Shown: positions 1-64,000, counted from the first letter of the stretch. The stretch is DNA of 64,000 nt from Dimorphilus gyrociliatus (GCA_904063045.1 CAJFCJ010000005.1:2406002-2470001); one strand, 5' to 3'. Numbers and translations are program-made. Notes: generated by a model from the letters alone, not told the origin.

Positions 1-317
1 TATTCTTACCTTTAAATCCATTGATAATTGTTTGTCGATAACAAGATTATATGAAGTTCGACTTTGATAGGGATTAAATTACTCAGTGTTTAACAGTGTC
101 TCTCTCTCTCTCTCTCTTTCTCACTCTCTGACTATCTCTGCCTCCAACTCTTACGTACTCTCTACTATCTAATTGAATTTAGTTAGGTTGTCAATTAAAA
201 ATAGATTTATAAGACCTAATTCGTAAATTAGAGATGTTTTTGTCCTAAATTCCTGCAACTATTAAATGAAAAACAGGTTGTTGTATATATTAATATATAA
301 GTATATATATATATATA

Positions 318-509
318 TGTAGTCGACGAGTACTGTATTGTTTCAAAGCGTCTAGTTTTAAAGTCTATACTGGTAAATAGCAGTAATTATGAGTAATACA
401 CGTACACAAAGAAATGATAACGGGTAAAAGTCAGTTGGTTTTAAAATTATATAAGCGTAACGATAATTTGGCTCGCTGACAAATTTAGGCGATGTACTCA
501 TCGACTACA
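318..509 (-). repeat. 3' LTR (192 bp) with 16-bp imperfect inverted termini
   Basis: TGTAGTCGACGAGTAC at 318 and GTACTCATCGACTACA at 494-509; the body closely matches 2128-2290. Confidence 0.85.
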
Positions 510-683
510 CTGGCCGGGGGAAGAGGAAAAGAGAGAGGCTCTTTTGGTAGGTAGGGGATTATATCTCTAACGTCTCTCTCTATATTACTGTGACCAGTGT
601 AGATCTCGAAGGTGCGGTCTGTGATTTGTTGATTTACCAGACGCTGGAATTTGTACTGTTGTCTCATATACGGTCATTCTTTT

Positions 684-2029
684 TTACTTTTCCTTTAATT
701 GATTATAGTTGATGGCAGATGTCGTTTTCGGGATCATTGCCTCTTTATGATATAACGTCGTGTGATGAGCTTGGCTGCATTTTTTGCAATTGAATTTTGA
801 CGGACATTTTTCACTGGTATGCCCGCCTCGTAGGCAGTTCTGGCATCTGTGGAACCTTTGAACCATCCTCTGTCTTCCTTTCAGATCAAAATTGATGTAA
901 ATCGGGCAATAGGCCAAACATACGTGATTTTCATAACACAGACATCTGTATTCTTTGCTCGAAGCTTGAGTCTTCGCCTTATTTTTCAGTTCGACGTGTG
1001 CCAAGGGTCTATCATCCGGGAAGGGGGGCTCTGCCTCGCGAATGTGCTATTGGGTTTGGCCATGTTGGAAGCCACGAGGCTTGTTTCGTCATCTTGACAT
1101 ACATACGTTCCCTTTTCAATCCCTTCAATGACCTTCGATACATAGTGACCTATCTTTTCTACAAGTGAACCAAAATCGTCCAGATATTCATTAGTTAAGA
1201 TTATAATTTGTAATCGAGCGTCAAAGGGCAGTCTCATTGAGAACTGTTTAAGCTTTTCAAATTGAGGGCGTCCTTCATATTTTGGCAAATCCAACAATGC
1301 AAGAAATATCCTAAATTCAACCCAATCGGCGACATTTTGAGGTTGGAATGGAGCGGTTTTGTCCAAAATTTGTTGTACTATTTTACCTTGGTATAGATTG
1401 ATGTCGCCGTAAACATAATCTTAAGCTTTGACGAAATTTAAGAAGTTTTCTTTACTGTCTCTACTATATGCCATATTGTGATACTCGTTGCACATTGTCT
1501 CCTCTGATGACCATTTATTTAAAATCTGACATTTTTCTAAATCATCTATATTGGCTTCCAACAGTGGGACAATGATGTCGTCGCGGAAAATCAGAAAGTT
1601 GGTACCGTTAAACTTTTCAGTTGGAGTAGGTTCATTGTTTCTTAGTTTCTCGATTCTATGATTGAGTTGTATCAAATGGTTTTCGACTTCCTGGTTACGC
1701 TTCGAAGTATTTCGAATTTTTGAACTTCAACCATCTTGTTCTTCGACCGTTGGGAAATGTTCCGCTTCTGGATCATCACCAGAATTCAACGGATTTTCTT
1801 TGAAAGAGTTGAGCTTAATGGATTTGAGCAGTTGAAAGAGTTGTTCCAACTTTGTTTCCATCGCAACTCTAATTTGAGCTTTCGATTCTTCGAATATTCT
1901 TCTCTGTTCCTCCAATTTCTCATCGAGTGTTGCTAAGTCGACCATGTTGGTCTGTTGGATGGTGGTTTCCAGTTGATTTGGAGAGTTGGCGGATTTAGCG
2001 ACCATTTTATTTTGTCTTTTCCTAGTCAT
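684..2029 (-). pseudogene. Fragmented BEL/Pao gag
   Basis: Four consecutive ORF pieces (1727-2029, 1421-1675, 986-1366, 684-1004): coiled coil, DUF1759-like segment, zinc knuckles. Confidence 0.8.
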
Positions 2030-2065
2030 TTCAGTATTGTTATACCTTTACATACTTATAATTAC

Positions 2066-2290
2066 TATAGTCGTTGAGCGGGTTGAGGACATAAGTTGTC
2101 GCAACGTTATTGACTTATCAGTACAGCGCGTTTAGTTTTAAAGTCTATACTGGTAATATAGCAGTAAGTATAAGTAATACACATACACAAAGAAATGATA
2201 AGGTGTAGAAGTCAGTTGGTTTTACAATTATATAAGCGTAACGATATTTTGGCTCGCTGCCAAATTTAGGCGATGTACTCGTCGACTACA
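2066..2290 (-). repeat. 5' LTR, inner end diverged
   Basis: 2128-2290 closely matches 350-509; the inner end reads TATAGTCGTTGAG instead of TGTAGTCGACGAG. Confidence 0.75.
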
Positions 2291-2586
2291 TATGTATATG
2301 GGCGAATAGATTGGTATCGTCCTCTAACCGTTGATTTGTTATTTTGTAATTTCACTGGATCGCATTTAAAGGGTAGAGGGAAAGTCTAATAATCAATAGA
2401 AGGTTGAGTGTAACTTACGAGTATGTCACATGTTACATTAGTATAGGACCGCGATGGTCTGTGCATTAACCACTAAGCAGATCGAGATTGGTTGATGGTA
2501 ATGCCTTCTCAGTATAGTTCCGGTTGATATAGATAGCTGGTTGATCTTTTATCTCTGGTAAGAAATCAACTACATAGGCCAATATA

Positions 2587-3147
2587 TCATAGTGATGGTC
2601 TTGGTGAGGAAAGATGATTTCCACTCTTTACGATATATAATTGGTTGAAACACGTTATTTGGGTACGATAAGTTGGTTTGACACTGTTTATTAGGATCTG
2701 GTTTGTAGGAGGAATTGCCGGCTTTATAAGCGATATTGATGCTCCAATATGGATCAATGCAACGATCTTATGAGTTGAGGATGTGCCTGTGGCCAGGACT
2801 TGTACTTTGGTCTCACAGATGGGCATTCTGTAATTATAATGATCGGAGTGATTGATATTAACAGGAAAGGTTGTTTTAGGAGACGTTGGGTTCTTGTGAT
2901 GGAAAGATGTAAAGTTGATTGCATTTATGGCCACGGGACTAAGAAGGACAGTTGTCATTAGTATGACCACTTCGTAAGAAATTGATGCATCTGTGAAGAA
3001 GCTGAACGAATCTTCTGTATTTGTATTTGTTGGTAAATTGGAGTGTTTAATTCTGCTTTCATTTCGTGGTTCTGGGTAGTCATTCATTCTTCCATATATG
3101 TATATATATATATACAGTGTACACACTATATATTTGTAACTTTTCAA
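2587..3147 (-). pseudogene. Degenerate retroelement aspartic-protease-like relic
   Basis: KVQVLATGTSSTHKIVALIHIGASISLI resembles the retropepsin motif ALLDTGASxSxI with the catalytic D(T/S) replaced by HI; adjacent to the LTR element. Confidence 0.4.
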
Positions 3148-3356
3148 CTCTCTTACTGTGGAATATAATTGTTTTTTTATCTAACAACAAAAGATATGAG
3201 ACGAATTAAGATTTATATCTTTAAAACTATTTACTTAAAATAGACACATAAAGCTGTTCAAAAAAACATAAAAATATATACAGTATAATACCGTTTGTTA
3301 TGTTCAAATTGAACATTCCTAAAAGATTATCAATTATCATTGTAAAGAGAAAAGCA

Positions 3357-4586
3357 TTATATTATTGGATAATATTGAATTGTAACTTTTATCGTATCAC
3401 CACGATTTGATAAACAGAATATTAATTCTTCATTTGTTATTTTATATTCTCTAAGTGTTTTTCCATTGAATATTTTATCTTCTTCTATTGCATCTGCCAA
3501 TTTCGACTCGGAATTTATCAAATAAATGAATCCATCGTCGGTGAAAATCTTTATACCTTTGTTAATCTTTTGTATTATATCTTCGTAGAGAGAAAATTTA
3601 CTCTTCTTTACGTATTTTATATCAAAATCGTAATGAAGCTGTTCGTTGAAATCAAAATATCTTGCTTTAAAAGCTGATGCCATGCACCAACCGTCCATAA
3701 AGACTTTGTGAGAGTGCATTGTTCCTTGAGTTTCAATAGATGTTAGCATAGATGACGATATCTCAAAACGGTATATTACAGATGAACTATGACTGCTAAT
3801 AAAAACATAGCCTTTAAAAACTGCAAACATTACTGTTGATGGTATCAGTTCTAATATGGGTAAGCATATTTCATTTGATTCGTTATTTTCCAAATTGTGA
3901 ATATAGCAGTAGAATCTATCGTTTAAATGTTTAAGATAAGCTAAATTACCATCAGAAGTTGTAGATATATCTAGAATATCTCTATTCTCTGAAACCAACG
4001 AAATTTGTGTCTCTAAATTGATAATTTCATTACAGCGATTAAGTGCAATAAAACCTTTATTAGTAAGGATAACCTTACTAGGTTGCTCTTTCAATCTTAT
4101 TGAATGTTCTTTAATAGGTTTCTCGTAAGCGGTTTCAATGATATCTCCAATATTTTTATCAATAGTTAGTAGAGATTTTTCAAAAATTGTATACTTTTTA
4201 AAGAATAATTTCGTCGAATAGAGGAATTCTTTAGTTAAATTTAATAAATTCCTTTGAATTATAGCGTTTGTTGAACTTATTTGTAATTCGTGCAAAAGTT
4301 TTGTATCAGATATTGCTTGTTGTAGAGTTGCTTTCTTCTCGGCATAGAATTCATTAATCTCATTTGTAATAGACATTTTCTGTTTAAGAATAAAAGTAAT
4401 TAGGTTCATTATGAATTGATCCATTTTTTTCTTATCAATTTCTCGATTTTTATCAATTTCATTTAATTCATGTTCAACTGTTGAACGCAGTGATTGCAAT
4501 GAAACAACCAAAGAATCTTCTTTCTCATCTGAAGATGGTAAGCTGTTGCATTCATTTTCTAAATTTTCTGTCATATGTTTATCCAT
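3357..4586 (-). CDS. RING-less coiled-coil + beta-propeller-like protein (TRIM-NHL-like family member 1)
   Basis: 409-aa ORF: acidic N-terminus, coiled coil, NHL-like blade DISTTSDGNLAYL, family C-terminal module (SLYEDIIQKINKG...DKIFNGKTLREYKITNEELIFCL). Confidence 0.75.
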   Translation of the reverse strand: MDKHMTENLENECNSLPSSDEKEDSLVVSLQSLRSTVEHELNEIDKNREIDKKKMDQFIMNLITFILKQKMSITNEINEFYAEKKATLQQAISDTKLLHELQISSTNAIIQRNLLNLTKEFLYSTKLFFKKYTIFEKSLLTIDKNIGDIIETAYEKPIKEHSIRLKEQPSKVILTNKGFIALNRCNEIINLETQISLVSENRDILDISTTSDGNLAYLKHLNDRFYCYIHNLENNESNEICLPILELIPSTVMFAVFKGYVFISSHSSSVIYRFEISSSMLTSIETQGTMHSHKVFMDGWCMASAFKARYFDFNEQLHYDFDIKYVKKSKFSLYEDIIQKINKGIKIFTDDGFIYLINSESKLADAIEEDKIFNGKTLREYKITNEELIFCLSNRGDTIKVTIQYYPII

Positions 4587-4804
4587 TATAGATAGCCTAT
4601 TATAATAAAAATATATATCACATGGAATGTCCCTCTTATATCCCGAATATCGCTACGAAATAACAACACAAAAGATTGGTTTTTTATTTTTTTAATTAGG
4701 GCACAAATTGTATTCCACAATAATTAAGTTCAGTGTCCAATAAATATTATTTACATTAGGTTCTTAGCCTTTAAAAATGACTTCATGATTAAAATATATT
4801 AATT

Positions 4805-6067
4805 TTATATATGGGAATTAGGATAGTAGTGAATGCAAATATGTTTGGGATCGTTTAAATGGATTAAACACAATTTTACCTCAATATCTGTTATATTACA
4901 TTCTTTCAAAGTGAATCCCTTAATTAACTTATCTTGTTCAATTAAGGTTGCTGTCCATGTTTGTTCATCAATTATGAAAATGTTATGATTAGTGCAAAAT
5001 ATTTCCCTACCTTCGTTGAGTTTATGTATAATGGAATCGTATAACGAATAGTTATGCGATTCGTTTTCTCTTATATTGAATTGATGGTAAAAGCCATCAA
5101 TAGAGTTAAAGATAGCAATTTGAGACGAACCTCCAACGCATAAACCATTGGTAAACGACTTGTTATCGAATATCTCTGATTTATTTTCTAAATCAATCAT
5201 TCTCGATGAAGTTATATCGTAAAAGTAAACTTTCTCTCCTTTCTGACTTCCTATTATAATGCTATGTTTAAAAACTGCGAACATGACTGTTGAAGAGTCA
5301 ATATTGCATTTTGGTAAAATCGTATCACTAGATTCATGAATGTCAAGATTCACTATTGTGCATATAAATCTATCTTTATCGAAATGAAGATACGCTAAAT
5401 TGTTATCATAAGTTCTACAAATATCCAATATCTTCTTTGCTGTTGAAATTAAACGTTTTCCACTTTCCAATTCAATAATTCTATAATCAGTTTCCAAAAC
5501 TATAAATCCTTTCCTTGATGTGATAATCTTTTTTGGTGAATTATCAAATTTAATTGACAACTCCTTAATTGGAATCTCGTAAAGTGGTTTAATCAACTTT
5601 CCAATTTCTCCACTTAAACATTGATCTTTTCGATCGAAATGAATAGTTTTTTCCAATAGATTATTAGTAGAATAGATAAAATCTTTCGTAAGCTTTTGTA
5701 AAGATTTTGGATTAATGAAATTTGTTGAATTTTGTTGTAATTTCTCCAAACGATTAATATCTTCTAATGCTTTAGCAAGATTAACTTTCTTATCTGTATA
5801 AAAGTTATCAATTTGCTCCATAATAGATTCTCGTTTCTTTTTAATACTAGTAATTAATTCAGTGATTGAATTATTGACAATTTTCTGTTGTTCTTCTCTT
5901 TGATAATCAACTTTATCAATTTCCTGTTCAATTGTTGCGTCAAAACTTTGTACTTCCGCTTTCAAAATATTAATTTCATTTTTAAGGAGAAGTTTTTGAT
6001 TTTTAGGTGAAATATTAGAGTAAGAATCTTGATTTTCTTCCAACGTATTTTCATTCAATTTATTCAT
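4805..6067 (-). CDS. RING-less coiled-coil + beta-propeller-like protein (member 2)
   Basis: 420-aa ORF; DICRTYDNNLAYL; SLYDSIIHKLNEG...EQDKLIKGFTLKECNIT. A possible acceptor (tttgcag) near 6111 means an upstream exon cannot be excluded. Confidence 0.75.
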   Translation of the reverse strand: MNKLNENTLEENQDSYSNISPKNQKLLLKNEINILKAEVQSFDATIEQEIDKVDYQREEQQKIVNNSITELITSIKKKRESIMEQIDNFYTDKKVNLAKALEDINRLEKLQQNSTNFINPKSLQKLTKDFIYSTNNLLEKTIHFDRKDQCLSGEIGKLIKPLYEIPIKELSIKFDNSPKKIITSRKGFIVLETDYRIIELESGKRLISTAKKILDICRTYDNNLAYLHFDKDRFICTIVNLDIHESSDTILPKCNIDSSTVMFAVFKHSIIIGSQKGEKVYFYDITSSRMIDLENKSEIFDNKSFTNGLCVGGSSQIAIFNSIDGFYHQFNIRENESHNYSLYDSIIHKLNEGREIFCTNHNIFIIDEQTWTATLIEQDKLIKGFTLKECNITDIEVKLCLIHLNDPKHICIHYYPNSHI

Positions 6068-6440
6068 TTTCTTCTTGAAATAAAACTCAAAATTCCAACT
6101 TGAACAAAATCTGCAAAATATGAATTAAAAGATTATTCAGTTAACAATAGTTTAATAAATCTAAGACAATTTCTATATCAATACTTAAATTGAGGCTAAA
6201 ATCGAATGTGATTCTTTTAAATTAATTAAATTTTCTCCAGTGTCCATAATACTATTCAAGAATATTATCTTATTTTTTGTTTGTAAGCTATTATATAGCA
6301 GTATTAAATGTATTTGAATTACAAATTGTCAATTAATATGATAATAAGTTTTATTGAAAAAAAAATATATCAAAGGAAAGTATTTGAACATTAATAAATA
6401 ACATAATGAGAATAGGCTTTCTATAATTACGTTCCCTATT

Positions 6441-7724
6441 TCACATTGTTAGATTTGGATAGAATTCTAAAGTGATCATTTTCGAATCGTTCCTATCCGA
6501 TAAACAAAATACAATCTCATTTTCCGTTATTCGATAATCTAATAAATTTTTCCCTTTAAATATTCTATCTTGTTCAATCGAATTTGCAGTTTCATTTCTT
6601 TGATTAATAATTACTAATTCATTACTTTTCGATAGTAATTTTTGATTTTCAATCAACTTATTTATAATATCTCCGTAGAGTGAAAGATCATCTTTCGGAT
6701 ATGATTTTATATTGATGATTAAACGTTGCGTTCTATCAACATTGAAATATTCAACCTTAGTTTCATTGGCAGTGAATATACCGTCGAAGAATGTTTTATG
6801 ATAGTAATTATCCTTTTCTATATCTATTTCATTCTTAAAGTTGGTCTCGTTCAGATACGGTTTTTCAAAATAGTAAGCAGTTTTACTACGTAAGCTCCTT
6901 AACATAATACAATCTTTGAATACTCCGTATACAATAGATTGTGCATCAATTTCTCGTTTATTAATAAAGTATTCGCATTGTCCGTAATTATCATACTCTA
7001 ATAGCTTTACGTAGAAAATACCATCGTTTATTGCAAGATACGATAGGCGACCCTCGTATGTTGCACACATATCCAATATCTTCCTATCCTCATTTACAAC
7101 GATAGCTTTATTCTGTAGATCGTATATTATAAAATCATTTTGTAATATAAAAAATGAATCTTTAGTAGAGATTATCTTTCTGGGTTTTGCTCTAAGCTCT
7201 GCAAAATACCTTCTAACAGGTTTCTCATAAATAGGTCTTACTAAATGTCCTATATCTTTCTCAACAAAAAGGTTAGAACCTTCGAAGACTGTCTCCCTTC
7301 GGAGGAGGTTCTCGGTTGAGTATAAAAATTCGCTAATCATTTTAGTGAGATTACGTTGAATAATTTCGTTGGATGAAGTTTCGTATAATGAATTTAATTG
7401 TTTAGCTTCTGAAAGAGCTTTTTCAAGTTGTGCCTTTTTATCTGTATAGAATAGATCTATTCTACTATCGATATCTATCTTTTTACTATGAATTGAGTCG
7501 ATTAAACTGTTAACGTCTGTGATAAATTCGTTACGCTTCTTCTCTTTTTCCGTATCTACTTTCTCAATCTCTTCTCTTATTCTGTTCAGTAATAACTGCA
7601 ATTTATTTTCGGGTATATCGTGCTCATCCGATGATGATATATATGCCTCTGATGTATAATTTTCAGCTGACATAATCGACCCACTATCGTCGCTATCTAC
7701 GGGTATTGTATCCAAAGTGTCCAT
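6441..7724 (-). CDS. RING-less coiled-coil + beta-propeller-like protein (member 3)
   Basis: 427-aa ORF; acidic N-terminus; DMCATYEGRLSYL; SLYGDIINKLIEN...EQDRIFKGKNLLDYRITENEIVFCL. Confidence 0.75.
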   Translation of the reverse strand: MDTLDTIPVDSDDSGSIMSAENYTSEAYISSSDEHDIPENKLQLLLNRIREEIEKVDTEKEKKRNEFITDVNSLIDSIHSKKIDIDSRIDLFYTDKKAQLEKALSEAKQLNSLYETSSNEIIQRNLTKMISEFLYSTENLLRRETVFEGSNLFVEKDIGHLVRPIYEKPVRRYFAELRAKPRKIISTKDSFFILQNDFIIYDLQNKAIVVNEDRKILDMCATYEGRLSYLAINDGIFYVKLLEYDNYGQCEYFINKREIDAQSIVYGVFKDCIMLRSLRSKTAYYFEKPYLNETNFKNEIDIEKDNYYHKTFFDGIFTANETKVEYFNVDRTQRLIINIKSYPKDDLSLYGDIINKLIENQKLLSKSNELVIINQRNETANSIEQDRIFKGKNLLDYRITENEIVFCLSDRNDSKMITLEFYPNLTM

Positions 7725-8210
7725 CCTTTTTCTAAATAAGCCAGACCAGTAACGATGATTATTTCTACTTCGGTAAGGTTGTAACTTGGATGGAATACGT
7801 TTGAATAGTATTCAGTTGAAAGTACTCAAACATATTCTGAACGTCTTTAATACTCTTTTAAAATCAAACCAATAGTGATAATTTCTTTAATATATTGTTA
7901 ACCTAGTGACCTATTTTGATTTATAATAATTTTTATTATATTTGTTTCAAAGAGACATTTTCTTTAGTTACTTTTCAAAGTAAAATTTTTATTTTTATTC
8001 AAAGTTTCCCTACATACAAAAATAATCGATGGCATACATTTTATTCAGGTTCTGTTGAGCCCCATCCTGTTTAATGGACTCTGTCCAATGGATGTCTCAT
8101 ACACGGTATCCAATCCTCTTGTTTCTGTTGGTTCGATACAGCTATCTGCCGTTTTAGGATTTGGTATGCAAGCCTTCGCTTACGATGAGGGAGTCACAAA
8201 TGTTTTGCAA

Positions 8211-8658
8211 TTAAAACTGAAGCATTTGACCCTTTGACTTCTTTTCTCCTCCAAGTTCGAAATGTTTGCATCTTTTAATTGCCAATTGTTTCTTTCTATG
8301 ACAAACTGTACACTCCATTTTCAAGACAATCTTTTTAGTCGTTTTTGCCTTTTTAAAAGTATGTTTGAATAGAATTAGAAAGAGGGGAAGAGAGCGAAAG
8401 AAGAAAGTACTATTACCTTTTTATGGAAGATTGGTCTAGTTTGTCCTCCATAACCTTCTTGTTTTATGTGATATCTTCTATCACCTTATTTTTTCAAAAG
8501 AGAAGCATTTTAAAATTCTAATAACAGCAATAAAATACTATACCTAAAGCTAAACCATTAGCTTTTCCCTTCTTATACTGAGTCACTTTATGCAGAGTAT
8601 GCTTTCGGCATTTACGACCTTTGCAAAAGGTGTTTCTTGATTTTGGAATATTCACCAT
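8211..8658 (-). CDS. RPL36A: 60S ribosomal protein eL42 (L36a/L44), 3 exons, divergent
   Basis: Exons 8658-8544, 8484-8417 and 8348-8211 with GT-AG introns give 106 aa: [32 protein letters not shown]...[26 protein letters not shown]...[21 protein letters not shown]. Confidence 0.95.
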
Positions 8659-9060
8659 GGCTTCAAAGAACAGAGTGAAAGAATTAGTTAATTCTATAAC
8701 ATATAATACTAACTTGTACATAACTTATGGACTTGTTGTGCAATATCTGCTTGGATGAGTCATACAAAATGAAAAGTATCCATTAAACAATGACTGAGAG
8801 TGTTATCTTTGTTTTTCACTATATTTAGAAAAATAGTTTTTGACGATGATTTTAAATAATTATCATATATGAATATGTAAAAATGTGATATTATGACGTC
8901 TTAATAGACTAATTCTTCTACGAGCATTGGTGGTGTAGCGGTAGCATTGGTGCCTTCCAAGCACTAGACCCGGGTTCAACTCCCGGCCAATGCATTGTGA
9001 ATTTTTTTGTCTTTTTTCTAAATCAATAAAAGATTGCAGTAGCTTTTATTTGGTTGTCTT
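8544..9060. repeat. Segmental duplicate unit A (RPL36A exon 1 + upstream region + tRNA-Gly + trailer)
   Basis: Colinear similarity to about 12504-12995: TTCACCATGGCTTCAA.GAACAGAGTGA, CTTATGGACTTGT, GAGTCATACAA, TTAATAGAC, the tRNA, and AAGATTGCAGTAGC. Confidence 0.8.
8924..8994 (+). tRNA. trnG: tRNA-Gly(TCC) copy 1
   Basis: GCATTGG...CCAATGCA cloverleaf, anticodon loop CTTCCAA, T-run terminator downstream. Confidence 0.95.
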
Positions 9061-9099
9061 TAATACAAGATTTAATAATTAAAAATATTATAGTAAAAT

Positions 9100-10314
9100 C
9101 TAAACAGCAAAAGATTTAAGACGAATTAAACATTCATCTTTGCAGTCGACAAGGCAAAATGTTACTTCATTACCATTCGTCGAACAATCAAATAATTTAC
9201 CATCGGTGAATACTTTATCCATTTCAATAAGAATTCCTTCGTATTTTGTATTATCCAAAAGAATTAGATTATTATTATAAACAATTGAATAAAATCCATC
9301 TTTTATCCTATTCAATATACTTGTAAAGATAGAATCATTTATCTTATCATCTCCACTGAATATTTCTATATTATAAAGTTGCCTTTTTTCCGTTAAAGTA
9401 TCAAAAGAATAAAAAGAATCGCCAACTTTTAAAAATATCTTATCATCTTTAAATTTCAATAGAAGAATTGAATCGTTAAAAGAAATTCTTTTTACTTGAT
9501 CATCTCCATTCTTGAAATTAATATACATTGAATTTTTATCAAAGATATAGATAAAATTTCCATCTATTGCGTAATTTATGAATGTATCTATTCCAATGTT
9601 GATGTTACTAGAATACTTTAATTTAAAATCGTCGTCTAATACTGTTACAATAAATTGTTTTTCATTATTAATCGTTATGAAAGATAGTTGTTGATGAGAG
9701 GATATCGCTATATCGTAGATAGTGTTGTTTGCCTTTAATAAAGATCTATTAGTTTGTATTTCAATTATTTCATGATCATTTCGAATTGTGAAATATCCTA
9801 AAGAATTTGAAACAATTCTCTGTGATTTCTCTCTTAATTCAAATGATCGTTCTTTCATTAATCGTTTTTCATTTCCAATTATTAATAGTTCGCCTATTGA
9901 TAGATTATCAAGATAACTAGGTCTTTCAATATTTACTTTCACTTTCATTAGTTCATTACAAGAGTTGTTTAAATTCTTTAAAAGTTTATCTAGGTCGTTT
10001 TGTAATAATTCATTTGTCGTTATACGTCTAATTTCAATTAATCTTTGAATATCATCTAATAACTGTTCCATTTTTAAACTTTTCCGTTTGTAAAACTCTC
10101 TTAATTCATCTTGAAGTATAAATTTCTTTCTATGTATTAATGTTAATAGCATTAAACTTTCACGATTAATTTGATTTAGTTCTGTATTCGTCTCTTCGTC
10201 AATATTATCTATTTCTAGAAGAATCTTATTCGAAAGTGATTCAAATGTATCATCGATATCATCTTGGTTACTTTCGTCATCGTTATCTTCTTTATTCATT
10301 GAATTTTGATTCAT
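9100..10314 (-). CDS. RING-less coiled-coil + beta-propeller-like protein (member 4)
   Basis: 404-aa ORF; acidic N-terminus; DIAISSHQQLSFI; SIFTSILNRIKDG...EMDKVFTDGKLFDC...VTFCL. Confidence 0.75.
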   Translation of the reverse strand: MNQNSMNKEDNDDESNQDDIDDTFESLSNKILLEIDNIDEETNTELNQINRESLMLLTLIHRKKFILQDELREFYKRKSLKMEQLLDDIQRLIEIRRITTNELLQNDLDKLLKNLNNSCNELMKVKVNIERPSYLDNLSIGELLIIGNEKRLMKERSFELREKSQRIVSNSLGYFTIRNDHEIIEIQTNRSLLKANNTIYDIAISSHQQLSFITINNEKQFIVTVLDDDFKLKYSSNINIGIDTFINYAIDGNFIYIFDKNSMYINFKNGDDQVKRISFNDSILLLKFKDDKIFLKVGDSFYSFDTLTEKRQLYNIEIFSGDDKINDSIFTSILNRIKDGFYSIVYNNNLILLDNTKYEGILIEMDKVFTDGKLFDCSTNGNEVTFCLVDCKDECLIRLKSFAV

Positions 10315-10956
10315 TTAATGGAAAATAATTCCTTTTTTCTTGTCTATATTGCTATCGATATAAAATTGTATTTGGCCTATTTTTGTCTTAAGTTCAATTA
10401 TGATTATCTATATTTATAATATTGGATTATCGAATAGCATATAATATCTTCTACGTTATCAAGTATATACAATATACATGAAAATATTACTTAAACTAAG
10501 TTTTAATGTTATAAATCAATGGATGACGCAGTCTTCGGTTCACCAAAGCTCTTACTGCTACTATCAATTCTGCTCGAGAGATCACTGCAGATAAAGTATT
10601 TACCCTTCTGTTTAGGATCCTCATAGAGGAATCCAGAATCAGATTCATCCGAAGTATCAACGCGGATGCTCATGAACATGGACTTAGTGTTCGCTAATAT
10701 GAAGTAATTACCCTACTGTCGGAAGTCAACATTGAATATTTTGAGAAATGTCATATTTCAAAACCGCCGGACTGTCGCAAACTCTACGACGCGAATAATG
10801 ATAAGGACGAAAATAGCAGATCTAAGATATCTATGCCCAGATAATCATCTATGTTTGGCATTATTGTATAAATTAATAATAGTAGATAATAAACATAAAG
10901 GTTTAGTCGTATTTTTTAGGGAAATCTACAATATATTAGTACACTGTATATATTGT

Positions 10957-12503
10957 CTATTCAGGTTGTTGTTTGTCAATAGAGAATTGAACGTATTCAT
11001 TTTCCCACCAACTTTTCTTGAATTTTCTCAATAATAGGCATGTAACATAGAATATGCTACAGAAAAAGTAAGATCCGCATCCAAGGTAGAATAGCGAATG
11101 AAAAGAATGAGTTAAATCGAAGAGGGCACCTGTAAAGAAACAAAAGGAAGAGACAGGTTAATGTGGAACGTATGTTTTAGGGGAAAAAGACAAAACCTGC
11201 AAGAGTTGGTCCGATAAAGGAACCAATGCCCATAGATATTCTGAAAATCGAGAATGTTTCCGACAGATGTCTTCCATCGTGAAGTTCTATTGATGCTGAT
11301 ATTTGGGCTGCCATTATTGGACCATCAAATAGACCAAGAGCTATTAAATTACAACCATTAGTTTGTTTATATCGTGCTAGTTGTATAGCTTACCAATAAT
11401 GTAAATGAGAACAGTCGGAAAATTATATGTGAATATAGCAAAGCAGTTTGTCAATGACAACAGTAAACTGGCGACTGTGTACGAAAAGATTAAATGTCCT
11501 TTAAGGTTATCTCCAAAGAGGGAAAAAATTAAACGACTAAGTCCCTCGCAAATACCCATAACAGACATTCCAATACTAGCTTTTTCCGGTGAAACTCCCA
11601 AGCTTGTCATGTAGTGAACCTATTCAAGTTATTAACAATACTATTCATAAAGCGACAAAAAACTATGCTTTATAACAAACCAGAAACATAATGGAACCTG
11701 AGTATCCAACACTGCGAAGGCATGTTGCAAAAAACCAACACATTCCGACAATTATTCTTGTCTTTTTTTTTAATTGCCCTTCTTCAGCCGGTCGAATAAG
11801 AGGAATTGTTTCGTCTCTCTCACCCGCCTTATCTTCCAACTGGTCAGGATCCACAACCCCCAGAGAGAACGGAAAGCAAAGAAGGAATAGAATTAAACCG
11901 TGTATACCGAATGTCTTCTGCCACCCGAAATTACGAATAAGAATTTCTAATACTGGATTTAGAATAAAAGTACCCAAAGGATATCCGCAAGTTAATAAAC
12001 TATTAATAAGTACGTGTCTTGGATGGCTAAATGGATAAAAGCGATTAACTGTAAAATATAATGGATTGATCATTAAACAGCTAGCCGGACCAAACAGAAT
12101 TCCGAAAAATACCAAAACAGACCAAAAATTCGCATAAACCCCAGTTAAAGCAAGAACTAATGGTCCAAAAAAGGATCCTAACATTAGGCATTTTCTAGTT
12201 CCTACTTTGTCAGCAACAAAATTGGCAAATGGAGCGCATATATAAACCAGAGCTAGGGCACCAGACGCAATTAACCCTACAAATTGAATAGTTTTTGAAT
12301 GATTAGAATTATATTAACTATAGATTTTGAACAAATAAATAAAAAGAATCACCTAAATAGGCTTCTTGGTTAGAAATGCTTCCTTTTAAAGGTGCAATAT
12401 ATTCACCAAAAGTAAAGAATGATCCGCAACTTGCCGAATAAATAACAATACAAAAGAAACAGACAAAAGGTCCACGGAAACTCCTAGTGTTCCATTTTTT
12501 CAT
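10957..12503 (-). CDS. MFS transporter, SLC16/monocarboxylate-transporter-like, multi-exon
   Basis: Spliced reading MKKWNTRSFRGPFVCFFCIV...FTFGEY / GLIASGA...APFANFVADKVGTRK...LIRNFGWQKTFGIHG / ...GIGSFIGPTLAG / ALFDLTHSFHSLFYLG...QPE*; MFS motif-A-like loop and hydrophobic helices. Confidence 0.85.
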
Positions 12504-12604
12504 AAAGCTATTAAAGAAACCCATCTCCGTCGTTTGTAAGTTACTTTTTAAGAGTTTGAAAGTTTCTTCAAAAAGGCTTTTTTTGATTTAGGAGTGTTCA
12601 CCAT
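12504..12604 (-). pseudogene. Decayed copy of RPL36A exon 1
   Basis: ATG GTG AAC ACT CCT AAA TCA AAA AAA GCC TTT (MVNTPKSKKAF, versus [11 protein letters not shown]), then TAA after 18 codons. Confidence 0.8.
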
Positions 12605-12864
12605 GGCTTCAATGAACAGAGTGAGAAAACCAAACAATTCTTTAAGACATAATACCAACTTATATGTAGCTTATGGACTTGTGCAATAACTGATTGGCTG
12701 AGTCATACAAAGTGGAGACTATCTATTGGACAAGGATTGCTTTGCTTTATATATAGAATAGTAATTACTCAGACGTTAAAATTTTGGAGACGTTTAGGTG
12801 AAGATAATGAACAATTGCTACATGTGAATATCTATGACATCTTAATAGACCTATTCCTTTACGA

Positions 12865-12935
12865 GCATTGGTGGTGTAGCGGTAGCATTGGTGCCTTCCA
12901 AGCACTAGACCCGGGTTCAACTCCCGGCCAATGCA
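12865..12935 (+). tRNA. trnG: tRNA-Gly(TCC) copy 2
   Basis: Identical 71-nt sequence to copy 1. Confidence 0.95.
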
Positions 12936-13244
12936 TTGTGACATTTTTGTCTTTTTCCTAAATAAATAGAAGATTGCAGTAGCAATTATTTGATTGTTGA
13001 AAGTATCGTATCAAAGGTTTTGGGATTGTTTAGGAATGAATGAAAAAACTCTTCATCGGAAGGAGGTTAATGAATTCTTTGACTTTGGTTTTCTATTGTT
13101 CTATTGTTAAAAACGGGGAAATTACAATAGTCTTTGTACTTCTTGCGAAATAGTTTCCTGAAAGTTCAAACTATTCGAAAGATACTATTTTCCCAAAATA
13201 TTACAGTAAAAGAGAAAAACTGCATTTTATTAATAACGATACAA

Positions 13245-14438
13245 TTAAAAGTTACATTCAATTGGAAAGTGTTTAAATTTAATTGTAAACTCATCTGTTT
13301 GATTAATTAGGCAAAATATAATTTCTGTTTTTGTTATTCTATAATCCAAAAGCTTCTCAGCCGGAAATAGCTTATCTTTATCAAGAGAGATACCATTCTG
13401 ATTGTTGGCTCCAACGAAGACAATATTTTTTGAATTGCAGAATAATATTTTACCTTTTTTAAGATTTTCAATAACATCGTAATAGATTGAATAGCTCTCC
13501 TTTTCGGATTTACTAACATTTTGAGTTGCAAATTCATCATCTTTAAAAACGAATAGTGAACTTCCGGAAAATTGATATAAAATGTTTCCTTGCAATCTAT
13601 TAGAAAGATTTGATATTTCTCTATCATATTTCCAAGCGTTAACAATATTACTAGTTTCTTTAGAAAATACCAACAGTTTATTCATATCGTTTATTATTAT
13701 ATCGTCTTTTAGAACTGCAAAACCGGCTTCATTCGGATTGACGGCATTTCTTGGTAAAACATACTTAGTTTTCCCATAATTATCTTTTGATAACAATTGA
13801 ATAACATAATGATTTTCAGTAAATTGCAGATACGAGAGTCCATTATCATACGTTGTTGATATATCATAAATCTTATTCTCCGTCCAAATGATAATTTCCT
13901 GAGTTTCAAGATTCACAATCTTATTCTTATTTTGTATATTATAGAAGCCGTGTCTATTTGAAATAACTTTACCAGGTTTTTCATTCAATTCAATTGAATG
14001 ATTTTCAATTGGTTTCTCAAAGAAAGGTGTATTTAACTTTCCAATTTCAAAATGATCTAATATTTCCGATCTATCAAAGATTTTCTTCTTCCTCATTAAA
14101 TTCTCCGAAGAGTACTTTAGTTTCTTGATAATAAGAGATAATTCTGATTGTAGGAATGGTATATTAGATTTTTTTTTAGCTTCGTACAAACGTTTGATGT
14201 CGGAGAGAGCATGACAAAGATTTCTCTTCTTTTCTTCATTAAACGATAAAATCTCATTTTTAAGACTAATTTGTTTTGCTTTTACCTCATTTATTAATGT
14301 TATAATTTCATTATTTACTTTATTAATTTCAATTTCAGCCTCTTTATCAATATCATTAATATTTTGTCGGATTTCTTCAGTTAATTCCAGAAATTCTTGT
14401 TCCAATACACCATTTTCTTCGTTTAGATTACCTGCCAT
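13245..14438 (-). CDS. RING-less coiled-coil + beta-propeller-like protein (member 5)
   Basis: 397-aa ORF; DISTTYDNGLSYL; SIYYDVIENLKKGKILF...DKDKLFPAEKLLDYRITKTEIIFCL. Confidence 0.75.
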   Translation of the reverse strand: MAGNLNEENGVLEQEFLELTEEIRQNINDIDKEAEIEINKVNNEIITLINEVKAKQISLKNEILSFNEEKKRNLCHALSDIKRLYEAKKKSNIPFLQSELSLIIKKLKYSSENLMRKKKIFDRSEILDHFEIGKLNTPFFEKPIENHSIELNEKPGKVISNRHGFYNIQNKNKIVNLETQEIIIWTENKIYDISTTYDNGLSYLQFTENHYVIQLLSKDNYGKTKYVLPRNAVNPNEAGFAVLKDDIIINDMNKLLVFSKETSNIVNAWKYDREISNLSNRLQGNILYQFSGSSLFVFKDDEFATQNVSKSEKESYSIYYDVIENLKKGKILFCNSKNIVFVGANNQNGISLDKDKLFPAEKLLDYRITKTEIIFCLINQTDEFTIKFKHFPIECNF

Positions 14439-14827
14439 TGTACATTTGTTAAATCTCTGTTATTCTATGAAAAAGAAAAATCAAATAAATAAATTATTGA
14501 AGGTCAAAGTCAATGTTTTTTCGAATCTTATCAGATTATATTTTCTTATTTGTGACCTAGCTGGAAGACGTCTGGAAATGATAATACTTTTATTAACTAT
14601 ATATATACAGTATATATAATTCTTTCAAACATTTTTATAGAATAATCACGGAGTTGTAAAGTTATTTTAAAGTTTCGTAGTTCATTGAAAAAAATAACTT
14701 GGAAGCGCCATCTGGTGTGTGAGGAGTTGGATTTTTCATTAACATTTATTTTTTGAGGGGATTTCATAACAATGTCATCAGAAAATGTATTCTTTATATT
14801 GCGAGAGGAATTAAAGAATAAATATGA

Positions 14828-14900
14828 AGCAGAATAGCACAGGAGGTAGTGCGCTAGGCTCATAACCTAGAGGTCCAAGGTTCGATTCCTTGTTCTGCTT
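14828..14900 (+). tRNA. trnM: tRNA-Met(CAT), initiator-like acceptor stem with atypical T-loop
   Basis: AGCAGAA/TTCTGCT acceptor stem, GCAC/GTGC D-stem, CTAGG-CTCATAA-CCTAG anticodon arm, CAAGG-TTCGATT-CCTTG T-arm. Confidence 0.9.
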
Positions 14901-15390
14901 TAATGTTTTTACTTATCATTACTACCTATTTATTAAACATCAATTATCGGCTTAGATTCTTTCAATTTTGTCTTGAAAAACAGCTTTTTTCCTTTTAAAT
15001 TCCTTAATTTGTAATTAAACTTATTCAATTCAACAGTTTTCTAATCTTCCATCTTTGTACCACTTTCTTCTCATAAATGAATCACAATCGAAATTTATAC
15101 GATGATTTCTCTTCAATTAATGAAAGATTTGTTGTTCATGATTGAAAAATACTATCAAGTCATTAACTGTTGAGCATCTTCAATAAAGAACTAATTACTA
15201 ATTGTTTCTGTCTATACAAGTTGAGCTGTGTTTATTATTTTGTGTTAGGGTATTCTAACGAATTACACTATAAGCCTATTAGATAATATTATATTAAAGA
15301 GACAAAAGTATCTGTCTAATAATTTACTTAAACTGATAGAAAAGGGTAAATTATTAAGGTAAAAGCAGTAAAAGCTCACTTGGGAAAAAG

Positions 15391-16773
15391 GTGAAGGACA
15401 ACAATAAAAAAGAGGAAGAAGAGAGTTACCTTCTCTTGTTATTTTACCATATATTACGTTTGTTTGCTTTCATAAAGCGCACAGAATATATGTATCGCTT
15501 CACTACTCAACGTAGCTTCAGACGATTAATCGAAATAGAAGATATTTTATTGGGAACTATGGACGAAACAACGGCTGATATGCAAGAATTTGAAATTCAA
15601 AAATCATATATTGATAATACCAAAGAAATGGCTGAAGAAATTATTAACAAACTTAAGAAAATCGACGAAGAAAAGGAGAATGAAACGAGTAAGCTAAATT
15701 ATGAAATTACTAAATTAGTAGTTTCTATCCGTAATCAACAATCTTCAGTTCAAGATCAACTTAATAACTTCTATGAAAAGAAGAGAACGATGCTATACGA
15801 AATTTATGAGAATATAAGAAAACTTGATAAATTAGCTGAAGGAGATTCGGAGGAAAATAATACCAATAATTTTTTAACGATAATGAGTAGAGTCAATACA
15901 TTAACTGATAGTTTTAAGAGAAAAGAAGAAGCGTATTTAAAGACTGCCGAATTTTTTGATGGTTCTACCATTGGAAGATTATTTTTTACTACTCCAGATG
16001 TTCCGGTTCATGAATATTCTATTGTGGTTGAAGAAAAGCCAATAAAGGTTATATCAAACTCTGAAAGTTTCTTTACTATACAAGGTAAAAATCGTATTAT
16101 TAATCTAAGGAATCAAGTAGTACTGGGTCAAGTTGCTGATACGATTGATGATATAGCAATAACTTCGGATGGTAGATTATCCTTTATTATAGTTTATAAT
16201 TGGGAAGAGAGCGCCGTTAATATCCTACCTAAAGGAACTCATAAACCAGAAGCGTATAAACTAGAAAATGCATTTCTTAGATCAGGAAATTGTAAATTTA
16301 CAATTCTGAATGATAAAATAGTCGTTGGAGATGGAAATTTGACATCCATTTTCTCGACAGAGAGTAGAAAAAGAGAAAAAGTTTGGAGGTTATGGTCGTC
16401 CAGTCAACATTATAAAATTAAGGATAATACATTATATCAGCTATCCGATAATACTTGGGTATCTTATACAGATAATCAATTAGGAGAATTTCGCCAAGTT
16501 CACGATTATTCGGACACAACTACTCCGATACTTAAAGTTCTTATAAGAAAATTAGTAGCGGGAAATATACTGTTTTGCCTAAATGACTATATAACATTAA
16601 TTGATCCAGACAAGAAGAATGCTATCTCTATAAAAATGCAATTAATATTTCCCGATAAAACGTTATTGGACTATCAAATAAAGAACGACGAAGTAATTCT
16701 CTGTCTTCATTGTAATATTGATCCATGTAAAATTTCCTTTATGCATTTTCCCTACAAATTCATCTTGAATTAA
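15391..16773 (+). CDS. RING-less coiled-coil + beta-propeller-like protein (member 6)
   Basis: ORF track 460 aa; true start probably ATG 15559 (MDETTADM). DIAITSDGRLSFI; PILKVLIRKLVAG...IFPDKTLLDYQIKNDEVILCL. Confidence 0.75.
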   Translation: MKDNNKKEEEESYLLLLFYHILRLFAFIKRTEYMYRFTTQRSFRRLIEIEDILLGTMDETTADMQEFEIQKSYIDNTKEMAEEIINKLKKIDEEKENETSKLNYEITKLVVSIRNQQSSVQDQLNNFYEKKRTMLYEIYENIRKLDKLAEGDSEENNTNNFLTIMSRVNTLTDSFKRKEEAYLKTAEFFDGSTIGRLFFTTPDVPVHEYSIVVEEKPIKVISNSESFFTIQGKNRIINLRNQVVLGQVADTIDDIAITSDGRLSFIIVYNWEESAVNILPKGTHKPEAYKLENAFLRSGNCKFTILNDKIVVGDGNLTSIFSTESRKREKVWRLWSSSQHYKIKDNTLYQLSDNTWVSYTDNQLGEFRQVHDYSDTTTPILKVLIRKLVAGNILFCLNDYITLIDPDKKNAISIKMQLIFPDKTLLDYQIKNDEVILCLHCNIDPCKISFMHFPYKFILN

Positions 16774-17206
16774 CTCTCCCTGTGAAGTTAGTATTTATCC
16801 CTTTTACAGCGTTTCTCCTCCTCCTTTATGTTGCAGGACTTTCTTTCGTTTATATTTGTTTATTATTAATCATTCATTTAATACAGAACTTTTAATAATA
16901 ATATTTTAAAAAATATACTGCAATAGCAAGTTTAAAGTTCGAATTGAGATAGATTATCTACGCAAATCATTATTCTCCACCTACTTACGCGCTTACCTCT
17001 TTTTCTAATACTTTTTTGCAGACAATCTTAAAATTATTGCGCAAACGAATATAATCACTGCATTAGTTCTTTTAATGAATCTTTCTAAGAAAAATAATTT
17101 TTATATTATAGAAATAATGATATTTATTAATCAATTTCCCATGACCTTTGAACTTTTAATCAATTTTTTTCCTTTACAAAAATACTTTTCCAACTTACTT
17201 CATCAA

Positions 17207-17277
17207 GCATTGGTGGTGTAGCGGTAGCATTGGTGCCTTCCAAGCACTAGACCCGGGTTCAACTCCCGGCCAATGCA
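17207..17277 (+). tRNA. trnG: tRNA-Gly(TCC) copy 3
   Basis: Identical to copy 1. Confidence 0.95.
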
Positions 17278-17529
17278 TTGTGAATTTTTTTATGCGTTTT
17301 GCTGAAAATTCTCACCGATTTAAAATTGGATCCATCGTCTCTAACTGAACAATGAATGATGAGATCGTTATGCCTACTAGCTAGAGAGTCAATTCAAAAT
17401 CTCTTATAATCTTTAAATAATCTAAATGAAATGCGCTAACCTTCTTTCCAAAACATTCTAGAACAAGTTAAACAGGAAAAAAGTATGTCTTTTTGAACAG
17501 TTAGGTAAAATGCAAAAGAAAAAGTCACA

Positions 17530-17600
17530 TGCATTGGCCGGGAGTTGAACCCGGGTCTAGTGCTTGGAAGGCACCAATGCTACCGCTACACCACCAATGC
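17530..17600 (-). tRNA. trnG: tRNA-Gly(TCC) copy 4
   Basis: Exact reverse complement of copy 1. Confidence 0.95.
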
Positions 17601-17900
17601 TATATGATGAAGAAATGTTATTTATTGAAATGGCATCAAAGCTTAATTAAAATGTAATTAGTAAGGATGTAATTAGTCATTGCTAATTTATAGACTATAA
17701 GCCATTCTTATATCTTCTATCCAGAATCATTGAAAGTTTGCATCTATTTTACTCTTCATATTGTTATATAGAATGACAAAATAAAAGCAATAAAAGCTAA
17801 CAGTGTAATAATAGAGTATACTGCATTAGAGATAATATAACTTGTAAACTTGAGGATAATTCAACTTTTATCCTATCCACTTCTGACTTCGTTTCCATTG

Positions 17901-18968
17901 TTAAGGTTGATCAATTTCGTAAGAGCAGATGCTCATTTCTTTGCCAATTTCTGCAAACGCTTTTATATAGACGGCTTGACAGTAGTTAAAACCACAAGTA
18001 CATGTATATGTACAATCTGTCCCACTATATTCAGTTTTCAGTTTGCAGCCTCTAAATTGCCCAGAAAATATCGCATCAGTTTGATCATCGAGGGGTATAA
18101 AGGTTGTTAAGCCCGTTAGGGGAGACTGTTCCGAAAAATGAAAACATTTAGACATATCTAATCCTCTTATTCTTATTTCAAACTCTGTGGTAGGTTTACC
18201 CAATGAAGGCCATGGTATTCGTAAATAGAATTCATTCTCAGCCGTTACTTTTACGCATGTATCAGCTAAATTGTCAGTTAGATTCGTGAGACGTTGACTC
18301 TTCTGATTTAGAGAGTTATGGAAAATTGGACCAATGAGACAAGTTGTTTGATAAGGCTTAGATCTAAATTTATCGCTGAAAACATTGCATAATTTCTTTC
18401 CCAAGAAACAAGAGTAATTATCTTTTTCGTGGGAAAGAGTAATATGAGTGCAACTTGAGGTTGCTTTACAGTTTGCGAGACAAGAAGTAAGGGGATCGCT
18501 CCTGTATGTAAGAAGTCTTTTAACTCCAGGTTCATCGTAGCAGTGGGCTTGAAAACAAGTTAATTCCGGATGAGCTTTCCTATTATATTGCATCTCTGAT
18601 TTACTTTCAACAACAGTTGTTGTAACAACCTGAGATTTAATAGTACAAAACAAATCATCGACTACGTAAGAAAAGCTTGCACATGCTGGAATTTTTAAAC
18701 ATTCTTTAGCGCATTTAATGGCTGTTGAACTGCTGAATGTATTTAATATAACATTGTTACTTGTCTCTTTCCCATTCATCGTATTGAATCCACGAATGAA
18801 ATTTTTCGAATAACTACAAATTCCAGAATTCCACATGCAACCATAAGCGATACACAAAGTTTCGTCTATCGACGATCCTCCACACTTAAACTTTACGGAT
18901 GGAATTACAGATTGGACTCTAAAATTGAATAGTATAGAGTAGCTGATTAGAAATATATTCCAGTACAT
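17901..18968 (-). CDS. Secreted protein: trefoil-like, two PAN/Apple-like domains, Cys-rich C-terminal domain
   Basis: Signal peptide; CGGSSIDETLCIAYGCMWNSGIC; CAKECLKIPACASFSY..C; CLANCKATSSCTHIT..C; single exon, 355 aa. Confidence 0.65.
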   Translation of the reverse strand: MYWNIFLISYSILFNFRVQSVIPSVKFKCGGSSIDETLCIAYGCMWNSGICSYSKNFIRGFNTMNGKETSNNVILNTFSSSTAIKCAKECLKIPACASFSYVVDDLFCTIKSQVVTTTVVESKSEMQYNRKAHPELTCFQAHCYDEPGVKRLLTYRSDPLTSCLANCKATSSCTHITLSHEKDNYSCFLGKKLCNVFSDKFRSKPYQTTCLIGPIFHNSLNQKSQRLTNLTDNLADTCVKVTAENEFYLRIPWPSLGKPTTEFEIRIRGLDMSKCFHFSEQSPLTGLTTFIPLDDQTDAIFSGQFRGCKLKTEYSGTDCTYTCTCGFNYCQAVYIKAFAEIGKEMSICSYEIDQP

Positions 18969-19171
18969 TATTCTTTACTTTATCCTTAGCTTAGCTATAT
19001 TTATATTCAATTTAAGTAATTAATATTCATTAATATTATCAGAAATGTTAATTATGTATGAAAATAAAGAGGCGTTTATGAGAGGGGGAGGGGGCGTTTA
19101 AAGTGAAAAGGCTCAATTATAGGTTTCCTTTGTTGTTCATGTTTCAAATTTTAATGGCTGTTATTCATGAA

Positions 19172-19242
19172 GCATTGGTGGTGTAGCGGTAGCATTGGTG
19201 CCTTCCAAGCACTAGACCCGGGTTCAACTCCCGGCCAATGCA
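19172..19242 (+). tRNA. trnG: tRNA-Gly(TCC) copy 5
   Basis: Identical to copy 1; long T-run terminator. Confidence 0.95.
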
Positions 19243-19610
19243 TATGTTTTTTTTTTCCATGTATCAAATGTTAAACCAAAAAATGTTGGAAAAGTTTGTG
19301 TTTTGGGTGGATAACCCTATTTATTACATTTTAAAAAGGAAGCCATATCCACAGCCTTCGCTCTTTCGTTTATGAAATATTAATGCTAAGTTTGCTTTAT
19401 CTACAATACGAAACTAATAGTTAGCTTAGTAATACATAAAGGCTTATCTTATCATCTCTAACATTCCACTTAAAAACTTTACTATTTAAGCTGTAAAATC
19501 ATAAAGTTTTCAGCGGTTATTCTTTATTTAATCAGCATTAACGTAAGGTTTAAAGTTGATTTTGAAAAAAAAGAATCTTATTCTCTTTTACAAATTGTTC
19601 ATAAAAACTC

Positions 19611-20009
19611 ATGGATTGTCCATTTTGCTTTCGTACTATTACGACTAAACAAACTTCTTCATTTGGTTTTAGATTAGGAGATTACATCTGTTCAAAATGT
19701 ATAAAGGAGAAAAAATTGAATAAAAAGTATTCAATTGAGAATAATACTCACAAGTTTTCTTTCAAAACTCGTCGTATAACACCAAATAAAGAAGATGTTG
19801 TTAATGTTAAACACAATTCAAAGTTAGAATTGAATTTTAACAGTGAAAATCAATGTTCAGACATTCAATTAGAAGAGACAAAAAACGGCGAAGAAGAGTT
19901 TAATAGAATAATTAAATCTTGTCAAGAAATAAATAATTTACAACGCGAAATAAATGAAAAGAGAGAGGATTTGTTAAACGATATCGAAAGGTTAGAAAGA
20001 AGGCCGTAG
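19611..20009 (+). pseudogene. Truncated family derivative: half-RING + short coiled coil (member 7)
   Basis: MDCPFC...ICSKC retains only two CxxC pairs (no LPC..H, no CPxC), then a coiled coil, then a stop at 132 aa. Confidence 0.5.
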
Positions 20010-20565
20010 TTGTTTAAAATTGGACTATTAAATGAAAAGAAAAATTATACAACACTTCTAAAAGGGTCAAATCTTAAAGAACATGTTTATTTCAATTAAT
20101 AAAAGACGCTTTTTTGTTAAATATTATGAATAATTAAAGAAATAAATATTAAAAAAAAGATTCATACTTTCTTATTACTTGAACCATTAAAAAATATTTA
20201 AAAGGATTGAAACTGTAAAAAGATAGCCTATTATGCTGTTTTTTGTTGTTGTATGTATATTATCTATTTTTATCTAGACGTATAATTAAAGTTATAAATA
20301 TATAGATAATATAACAATAATATACTATACTTCAAAATGTAAATCATGATTAATTGAAATTGAGGAAGAAAAAAGCTTTTATTGGTCTCTACGACACCTC
20401 TGAGCACACCTGTTAGTGTTCTCAAGCGTTGACAAGACGACAGACAGACAGACAGATAGACAGAGAGAAGAAATTATTATCAATAACCTACATACAGAGA
20501 TATACATACACTTCATATACTGTATATATTATAATTCAATACAGTAATAACTATCAGTGTGCTGT

Positions 20566-21606
20566 TTACTCTTTCACCGACTTAGCTATTTGCTCACTGT
20601 GATTTGTTGTATGTCTGGTATTATAATTGCTATTCTTATAGCCAAACAATTTAAACATTTCTTTAATAAAAGTTTTTCCAGATAGGCAATAGAATACAAA
20701 ATTAACCACGTGATTAAAGCTATTAAATGAGATAAGAATTTCAGATATAAAGTATTGCGGTTGAGGTATACCGCGACTTGTATCTACTGTTCGAAAGTAT
20801 ATTGTTAACAAAGAAAGTGGTACAGTAAAGATAATGAACGCTGAAGATACTAAAATTGTTGTCATGGTTAATCTCTTTGCGGAATCTCTTAATTTCGTGC
20901 TCTTGTCTTTCATACTATCTTCTGTGGAGGTTATATGACTTTTCAAGCTTCTTATCATGAGTACATTTAATATTACTAGTAAGGTTGATGGAATTAGCGA
21001 ATAAACCACAATATAGTTTGTTAAAATGTGAGTTCTAAAGATATCAAAGATTTTGGTGTAGGATGACGAACATATGATAAGATTTTTCGATAGTCTTATT
21101 CCTTTATCGTAGATGACGAGAGGTAGAAAGAACAAGATGCAAGAGTATAAATACAAACACGCAACAACTTTATTACACCTTCCAACAGTAGACCATACTT
21201 TTGCTTTCGTTGGCCAACTAACGCAAATATATCGATCAAAGGTTACCGCCACAAGACACATGGATGAAATTTGATTTGCGCTTAGTCCAAGAAAATACGT
21301 AATTTTGCAGTTAAACCACATATAAGTTTCCGGTGACATCTTTTCAATCAAGAAAAAGCTTATACCTCTTATCGAATAGCTAAAGTTGACAAGAAAGTCA
21401 GCCAATGAGACAAATGCCATATAGCGAAATAGAGTTGTATTTTTTAAATTACTCTTGAATATTGTTATAATTGATATTAAATTGAATGGTATTCCAAATA
21501 CAACGCCAATTGGGAATGATATATATGGAAATATTTTTGGTGTAAGCCAATCCAATTTGGACATTTCACTCCCAAAAAAGTTAGTACTATTCATTGTTTT
21601 CTTCAC
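20566..21606 (-). CDS. Class A (rhodopsin-like) peptide GPCR, single exon
   Basis: Seven hydrophobic segments; GIPFN, LADF, FDRYICV, IFTVP, NHVVNFVFYCLSGKTF. Confidence 0.9.
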   Translation of the reverse strand: MKKTMNSTNFFGSEMSKLDWLTPKIFPYISFPIGVVFGIPFNLISIITIFKSNLKNTTLFRYMAFVSLADFLVNFSYSIRGISFFLIEKMSPETYMWFNCKITYFLGLSANQISSMCLVAVTFDRYICVSWPTKAKVWSTVGRCNKVVACLYLYSCILFFLPLVIYDKGIRLSKNLIICSSSYTKIFDIFRTHILTNYIVVYSLIPSTLLVILNVLMIRSLKSHITSTEDSMKDKSTKLRDSAKRLTMTTILVSSAFIIFTVPLSLLTIYFRTVDTSRGIPQPQYFISEILISFNSFNHVVNFVFYCLSGKTFIKEMFKLFGYKNSNYNTRHTTNHSEQIAKSVKE

Positions 21607-22016
21607 TCTATAAAAGATTTTTGTTGACTGGTGAGAAGAGTGTTTGACCTGTTATAAATATCCATAATTTTGATAATGAGCTGCTAATTAAAATTTTAAA
21701 CCTGCCGCAAACAATATATTTTAGAGTTTGAAAGATGAGTTTATGTGATAGTTTGAGCCCCACCTTATATTAATAACTGCTTTATTCAACCTATTTTTAT
21801 TAGCAATAAGGGTACCGGCAAGACAAGGAACATTACAAAATAATCAATCAATATAAGGGAGGAAAAATTAGGTCATGTTTCTTTTACAATCTATCCTTTT
21901 GTAATTAGTACATTAAAATTTCATGACAAATATTAATTAATTTACAAATAAATATACAGTATATATATATAAGAAATAATTCAAATTTCATTCAATTTCT
22001 TGGGAAAATAGAGAAA

Positions 22017-24768
22017 ATGATGTTAAATGCTTCCTTTAAACTTTTAGACTTTATATTGTTCGCAATAAGTCTACTTTTCTCACTAAGTATTGGGATATTT
22101 TACCTTTGTCGAAAAAACAATAAAAATTCTCATAATTACTTTATGGGTGGAGAAAAATTGAAATTAATACCAATTGCCTTATCCATTTTGGCTACGAATG
22201 TTACGACTATTGAACTTTTAGGAACACCCGCCGAAATCTATAGTTATGGTACGCAATTTTCATTGCAAATACTAGCAATGATCCTTGGTAATACGTTGGC
22301 TTCATTTGTAATTGTCCCATTATTTTACCCTTTAAAGTTAACGAGTAGTTTTGAGGTGAATATATTTATCTATTTTCGTTATTATATATCTGTCATTCAT
22401 ACATTTTGAACAGTATTTTTCAATGAGATATAAAGAAAACACTATTAAATATTTTGCAATCCTTCTTTATACAATTTTTTTGGTAAGATTCTTTCTCTCC
22501 CTCTATCTTCCCTACTCGTTCACTCACTCTTCTTTCATTTTAGATTGTTGTTAGCGGAGTTGGAGTTTACGCAGCGTCAACAGCATTGCACGGTGTGTCT
22601 GGTCTATCAAATTATATAACAATACCAGTTTGTATCGGAATTGGAACCCTATACACAACTATCGTAATTAAACTTAACATTTTGTAAACGTATCTATTAG
22701 TATAAAATTTATGATTATGATTATATAATCCTAGGGTGGAGTGAGAGCTGTAATATGGACAGATGTTTTTCAATCGGTTGTTATTATATTGAGTTTACTA
22801 TACGTTTTAACTAAGGTATACAAAATGAAAAAACTACTTATTATAGTTATTCTAATTAAATACTGTTTTACCGAACGTAAAACAGGGAATTATCAATGTT
22901 GGAGGATTGAAAAAAATATGGACAATTAACTCGGAATACAAAAGAATTGAATTTTTCAAGTTAAAAACATTTCAAATTGTTTTGTTTTTTATTATTATTT
23001 ATCTAATATAGATAATATTAATTTATTAGTATAAGCTTTGATCCTACTGAAAGAACAACTTTCTGGCTAATAGTCTTTGTAATGCCAATCTTATGGTTTT
23101 GTACGGGTGCGTTGCAGTTAAACATTCAACGATTTTCCATGTTGAAAACGATTAAAGAAGCTAGAATGTAAGATAATAATTATATTGTTTAACTATTAAA
23201 GAATATGTTTTGTTTATTATAAAGGTCTCTTCTCATTCCTATTCCTTTTTATGCATTTATTCACCTGGCAGCAAGTTTATGCGGTTTTTGCGCTTTCGCC
23301 TATTATGCTTCGAGAGGTTGCGATCCTTTAAAATCTCATCAGATATCGAATCCAAATCAAGTAAGGAAGAGAAAATATTATTAAATAATCCTAGTTATTC
23401 ATTTTAAAATTGATAATCTAATAGATATTACCATTATTTATAATGGAGATAATGAGCTCATCAGGAATACCTGGTCTCTTTATAGCATGTCTCTTCAGTG
23501 CATCGTTAAGGTAATGGAAGTATTTTTTAAAATTAATTGAAATATTCTTAAAATATATCAACATCATTAAAGTACTTTATCGTCATCGTTAAATTCCTTA
23601 ACTGCTGTATTTTGGGAAAGTATTATAGTTCCAAATTTTCCTAGTATAAACAAGACAATCTACTGTAAACTTAATAAATTAATTGGTTTGTTTTTAAAAG
23701 CAAAAATTAGGGAATTTATTCAATTTGCTTTTTAATCATAAACATCAAATAATAGGTGTAGTGTTGGGTATCTTAATGTTAACGGTTTCAATTAGCATTC
23801 AACACGTTAAAGCTACATTATTCGAAGTAATTATTAAAATATTCATTAAGTATAAAAGAGTTTATTTGATGGTCTTATATTTATATATCTTTCAGCTGGC
23901 GTATAGTTTTATTGGTTCTGTTGTAGGCCCATTGGGCGCTTGTACTCTTTTATCGGCAACATTTCCCTGGATCTCAGGCTTTGTAATTAAATTTTAAATG
24001 ATAAATATATATATATAATAGCTTTCGATTTTCATTTTCTTCTTCTTTTCAACAGTCAATACTCATTAGTTGCATAGCATCGTTTATCAGTATAATTTGG
24101 TTGAATATGGGTTCAATATACTATAAATTTTCGCCCAGTTTAAAACTTTCACCAGTGTTTAACTGTTCATCTATTGAAATTATTGAAAATTGTTTAAATA
24201 TATCTAATATATATAGAACTGTACTTAATGAAACAATCTATTCGAATGAAATATTTATTAAAAATCAACGTATAACAAGATTGAATATGTCTTTGAATGA
24301 CTGTAATAGTTTTTTAACCGAACTACCAAAAAGTCTCCATCGAAAGCCGTAAGTTTTTAATACTTTATATTAAAATGAATGTATGATATATGTATATGTA
24401 ATTCTATAAAACTACCTTAACTTTATTAGAGAAGGATTGCAAAGTTTATATGCTATTTCTTATCTTTATTATCCGGCTATCGGTATGATTTTAAGTTTCT
24501 TATTGAGTAATATGCTTAGTCTATTTCCATGTAAGTAAAATTTTACTTTATAAGCTTTTTCTTTTCATTTTCAATTGAACAACGATGTACAGGTCTCCGA
24601 TGTCGGCATTACGTTGAAGATCGTTTTCTTTTTGAACACGCACGCATTGTTAGGAGGTATTTGAATAGATGTCTACATGGGTCAGAATATGTTTTTGAAT
24701 CAAGAGAAGAGGATGACAACAGCAATGAAATCCAACTTCGAAAAATAGAAACTTCCTTAGATATTTAG
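22017..24768 (+). CDS. Sodium:solute symporter (SLC5A6/8/12-like), multi-exon
   Basis: YFMGGEKLKLIPIALSILAT...LLGTPAEIYSYGTQF; GGVRAVIWTDVFQ; GIPGLFIACLFSASL-like exon; stop TAG at 24766-24768. Exon boundaries not all resolved. Confidence 0.88.
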
Positions 24769-25310
24769 TTCGTTCAAAGTTCATTTGCATAAAATATAAA
24801 CAATTATATTTATGTACAAAATAATATTTTTGTTGTATGTAGAGGTGGTGACATGAGTGTTTGAATGCATAAACGTGAATACGTCCACATTCTCTGCACT
24901 GCGCCGTAACCTATAATCACCGATGAAATGAGTTTGCTTCTTCTGCTCTTACTAGACTAAATATATATATATATGTCAGAGATAACATTTTGTACTATGA
25001 CGGTGTGAATGCTTGAATGTGAACATCATCCGTTATTCATGTTATTCCACCATTCTCAGTCACGAACCTTAATCGCCGATTGCGTGATTGTTTATGTATG
25101 TATATGCATATGTTGTTAGTGGGTCAAACTGGTTTGGTGAGCGTTAATAAGTGTTGAGCAGTGCCTGATAGTCACCTATAAAAGAATGATAGGGAACTCT
25201 TATGAGGCCGTAAGCTCAAAACGAAACAACCAAAAACAAACTAAGGACATCTCTATATCAGAAAATCAGCAACGTTTTATACAATATTTTTTCAATAAAA
25301 TACAAGAAAT

Positions 25311-25705
25311 ATGTTGAATTCTGAAACAGAAGAAGTAGCAAAATTAATCGACTCAGAAAATGTGGAAACAGGTGAAGTCGTCTTTATCAGACAAAAAAAA
25401 GTAAAATCATACTGGGTATGTAAACAAGAGAAAACTAGACTATTTATTCAAGTTCAATACATTTTAAATAATCAAATTTACAGCCCTTTGCAGTCTTTAC
25501 AATACTTTGCTGTAATCCCCTGTGTGGCCTTGTTGCATTTCAAAAAAGTATTATTTCAAAAGCTTACCAAATAAATGGAAATATGGAAAAAGCCGCAGAG
25601 TATTCAAAATGTTCTTTTATTTGCAGTTGTCTTGGTCTTGTGGTGGGAATTATAACTTTACTTGCGTGTCTCGTGTTATGTTTGTTTATCATGCAAATAC
25701 TGTAA
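25311..25705 (+). CDS. CD225/dispanin (IFITM/PRRT-like) protein 1, 2 exons
   Basis: Exons 25311-25415 and 25484-25705 give ...KSYW|PFAVFTILCCNPLCGLVAFQKS...GNMEKAAEYSK...LGLVVGII, the CD225 pattern. Confidence 0.85.
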
Positions 25706-26641
25706 GGTTATCTCACCGTATATAAATTTTAAAAGAAGATAAAACGTGCAATTAAAAATTTTTAACACTTGCTATTTGTTTACTTAATACAACGAACAAA
25801 ACAATTCTTATCAGCTATGTTATGGGTTAGTATGAATGTGTGTGTGAGAGAAGGAACGAATGTGTAAGGTGCGAGTGTGTGTCATATGGTGAGGGTAGGC
25901 GATTTAGGCTCATATCAATGTATGTCAGCTTGACCTGATATCACAGCCTATGAACGGAATGAGGCGATGTCAAGTGAGACAACACGAACGTGGCTTCACA
26001 GTAATGAGTAGAATCAAATAACCATTTAGAGACATAAACAGGCACAAAGATCTATAAAAAGAACAAAATACAGCAAAATGAGTGAGTGACAAACACTGAA
26101 AGCCAAAATAAAATTGAAACGAAATTGCTAACGTATAAACAAAAAACAACATATTCCTGAGTTCGTGATTAGAGTAGAGAATTTATCTTGTTAATACAAT
26201 ATCTACTGATTGTAAAGTTGTCTTTCTTATTTGTCCTAAGATTCATAAACATCATTGATATTCAAAACAAACTGAATAAAGCTAACAGCGTTAATCGTTT
26301 AAGCTTACAGTATTGTGATTAATCGAATTTATATTTATTAATTTAGGGAACATAACTAAAAGATATAAAGAGTTTGGTTGTTGTAATTACCAATCACTAT
26401 TGGTAGAAAAAACTCTTTTTTTTATGGGAATTCAATACTTGATGAATGGTCATGTCATTCTTTTTTATTAGTATATGCATGTATATTGATAAACATCATG
26501 TAAACAAACTGAAAAAGGATAATCTACAAATGTGCTCCACTTAATTGACAATAGACTTTAAAACGTCTAAATATTAATAGAAATACTACCACTACTAACT
26601 AATATTTTGTTTAAATGATAAGAACTTTTAACACTCTATCT

Positions 26642-26685
<44 letters not shown>

Positions 26686-26893
26686 ATATATCATTAAACC
26701 ACCGTAGATATAGTGCTATGTGACCAGACATCTGTTATTATTTAGTTATAGATTATTCTCATGTTTGGTACGATATTTGCTTTAAAGAGAGAATATTTAA
26801 TAATCCAAAAGCAATCTACTCTACGCTTTCGGACTGTTGAAGAAACTAACTAGAAAAGAATACTTGAAAACTAACATTATTTCAATTTTAAAA

Positions 26894-27340
26894 ATGGAAG
26901 ATAATCATCTCTTAAATAAAAAAACAGAGAAATGCGAAGATAACGCGTGTGAAATTGAAATAGAACCATCCAAATCGGCTGATGGGTTTTGGGTATGTTT
27001 GTTCATTTTCCTGTTTTTATTTACTTTATTAACTCTTTTTTTTATCAATTTTCTCACTTAGAAACTATCAATCTTTACATATATGTTTTGCCTTTTGGGT
27101 AACCTTTGCGGTTTGGTAGGGTTGGTTAAAAGTATTTTCTCAAGAATTCATTTAGCAAATGGAAATTTGAAAAAAGCGCGAGAAACTACAAAATCATCAT
27201 TAAAATGGAATATATTTGGTATAGTTATTGGAACAATAACAATTGGACTGCTTGTTACCATAACTACATTTCAAACTTTTGAAACATTGAAAATATTAAA
27301 GAAAATTTTCAACAATTGCAAACAAGAAGTTTACAAATGA
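26894..27340 (+). CDS. CD225/dispanin (IFITM/PRRT-like) protein 2, 2 exons
   Basis: Exons 26894-26992 and 27062-27340 give ...DGFW|KLSIFTYMFCLLGNLCGLVGLVKS...GNLKKARETTK...IFGIVIG; same phase-0 intron after Trp as copy 1. Confidence 0.82.
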
Positions 27341-27845
27341 GGCTTATGTTATAAATGTGAAGGTGTAACAAACAAACAAAACAAACAAAACAAACAAACT
27401 AACAAATAAATATTTTATATTGTTTCCATGTCTGTTATAAATTATACACAGTATATTTTTATTATTGTCTTTTGTAAACGAGATTTAATTGCCATTCAAC
27501 GATTATGTCATAACAAACTGTCTTTTTTCAAAGTGTAGATGAATTTATTGCAACATCTTGTGAAAGAAAAATCTATAATAGTAGAATATGAATCATACTA
27601 TCATGTATACAAATAACAATATTCATAATAAAATAAGAAAACAAATATTTTCTATACAACTATCTTAGTATAATAGACAAGTAATATTGTAATAATACTT
27701 TCCTCTACTAGAGGGTATGATAGTCTCAAATTTAATGGTTATACTTGCAAAAATTTATGCTTATTCTTGTAATATTGCATTTGCTATATCAGCAATCTAT
27801 TTCACCTGTTCGTACTAATATTAAAGTATCCTTCCTTAGACGATC

Positions 27846-29183
27846 ATGGAAGATTTTAAATATGATGGATGTCCTATTTGTTTAATGAATTTAGAAAATA
27901 TGGAATATCGTCGTCTACCTTGCCATTATACTCATATTTTTTGTACTGTCTGTCTTAATAAATTATTGAAAGATAGGTTAAAATGTGATGGTTTTGCTTG
28001 TCCTCTTTGTAAATTCCAAATGAGTTTTCCAGATCGCGGTATCGATAGTTTCAAAAAAATGGATGTTAAAAAGTCAATTAAAGGTAATTTAATTCTAAAT
28101 GTAGAAGCGGAATTAGATCGATTAAAGAAACAAGAAAAGTATGATATGAGTAGACTTGATCGATTTTTTGATAATGTGCTTCTAATAGTACGAAATGAAA
28201 GAAAATTATTGAAAGGTGAATATACTGAAATTGTCGAAAAAAGGCGTTCCCAGTTGGGAAATATCTTGAATGATTTATCATCACTTCCTAATAACGATGA
28301 GAAAAAACTAAAAGAAACAATTGAACATTTAGACGAGATATCTCAGCAGAATGTTACAATTGATTTGGATACATCAAGATGCGAAGGTTGGAGAATTCTC
28401 TATTCCGAATATGAAAAACCCGATAGTTCTTACCAGAAGAAAGTTGACCATCTTCAACATTTTTTTGGAGCTAAGAACTTCTTCTACGCTCTAACCCAAA
28501 AAGGAATAATAGAATTTAACAAAGATAGCCATAATACAAGTTATATTGATATCAACTTTAATTGTTTTGAACTATCTACTGATAAAGAAATGTTTGGCCT
28601 ATCGAAACTTCCAAGAAATGATTATTCTGTGTTTAAATTTCATGGAATTAGTAAAGTGTTTATGAAATTATTAACAAAGAAAACATGGAAAATCTCTAAT
28701 CCATATCATACTTTATGTTATATTCTAGGATTTGACCTTATTCTCTTTGATACTATAACAAATGAGATTATTTTTAAAAAGGATTTCTTTTCATCAAATA
28801 TTTATAGTTATAGGGAAAAAAAAGATGGAATGTTTTATTTGCTAAGATCGGATCTTGACCTCTCTTTTTGTAAGATAGTCGATATGTTAAAAATATCTTG
28901 TTTTCGAGGAGAAAAAGTCGCAGTAACAATAATAGATAAAAAAATCTCATTAAGAAATGATATAATCAAAGAGATGGTTAACGGAAAACTATTTCTGAGA
29001 AATAAAGATTACGTTTTCCTATTAAACTCCGAAAATCAAACAGCCAAGGCCTACCCGCACAAAAATATTTTCAAGGATGGTTCAATATGGCATTACGTTC
29101 AAACTGAAAGTCAAATCTCGTTTAGTATTCTAAAGAATTTCGAATCATTTTCAGAAATTTCGGTGAAATGTTATAATTTGTAA
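27846..29183 (+). CDS. RING-HC + coiled coil + beta-propeller-like protein, B-box-less TRIM-like (member 8)
   Basis: CPIC-x11-LPCHYTHIFCTVC...CPLC...FPDRGIDSF; coiled coil; SLRNDIIKEMVNGKLF..KDYVFLL...KNIFKDG. Confidence 0.8.
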   Translation: MEDFKYDGCPICLMNLENMEYRRLPCHYTHIFCTVCLNKLLKDRLKCDGFACPLCKFQMSFPDRGIDSFKKMDVKKSIKGNLILNVEAELDRLKKQEKYDMSRLDRFFDNVLLIVRNERKLLKGEYTEIVEKRRSQLGNILNDLSSLPNNDEKKLKETIEHLDEISQQNVTIDLDTSRCEGWRILYSEYEKPDSSYQKKVDHLQHFFGAKNFFYALTQKGIIEFNKDSHNTSYIDINFNCFELSTDKEMFGLSKLPRNDYSVFKFHGISKVFMKLLTKKTWKISNPYHTLCYILGFDLILFDTITNEIIFKKDFFSSNIYSYREKKDGMFYLLRSDLDLSFCKIVDMLKISCFRGEKVAVTIIDKKISLRNDIIKEMVNGKLFLRNKDYVFLLNSENQTAKAYPHKNIFKDGSIWHYVQTESQISFSILKNFESFSEISVKCYNL

Positions 29184-29658
29184 TAATGACGTCATTAGAG
29201 TAAGAAATTTTTAATAAAAGTTCAGTTTTAATGAATAAACAATAGATTTTTTTTATCAATCTATTTGTCCTATATATCTTCATTTTTAAAACAGTCAATG
29301 TCTCTGTGAAAGGAACATACATAGCATACTTTATTTATATGAGATTACTAGGGAATTACATCAGATCATTGACTACAAAACGTTTACAAGCAATCATAAA
29401 TACCTAGACAAGTGAGTAGTATCATAAAAAGATAGTCGAATGGTTAAAGAGCAGTATATGAATATGCAATATGCTGTCTGTATATAACCAAGAAGCCTTA
29501 GAAGTAAAGATATAACTCCCTGCGGTAAAAACGAGAAAAAATTGGAATACAATCTCTACCAATTCAAATTGTTGTCGTTGATAGTAAAACAACTATAAAG
29601 CTTCGACGCTGTTCAATGCAAAGCCAATTTGGAGAGAGCGTCAACCTAAGTAACAAAC

Positions 29659-32600
29659 ATGGCAACTAATCCACTTCTTAAACATCACGAAAAGATTATT
29701 GTTCAACTTTTGCAGAACGACGACTCATTTCTCCTAACGTTGAGATCCTGTCACTTTCTAGTCGAGAATGAAGTAAATGATATGAAAGAGGATTTTAAAT
29801 CTCATTTGGATAAGATTCTTACTTTAACAATAGGCGAATTTTTCAAAGCTTTAAGTTCAACTAATAAGGAGACATGGCGCCGATTGCGAAAAACAATTGC
29901 ACAAACTTGGCAACACATTGTCAAAAAAACTAAAGAAAATGTCTATAATGAATTTTCAATTATAAGAAAATTTTCATTTTCCACAGAAACAAGATATTTA
30001 ATTAATTTTCAAGAGATTTCAATGCCAATTAGAATTAAACCGTTGAGAACTTTAAATGCAGATCTATCGAGAGAGCTCTGCTCTAATAATATCAAATTTC
30101 TTAAATGTATTAACAATGATGATAGGATTTTAATTACAGGAAGTCCGGGAATTGGTAAAACGAGTCACTTTATAAGTATCCTTAATTCATGGGCTAAGGA
30201 TAAAGAATTAATTGATTTTTTAATCCTCAAGATAAAGCTAACTGATTTCAAAATGGAACCAAATTTAGTTGAATTCTTATATGAGAAGAATATAAAAAAT
30301 TCGTCCTACGTCACTCTTAATCTCTTTAAATATTATTTATCAAAAGAATGTGAGGATCAAGATAGAAGAATTGTTCTTCTAGTCGATGCAGAAGACGAAT
30401 TATACAGTCGAATAGAAATGTTTATATTAAAAATTAAAGAATGCAATATATGCAATTTTCCCATTATCGTCTGGTCGAGAAAATGTTACGAAGGTTTATT
30501 TGATAGTAGCTTTGAGATTCTTGGTTATAGCGATGAGAATATTGTTGAATTCTTCAAGAAATTCTTCCTAGAAGATACTCCTTGTCTTGACGAAGATAAG
30601 AAACATTTAAAACTGTTGAAATTTTTAAAAGATAATGGAGAGGATTTACTAAAATCGTGTTTTAATCCATTAATTGCAACTATAGTTGCATATATTTGGC
30701 AGAAGAAGCATAATACTATAATGGATAATAAATTTCAAATTTACGAAGAAGCTGCTCATATCCTACTAAATATGAATACGAAGACAAAAGAGTCAATTTA
30801 CTTGAATGAAAAGATGAATACATGCGCTGAAAAAGCTTTTCTTAATATTTTCTTTAATAAAGATATTAATATGGCTGGGCATAAATTGACAAATTTTGGA
30901 AATTTACTTATATCTCCAGTTCATCAACAAGAAGATAGAGATGGAGAACAATTTCATTTTCTCAATGATACGTTTAAAGAATATTTCGCAGCTAAATTTA
31001 TTGTTAAATCGTTACAAAATAATCTATTAAGCCTAGTTTCGGAGGTAACAAATGAAAAGAATGATACTAAATTGATACAGGTTATCTGTAATCCCGATAA
31101 AGTTGGTAATCGAAGAGCGATATTCGATTTCATAAAGAATATGAACGAAAATATATTTTCGATATTAGTAAAACATAATATCGATATTCTTACCATTTCT
31201 GAAACGGTTACAACCGATATAATCAATCTTTTTAGTCGTGAAAAGCAGACTGAAAGAGTGAAATTAATTGGTGGATCATTAACAAAACTTCTATGGTCAA
31301 TTATTATTAATAGCTACTCAACTGAGATAACTAGTATCACTCTTATCGATGTAGAAATTAATTTTCAAGAATTTATACATAGTTGTAGTGAAAATTTGAA
31401 GGAAACATTACAAAGTTTAACTGTTCATTCCAATATTCAAATTACTGTATCCGGAATATTTTTATGTAAAATAATAAGAAGTTTACGTAAACTAACTAAA
31501 TTACATTTTTCAAATATTACATTTATGAAATTGAAGAGACGAGACTATTCTATTAATTCAATTACTCTAGAAGATCTTCAACTAAAGAATTGTTTCTCTT
31601 CAGGCGATATGCCCTATTTCCATCATTGCCAATTTTTAATACACCTTGATATTTCCCATAATGAATTGAAAGGTAAGAATATAAAATTGAACTTTATTGA
31701 TAATAGATTAGATATACAACTAATTTTTATTATTATTATTATTAAAAGACAACGATTGGGAATTATTATTTAGGTTTTTAGAAAGTTGCGAAGAGTTGAA
31801 ATCTCTGGATTTATCTTATTGCTGTCTTCCTTCAAAACTACATTCACAATTGAAAGAATCCATATCCACTCATAAGTATTTAGAATATATTAATCTATCT
31901 GGTAATTTATTGAATGAAGATGATAATAATGAATTTTTAAATGCATTCAAAAGTAGGAAATTAAAAACAATAGCATTGAATAATTGTAAACTAAATCTTC
32001 ATTCGAACGTCGTTAAAGAAGTCCTTTTAACGAATACAAATTTAAGTGTTTTAGAATTGTCTGGAAATAATTTGATAGAAGTTGAAGAACTCTTATTCTT
32101 GAATGCAATTCTTGAAATTAAAAAATTAAAAAAAGTCAAACTACCATCATTACCTTTGGATAATTTACAGTTTAATCCTAAGAAATGTCAAGTAGAAAAG
32201 AGTCACTCAAAACTGGAATTATTGGATTTTAGTGAAAATAATTTACAAGATAAGATACTTTATTCAATATTTAAGAATATATTATCATTTCAACATCAAC
32301 TTCATACGTTAATGATTGATCATTGCAACATTACATCTAGTAATATTGAAGAGATATCAAAATGCTTTAGCTATCTGAAAAATATCAGTAACTTTAGCGC
32401 CAGAGGCAATCATCTTGCAGATTGCAACATATCTGTACTTTTACAATTTAAATTGGCAAATGATAGAGAAAGTAATATAGATTTGAATCTTTCATCTTGT
32501 AACTTAAATCAAGCATCATTAGAATCAATTTCAAGGTTAAAGTATTCAAAATTAGATTTATCTTTTAACGATTTTCATGAATTCCTCTCCTGGAAGGAAT

Positions 32601-35600
32601 TCTCATTAATATCATTCACTTATTTAAAAGTGTTAAAATTGAAAAAATGTAATCTTGAATCGAATTTCTTAGAAAGATTTATGGATAGTTTTGAAGAAGG
32701 ATCAACAATAGAATATATTGATATATCAAAAAATTCATTAACAAATGGAATTATGTTAAAATTTTTCCAGAATAAGAAAGTCATAAATAGTCGTTTAAAG
32801 ACTATAATCATTTACGGTGGTAATTTAAATGGAAAGATATTTCTTGATTTAATTATTCAAGTTGATAAACTTTCAAAGTTAAATGTATTTAACTCTCCTA
32901 ATACTTATAGAAAGAAGAAATATCCACTCGATCAGATAGATGTTGATGAGTTAATTAACTTGAAAATATTTAACAAAACAATCATTAAATACTTTCTAAA
33001 TGAATTTAAAGAAGTTGTAAATTATAAAAGACTTCGTTTAAAGTTTTGTTCAACCATTCAACATCTTAAAATACTGAGTAGTAGTAGAATAGAAATAAAG
33101 CATTTTGATTTGGATGATTCCCTAACGGAAGAAGCTTATGAATATTTATTACAAATTATAAGGAATCAATATAACATTGAGACAATTTCATTTAAACAAA
33201 CATTTAATCAAATACATAGCGAGAATATTGTGAAATTACTTGTAATTTTCTCTAATAATATTCAATATTTTCACTCAGAAAAGATGCTTCAAGTCTCACT
33301 TTTGATGGAATATTTACCAAAGTTTAAAAATTTAAAATATCTTAAAGTTAATGGCATGAATCTATCAAATCAGAATAAAGTGTTTCTTCAACATTTCAAT
33401 AGGAATATTAGAAATTTAAAAGTATTACATTTAGAAAAGTTATTTATCAATTCCGAATGTTCACTCCTCTTGGGCAATTCGTTAAAACAGCAAACACATC
33501 TAACGGAATTAAGTCTCTCTAATTCTAATCTAGAGAATCTTCTTGGCAAAAATATCTTTCAAATTGAAGATGTTCGATGTTGTTCTATAATAAAGCTTGA
33601 TCTATCTCATTGTAGATTTTGCCCTAGAATGTCAAGGAATCTTGGAATTTTTATAGGATTACAAAGAGGTCTAATTCTTCTAAATTTATCATTTACAAAT
33701 TTAATGGGAAGAATTGGAGAAATTTTATTCTCGAATATATCAAGCTCTTGTAATTTTCTTGAAGAATTTGATCTATCATATTGCGATGTAAGTCTGTGCG
33801 GAATTGAACATGTAGGAAGATTTATTGGAAATCAAAAAAGATTGGAAATATTAAAACTGGTAAGGTTTAATTTAGCTGGAAATTTTGGAGAGACTTTTTT
33901 TGGTAGTATTAATGAATCTACATGCCATATTACACAATTAACGCTTGATTGGTGTACTCTAAGTTCAGAAAGCGCAAAAAGTTTAGGGAAATTCATTAGT
34001 TATCATAATAATCTATTCCAATTAAGTTTAAAAGGTATAGAATTGCAAACAGAAATTATAGAAAATCTTTTTGAAAGTATGTCAACACATTACTGCTCCA
34101 TACGTCAATTAGAGTTGGTTGAAGCGCAATTCAACGAAAAGTCGGCATGTTTTCTACGAAACTATATTGAAAAAAATCAAACTGAAATGAAAGCTCTCAA
34201 CTTTAGAGGTATAGATCTAAGACATTCTATTGGTTTAGAAATGTTTAACGTTAGCGTCTGTTCATTATCAATTCTCTGTCAATTGGATATTATTTCCTGT
34301 AAATTGTCTGAGGATATGTCATTATGTCTTGGAAAATTTATTAGTAATCAATTGAAGTTGAAAATTCTAAATATTCAATCATCTTCCTTAGATGGAAAGA
34401 TTGGAGAAAACCTTTTCAAAACCCTATCGGATTCTTGCTATTCTTTAGAAAAATTCAGTCTATTTAACACGAATCTAAGCGAACAAGCAGTATCCCTTTT
34501 AGGAATGACCATCTCCAATCAAACTCAATTAAAATCTCTATGCCTTCGACAAACAAACTTTGCAGGCAGAATAGGAAAAAGCCTACTTCTTTGTAATAGT
34601 TATGTTAGGTCAACAGTACAACAATTTAAACTTTCTCTAACCGAATTCAGTGCAATCATAGACACTGAACTGGGAGAATCTGCTAGCGATCAGTCAAATT
34701 TCAAGGAAATAGTTTGTAAAGATATTAACTTCGATGAAGATATAAAAGAGAACATTCTGCAAAAGTTGAATACCACTTGTGTTTCAGTTGAAATAATTAA
34801 TATTTCATCTACAGAAATGAATGTTAATACTTCGGAAATACTTATTATATTCATCTGCAATCAAATGAACTTACAGAATCTTACTCTTTGCAATATTATT
34901 ATAAAGAATAATGGTATTATTGAAGATAAATTATCAGAAGATATTAATTTTCCTTCCTCTTTACATGAAGTTCAATTCCAAAAGTGTGATTTGTGCATTG
35001 TAAAAAGTAAAATTATGGGAAGATTTCTCAGTTTTCAAATGCATCTATTAAAAATCAATTTTAGTAATATGAAATTAGAAGGAAATGTAGGAGAGAATAT
35101 CTTTAAAGGACTCTCGAATAATTGTTCATCGATTGAAGACCTAAACTTGACCAATGTTCAATTATGTCAGCGGTCAGCTTCTTATCTTGGAAATTTAATA
35201 AATAGACAAACTAATTTAAAAATACTATGCTTAAAAAATATAAATTTAGAGGGATTAATAGGAGTGAATCTCTTCAAGAATAGCAATCAAAGTACCTCTC
35301 TTAAAAAGTTATGTATGTCATACTGCAAATTCGATTCTGAAATGACACGCCATCTTCAAAAATTTATTGCCAATCAACGCAAATTAATAAGTATCGACTT
35401 AAGAAATACAAAATTAACAGACGAAAGAGGAGCAGGAGAGATATTTCATAATATTAGCGCAACATGCTCTTTAATAGAAATACTCTTAAATGGAATCTGC
35501 CTTGGTGAAATGGCTGCCAATAAACTAGGCCTATTTATAAGTTATCAGACAAATTTAAAGATATTGGAGTTAGATAAGGTAAAATTTGAAGGAATTGTTG

Positions 35601-37375
35601 GAGAAAATCTGTTTTCTAATCTATTAAATACAAGTAATTTCATAAGAAAACTTGATTTCCGTAATATAAACTTTACGACTACTTTGGCAAGTCATCTCGG
35701 AAAATTTATTAATAATCAAAAGTTTTTAAAAACACTTATTCTTAAAGGAAACAATTTAAAAGGGGAAATTGGAGAGAATCTTTTCAAGAGTATGTCATCT
35801 TCATGCTGCTCTCTTGAAATTATAGATATAAGCGGTTGTAAATTAAGTGAGAAAACGTCATCCTATCTTGGTAAATTTCTTAGTTATCAAACTAATTTGA
35901 TAGGTTTAAATAGAGAAAAAATTGAATTTGAAGGAAGAAGCGAAGAATTTCTGTTTGGAGAGATGAAAAGTCTTTGTTCTTTGATAAAAAAACTAGATTT
36001 TAGAAATGGAAATTATAGAGAAAATGCCGCAATAATTATATTAAAATTCGTTTTTAATCAGAGTCACTTGGAATTTCTATATATAGAAAACACGATATTA
36101 GAAGCATCAGATGGTATTGGACGGTTTGAGACACTACCTTTGCATCTCACTGAAATACGTCTTAAAGGCAGTGTTATAAGCGAATATCTAGCATCATATA
36201 TTGGAAAATTAATAGGCAATCAAATGAAAATGAAGGAATTAAATCTTTCCAAAGCAAAATTGGAGGGAAGAGTAGGAGAAAATCTCTTCAAAAATATTTC
36301 CAATTGTTGTTGTTTCTTAAAGGAATTGGACTTATCCTATACGAAAATCAGCTCCCAAGCGGCATATTATCTTCGATTATTTATTGAGAAACAAACTGTT
36401 CTAGAATCGCTTGATCTGAGTCATATGAATTTAGGAATGGAGATAGGAAGTACTCTATTTAATAATCTTCATGAACATTTATCATTTCTTCGCAAGCTCT
36501 CTCTTCAGAAGAGCATTTTAGACGAGAATATGGTAAGATATCTAGGAGAGTTTATCGGTAATCAAATAAATTTATACATGATCAACTTTGGAGAAGTTGA
36601 TTTTTGTGGAAATTTGGGAGAAATTCTATTTAGTAACATATCGTCTTCTTGCTCTTCCGTAGAAATACTTGATCTATCCAATGCAAAGTTGGATAGTACA
36701 GCTGCAAAGTATCTAGGAATATTTATACGAAATCAGTATGGATTAAAAACTCTCTCCTTTGAAAATACAGATTTAAGTGCTTCAATTGGAGAGAATCTAT
36801 TTTGGAGTTTAGAGAGTTCATGCTCTTCTCTGTCTGCCTTTAATTTTCAAAATAGTAATATATGTCATGCAACTGCCCCTTGTATTGGAAAATTCTTAAG
36901 CCTTCAAAAGAAATTAAGGGTATTAAACTTTGATAATGCATTCTCAGCAGAAATTGTTGGAGAGCGTATTTTTAAAACTATTACGGAAGATTGTTGTTGG
37001 ATAGAATATTTAAATTTAAATCACATTTGCCTAAATGAACAGTCGGCATACAATCTTGGGAAAATTATAAGTAATCAACGTCATCTATTGATGATTAGTT
37101 TAAAGGAAATAAATTTAAATGGATCTATTGGAGGTAGTTTGTTCAAAGGGATGTTTGGCGCTTCAGTAGAAGCGATTAGTTTGTCAGATATAGCAATTGA
37201 TTTTTATGCAGTAGAAAAATTAGGAGAATTCTTAAAAAGCCAAAGAATTATGCAAAGTATTATTTTTGATTTTAAATTGGATTCGGAGTCTAAGAACCAT
37301 CTTCTAGACGTTATAAGTAACCTACAATACAATTTAGAATCGTTTGGTCTAGATCCCAATTTCAATAAAGAATAA
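29659..37375 (+). CDS. Giant NLR: death-fold-like N-terminus, NACHT, very long RI-type LRR (about 2546 aa, 2 exons)
   Basis: Walker A ITGSPGIGKT, Walker B LLVDAEDE, CFNPL, WHD FLNDTFKEYFAA. Intron 31673-31748 (AAAG|gtaag...aaag|AC) joins the two ORFs in frame. Alternating 28/29-aa LRRs. Confidence 0.9.
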
Positions 37376-37730
37376 AATGTTTTTTTTCCTTCAAGAACTT
37401 AACCATATCTCTTATATTATAGAATTTAATTGGCCTATTTTTTCAAAACCTTTATATACTGTATTATATATACTTTTAGAAAGCGAAAGTAGACATAGAT
37501 AGTTTGGAATGAAGAAGTAGAATAGAAAACTGTTTTATTTCAATTGATATCGCTTTTTATGTTATTCTTTACACATTTGAAAATATATAAAAATATTTAT
37601 TTTACCCGATTTTAATCGATTACTGTTTAGTATTTTGTTTAGTATTGAACAAATGGGTGGGGGTAGTGATTCATAAGAGTTTAGTTGAATTTGAATTTAG
37701 CAGCAGTGTATTTCATTTATTCTTAATAAA

Positions 37731-39074
37731 ATGGAATGTTGTATTTGTTTCAAACCAACTAAAACTAAGGATATACGACAATTACCTTGTCATAGTTCTC
37801 GTATAATTTGTATTCAATGTTTACGGAAATACGCAACTAATAAGACTAATTTTAATTGTCCTCGTTGTGGTGATAAAATTTTATGCCCTAAACTTGGTCT
37901 AGACGAATTTAAAGTAAAAAACATCTTTGGAATATTACAAGAAAACCTAAGAGAAGAGATCAGTATATCTGGTCAAGAGTTAAAATTTAGTGAGCGTAGT
38001 GCAAATGATACATTCGGACAAACAATCGGTAATCTTAAAAAGGAAATAGCAGAAGAACAGAATAACTTAAAACAGAATATTGAAGAGTATCTTAGCGAAA
38101 AAACTAACAACTTGGATGTATTGTTAAAGATATTGAATAATAATATTGAAAGTGAGGAGGCCGATGAAGAAACTCTATCCAGGCAAGAAGAAGACCTTAA
38201 TAATATACAAGATGTTTTAGAGAGTCTTAGTAACGAGTATTTAAAGTTTGATTCAAATATTAACGACTTTAATAATTTGTGCCTTGCTCTCTACGGATAT
38301 GAGAAACCGATTAATCAATACGAGAAATTCATCAAAGATATAAAATTAACATTTGCTCATTATCCTTATTTTTATATCTTTTGCTCGAATAGACGTTATC
38401 ATATATTAGATAAAGATAATATGACAACTCATCATTGTATCAATTTCATTGATATTGCTGAAGATGATAGAAACAATTTCTACTTTCTAGTTAGAGAGAA
38501 TGATTATAAAATCTTTAAAATGAAAAAGACTTCAAACAGTTTTAAAGATGTTAATGTAACTCATGGAGATGTTCAACGACGTCACAGTAAAACGTTACTA
38601 TTTTTGGATAAAAGGAATTTTATAGTATTCGATCCATCGGCAAAAGTCTTTAATATATTTGAAAATCTCCTGCAAAATTCAAAAGTATATAAGAAATTCA
38701 AGATAAAAGAATTCATTTATTTTATTCTTGAAGAAGAGATTATGTACTGTAGAATGGATGATATTACAACTCATTCAAACTGGAAAACGCAACAACAAAC
38801 TATATTTAAAAAGTGTTCAATTCAAATAACTAAGAAAGAAGAGATCTTTCAAAGGGAGAATATTTTAAAAGAAATAAAAACTGGTAAAATCTTTACAAAA
38901 AGTAGTAAATATATCTTCCTTTTAGACTGTGAAACGAAGAATGCAACTAGGATTCCATCGTCGAATTTAAAATATATTGAAGATGCCGATAACTATATGA
39001 CTTGTAAAGATGAAATACAATTTCTATTTTATAATGCTAGCGGTATAGCTAGATCAATAACGTACGACTTTTAG
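37731..39074 (+). CDS. RING + coiled coil + beta-propeller-like protein (member 9), RING His replaced by Arg
   Basis: CCIC...LPCHSSRIICIQC...CPRC...CPKLGLDEF; DIAEDDRNNFYFL; RENILKEIKTGKIF..SKYIFLL. Confidence 0.78.
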   Translation: MECCICFKPTKTKDIRQLPCHSSRIICIQCLRKYATNKTNFNCPRCGDKILCPKLGLDEFKVKNIFGILQENLREEISISGQELKFSERSANDTFGQTIGNLKKEIAEEQNNLKQNIEEYLSEKTNNLDVLLKILNNNIESEEADEETLSRQEEDLNNIQDVLESLSNEYLKFDSNINDFNNLCLALYGYEKPINQYEKFIKDIKLTFAHYPYFYIFCSNRRYHILDKDNMTTHHCINFIDIAEDDRNNFYFLVRENDYKIFKMKKTSNSFKDVNVTHGDVQRRHSKTLLFLDKRNFIVFDPSAKVFNIFENLLQNSKVYKKFKIKEFIYFILEEEIMYCRMDDITTHSNWKTQQQTIFKKCSIQITKKEEIFQRENILKEIKTGKIFTKSSKYIFLLDCETKNATRIPSSNLKYIEDADNYMTCKDEIQFLFYNASGIARSITYDF

Positions 39075-39089
39075 AAAATATCTGTTTAT

Positions 39090-40478
39090 TTAGGTCATTC
39101 TATATTCTTTTAATTTTTGTTCATTTCTCAATACATTTATTAAATAGAAACTAAATCCATCCTCTGATTGATGATATTCCGTAACTATATAAGTTTGAAA
39201 GAGACTTTTCTGTTTATAAGCTTTAGCAGTTTTCTCAATAGAGTTTATAGTAAATACGAAATCTCTTGTAGACATAAACAAACATCCGTTTACAATATCA
39301 TCAAAGATACTTTTCAATGATGCTGATGTATCATTTACAAACTCAATTGTTATTGGAATACCAGAATAAGTTGCATTTTTGTTAATTTCGTTTATACTAC
39401 TGTAACTTAGGTCAATAGTTTCGTCGTCATCACTACAATTAGTGTATCTATATACGTATAGAGTATTTTTCCAATGTCTTGTAATAAAGGACGAATCAAT
39501 AGGCAAAAAATAGTTCCGTCTCCAGCAAATTTCTCCTCGTTCATTGGTTAAATAGACATCGTTATCTATATTAAAAAATACAATACCATCCATATTGGTT
39601 AGTTCGTTTTTAGCAGGAAGATATAAACGTAGTATTTTATCGACTTTCCAATAAAATAGATAGTATGCTGTAACATCTATTGTTATTTTAATTGCAATTA
39701 ACTCATGAAATTCTCTTGAATTATCAACTCCATCAACTACAAAATTTTCTTGTCTCTCAAAAGACAGAGCTTTTCTAAATTTTCCACATAATTTCCTATT
39801 TTCGGTTTTCATCCCATTCATTAATGAATATCCAAGTTTATCAAAATATAATTTCCTAAACGAATAGGAATCGAACCAACAGACTCTTTCAAAGTTTATT
39901 GACGTTTTTGGAACGAGTGATATATGCAATTTAAACTCTCTCAGTCTTTCAAGGCCTATTATATGAAAATTATTTTTACAGATTTTTATACACTCCATCC
40001 TAAGATCTGACAGTTTCTTTAAATTTTGAGCTACTGCTAAATCTCCACTTTCGGATTCTATTAAGTTGATTCTCTTAAGAATATCCTCTAATTCGCCTTT
40101 TTTCTTTAAACATTTTACCTCCAATGAATTCAAGATTGTATTCTTCTTTTCTGAACATAATTTTTCAAACTCTTTTAGATCTTTTATAGCGCATTCAGCC
40201 CTTCTTCGATCTTCCTGTTTTAAGTCTTTAACCTTCTGTATAAGCAATTTCTTCTTTGCTTCGGACGCCTTCGGAGAAGAGTATTTTTCAAATCCTTTAA
40301 TTCCATTTCTAGGTATCTTTAATATTCTTTTACAAAGAGGGCAATCAAATTCCTTATTAATTAGACCTCTTTTCGGTAGCTTTTCCAGACACGAATCACA
40401 AAAAATATGCGATTCATGACAGGGCAAAAGCCTGCAATCCGACTTTGATAGTGTACCAAAACAAACAGGGCAAGACAT
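39090..40478 (-). CDS. RING-HC + coiled coil + beta-propeller-like protein (member 10)
   Basis: CPVC...LPCHESHIFCDSC...CPLC...IPRNGIKGF; SIFDDIVNGCLFMSTRDFVFTI...KSLFQ. Confidence 0.8.
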   Translation of the reverse strand: MSCPVCFGTLSKSDCRLLPCHESHIFCDSCLEKLPKRGLINKEFDCPLCKRILKIPRNGIKGFEKYSSPKASEAKKKLLIQKVKDLKQEDRRRAECAIKDLKEFEKLCSEKKNTILNSLEVKCLKKKGELEDILKRINLIESESGDLAVAQNLKKLSDLRMECIKICKNNFHIIGLERLREFKLHISLVPKTSINFERVCWFDSYSFRKLYFDKLGYSLMNGMKTENRKLCGKFRKALSFERQENFVVDGVDNSREFHELIAIKITIDVTAYYLFYWKVDKILRLYLPAKNELTNMDGIVFFNIDNDVYLTNERGEICWRRNYFLPIDSSFITRHWKNTLYVYRYTNCSDDDETIDLSYSSINEINKNATYSGIPITIEFVNDTSASLKSIFDDIVNGCLFMSTRDFVFTINSIEKTAKAYKQKSLFQTYIVTEYHQSEDGFSFYLINVLRNEQKLKEYRMT

Positions 40479-41215
40479 TGTACATTCGAAATGGTGTTAG
40501 TAATTAAAAGAAATAAAAAGAATATCCTATATTCTATCTAATAGCCAAGTCATGAACGTTTCGTGTAGAAAGACAGTATTATTAAATAACGTTCTATTCA
40601 TAACTAAAATGAGAAGGACCTATATGGAATAATTTACCTTTTCTATTGTATAAATTACTAAATATTGAAAACGGTATTTTTGAATGTAAGGTTCTGGGAG
40701 CTGAAAACGGAAATTACAATATATATATATATATATAAACATATATATATATATATATGTTTACTAATATTAACATATACACCTAAATCATATAGAAAGA
40801 CGATCAATGAACATAATATATCGATTTCATTCAAATACGGAGGGAATTGACTCATTCAAAAGAGGCCTGTAAATAACAATAGCTAACATATTCCTGAATT
40901 TTTATTTCTTGATATTTCCTGTCGGTATTAACATACCACAAGATATTATTTATAAGCTTAAAAGAAACGTTACAGAGCTTGCTTTAAAAGGTAAATTAAT
41001 TTAAAAAAGAGAATACAAACAGCAACGTCATCATCAAAATTTGTAACACAAAACTAAATATAAATCTTATATCATCCAACTCTATTTTTATACGTAAGAC
41101 TCTTTTTCTCTATTACTCATTTTAACCTTTTGGCCTACGTGCTTAGTTTATTTATAAAGACATCTTCACAAAGAAAAGAGTAATATTTCTATTTGGATTA
41201 GCATTATTGTCGATT

Positions 41216-42568
41216 ATGAGGTGTTTAATTTGTTTGATTGATGTAAAAAAAGAAGAGGATATCCGTTGTCTTCCTTGCAATGATTGCCATTTTTTTTGTT
41301 TAGTTTGCCTTAAAAAGACTGTTAAAAATGAAATATATTTAAAATTTGATGATCGGATTAAATGTCCTATTTGTCAAGAAGAAATTTTATGGCCTCTAGG
41401 TGGTCTGGATGATTTAAAACTAGAAAATGTATTCAAATCTTTGAAAGAGGATTTATATACAAAATTAATATCGAAACGAGAGGAACTTCAAATAGAAGAG
41501 GAGAAGATTCTTGAAGATTTGGAGAACAGAGTAGCAAAGTTAAAAGCGAATGTTCTACACAAGCTGCAAACGTTAATTGAAAGGAAACAGATGATTCTGA
41601 ATCAAAAACTCAAAGAGTACTCTACAATGATTAATAAGCTTGAACATCAATATTCACAAAATTCAACATTATCCAATCAGATTGAAGAGGAGAAAGTTAT
41701 AAATGATGTAATACTCTTTCTAGAAAAGTCAAGCAATCTAACAATGGACAAAAAAGATATTGTATCAAAACTGAATGACTGGAATTTCTATTTATTTAAC
41801 CATATTCAACCTGAATCTTCATTTGAACAGCAATTAGAAAAGTTTAATTTTACATTTTTTGTCAATTCCAATTGGCTTTTGTTTACAAAAAGTTATTTTT
41901 ACGAGTGTAGTACCAATTTTCAATTAAGAAGAATAACACTAAATGACGAATCTTTCGAAATTGTTGATGTAGAGATGTTTAATAATACTATCTATATTCT
42001 ATTGAAAAGATTTTTGGTCTATAGGATTATGAAAATGGAAAAAAATTCAAATATTCAAGTCTGTTCATTAAAACAAAAATTATTTTTAGAAAATCAACAA
42101 CCGTTTTTAGTGTTTCGCGAAAATTATAATTTATTCATTTATCAAATTGAAGAAGGTTCTTTAGTAGTTAAAAAGAATTTTATGCCTTATTTACAAACAA
42201 AAAGCAAAAAGTTTGTAAATGGAACATTGTATTTTTCAACCGAATACAAAGAAGTATATTATTGTAATGATAATGACATACTTAATGAAGAATTTATGCC
42301 GGTAAAGGAGGCTACAAGATTACCAATCCAAAAGAGAATATCGTTAAAGGAAGATATAATAGAAGAAATATTAAATGATAAAATATTATTATTAAATGAT
42401 TCGTACGTTTTTCTTGTTGATTCAATAAGAAAAGAAGTTAAATTGATAGCTCAAAAGCATCTTTTCAAAGAAGGAATAATTGTAAATATAACTGTTAAAA
42501 GGAATTTTGCATCATTTCTATTAAAAAATTCAAAATGTAAGCTTTTTATTAAAAATTACAAATTTTAA
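41216..42568 (+). CDS. RING-HC + coiled coil + beta-propeller-like protein (member 11)
   Basis: ATG 41216; CLIC...LPCNDCHFFCLVC...CPIC...WPLGGLDDL; SLKEDIIEEILNDKILL..SYVFLV...KHLFKEG. Confidence 0.8.
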   Translation: MRCLICLIDVKKEEDIRCLPCNDCHFFCLVCLKKTVKNEIYLKFDDRIKCPICQEEILWPLGGLDDLKLENVFKSLKEDLYTKLISKREELQIEEEKILEDLENRVAKLKANVLHKLQTLIERKQMILNQKLKEYSTMINKLEHQYSQNSTLSNQIEEEKVINDVILFLEKSSNLTMDKKDIVSKLNDWNFYLFNHIQPESSFEQQLEKFNFTFFVNSNWLLFTKSYFYECSTNFQLRRITLNDESFEIVDVEMFNNTIYILLKRFLVYRIMKMEKNSNIQVCSLKQKLFLENQQPFLVFRENYNLFIYQIEEGSLVVKKNFMPYLQTKSKKFVNGTLYFSTEYKEVYYCNDNDILNEEFMPVKEATRLPIQKRISLKEDIIEEILNDKILLLNDSYVFLVDSIRKEVKLIAQKHLFKEGIIVNITVKRNFASFLLKNSKCKLFIKNYKF

Positions 42569-42734
42569 GCATAATTTATTAATACAAATAAATAACAAAA
42601 ATAACAAAACTAATAGATTAAAGACCATCAAATATTGCGCAATTTTTAATTTTCAAAAAAACCATATATATAGATAGGTTAGACAAACAATCAATAGCAA
42701 ACATTTTTGTAATAAAAGTCTACTTGATGAGTTA

Positions 42735-43337
42735 TCATTGTGATAAGTCATTTTGAGAAATTTGTAGACGGATTTTAGGCATATCCAAATTAAATGGTAA
42801 TTGAATTGTTTCGTTCGATTTCATATTCAAAAAATTTAGTAACTTTCTTCTTATTTTAAATAAGTTCTTTAGTTTTCTTTCTCCTGTTTCATCGCCAAAT
42901 TTCAAGTCGAGATTGTCAATTTCATCTTTAATGCTAAAGATTTTTAAATTTCTCTTAAAATAAATATTTCTAATTTCTTCTTTTATCAATTCCTTCTTTT
43001 TATCCATATTGCTGATCAACTCTTCTATTTGAACTTTAAGTATTTTGTCCTCTTTAATACACTTATCTGTTAATTCATTTCTCATTTTAATTAAGGCATT
43101 ATTCAAGCTATGAACCAGCGTAGGTTCCCATTCGACTATTGGCAAAGCTTCGATTCCTCTTCTTCCCAAACAAATAATAGCTTTACACAAAGGACAGCTG
43201 AACTGATTTTTAATCGTTGACTTTGTAAATTTAGCAATTTCTCTGAGACATTTTGAACAAAATATATGTGTTGTATGGCAGGGTAGACGTCTACCAACTA
43301 AATTCTGTAAACTGGTTAAACAAACCGGGCATTCCAT
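42735..43337 (-). CDS. RING-HC + coiled coil only, propeller absent (member 12)
   Basis: ATG 43337: MECPVC...LPCHTTHIFCSKC...CPLC...LGRRGIEAL; stop after the coiled coil (200 aa). Confidence 0.65.
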   Translation of the reverse strand: MECPVCLTSLQNLVGRRLPCHTTHIFCSKCLREIAKFTKSTIKNQFSCPLCKAIICLGRRGIEALPIVEWEPTLVHSLNNALIKMRNELTDKCIKEDKILKVQIEELISNMDKKKELIKEEIRNIYFKRNLKIFSIKDEIDNLDLKFGDETGERKLKNLFKIRRKLLNFLNMKSNETIQLPFNLDMPKIRLQISQNDLSQ

Positions 43338-44304
43338 TCGTAATTGTAGAACGAAGAGATCTTCTAACGATATAAATGTTTTATTTCTCACGATAACCAC
43401 TCTATTCGGCTAGAATGAATAAAATAAATCATGAATAAACTATTCTAAGTATTGCAAAGTGACAGCAAAAAATCGATTGATACGGGATTAGTAAAACACC
43501 TAAATAATAGCGTATACTAGTTATAGTAGTAGTGAATATGATCTACACACGCAATTCGATACCTGCAAGTCCAACGAGTTGACCTATTACATAAGAAATA
43601 TAGAGTACAAAGAATTAAGGTCTAATAACTAAATGAGTCATCATTCTCGATGTATTTTAACAGAAATTCCCCTTATATTGTTAGTAAAGAATAGACTTTT
43701 TATATAGAAAACAACTTTTCAAAGTCATTCTTTCTTTTCTCTCTATCTCTCTCTCTCTCTCTGTCTCTAACTTGTCATCAAAACCATAGATATTTTTATT
43801 TCTAAAAATAGATTATTACACAATTAACCACGTTTTTTTATTATCAAACTAATAATAATAATAATAATAAAAAATTACTCTTCAACCTTTCAATTGCCTA
43901 ACTAAAAGCAATGTACGAAAAATTTTGTCGCTTAAATCTATTTTTGTACAGAGTGTAGGAGGGTATAGGCTAAAAAATAACTTCGATAAAATTGTTCGAG
44001 TAATAAAATAAGAAACAATAACTAAATAGATATATATTAATATTTGAATTATATACATGAATAAATGACATAGATAAATAGTATGTTGTATGATAATTAC
44101 TATTCTAAAGATTATAGTTCAACAATGTAGAATAGGGAGACACGGAAATGTTGAATAGACGAAGAGAGATTTTAATGTTTTGTAGTTGAAATATAATATT
44201 TACTAAGTATAATAATACGCTTATTGAAATATAAAATTTCAATTGTAATTACTTTATTATTATTAAAATGAATGAAGCATAAATGTTGAAAAACAGCCAA
44301 TATT

Positions 44305-47216
44305 TTGAAGAAAATGCTGCTAAATAGGTTTTGGATTGTTTTTCCAGCTGTTACTTTGTTATATTCTATGTTAATTAATGGAAAATGTTTACAATTTAAA
44401 CCTATTCAAGTTAAAAATATATCTTTTTCTTTAATCAAATCTTTAAAGGATAATCTTATTGGTATGATTACCCAAGGAATTGTTCTTGCTGAAATAAAAG
44501 AAAATTTATATACAATTTCCTTTAATTCTACAAAGGAACATCGTAGATCTATGTATATTTTTGGGGAATATTTTTGCAAAATGAATGGTTTTGATACATT
44601 CTATCAGAGTGTTTATAACTGTCCTTCGTATAAAAGTAACTCTATTTATATAGGAGTAGGGAAAGGGGGTATAGTTCGTTTGACAGGAGTGTGTTTTATA
44701 GAGGTTCGTTTTAAAGGAAAAATACGTTTTATACACAATTCACTTAATAGAAATGTGTTCTATTGAAGGTGGATTCAAAAGGAAAATTACTATTGGAGTT
44801 ATCAATAGAAATACAAATTTCAGTAAGAATGAAATCTTATTTGACAAAAGACAAGATTTACAGATAGTTTTAAATGCATAACTATTACCCAATGTCAGTT
44901 ATTTAACCCACTGCAATAGAAACTTTGACATAGAATTGGATATTTCAAAGCTTGAAGGAACTCATCTTTTGAATTATGCTAAAAGCTTCTTCACATGCTC
45001 TAGGAAAGAGTTGCTACAAGCTGTATAGAGGATAAATTGTAGATGCTTGTAAACTGAAAATAGGATGTACCGGAAAAGAGAAGATGTAAAGAAGAGGCAA
45101 GATATTGTAAAGGAATACAGAAGAAACTGAACTGCTTTTACATAACTTACTAATTTTGAATGAGAAAAATATGTTACTTCCACTCATGACGCAGGCTATT
45201 TGCTTCGGGAGACTGTCTCTCAGTAACATTTACAAAGATGATGAGCACTTTACTTGAAATAGCTTTAGGCTTCTGATCTGACAAATGAGCGTATTTCTAT
45301 AAAACTGACCTCTGTAAAAATAAGTTCACTTTTGTTAAATGTATTATACACCCTTGAATCAACACTTTTACATATCATATTTATTTTTATTACCTAGCTG
45401 AAAAAGAAGTTGAAATTCATTGCCATAACAATGAAACTGACGGAGGAAATTGTTTATTGTTGTTTTTATCTTAATATAGTATTCTAATATAATAATTATA
45501 TGTTTTTTTTATAGAACAGAAAAGTATTGTAGCCAAAATAAAGGAAAACTATCCAATGCTTTATGTGTTAGCTGTCTCTCTTGGGAAATGCAATGTATAT
45601 TATCTCAAAACTTCTTTATTAGATTAACAATAGTTTACCATACAATATTCAGACGCATTTACTATAGACAATGAGCAGTTACCAATTTTTAGACGTCACT
45701 ATGGAAAAGTGTATTTACATTGTTTTAATGGTCAACCTATTGAATGTAGTACAGTAATTAAAATTGATTTTACAAATTCAACGAAATATTTAAAAAATTG
45801 GACATCTGTGAAACAATTTACAAAAGGAAATTGTATTCCTGAATACTGTTCTGATAATCAATCTCTCAAAGGTATGATGAATCTAATGGTATTCTTTTGA
45901 ATAATCTTAATAAATAACTCATTATCTATAGACTTTAAAATAGTAAGGTTTAAAGATTTCTTCAACTATTCGCACGCATCTATAGAAGTGGATAAAGAGA
46001 TTATATTTCCGGTGGTAGATATTGATTATATTGGACCCAGATCTGTAAAATTTTCTAACGAAATTACTATGTCAATGATTAATAAAGTTATTTGTAAAAA
46101 ATTTCATTTAAAATCGGGAAATGACGTTAATATCTCTAGTCGAGGAGACAGTTTAATCCATTTAACAAATTATAAAGAAAGCCGTAGCGTTGTTTTCTTC
46201 TGTCCTGAAAAATTTTCTAGAATAGAACAATGTCAATATAGAATTTCTACAAAAGTCAATTATTTAATAATATCTTCTGTACGTTGTAAAAGATATCAAG
46301 TATCTGGTAGACATCTAATATCATTTTAATATAAGGTAACGTTTGTTTACTTGCAGATTTTTTATTCAAATTAGTATCATTAAATACTAATGAACAGTTG
46401 AAGGTAGTTTATGCAAACAGTACAGAGAAACCTGTTTATATTGAAGGAGAAATTCATGGTTTTTTCGAAGGAGTCTGGTATATCTTTTTCTTAAATAGTA
46501 ATCTAAAATTTCAAACAAACGTTAGTTTGTAATTTAATTATGGAATAATATTTAAAAGCTTTCCGTTAATTAGATTGTTTGTAATCATTTTGGATATAGA
46601 GAGAGTACATTGATAAAACTACGTTCAAGGAAGTATCCTCAAAAAGTTGAACTTTTTGAAATAGAATGTTCAAAGTTCTCTTCTTTCGAAAATTGTCAAT
46701 TAAATCAAAAAATTTTCCTTCATCCTTTCAAAAGAGTTGAATATTAATTTTCTCTTCCAAATTTAATCATTTATGTAGAATATTTCAAATTTTAGATATT
46801 CTTTATAAAATGTCTAAATTCTTTATCGAAAATATCGAAAAGTATGTGTAAACGTTATCTAAATTTCATTAAATAATTAACATTTAAAGAGAAAATTGCA
46901 TCAGATTGCTCATTGAAAGATATATCGAGTTTTAATAGAAAAATATCAACTACTGGTCAAAATATTCCATTCGATCTAATTGGAATTTGGTACTTACAAA
47001 ACGGGTAAAACTGTATTTAGTTTTTGTAACAATTCTTCAAATTTTCGAATCTTTAGAGAAGATTGGTCTATTCAATTGAAAAATGCTCGAAAACATTTTC
47101 TCAGTTGGGTGATTAATAGTTCTTGCGCATACCCCTCCAAGTATGATATTAAGGCAATCCCGTGCAATTTCCCTCTAATTACCTCAGTCATTTGCGAAGG
47201 GAATCTCCGTAATTAA
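44305..47216 (+). other. Exon-like segments (signal-peptide-like, Cys-containing SRCR/CTL-like) possibly forming the N-terminus of the downstream LGR
   Basis: ORFs 44305-44766, 45709-45900, 45988-46329 and 46980-47216 with plausible donors; some frames contain stops and the splicing was not resolved. Confidence 0.3.
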
Positions 47217-47324
47217 TTCACTATAATAAATCAATATATAGAAATACTTATATAATATATATCACAATCGTTAAATAGATATTTTTAATAATCAAACCGT
47301 TGATAACATTACGCAATATCTAAG

Positions 47325-50207
47325 TTTAACAAACTTTTCCGGCTGTCCAATAGGAACTTTTGAATGTAGATATGGAAGATTTTGCATTAGTTCCAATTAC
47401 GTTTGTGATGGTTATTCGGATTGTTTATATTGGGAGGATGAAGTTAATTGTACATCAATTTATCATTTCAAGTGTACATCGGGTGAATTAATTAATGTAA
47501 GATTAGTATGCGATATTATAGGTGACTGTAAGGATGGGAGTGACGAAGCAAACTGTTGTAAGTTATATGTTTGTTAAATTCTCGTAATTAGCCTATTAAT
47601 TCAAGAAATATAATAAAACCAGCCTTTCTATGTCAGTCGACAAAGTAAGATTAACGCAAGTTATTAAGGACTCATTTAATAAAGTTTATAATTTATCAGA
47701 TGCGATAATGGACAATGTATATATCCGGAAGATTTATGCGATAATCAGAGACATTGCGTTGATAGCAGTGATGAAAACTGTAGTCCTCGTATGTATAGAA
47801 CTTGTTAATACTATTCACTACTATTAAATGAAATCAAATCAAAACTAAGCCTGTACCGAAAAGAAATTTCAATGCGGTAATAGATGTGTACCTATAATTA
47901 ATCAATGCGATATGAAAACGGATTGTGAAGATATTCTCTCCTCTCATAAATCTTTGTCGTGCTTTAAAGAATTCAACTCAAAGATGAATAGAACAAGATC
48001 ATTTTGGCATATATCTTTAAAAGATACTCTTTGTCATCTAATTTACGATTCTATGGAAAATATGCTAATTGAAATTCATTTTCCTTTCTACAATTTGCAA
48101 TTTTGTCGTACAAGTAAAAAGTGTCAACAAGGAGAATATAAATGTCAAAAAGTGAACTATTGTATATCAATCAATCAAGTATGCGACGGTTTAAGTCATT
48201 GTCTATATCTAGATGATGAAATTGATTGCCGTAAGTTTCATCACCTTGAGAAGATTTTATACTGGTTCATATGAAAAAAAGGTCACTATTTGCTGTTTAA
48301 GAGGATATTGTAAGAAATGAAAAGAAAGCATTGATTACCTAAACCATAAGCAAAACTTATCCTCCCTAACTGCAAATCGACTGGCCATTTTTAAGTGAAC
48401 TAGGGTCAAATTACATAACATTTTAATTTTAATTTTTAATGTTTAGATCATTTTGCACCAAAAGGATATTTTAAATGTCGTTTACAAAATCGTTATCTAA
48501 ACTTTTATCAAGTCTGCAATAGAAAACTGGAATGTCTACACGGCAATGACGAATACTATTGTATGTTAAATAAAAATTGCCCTAGAAACTGTACATGCAA
48601 TCAATCTTTTGGAATGATTTGTAATCAATCATCAATAGTCGATTTAATATATGAATCCGCTAGAACAGTTCAACTAATATTACCAAATGATAGTATTTAT
48701 CATTATCTACAAAATTCCGCCTATATCGTCTATTTAAACATTTCGTTTGGACGAATAACGCATTTTCTGATTAGAAATTATCCAAATCTAGCTATATTAG
48801 ACCTACAAAATAATTTAATTAATAAATTAAATAATTCATTAAATATCATTTTATATAAACTGCAATATTTGGATTTAAAAGACAATAGAATACAAGAAAT
48901 TGAAGATTACTTTTTTAAAATTACTCCTAACTTATTACATCTTGATTTATCTAATTCAAATATTCGATTTATAACTAGTAATAAATTAAAAGGACTTGAA
49001 AAGTTAACCATGTTAATAATAGTTAAAAGTAACTTGTACAACATTGAAAAAGAATCTTTTAAATACTTTCTAAACTTGAAAGTATTGTTTATGAATAAAA
49101 CTCATCTTCCGGAAGATTATTTCAGTGATTTTATATATTTTCTACCGAAATTACAATATCTTAAAAGTGAATATTATCAATTTTGTTGTTTGGTTAAAAG
49201 ATTTAGTTTTAATCTTCAAAAATGTCAACCAAAAGAGACAGTACTAAAATCTTGTAAACATCTTATAGGATCATTATTTCTAAGGATTATAACTTGGATT
49301 ATAATTGTATTTTGCCTAATTGGGAATATTTTTAGTTTAGTAGCCAAAATAAAATGTTTTAAATCAATAATATACATCTGGCATATTGGATTGAATGTTT
49401 CGGATATAATTTCAGCCATTTATTTGACAATTATTGGTATTATTGATCAATACTACTTTGGGAAATATATCCAAAATGATATGGCATGGCGGAATAGTAT
49501 TTTATGTAAAACTATTGGAGTTTTTAACAATTTTGCAATCTTATCATCAACTCTATTCATTCTGGTAATTACCATTGATAGATATATTGCTTTTAAGAGT
49601 CCTTTTAAAAAACATTATATTGAGAAGACTACTGCAATAGCTGTACTTATGGGGATAATCGTATTAGGCTTTATCCTTTCAACTATTCCCTTTCTTTTTA
49701 ATAAAGTTTGATATAAGAAATTCCATTTTGCCATTTCTTCTATGAGTCTTAATATCTATTTTATAGAAATACTATTCAATATCTACAGTTTGTTTTACAC
49801 TGCATCTAACCCGAAAGAAACATAGAGGATGGCAATATTCTTTTATCGTCTTTAGTTGTTTTATGATGTTGATACGTATATCTATAATCTTTCTATATAC
49901 TTCTATTGTGAAAATAGTACTTGGCTCTAAAAAGCTAATAAGTCAATACCACTATAAGAAACGTAAACGCAAAATGTTATCATTTAGTTTATTAATCGTT
50001 ATAACTAATACGTTATGCTGGTTCCCAATTTCACTTTTGAATCTAATGGCTACTTTTAATATATCCAATATTTCTGAAAAGATACACGTATGGATAATTA
50101 TCATTCTTTTACCTTTAAATTCATCGTTAAATCCTTATATTTATTCGATTGGTGAAATCTTACTCCTACTAAAACGGCGAAAGATTAAATCTGAAGTTGA
50201 ACAGTAA
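47325..50207 (+). CDS. GRL101-like LGR: at least 6 LDLa repeats + LRR + 7TM GPCR (5' end uncertain)
   Basis: LDLa repeats such as CPIGTFECRYGRFCISSNYVCDGYSDC..WEDEVNC; LRRs LxxLDLxxNxI; TIDRYIAF, CWFP, LPLNSSLNPYIY. Intron before 49767 keeps the frame. Confidence 0.88.
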
Positions 50208-50957
50208 AACTTTAAATCTATAATCTGTAGTAGAGTTTTTAATTATCTTTGTTTTCTATGTATAGATTACATATGATGAAGAATTATTCTCAACTTAATA
50301 AGAATAATCGTTAATAGTTTTTTTTATATCATTATTTTTGTTTCTTTAAAAAAACAAATTAATTAATAATTAATTTCTTTTTTTTTCAGTATTTCAATTT
50401 TTTATGTCAAAAGATAGTTTTTGTTCGAGAAAGCATTTTGAAGATAAGAGTTATCAATTAATAAAATTTGATAAAAGTTTCTTAAAGTTAAAGATAACTT
50501 TTAGAATAATGAAAGTAATCTTTCAAGCTTTTCAAATAATTCATGAACTAAGCGTTTGTATGAATGGAAAATTTTCTGATAAGAATATTCTCTATAATGT
50601 ATATACTGTTTTACAGTATTACTATTAATACTAAAGTAGTACTTTGTGTTTTTCCTTTAAGATAAAGGAAGATAAATTCAAGATTTTTCTATACGATCGT
50701 TTTGTTTTAACATTCAATGATAACTACGCAAGTGATATATTAAGTTTAGGTTGTTTTCTAAGGAAGATACTCCAAATACAAACTAGACGTGGTGAATGAA
50801 AAAGATAAAATTAACAATCTCAATTTTATATAGTTATCTTTACAGACTAGGCTAAAGTTGCCCAGATTGGAATATTCTGCATATTCGTGAAGGAATTTGG
50901 TGATAATTGAAAATGCATAAAAAAAAGTAGCAAATATAAGAGCATACTGGAACAAAA

Positions 50958-51031
50958 AGGCTCTGGAGGGATTCGAACCCTCGATCTCCTGTTTACTAGA
51001 CAGGCGCTTTAACCAACTAAGCCACAGAGCC
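50958..51031 (-). tRNA. trnT: tRNA-Thr(AGT)
   Basis: Reverse complement GGCTCTGTGGCTTAGTTGGTTAAAGCGCCTGTCTAGTAAACAGGAGATCGAGGGTTCGAATCCCTCCAGAGCCT. Confidence 0.95.
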
Positions 51032-51231
51032 AAGATAAATTCCACAAATTCTTCATCAATTTTGCATGTTTAAAGCTATACAACTATGAAAATAGTCATT
51101 CTTTCTACAAACAAATAAGTATATTTTATCTGTTGTATATATAATAGAATCAAACTTTTCCAATATTTACAAACATCTATATGTAGCATACAAAAGTCAA
51201 TTATTTCTCTTCTCATAAATGTAAAATATAT

Positions 51232-52560
51232 TCAAAAATATTTCAATAGAATCTCTTTTCCATTTTGACTCTTAACTGCAAAGACGATAGTACCATTGTT
51301 CTTTGTATAACCAAGTATTTGTCCTTCTATTATATCCTTTTGTTGGTAAATTACTGCTGTTTCAAATTTAGTATTGATTGCATATATAAAATTTGCATCG
51401 AATAGTAGAATACCATTATTTACTAAATTTATAACTAAACTTTTTAAACAAGTTGCGTAATTGATTGAATTCTTGCACTGAAATGTTGAATTAACTATAA
51501 TACTTCTGTTGCTGGTTAATTTGTGAATTTTCATATCTGCTTCTAATAAATATAGAGCGTCATCGTAATATTTTGTGTCAATTATCATTTTATCTCCGCT
51601 ATAGGCTATAAAATTATTTGTAGTACAATCGTAAGTTAGGAGATGATCCCTAACTGAGAAGAACATTTGTTGGATTTCATTTTTATTGACGGGTTTAGTT
51701 CCCCGAGTAATTGTTAGATTTTCATTTTCCTCTATAGCAGTGAGATTTGGAGCAGCTTTTAATATCCTTGCTTTAGTAATACTCTCGAATTCGACCAAGA
51801 GATAGAGACTTCCGTCAGGACCTCGACATATATCGTAATTTTCCGATTGAAATTTATAGTTTAGATCGTGGGCTACTGTTAGCTTTCTGGCTTCTTCTTC
51901 ATCCTTGCATGAAGATTTATATTTTCGATAATCCAAGTTGAATATATATTGTTCGTTGAAATTTTCCACATTAATGAATGTAACGTCATTTGGTGTTTTT
52001 AGAATTGCGTACATTTTATTCGAAAAAGAACGAACTCTTGTAATTATTCCATTTACCGAAATTCTTTTCTCTCGTTGATGTTCGACCCTATTATTTGTGT
52101 AACTCAACTCACCAAGGACAAAATTTTCTACAATTCCTGCTGAATTGTAAACAACTTCCGGTTTAATGACGTCCCTCTGTATCTTTTGCAGTTTGCTCTT
52201 TATTCCTTCAATTTGATCGTCTAATATACCAGAAGCGGAACTCGTCGTAAAATCAGGTGCTCTTTGTAATAGGGAATAATAATCCAAAACGTTCTTAAGC
52301 TCATTTTGCTGTTGTCCATAAAAACTCTTCAATTCATTAAGCAAGCGGGCTTCCTTATTTTTAATTTGCATAACCATATCCCAAGCTTGAGTGCTAACCT
52401 TCTTCATTTCAGTTTGCTTCTTCTGTTCAATTTTTTGTATATCGTCAAAAACTGACTTTTTCAAATGACCAAAATAACTTGTTTTTCCATGATTTATCTG
52501 TTCAGTAGCAGCTCCACTGCGGGGCCCTACTTCTGGATCCGCTTTAGGTTTATCCTCCAT
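51232..52560 (-). CDS. RING-less coiled-coil + beta-propeller-like protein (member 13)
   Basis: 442-aa ORF; coiled coil; DICRGPDGSLYLL; CLKSLVINLVNNGILLFDANFIYAI...QKDIIEGQILGY. Confidence 0.72.
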   Translation of the reverse strand: MEDKPKADPEVGPRSGAATEQINHGKTSYFGHLKKSVFDDIQKIEQKKQTEMKKVSTQAWDMVMQIKNKEARLLNELKSFYGQQQNELKNVLDYYSLLQRAPDFTTSSASGILDDQIEGIKSKLQKIQRDVIKPEVVYNSAGIVENFVLGELSYTNNRVEHQREKRISVNGIITRVRSFSNKMYAILKTPNDVTFINVENFNEQYIFNLDYRKYKSSCKDEEEARKLTVAHDLNYKFQSENYDICRGPDGSLYLLVEFESITKARILKAAPNLTAIEENENLTITRGTKPVNKNEIQQMFFSVRDHLLTYDCTTNNFIAYSGDKMIIDTKYYDDALYLLEADMKIHKLTSNRSIIVNSTFQCKNSINYATCLKSLVINLVNNGILLFDANFIYAINTKFETAVIYQQKDIIEGQILGYTKNNGTIVFAVKSQNGKEILLKYF

Positions 52561-53276
52561 AACTTTTCTTTAATAAATATATCAAAATATTTTTAATGTT
52601 TTCAATAATGTCAAAAATTTATTTAATTTGTTCTTTTACTTACTTAAGATAATAATTTTGTAAATATACCCTTTTGTTTTAGTAAAGGAACTCCGTTGTC
52701 ATTTCGTAATCAACAGTCGGAAAAACGTGACTAATGTAAAAGATACCTGCTACTCTTACCAGTTTTCATTACTTTCCACAAATATACATGGGGACGTTTT
52801 CGGAGGCAAAACGCAATAAATTCTCACAGCGCCACCTATAAGTTTAGCAGTCTACCTTATAAATTAGAAAATATACTATAAGTTTAATAAGTAAATTTTA
52901 AAATCATTGCCTGCCGATTTTAGTTAATAAGTACTTTGCTCGAATCATTTATTGCAAAACCTTTTAATAGAATCAAACAACTCGAAAGCTCTCATTGAAA
53001 ATAAATTATGAAATTAAGAATTCTTGGAAATCTACCTGAAAATAAAAAAGACTTTCATTATATAAATTAACTATCTATTCTTTTATCGAATACTTAATTT
53101 TATATTAAATATGTCGTTAAATCTTAATCCTTTGCGATTTTTATATTGAACAGCAGAGATTCTTTTGTTTCTATTGAATACAAAAAAAGATTTAAAGAAT
53201 CGTGAACGACTGCTCTGTTCCTTTCTATCTTATTTGCATTCTAAAAATTGAATCAACCTTTATTATTCTGCTTGTT

Positions 53277-55058
53277 ATGAAGATGAAACTGAAATATATT
53301 CATTGGATATTCTTATACGTTTTAAGTTAGTATAAACATTCCATTATCAACACTTAAATAAATACCTTTTGCAGTTTTACAGACGAAAGACAGTCTACAA
53401 ATTAAAAGCATTGCTAGAAATACTCTATCTTATCAAAGTTCTAGATACCAATTTTTCGATGCTAGCAGGGCTAATGATGATATTATAGGCTCTAACGCTG
53501 CAACTTGCAGTCATACTTTAAATGATCAAAACGCTTGGTGGGCCACAGATTTAGCTGCAATATATAATATTCAAGAAGTCTACCTCTTGAATCGAAACTC
53601 ATTTGGTAAGCTTAAATATTCATAAATATTATTTTAATTGTTTCTTTTAAGATTTCAGATTGGCTAATTTTAAAATTTTGGTAAAATATTTCATTCATCA
53701 AACTTCAATTGGAAGTCTTTGTTTCTACGAAACGGGAACTGTTAAAAAACCAAATTCAACGAATATCGATCAATATCAAAAATACGAATGTCCACAAAAT
53801 ACTACTGGTTCATTTATTATAGTAGAATTTCAAGCTAAACAATATCTAACCATTTGCGATATTATCGTTGTTGGTGAATTCGTAAAAGAATCGAGTATTT
53901 ATAAGATTACATAATCAAATTAATAATTATTATCTTAAAATTGTATCTTTGCAATAGAAATAATTCATTTAAATTCAAAAATTAATAATATTTTTGCCGG
54001 AAATGTTGCTAAATCGGAAATGGAAAAATTATTCGATATGAATATTGCAACTTTTATTAAAACAAGACTTTTACCATCACACCCAAAAAATCCTTTTATA
54101 AGATTAGATTTTACAGATGAAATTGTTTGTCATGGACTTGTCTTAGCTACTAAATTAGCTGGTTATTAGTAATTAAAGTTTCTATTATTTTACTAGTTTA
54201 TAAGTTTACTTTGATGCTTAGATGTTACGCTTGAATTTCTCAACATCTATATTTCTTTAAACAACGATCCTCAAACTATTTTTAAGGAGAATAGGGAATT
54301 TTGTGTTGAAAACTATAATAACATTCTTGCAGTTGGATTAAGAAATTTTGTTTTTGTATGTTCACCGGAAGCGATTGGAAAGTATCTGCTAATATCGATT
54401 AATCATCCTCCTTTAAATAGAATAAAATACTATCTTACCATTTCATATATAAATATTTACGGATATATTGATCAAAGATCTGATAAAACAAGTAACCTAT
54501 TTAGATTTAAATCAATAACATCTTATGTATTACTTTGTAGACTTCACTAGTCATTTTAACCATAGAATACAATCCATAAATATTACGAATAGTGGTAACA
54601 GCAGTCTTCTCATCGACAATAATCCGTTTGTGGACGGTATTACGGATAATATTCAATTGAACATTGATGATTTTATTCTTATATCTACATCTTTAATATA
54701 TATTAATCAAATATGTTTAACAGGTAGATTAAAAACCCAAGTAAATTTTGATAATTTACAACAAAACAGCTGTTCGTTTTCAGTTTTCCATTCAAATCTT
54801 GGCGATTTCAATGGAATTTTATCTGAAATAAATAAATTTCATAATAATCAAACACTAATTGTTATATTCAATGGGAATTTCTTATTTGAGGAGACTATAT
54901 GCGAAAAATTCAATAAAACTTTTACCAAGAAAATCAGAATAACATCAAGATTTGGAGAAAAATTTAGCGAAATAGATCTCTTATCAGATACGCTGTATTA
55001 CAGACATAGTAAGATAATACAATATAGATTATCTATAGTATTAAATGAATTGTATTAA
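53277..55058 (+). CDS. Secreted multi-exon F-type-lectin (fucolectin/F5-8-like) domain protein; 3' end uncertain
   Basis: Signal exon at ATG 53277; QSS..DASRANDD...CSHT..QNAWWATDL..IYNIQEVYLLNR / RLANFKI...C...C..G.FI.V...LTICDI; a second degenerate domain follows. Confidence 0.7.
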
Positions 55059-56430
55059 GTGTTGAATTATTTTCAACTAGCAAAAGCATCTTGCAAAAGT
55101 AGTATGGATCAAGATTCTCTCATTTCAGGAATAAATTATGGAAACAGAAATAATATTGTTCTTCAACTCGTTGCCTCAGTGAAAATGATAAAAACTTTGT
55201 ACGTTATTTCGTTAGTTAACAACGGAAGAGGAAAATTGTGCCATCTATTTTCTTATGATAATTCTATAAATACTAATACTTATACTTTATATTATATTTG
55301 CCAAAATTGTTCCTTAGGTTTAAAGATCATCAATTTAAGCTTAAGTGATATTGTGAAAGAAATTTATATATTTGATGAATTTACTATTTAAGAAACAAAT
55401 AAAGAAAAAGATTTTATTCATAAGATAATTTACTATTGAAAAGTGTTCTAAAGTATTATCTATAGAAAGTATACTGTATTATCCATTCGACTCAAGCAAT
55501 TTAACTTTCGAAAGAGAGTAGTTCCAATTGATTACAACTACTCAATATTGTAATTCCAGTACTCAGGTTAATTCTAATAGTCTACATCTATCAATAGCAG
55601 CAAAAAGATATTCCTAAATTACATATTTACCGTTTGCTTTTTCACCAAGAATTTATTAATATAGCTTGTAAGTAAATAAATAAAGCCTATAAAAATCAAT
55701 CAATCAATTAGTTAAAAATAGATAATTGTGGTGTTTTGTGAGAAAAAAAATGTATTTTTATATGTTCTTTAAACTACAAAACTTGAAGGTTGATTGCATT
55801 ATTGTGTTCTTAACATTCTATAGTAATTTGCTTTTGATATGAAAGAAGAGAGAAAATAAATGTTAATTACGTTTTTTTCAAAGGAAGTAAGAGATTGTTC
55901 ATGTGTTCATGTCAGTATGAAGTAAGTACTAATGACGTAGCAAAATCAAACGAAACGAGGAAGTAAATTAATAATGATATTAATAAGACTAATCTTCGTA
56001 CTAATATTATAAAAAGCATGATTTGAAATGATTGAAAATGAATTAAAGATAAAATTAAAGAATTATGAAAAATGGAAAATTTACAAGAGCAAGAGAGGGG
56101 GAATTCTAAGGAATGAATTAGGAATATCTTTCTTTAAGGAGAGAAGAGAGAGACGTTTTTAAAGAGTTGAATAATAAATATAATTAACTTATTGGCTTTG
56201 TTAAAATTTTAAATACTTATGAATTTTTGAAAAGTGGGAGGGTTGCATTTGAATGGATATATTTCATAAATTCAATTATATAATTATATAATAAGGGAAT
56301 ATTTGCATTATTGAATCTTATAAAAATATATTAAACAGAGATAATCTACTTAAATATGTCATGCTAAAGAGAAAATTCATAAAATAGTTCCATCTAAAGG
56401 ATTTCTCTCTTTTTTCTTTTTTACAGGAAA

Positions 56431-57291
56431 ATGCCTTCGATAAAGTGTATGGAATCAACTTGCGAATATTGTTCTCTTCTTATTGAAACTGATAAATGGC
56501 CTATTTACGATTCAATAGGTTACGTTCACATAAAACAAACTCTACTGTGTAGTACCGTTAATATAGCTTTCGTTTATATTTGTAAAAAGTGTATAAACAA
56601 AATTGCTAGTTATACCGATAGATCAATTAGAGAACTATTGAAAGAATTAATTTTAGATTCAAAATCGAAATCGCCAGTAACTGCTATAGGACGTCACATT
56701 AAAAAGTGCGGACATGAGAATATTTCAATATTGCCTATTTATAAATTTAATAAAAACGAAACTGAAAAGGATGAAATTCTTAAATGGATTGCGGCGACAT
56801 TATCTGAAAATGCTGCAAAATTCTTTCATAGCGAAGAACGACGCAAAGCCATAAATGTACTTGAGCCTATTAATATTGAAATTCAATTTGGTTTGTCAAC
56901 TTTTTACGCAATTATAAGGGAAAAAGCTATAGCTTGCGAAACGTTTGCAACTTATTCGTCTAATTCGAAATCGGAGAATAAATCTACCGAAACTGATTCA
57001 GATAATCAAGAAGACGCAATAAGAGTTTTGAAAGACGAAATAAAACGTTTAAAGAATGTTATCAAAGAGCAAACAGAAAAACCAAAACTTCCCGATTATG
57101 GAAAGCCATTAATTCATTTATTCGACGGCAAAAATACCCATAATCTATTTGTAATGAAAACTTTTAATGAAAGATTGTATATGGAGGATACATTGAAGAG
57201 TTTAAAGAGAAACTTTTCAAAGAGATCACCGCAAAAAGAGGTTGAATATAGTGAAACGGCTAATAAACATTATTATCATTATATATATTAA
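56431..57291 (+). CDS. Penelope-type GIY-YIG-derived protein, catalytic residues replaced, with C-terminal coiled coil
   Basis: KCMESTCEYC...LCSTVNIAFVYICKKC..IASYTDRSIRELLKEL...IGRHIKKCGH...KWI parallels the PLE endonuclease pattern C-x4-C-x2-C...C.S.NVIY.I.C..C..YVGET.R.L..R..EH...A.HF....H...E..WI; intact 286-aa ORF. Confidence 0.6.
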   Translation: MPSIKCMESTCEYCSLLIETDKWPIYDSIGYVHIKQTLLCSTVNIAFVYICKKCINKIASYTDRSIRELLKELILDSKSKSPVTAIGRHIKKCGHENISILPIYKFNKNETEKDEILKWIAATLSENAAKFFHSEERRKAINVLEPINIEIQFGLSTFYAIIREKAIACETFATYSSNSKSENKSTETDSDNQEDAIRVLKDEIKRLKNVIKEQTEKPKLPDYGKPLIHLFDGKNTHNLFVMKTFNERLYMEDTLKSLKRNFSKRSPQKEVEYSETANKHYYHYIY

Positions 57292-57334
57292 GAAAAGAAA
57301 TTATAACAAGTTAGTAATATATATAATAGTTCAT

Positions 57335-58351
57335 TTAAAAAGGAAGTAATACTATTTCACAAATTTCAACGTCTCCTATTAAGTCTAACGAGTATAAGAA
57401 ATATTGTTTTATTGGTGAGGCTAAACAATTGTATACGCAGTTATCTATAGTTGTACATTGTCTTGTCCTATCATTTTCATCTTTAGATACCATACCAAAT
57501 TTTAAGCATTGAGAATTACTTCCTAATATCTTAAATTTTCGATGATTTACCTCAGTTTGAATATTTAAATAAAAATCTGATGCTTTAAATTTCATACACG
57601 TCGATACAGATTCGTCCAATAAAACATGAAGTTTTTCATTTTCGCATTGATGGAAATGATTAACGGTTAATTTAGCTGTAAGCCTCTTGGAACATTTTAA
57701 TTTTCCAACTGCAAAGTGAATGATCTCGTCATGTCCTGTAGGGTCTGTACCAGTGTCGCCAGCCTCTATTTTTTTTAAAGGCAATCTTTGAGGTAAAACT
57801 GAAAATTTTCCAGTATGGTTAAACGATGGACTGTGAGTTTCGTTTCCCGCATCTCTACAAGTTAGCTCATTGGAAGCGTCTTCGTCGCAAACTTGTCTTA
57901 AGAAACATTTACAAATTCCATCAGGAGCGTCATTATAATTAACTATGAGTCCATCCCAAAAAATAAAGTGAGTAAATGACAAATGAGAAAAATAGTTGTA
58001 AAAGTACATAGTCTGAGAACAAGTTCCCGCCGTTCTCAAATACTCATCCATCTGCGTTTCATTAAAATTTCCATACATAATAGTCCTCTTATAACTATAC
58101 TGGAATTCATAACCATTAATTGTAGTATTCTCTTCGAAATTATTACCCAAAGTTGATTCAATATGTATATCATTCACAACTTGGCAGTATATGTTTGTTA
58201 TAGAACCATATTCGATTGGTTGAATATCGTAAAAACCATTTGCTTGATTAGTAACAATTGCTTCAGAGCAAGACTTGAATACAGTTGAATCCGTAAACTT
58301 TACTAAAAGATGTACATAAATAATTATAGCATATATCTTTTCTATTGACAT
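57335..58351 (-). CDS. Secreted protein with a Caspr/neurexin-IV-type fibrinogen-like domain + Cys-rich C-terminal domain
   Basis: Signal peptide; SCSE...GFYDIQP...IYC...CSQ...W.G...CKC..C...C...LP...GDTG...GKLKC. Confidence 0.65.
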   Translation of the reverse strand: MSIEKIYAIIIYVHLLVKFTDSTVFKSCSEAIVTNQANGFYDIQPIEYGSITNIYCQVVNDIHIESTLGNNFEENTTINGYEFQYSYKRTIMYGNFNETQMDEYLRTAGTCSQTMYFYNYFSHLSFTHFIFWDGLIVNYNDAPDGICKCFLRQVCDEDASNELTCRDAGNETHSPSFNHTGKFSVLPQRLPLKKIEAGDTGTDPTGHDEIIHFAVGKLKCSKRLTAKLTVNHFHQCENEKLHVLLDESVSTCMKFKASDFYLNIQTEVNHRKFKILGSNSQCLKFGMVSKDENDRTRQCTTIDNCVYNCLASPIKQYFLYSLDLIGDVEICEIVLLPF

Positions 58352-59255
58352 TTTGCAGCAACAGGTCGTCCACCAAATTTATTTGATGAGATAGAATATC
58401 TCACACTACCATATATATATACTTTCCAGCCTATTGATTTAATCTATTCTTCATATGACAATTAAAATGGCTTCCATCTGTAACTTTATTTAAAAAATTG
58501 ATGAAGATCATTGTCTATAAATTCTTTGTAACTACCCAAACTACTAGATTCAGAGGAAATGTCTAATAATCAATTGGCGTAGGAGTAGAGAGTGTTTTGA
58601 GATGAATTACTAATTAAACAATACAAAACAATGAATTCAACTTAGTCAACATAAAGTGGTTTATAATGGCAAACTAATGAATCAAAGATACGTTTCGTTT
58701 TTCACTTTTTCCCCTTCTCTTTTCAAATGGAAAACAATGCTAGAAATTTCAATTGTTTCCATTTCTTTTCATTGCGATACTTACAATACTTTTCTATCGA
58801 AGTTATTAATTAATAATTGATAAGTAAACGTTAACAAACACTTCTAACGTATCAATTTTTAAGGTCAGAATAAAAAAAAAACTATGATTTTCATGCCAAT
58901 GGCCAAAAGGTTAATAAACACTTTATGGCTATGTTACCTTTGTCTGAAATATAGAACGGAAGTGATAATTTAAGAATGATTGAATTATGATGTTTCTATA
59001 TTTCATACTTACTATACAACATTATATATACAGTATAGATTGTAGTATTGAACCTGAATGGACAACTTTTCATTATATAGTTGCCAATAGGCTTTATAGA
59101 AAAAAAAATTATTAAAGCCTTGTTGAAAGGCTAATAGACGATTTTGCATATATGCGTCGTGCCTGCAAAAAGGAATGATTCATCTTTAAATATATTCTCA
59201 TATAAATACTACTCAGCGATACTTAAATAGATTACTATCAAATATAGGGTGAGGG

Positions 59256-60626
59256 ATGGATGATTGTACCACCGATTGCCCGATATGTTTCAATGAGTTT
59301 TTGGATGGTTTAGTACCACGACAACTGCCTTGTAGTCTACACCATATTTTGTGTACTGATTGCCTTGTAAAGCTGGGGGAAGCAGCCTTAGAAAATGAGA
59401 GCAAATTTCTTTGTCCCCTCTGCCGTACTGAAATTTTATGGTCGTCAAGAGGAGCCGATGCTTTTGAGAAGGTATCTGTAAAAGATCTATTTTTTAAATT
59501 ATTTAGGAGAGAATTAGCTCACGAAAGAGTAAGGACGATAAAGGATGAAGAAGACGAATTAAAAATTTTAGATTCCGCCGCCAAACAATTGCATCTTCAA
59601 ATTGATAAACAAAGGACAAAATTAGGATTCAAATTGCAGAATTATCATCAAGAGAAAGCAATGGAATTGTTAACTTTAGAGAAGGAATTGGATTCTGTTT
59701 TAGAATCTACAGCTTCAACAAATGGAATAGATTTAACAGGATTAAGAAAAATGCTATCTATGAGATTGGAACAAATCACAAAAACCTCTTGTTCATTAAA
59801 AGTAAATTGTCAGAATGTGAATTTTGCAGAGATTAACTTATCAAATACGTTAGAGCCAATAAGCACTTATTCTAAACAGGTTAACTATTCACCAACAATT
59901 ATTCGTGGGAAGAAATGGTTCTTTATAATCACATCTTCGTCAATATTGAAAATTAGACCAGAGAAAATAATTGAATATCCTAATGATTGTCATATTTCGG
60001 AAGTGGCTAATTCAAGTACGAAAAATCTTTACGCTTTAAGATGTGAGTTTAATCAATACTGTCCTTTTAAGTGGAATGATATGGATGATTCGATTGTTGA
60101 AATTGAATTTTACGCTCCACTGATCGATAAGGATAAATCTTTCGGAGAGAGAACAGTCTGCTTTATTAAAGGAGTTGACTTAATATTATACGATACTAGC
60201 GACTGTATATTAAAAATAAAAGAATGTTTTTTCAAAGAACGCCCACTCTGTTTTAAAACAACGTCTAATGGCTTATTAATTGTTGTTTTAAATAGATTTA
60301 AAGTTGAATTTTGTCCAATTTCAAAGTTGAATGAAAAAGAAACATTTCACGGAAGTCCTATTCTATTCCGAGGTGTTGAAAAACTTTTTACAATTAAAAG
60401 TCTACTTAGAGATTTAAAAAGAGGATTTCGAATGTTAACAACAAAAGAATTAATTTATCTTATTAGTCCAAATATGAGATATACAAGAGTTTTTTCACAA
60501 GAGAACTTTCCTTCAGAAGGTAGATTAACTGATTTTTTAATGACAGAATCAATCTTTCATCTTTGTTTTGTTAGAAAAGTAAATAATTGTTTTGATTGCG
60601 TTGTTAAATGTTATCCAGTAGATTAA
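59256..60626 (+). CDS. RING-HC + coiled coil + beta-propeller-like protein (member 14)
   Basis: CPIC...LPCSLHHILCTDC...CPLC...WSSRGADAF; TIKSLLRDLKRGFRMLTTKELIYLI...ENFPSEG. Confidence 0.8.
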   Translation: MDDCTTDCPICFNEFLDGLVPRQLPCSLHHILCTDCLVKLGEAALENESKFLCPLCRTEILWSSRGADAFEKVSVKDLFFKLFRRELAHERVRTIKDEEDELKILDSAAKQLHLQIDKQRTKLGFKLQNYHQEKAMELLTLEKELDSVLESTASTNGIDLTGLRKMLSMRLEQITKTSCSLKVNCQNVNFAEINLSNTLEPISTYSKQVNYSPTIIRGKKWFFIITSSSILKIRPEKIIEYPNDCHISEVANSSTKNLYALRCEFNQYCPFKWNDMDDSIVEIEFYAPLIDKDKSFGERTVCFIKGVDLILYDTSDCILKIKECFFKERPLCFKTTSNGLLIVVLNRFKVEFCPISKLNEKETFHGSPILFRGVEKLFTIKSLLRDLKRGFRMLTTKELIYLISPNMRYTRVFSQENFPSEGRLTDFLMTESIFHLCFVRKVNNCFDCVVKCYPVD

Positions 60627-60941
60627 TAATTGTTTACAAATATATACAAACTAGTTTACAAACAACGATAGAATTTATTTGAATTAGTAAATAATTTTCA
60701 ATGTTTAAGTTAGTTTCCTCTTTCTAAACAAGCTACTAGTTTTTGAATATTCAATCAATTTTAATACTTAACCTTATCAGTTATCTTCAATTTTGTTATC
60801 TATTATTCGTAAATGTGTTTAATATTAGCAGTTAAAAAATCAATAGACTACACAACGAATTCATTCATATTAGGTATTTTCGCAGAGATTAAGGTGAAAT
60901 TACGGTAGGCTGTTTCAAAAATTTTACGTATCTACGCAAAA

Positions 60942-61890
60942 ATGACACAATTCAAGAAAACTTTTCCTATAAAGCAAGATGAGACATGTGAATTAAAAAA
61001 TGGCTATTCATACGATAACTATAAACCTTTTACACTGCAAAAAGAAGTTATTTTGAAACTTGATGCCCCAATTATTAAAATACGATCTTTTCCTACTGGA
61101 ATATACATTTTTTATGGTTTCTTACATAAAAATAAAACGGAATATTCCTATTTACAAAACAGATTTTTTGAAACAAAGATGAAAACTAGAAATACAATTT
61201 TACATGAGAGAAAATACTGTATAAATTATGAGTCAAAGGAGAATTTAAATGATATAAGTGGCCTTCATTCAATAGATGATATTTGTTTCTTGAACGATTT
61301 TAATTTTCTCACGAAATGTGAAATGAACAATTCCAATAATTCGTCAACAATTTGGACTACTAATGGTAGGTGGAGAAATTATCAATATAGATATCAATAA
61401 CTATATACTTTGCTTTGTAGGTTGCGTTACAGAATCTAGTATTTCTCTTGATTCTGGACCTTTTTTCTTATCCGAAGGAATAATCTATAGTGGATTTCAA
61501 CACGGTTTATATAAGTATTCTCTCAAAAATAGAGTAATTGATATGAAAAACTTTAAAAATACAGTAATCTGGTTAAATGAACATGGATCAATCTCAAAAT
61601 TATCGCCAAATGAAATATTTCCAAAAAAATTAAGCCTAGAATATAAAAAAGATGACGAGGGATTAGCTATTGTCATTTCTAAATTAAAGGAAGGATACGA
61701 TCTTCTCTTCGACAAACATAATATATATATTATATCTTCAAAAATAGATAACGTTATTGTTGTTCCACAGAAAAAAGCTTTTAAGAATTATTATGTGTTT
61801 GGTTATCGAAGCGAAGAAAAACATATTCTACTTGCTTTAATTAATCCTGCTGCTATAAATAGAATTTGTGTCAAATATTATATTATATAA
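60942..61890 (+). pseudogene. Propeller-only family copy with a frameshift (member 15)
   Basis: Two overlapping ORFs in different frames (shift near 61325). The second carries the family module AIVISKLKEGYDLLFDKHNIYII...QKKAFKNY. No RING or coiled coil upstream. Confidence 0.65.
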
Positions 61891-61975
61891 TCTTTTATTA
61901 ATTCTTGCTAATGTACAACTGTTACTCGTTATTTGTCCTTGTTGACAAGATTGTTCATTTAATAATAAAACAAAT

Positions 61976-63563
61976 AAAGTCAAGGCCTAAAATACCCGGA
62001 CACTGTAAATTTTGATAGGTCAATTTTGAAAACACCCCAAGAATGTTATCTTTGTTTTCAATTGGTTTTTTTGTCTAAATTTCCATGAAGAAAGAGTTAT
62101 ATTTATGTAATACTGACAAAAATTATAGAAAATTATCATATTTGTGAAAATTATTAGCAAAATTTTTTTATTAATTTTTATTGTTTTTTTCTTTATTTGG
62201 CCGTAAGTCCAAATTAACCGTACATCCGGATTACATCTGGTTTTGCGTTTAAATAGACGTCTTAAACTGACATTTTTTTCAACAAAATTAATTTTCAAAG
62301 TTAAGTTGATTACTTATTATCTATTTTACCTACTTTAGTTAATTTTTATATCATTTATTTCATTATGGCATGGGGAAAAGAGGTTAGGAACCTGGTAATT
62401 CAGAAATATGAAGAATTGGGGAAAGTAAGGGAAACTGCAAGGGCTTTGGGAATGGCATCATCTATAGTTAGCGACATTTTAAGGTATAAGCCACCCAAAC
62501 AAGAGAATAGGGGTCGTCCAAAGAGACTCACAGAAAGAGATGTAGCAAGAATGAATAGGATTATGAAGAGACTTAAAAGAAACAAGGAAAGGGTAACTGC
62601 TAGGAAGATTTTAAATGAATTAGAGGTAGATGTAGGCCTGAAGACAATTCAGAGAGAGTTGAAATTGCAAAATTTTCGTTATAAACGAATTCGACAAAGA
62701 GTTGATCTCACAAGCAATGACTGCAAAAGAAGGAAACAGTATTGTTTAAAAACTATTCGAGATAACTTAGATTGGTCAAGAGTCATATTTACGGATGAGG
62801 CAAGGTTTTCATTGAGTGGTCCTGACGACTTCAGGACCTGGACAAATGACAGGGAAAAAGAGATGAGATTAACAAAAAATATGGGCAGAGGTGGAGTAAT
62901 GGTTTGGGGACTGATAACCTCGGATGGTGTGTTTGAGGTATGGAGAGTAAGCAAAAGATTGAATGCCCAAAACTATGCTACATTTGTGGTCGAAGATGTT
63001 CTCCCAGTTATAGAAGAAATCTCAGATAAAATGGGGAGAGATTATATCTTCCAGCAGGATAATGCTGGGTGACATACTGCAAGAGTTACCAGCAGGGCAT
63101 CCAGGATGAACGGCATACATCCAATCGATTGGCCAGCTAAGAGCCCTGATCTTAGCCCAATAGAAAATGTGTGGCACCTGACCAAAAATTTGGTTTACGA
63201 TGGGGCACAATTCACATCAGAAGATGAACTATGGGAGAAAATTAAAAAATGCTCCTACGAACTTATAAACAAAAATCCTGACTTGCTACCAAATCTGTAT
63301 GCTGGAATGGGAGGGTAGGATCAGTACGTGCATTGAGAAAGAAGGTCACCAAATACAGAAGTAGTAAAAATATTAGTCCCCAAACCATTGTCCAGAATAA
63401 TGTGACTCACAGCCAAATAAGAAAAAAACTTATGAAAATATACACTACATAAAAATGAAAAAAATTATGTAAAAACTTATCTAAATACTATTTGATAGAA
63501 ATTTCTATGTAGATTTTTAATCTTCGGCCTATCAAAATTTACGGTATTTTAGACCTTCACTTT
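61976..63563 (+). mobile_element. Tc1/mariner DNA transposon (DD34E)
   Basis: Inverted repeats C(T/C)GTAAATTTTGATAGG at 62003-62019 and 63528-63544, with further inverted similarity outward to about 61976 and 63563; transposase inside. Confidence 0.88.
62365..63364 (+). pseudogene. Tc1 transposase with one premature stop and a C-terminal frameshift
   Basis: HTH GRPKRLT; FTDEARF; QQDNAG*HT...WPAKSPDLSPIENVW (D-34-E). TGA at 63070-63072; frameshift near 63315 restores RISTCIEKEGH. Confidence 0.88.
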
Positions 63564-63647
63564 GATCCTACTCTTGATTAGGTAGCAATCTTTAGTATTG
63601 AAGATAGCGACTCTTGTTAATTGTGTCTCGTACTCTGCGTACAAAAT

Positions 63648-64000
63648 ATGTATAAATGCCTGGTGTGTCAAACTCAATTGATTGAGAGAAATCTGAAGAT
63701 TTTACCGTGTAATCCTGATCATATTTTGTGTACAAGTTGTTTAACTAACATTTCCAAATATCTCTTATTAAAGGAGAATGATAAATTTGCGTGTCCGCAA
63801 TGCAAGATCAACGTTACCTGGCCATGTTCCGGAATAAACGCTTTCAGTTCAATGAAACAAATATTGATGGATAATGACAAAAATAAAACTAAAGTGGAAA
63901 ATGAGAATATTTATCTTGATCACAAAGGAAGTAAACATTTAGAAGAGTTAATGAAATCAATTTCAAATGAAATGACAATCGCAATTCAAAACATTGAATA
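63648..64000 (+). CDS. RING-HC family member 16 (truncated by window end)
   Basis: MYKCLVCQ...LPCNPDHILCTSC...CPQC...WPCSGINAF; frame open to the end of the window. Confidence 0.75.
   Translation, partial: MYKCLVCQTQLIERNLKILPCNPDHILCTSCLTNISKYLLLKENDKFACPQCKINVTWPCSGINAFSSMKQILMDNDKNKTKVENENIYLDHKGSKHLEELMKSISNEMTIAIQNIE

Follow-up and report, generated by a model that had tools for sequence, protein, structure and literature searches.

A large NACHT-LRR gene and two CD225 genes within a RING/coiled-coil/beta-propeller gene array of Dimorphilus gyrociliatus

The neighborhood of a giant NACHT-LRR (NLR) gene in the annelid Dimorphilus gyrociliatus is rather likely to be one stretch of a large, old, apparently dinophilid-restricted array of RING/coiled-coil/beta-propeller genes, in which the NLR and a pair of CD225 genes are embedded. 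Within the window, as we call the whole 64,000-nucleotide stretch of DNA analyzed, positions 25311-43337 hold on the + strand two CD225 genes, a RING gene, the two-exon NACHT-LRR gene, and a second RING-family gene. An earlier note had regarded these as a co-regulated defense module; its gene set (CD225-1, CD225-2, member 8, the NLR, and member 9) is present at the positions it assigned, and the broad classes it named (CD225, RING, and NACHT-LRR proteins in an invertebrate) are correct. Spiralian innate immunity is poorly known, and the region supplies an unusually large annelid NLR that the public record mis-annotates, a pair of dispanin genes without annotation, and a RING/coiled-coil/propeller family, seen in dinophilids, with a conserved RING-less branch.

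The NACHT-LRR gene and the CD225 pair

The NLR gene is composed of two ORFs in different frames, which the public record splits into two separate genes.

29659-37375, + strand: NLR gene, two ORFs joined by an intron, ~2,546 codons
29659-31672, + strand: exon 1, with a ~145-residue helical N-terminal region, the NACHT domain, and the first LRRs
31673-31748, + strand: intron, 76 nt, phase 1, GT-AG
31749-37375, + strand: exon 2, 1,874 codons, stop-free, with RNase-inhibitor-type LRRs of 57-residue period

The gene's own match to Pfam NACHT lies below the cut-off (E 3.1e-4; 21 bits vs 26.7). The full-length orthologue P0003, which is 36-38% identical to the window NLR, matches the same family at E 9.1e-15 (55 bits), and NACHT is present in 7 of 7 aligned relatives; the Walker A and B residues are invariant in alignment A3. 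Among solved structures, a profile built from the window NLR and P0003 matches the NACHT region of NAIP (E 7.3e-5). Exon 2 matches RNase inhibitor (E 1.4e-9) as well as NLRP14, NLRP9, and NLRP5. By its predicted domain order, a central NACHT followed by C-terminal LRRs, the protein is an NLR as defined by Ting et al. 2008 (as given in PMC3879445), and the "giant NLR" of the earlier note is upheld by the orthologue's NACHT score and the LRR matches of exon 2.

Like bona fide metazoan NLRs, the protein combines a central P-loop NACHT bearing Walker A/B motifs with C-terminal RNase-inhibitor-type LRRs. It differs from NAIP/NLRP and other metazoan NLRs in being very large, with ~60 LRRs across its ~2,546 codons, and from tripartite NLRs in its ~145-residue N-terminal region: no credible Pfam family, whether of the CARD, PYD, Death, BIR, or TIR type or any other, was found in residues 1-150 of either the window NLR or its orthologue. 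A phmmer search with exon 1 alone against solved structures returned only weak RFC P-loop matches, and an AlphaFold2 model of exon 1 (7 sequences; pLDDT 37) was too poor for a fold reading. The protein would be a cytosolic STAND-type sensor that oligomerizes via NACHT once its ~60-repeat LRR region is engaged.

Word-seeded, length-limited protein searches found neither a paralogue nor a second NLR locus. The gene is apparently single-copy and unexpanded, unlike the NLRs of the annelid Capitella teleta, for which 55 have been reported (PMC3879445). A 2,055-aa gene model beside family members at another locus (L013) was considered as a second giant LRR/NLR; it does not resemble the window NLR, and its only match is a weak one to an F-box-type LRR.

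Two CD225 genes, both uncalled in the public record, lie upstream of the NLR.

25311-25705, + strand: CD225-1, exon 1 at 25311-25415, exon 2 at 25484-25705, ~108 codons
25416-25483, + strand: CD225-1 intron, 68 nt, GT-AG, phase 0, after a Trp codon
26894-27340, + strand: CD225-2, exon 1 at 26894-26992, exon 2 at 27062-27340, ~125 codons
26993-27061, + strand: CD225-2 intron, 69 nt, phase 0, after a Trp codon

The two genes agree in intron position and phase, and their products share 41% identity across 61 residues. Exon 2 of each carries the Pfam CD225 domain (CD225-1: E 4.6e-9, 36.7 bits, cut-off 27.1; CD225-2: E 2e-10, 41.1 bits, above the gathering threshold). The ORF at 25311-25574, which had been taken for CD225-1, is exon 1 running into the intron, and the CD225 domain lies in a different frame. 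On the strength of this domain, both genes are predicted to encode generic dispanins. The narrower label "IFITM-like" did not hold, since PRRT1 (E 0.02) gave the sole full-length match among solved structures and no IFITM appeared. According to a dispanin survey, the IFITM (DSPA) subfamily arose near the teleost radiation, and invertebrate dispanins are nearer DSPC and DSPD than DSPA (PMC3282796).

As in other dispanins (IFITM, PRRT1/SynDIG4, PRRT2, TMEM233), a basic loop joins two hydrophobic helices in the predicted proteins, and CD225-1 retains the double-Cys motif of dispanin helix 1. They depart from the family in two respects: the loop reads G-N in place of the motif G-D, and the inter-helix splice site conserved in eukaryotic dispanins is missing, the sole intron preceding helix 1. 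Both would be small two-helix membrane proteins.

The RING/coiled-coil/beta-propeller family

A family HMM identifies 15 family ORFs across the window, 12 of them full-length.

3357-4586, 4805-6067, 6441-7724, 9100-10314, and 13245-14438, − strand: RING-less members
15490-16773, + strand: RING-less member
27846-29183, + strand: member 8, RING, coiled coil, and C-terminal beta-propeller, 445 aa
37731-39074, + strand: member 9, degenerate RING, 447 aa, family HMM 408 bits
39090-40478, − strand: member 10, RING-bearing, 462 aa
41207-42568, + strand: member 11, RING-bearing, ~453 aa
42735-43337, − strand: truncated member, RING and partial coiled coil, propeller absent, 200 aa, called as P0065
51232-52560, − strand: RING-less member, 442 aa
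59256-60626, + strand: RING-bearing member, 456 aa
61327-61890, + strand: fragment, C-terminal propeller part only (family HMM positions 326-457)
63621-64000, + strand: RING-bearing member, clipped at the window end

A RING is present in five full-length and two partial members. It is absent from 7 of the 15, and no RING exon was found anywhere upstream of these seven; the six RING-less members within 3357-16773 score 378-475 bits against the family HMM. Pfam matches to the RING vary among its bearers: member 8 matches zf-RING_2 slightly under the cut-off (E 1.3e-5), member 10 matches zf-RING_5 (E 6.1e-6), and the truncated member, which covers family HMM positions 7-166 only, matches zf-C3HC4 above the cut-off. 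Member 9 has Arg at the fourth zinc-ligand position (alignment A1) and no Pfam RING match. Members 9 and 10 are convergent, with stop codons 15 bp apart. We discounted as chance a weak Vp20_capsid match of member 10 (E 0.009, well short of the cut-off), and a "1,566-aa ORF" with the family domain upstream of the window (L003) is an N run in the assembly and no gene.

Such irregularities invite a reading in terms of pseudogene decay or annotation artefacts: the family copies include one truncated ORF and two fragments, the CD225 genes are uncalled, and the public record divides the NLR into two genes. We regard this as extremely improbable, given long unbroken frames (for example, the 1,874 stop-free codons of NLR exon 2), canonical introns of 68-76 nt, near the genome median of 66, an NLR intron whose position and phase are common to a second dinophilid, and twelve full-length family members.

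An AlphaFold2 model of member 8 (mean pLDDT 78) comprises a RING, a long coiled coil, and a propeller, with helices at residues 74-145, 152-166, and 177-186 (pLDDT ~75-85). Foldseek matched the model to WD40-type and six- to seven-blade propellers with TM-scores of only 0.3-0.48, COP1 complexes being among the top matches. TRIM-NHL, COP1, and TRAF7 arrange their parts in the same order, with a C3HC4 RING at the N-terminus, then a long coiled coil, and finally a beta-propeller. In contrast to all three, the family appears restricted to dinophilids, half of its copies lack the RING, and NHL or WD40 repeats are not recognizable by sequence; it also lacks the B-box of a TRIM. No family member has a B-box, NHL, or WD40 match in Pfam, and a B-box would have no room in the model, where the coiled coil begins ~10 residues past the RING. 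The "TRIM-like" label was dropped for want of a B-box; in addition, 7 of the 15 window ORFs carry no RING.

Searched as a single sequence, member 8 retrieved no protein but itself; relatives came to light only with the family profile. When 1.84 billion proteins were searched with that profile, only 94 cluster representatives were recovered, and all of those whose source was looked up came from D. gyrociliatus or three related Logan samples. The family thus appears confined to dinophilid annelids. It extends well beyond the window, with 13 further ORF matches in the 25 kb immediately upstream (L003), others ~25 kb (L013) and 125 kb (L004) downstream, and more on another contig (L012). The array holds RING-bearing and RING-less subfamilies.

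Identity between orthologues is 48-68% in the RING vs 26-45% in the coiled coil and propeller. Judged by these alignments, the RING is the conserved part and the putative recognition-like domains diverge much faster. RING-bearing members would be E3 ubiquitin ligases that dimerize through the coiled coil, their fast-diverging propeller choosing the targets; RING-less members could act only as partners or decoys.

Gene order and the question of a defense module

The case for a module made in the earlier note drew on orientation and on distances of 355-505 bp between genes. CDS-to-CDS gaps from CD225-2 through member 9 were re-read exactly as 505, 475, and 355 bp, and the three further family copies reported after member 9 are indeed present, although they are not co-oriented (strands −, +, −). 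Across the 18 readable CDS-to-CDS spacers in the window, the median is ~600 bp and the range 15-1515 bp; the three focal gaps take 4th, 6th, and 7th place among them. This spacing is not beyond chance expectation and is ordinary for the array and a compact genome. Same-strand runs of 5-7 genes are likewise usual across the array (window positions 3357-14438; L005, L012, and L013). The genome paper gives 208.9 genes per Mb and a median intron of 66 bp, and reports no operons or trans-splicing in D. gyrociliatus (PMC7854359). In a tandem array lying within a compact, operon-free genome, tight spacing and co-orientation belong to the background and are a weak guide to co-regulation. Other guest genes inside the window encode GPCR, PAN-domain, solute-symporter, and LGR-like proteins.

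If the five co-oriented genes were a true defense module, co-regulated and functionally coupled, the NLR would sense, the flanking RING-propeller ligases would regulate or execute, and the CD225 proteins would act at membranes. Their tight juxtaposition on one strand fits this, as does the age of the parts, since orthologues in a second dinophilid exist for both the NLR and the member 9/10 pair; the genome paper adds that expanded local duplicates in this species are mostly immune-related (PMC7854359). Upstream of the five genes, however, ISRE, kappaB, and STAT-type motifs are not enriched relative to other upstream regions or to the whole window (kappaB and STAT-type motifs are absent, and ISRE is no commoner than background), and no k-mer of at least 9 bases is common to at least four of the five regions. 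The check for IRF/NF-kB/STAT-like elements that the earlier note had suggested therefore gave no shared motif. Spacing and orientation match the array background, and operons are absent according to the genome paper (PMC7854359). Four other family loci (89 kb, 25 family ORFs), searched with clade-specific HMMs, have no NACHT or CD225 gene; the genome census of these classes is indirect, resting on word-seeded, length-limited protein searches and, for the HMMs, on those 89 kb only. Any gene here is flanked by the RING-propeller family, since the family fills the window and continues on both sides, and with an apparently single-copy NLR the arrangement is a single instance. A co-regulated module is, on this evidence, quite unlikely. 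Were the neighborhood nonetheless a working unit, it would offer a compact, tractable set of sensor, ubiquitin-ligase, and membrane-protein genes in a spiralian.

Under the favored reading of genes embedded in an array, each gene most likely forms a transcription unit of its own, and tandem duplication together with compaction of the genome, rather than any common control element, would account for the short spacers and shared orientation. Random placement of three small gene classes would nevertheless be unlikely to bring a NACHT-LRR gene, two CD225 genes, and RING ligase-like genes together within 12 kb, which makes a functional or selective link possible. The neighborhood is real and probably immune-related, an innate-immune role being plausible.

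The immune role of the RING-propeller family itself is suggested by its evolutionary pattern. Taxon-restricted local duplicates that pair a conserved catalytic domain with fast-diverging putative binding domains are frequent among immune recognition families, and the genome paper describes few expanded families, mostly local duplicates implicated in immunity (PMC7854359). The array is in the same species and has the same duplication pattern, and the available text and supplements do not name RING, TRIM, NLR, or IFITM families among the nine reported expansions (PMC7854359). The array might instead serve reproduction, development, or proteostasis, with the NLR and CD225 genes as chance guests. 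The mixed company of GPCR, PAN-domain, solute-symporter, and LGR-like genes, a RING-less state in about half of the family that is conserved in the second dinophilid, and the lack of a sequence match between any member and a known immune family would all suit such an array. Against it stand the duplication and divergence pattern and the genome paper's tie between expanded local duplicates and immunity, made without naming the RING-propeller family in the available text (PMC7854359), and we consider a non-immune array fairly unlikely. A partial parallel exists in zebrafish, where NLR-B30.2 arrays on chromosome 4 are likewise mixed with an expanded multigene family, of multi-zinc-finger genes; there, however, it is the NLRs that have expanded, and an association with fintrims is explicitly denied (PMC4852459), whereas here a single NLR sits inside a RING-propeller array.

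In the second dinophilid, best matches are 1:1, gene pairs are conserved, and the NLR intron has the identical position and phase (L002). The member 9 orthologue is P0025, and the convergent member 9/10 pair is kept as P0025/P0043 on L008. By these positional orthologues and the common intron, the array and the NLR are judged to be old. A bolder proposal is that the NLR and the adjoining RING-propeller genes form a linkage group predating the dinophilid split, a sensor-ligase pair with dispanin membrane effectors. The diversified propellers, with RING-bearing and RING-less partners, would then set or read the state of the NLR, and a single locus would encode an invertebrate equivalent of TRIM-regulated NLR signaling. 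We hold this very doubtful. The NLR contig of the second dinophilid ends before any neighboring gene and shares no overlap or 20-mer with the contig bearing the member 9/10 orthologues. The latter contig begins in a TA repeat.

Gene structures and domain content of the NLR and CD225 genes

The earlier note's pair of CD225 genes and giant NLR proved to be present on the + strand, each as a spliced gene:

25311-25415 and 25484-25705, + strand: CD225-1, exons 1 and 2, with a 68-nt GT-AG intron between
26894-26992 and 27062-27340, + strand: CD225-2, exons 1 and 2, with a 69-nt intron between
29659-37375, + strand: spliced NLR gene, comprising ORFs 29659-31773 and 31796-37375 in different frames

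The two ORFs of the NLR gene (~2,546 codons) are linked by a 76-nt GT-AG intron (31673-31748) in phase 1, which splits an Asp codon. P0003, an NLR homologue from a Logan assembly (locus L002) with 36-38% identity across the entire exon 1, displays a 64-nt phase 1 intron at the same position, likewise within an Asp codon; given this match in place and phase, the intron is common to relatives. Spliced models were searched exon by exon, with the exons as separate queries. Exon 1 alone gave a sub-threshold match to Pfam NACHT (E 3.1e-4), P0003 matched the same family with E 9.1e-15, and a two-sequence profile constructed from both retrieved the NACHT region of NAIP (E 7.3e-5). All remoter relatives are NACHT-LRR proteins, and the residues of Walker A and Walker B do not vary in the alignment. 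Exon 2 contains 1,874 codons with zero stops and a 57-aa repeat period, and resembles RNase inhibitor as well as the LRRs of NLRP14, NLRP9 and NLRP5. The window gene qualifies as a bona fide NLR by the NACHT plus LRR definition (PMC3879445). No known effector domain was matched in residues 1 to ~145. The public record splits the gene in two, with products of 704 aa (exon 1 run into the intron) and 1,098 aa, and leaves the stretch 31796-34078 uncalled. Word-seeded exon-1 protein searches with the single sequence or the profile, covering proteins 0.55-1.75 times the query length, found no other NLR paralogue in D. gyrociliatus.

In both CD225 genes, which coincide with no called gene in the public record (25311-27340), a phase-0 intron follows a Trp codon immediately ahead of the first hydrophobic helix. 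The second exons share 41% identity and pass the Pfam CD225 threshold (E 4.6e-9 for CD225-1 and 2e-10 for CD225-2), and on sequence both genes are classed as dispanins. The narrower label "IFITM-like" did not hold up, as the sole whole-length match to a window CD225 protein among solved structures is PRRT1 (E 0.02), with no IFITM retrieved. According to a survey of dispanins, the IFITM (DSPA) subfamily originated near the teleost radiation, and invertebrate dispanins are closer to DSPC and DSPD (PMC3282796). Unlike the eukaryotic dispanins with a conserved splice site between the helices (PMC3282796), CD225-1 and CD225-2 lack this site. Directly 3′ of the CD225-2 stop codon lies a (ACAAACAA)n-like microsatellite (27370-27400).

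Domain content of the RING, coiled-coil and propeller family

A family profile built from window copies identified 15 ORFs across the whole window (12 full-length, one truncated and two fragments), of which only 7 contain a RING; upstream of the others there is no RING exon. The RING-less branch comprises seven window copies, located within 3357-16773 and 51232-52560. The earlier note had termed these genes TRIM-like, a label that was abandoned: lacking a B-box and any sequence match to NHL or WD40, the family proteins are not TRIMs. Likeness to TRIM-NHL, COP1 and TRAF7 is confined to layout. In the AlphaFold2 prediction for member 8 (27846-29183; mean pLDDT 78), residues 1-60 form a RING, ~74-186 a long coiled coil and 194-445 an all-beta C-terminal domain. 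Foldseek searches with the C-terminal domain retrieved WD40-type and 6-7-blade propellers, among them COP1, Fbw7/Cdc4, DCAF1 and an SMP-30-like lactonase, with TM-scores of only 0.3-0.48. Among 1.84 billion proteins, 94 family representatives (50% identity clusters) were found, and all those traced to a source belong to D. gyrociliatus or to one of the Logan runs SRR23372229, SRR23372231 and SRR23372216. Across this collection the family is very small and taxon-restricted.

In member 9 (37731-39074), Arg replaces the fourth zinc-ligand His of the other RINGs and no Pfam RING match is obtained; this RING may be catalytically dead. A 132-aa ORF at 19611-20009 gave a very weak match to the family RING profile (E 0.0026) and may be a RING remnant or a chance match. 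A sub-threshold Vp20_capsid match in member 10 (E 0.009; 16 bits, with the Pfam cut-off at 27) was taken as chance. Nothing in the region looks like a viral or toxin gene.

Spacing, orientation and extent of the array

CD225-1, CD225-2, member 8, the NLR and member 9 had been proposed as a co-regulated defence module on account of their close spacing and shared orientation. The gene order and CDS-to-CDS gaps were reproduced, with 505 bp between CD225-2 and member 8, 475 bp between member 8 and the NLR, and 355 bp between the NLR and member 9, as were the three further copies that follow:

39090-40478, - strand: family copy (member 10)
41207-42568, + strand: family copy
42735-43337, - strand: truncated family copy of 200 aa

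Both properties match the array background. Among the window's 18 spacers (median ~600 bp), the focal three take ranks 4, 6 and 7, two other family loci (L005 from the second species and L012 from D. gyrociliatus) include spacers of comparable or smaller size, and the array commonly has 5 to 7 successive genes on one strand. A shared upstream motif was not recovered either: ISRE-type motifs are not enriched in the five upstream regions versus 14 others or the whole window, none of the five contains a kappaB-type or STAT-type motif, and no 9- or 10-base k-mer is common to four of the five. Spacing and co-orientation are no longer a basis for the module; co-regulation itself is not disproved. 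The window (GC 26-38%) belongs to assembly GCA_904063045.1, at about 2,406,002-2,470,001 of the 4.55-Mb contig CAJFCJ010000005.1, of D. gyrociliatus, a miniature annelid, in agreement with the invertebrate origin assumed in the earlier note. For this species the genome study gives a density of 208.9 genes per Mb, with short stretches between genes and a 66-bp median for introns, and describes no sign of operons or trans-splicing (PMC7854359).

Beyond the window, 13 further family ORF matches were found in the 25 kb ending ~5 kb upstream (L003), four ~25 kb downstream (L013), two, along with other RING genes, ~125 kb downstream (L004), and six on a separate contig (L012). NACHT and CD225 profiles from the window genes matched none of the ORFs at these four loci (89 kb). 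An apparent 1,566-aa ORF in L003 (16575-21272) was discarded as an assembly gap (N run) followed by an ordinary family member.

Conservation in a second dinophilid and putative role

The Logan organism is a dinophilid related to, yet distinct from, D. gyrociliatus. At a collinear locus (L011/L012), alignable DNA is 72% identical, and positional gene pairs display 30-86% protein identity, so rates vary greatly among neighbouring genes. For most window members the second species has a 1:1 best match, at 32-48% identity, higher than the 21-38% among window paralogues. The adjacent pair 4805-6067/3357-4586 is kept there as P0013/P0014, and that of the convergent members 9 and 10 as P0025/P0043. 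The RING-less branch is conserved as a co-oriented tandem run of seven genes (L005, 2016-13209); its presence in both dinophilids indicates that RING loss is old and tolerated. From these orthologues and conserved pairs, the array, RING-less branch included, and the NLR predate the species split. The second-species contigs bearing the NLR and the member 9/10 orthologues end short and do not overlap. Between orthologues, RINGs are 48-68% identical, and the coiled coil and propeller only 26-45%.

Taxon restriction, local duplication and fast-diverging putative binding domains favour a putative immune role as the likeliest reading. By analogy with the respective families, the NLR would be an ATP-dependent oligomerising sensor, RING-bearing members would be dimeric E3 ligases whose propellers select targets, RING-less members could serve as non-catalytic partners or decoys, and the CD225 proteins would act at membranes.

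The non-family window genes are mixed and include a rhodopsin-type GPCR, a PAN-domain protein, a solute symporter, an LDLa-LRR-7TM receptor and a transposase remnant. The ORFs containing LDL-receptor class A, LRR and rhodopsin-type 7TM domains (47912-50207, + strand) jointly look like a single spliced LGR-like receptor gene. The ORF at 62365-63072 matches the HTH domain of Tc3-type transposases below the cut-off (E 7.5e-5) and probably represents what is left of a Tc1/mariner element within the array. PAN-domain genes adjoin family members both in the window (17901-18968) and ~125 kb downstream (L004, 15699-16565 and 19287-20345), which hints that mixed blocks were duplicated segmentally.
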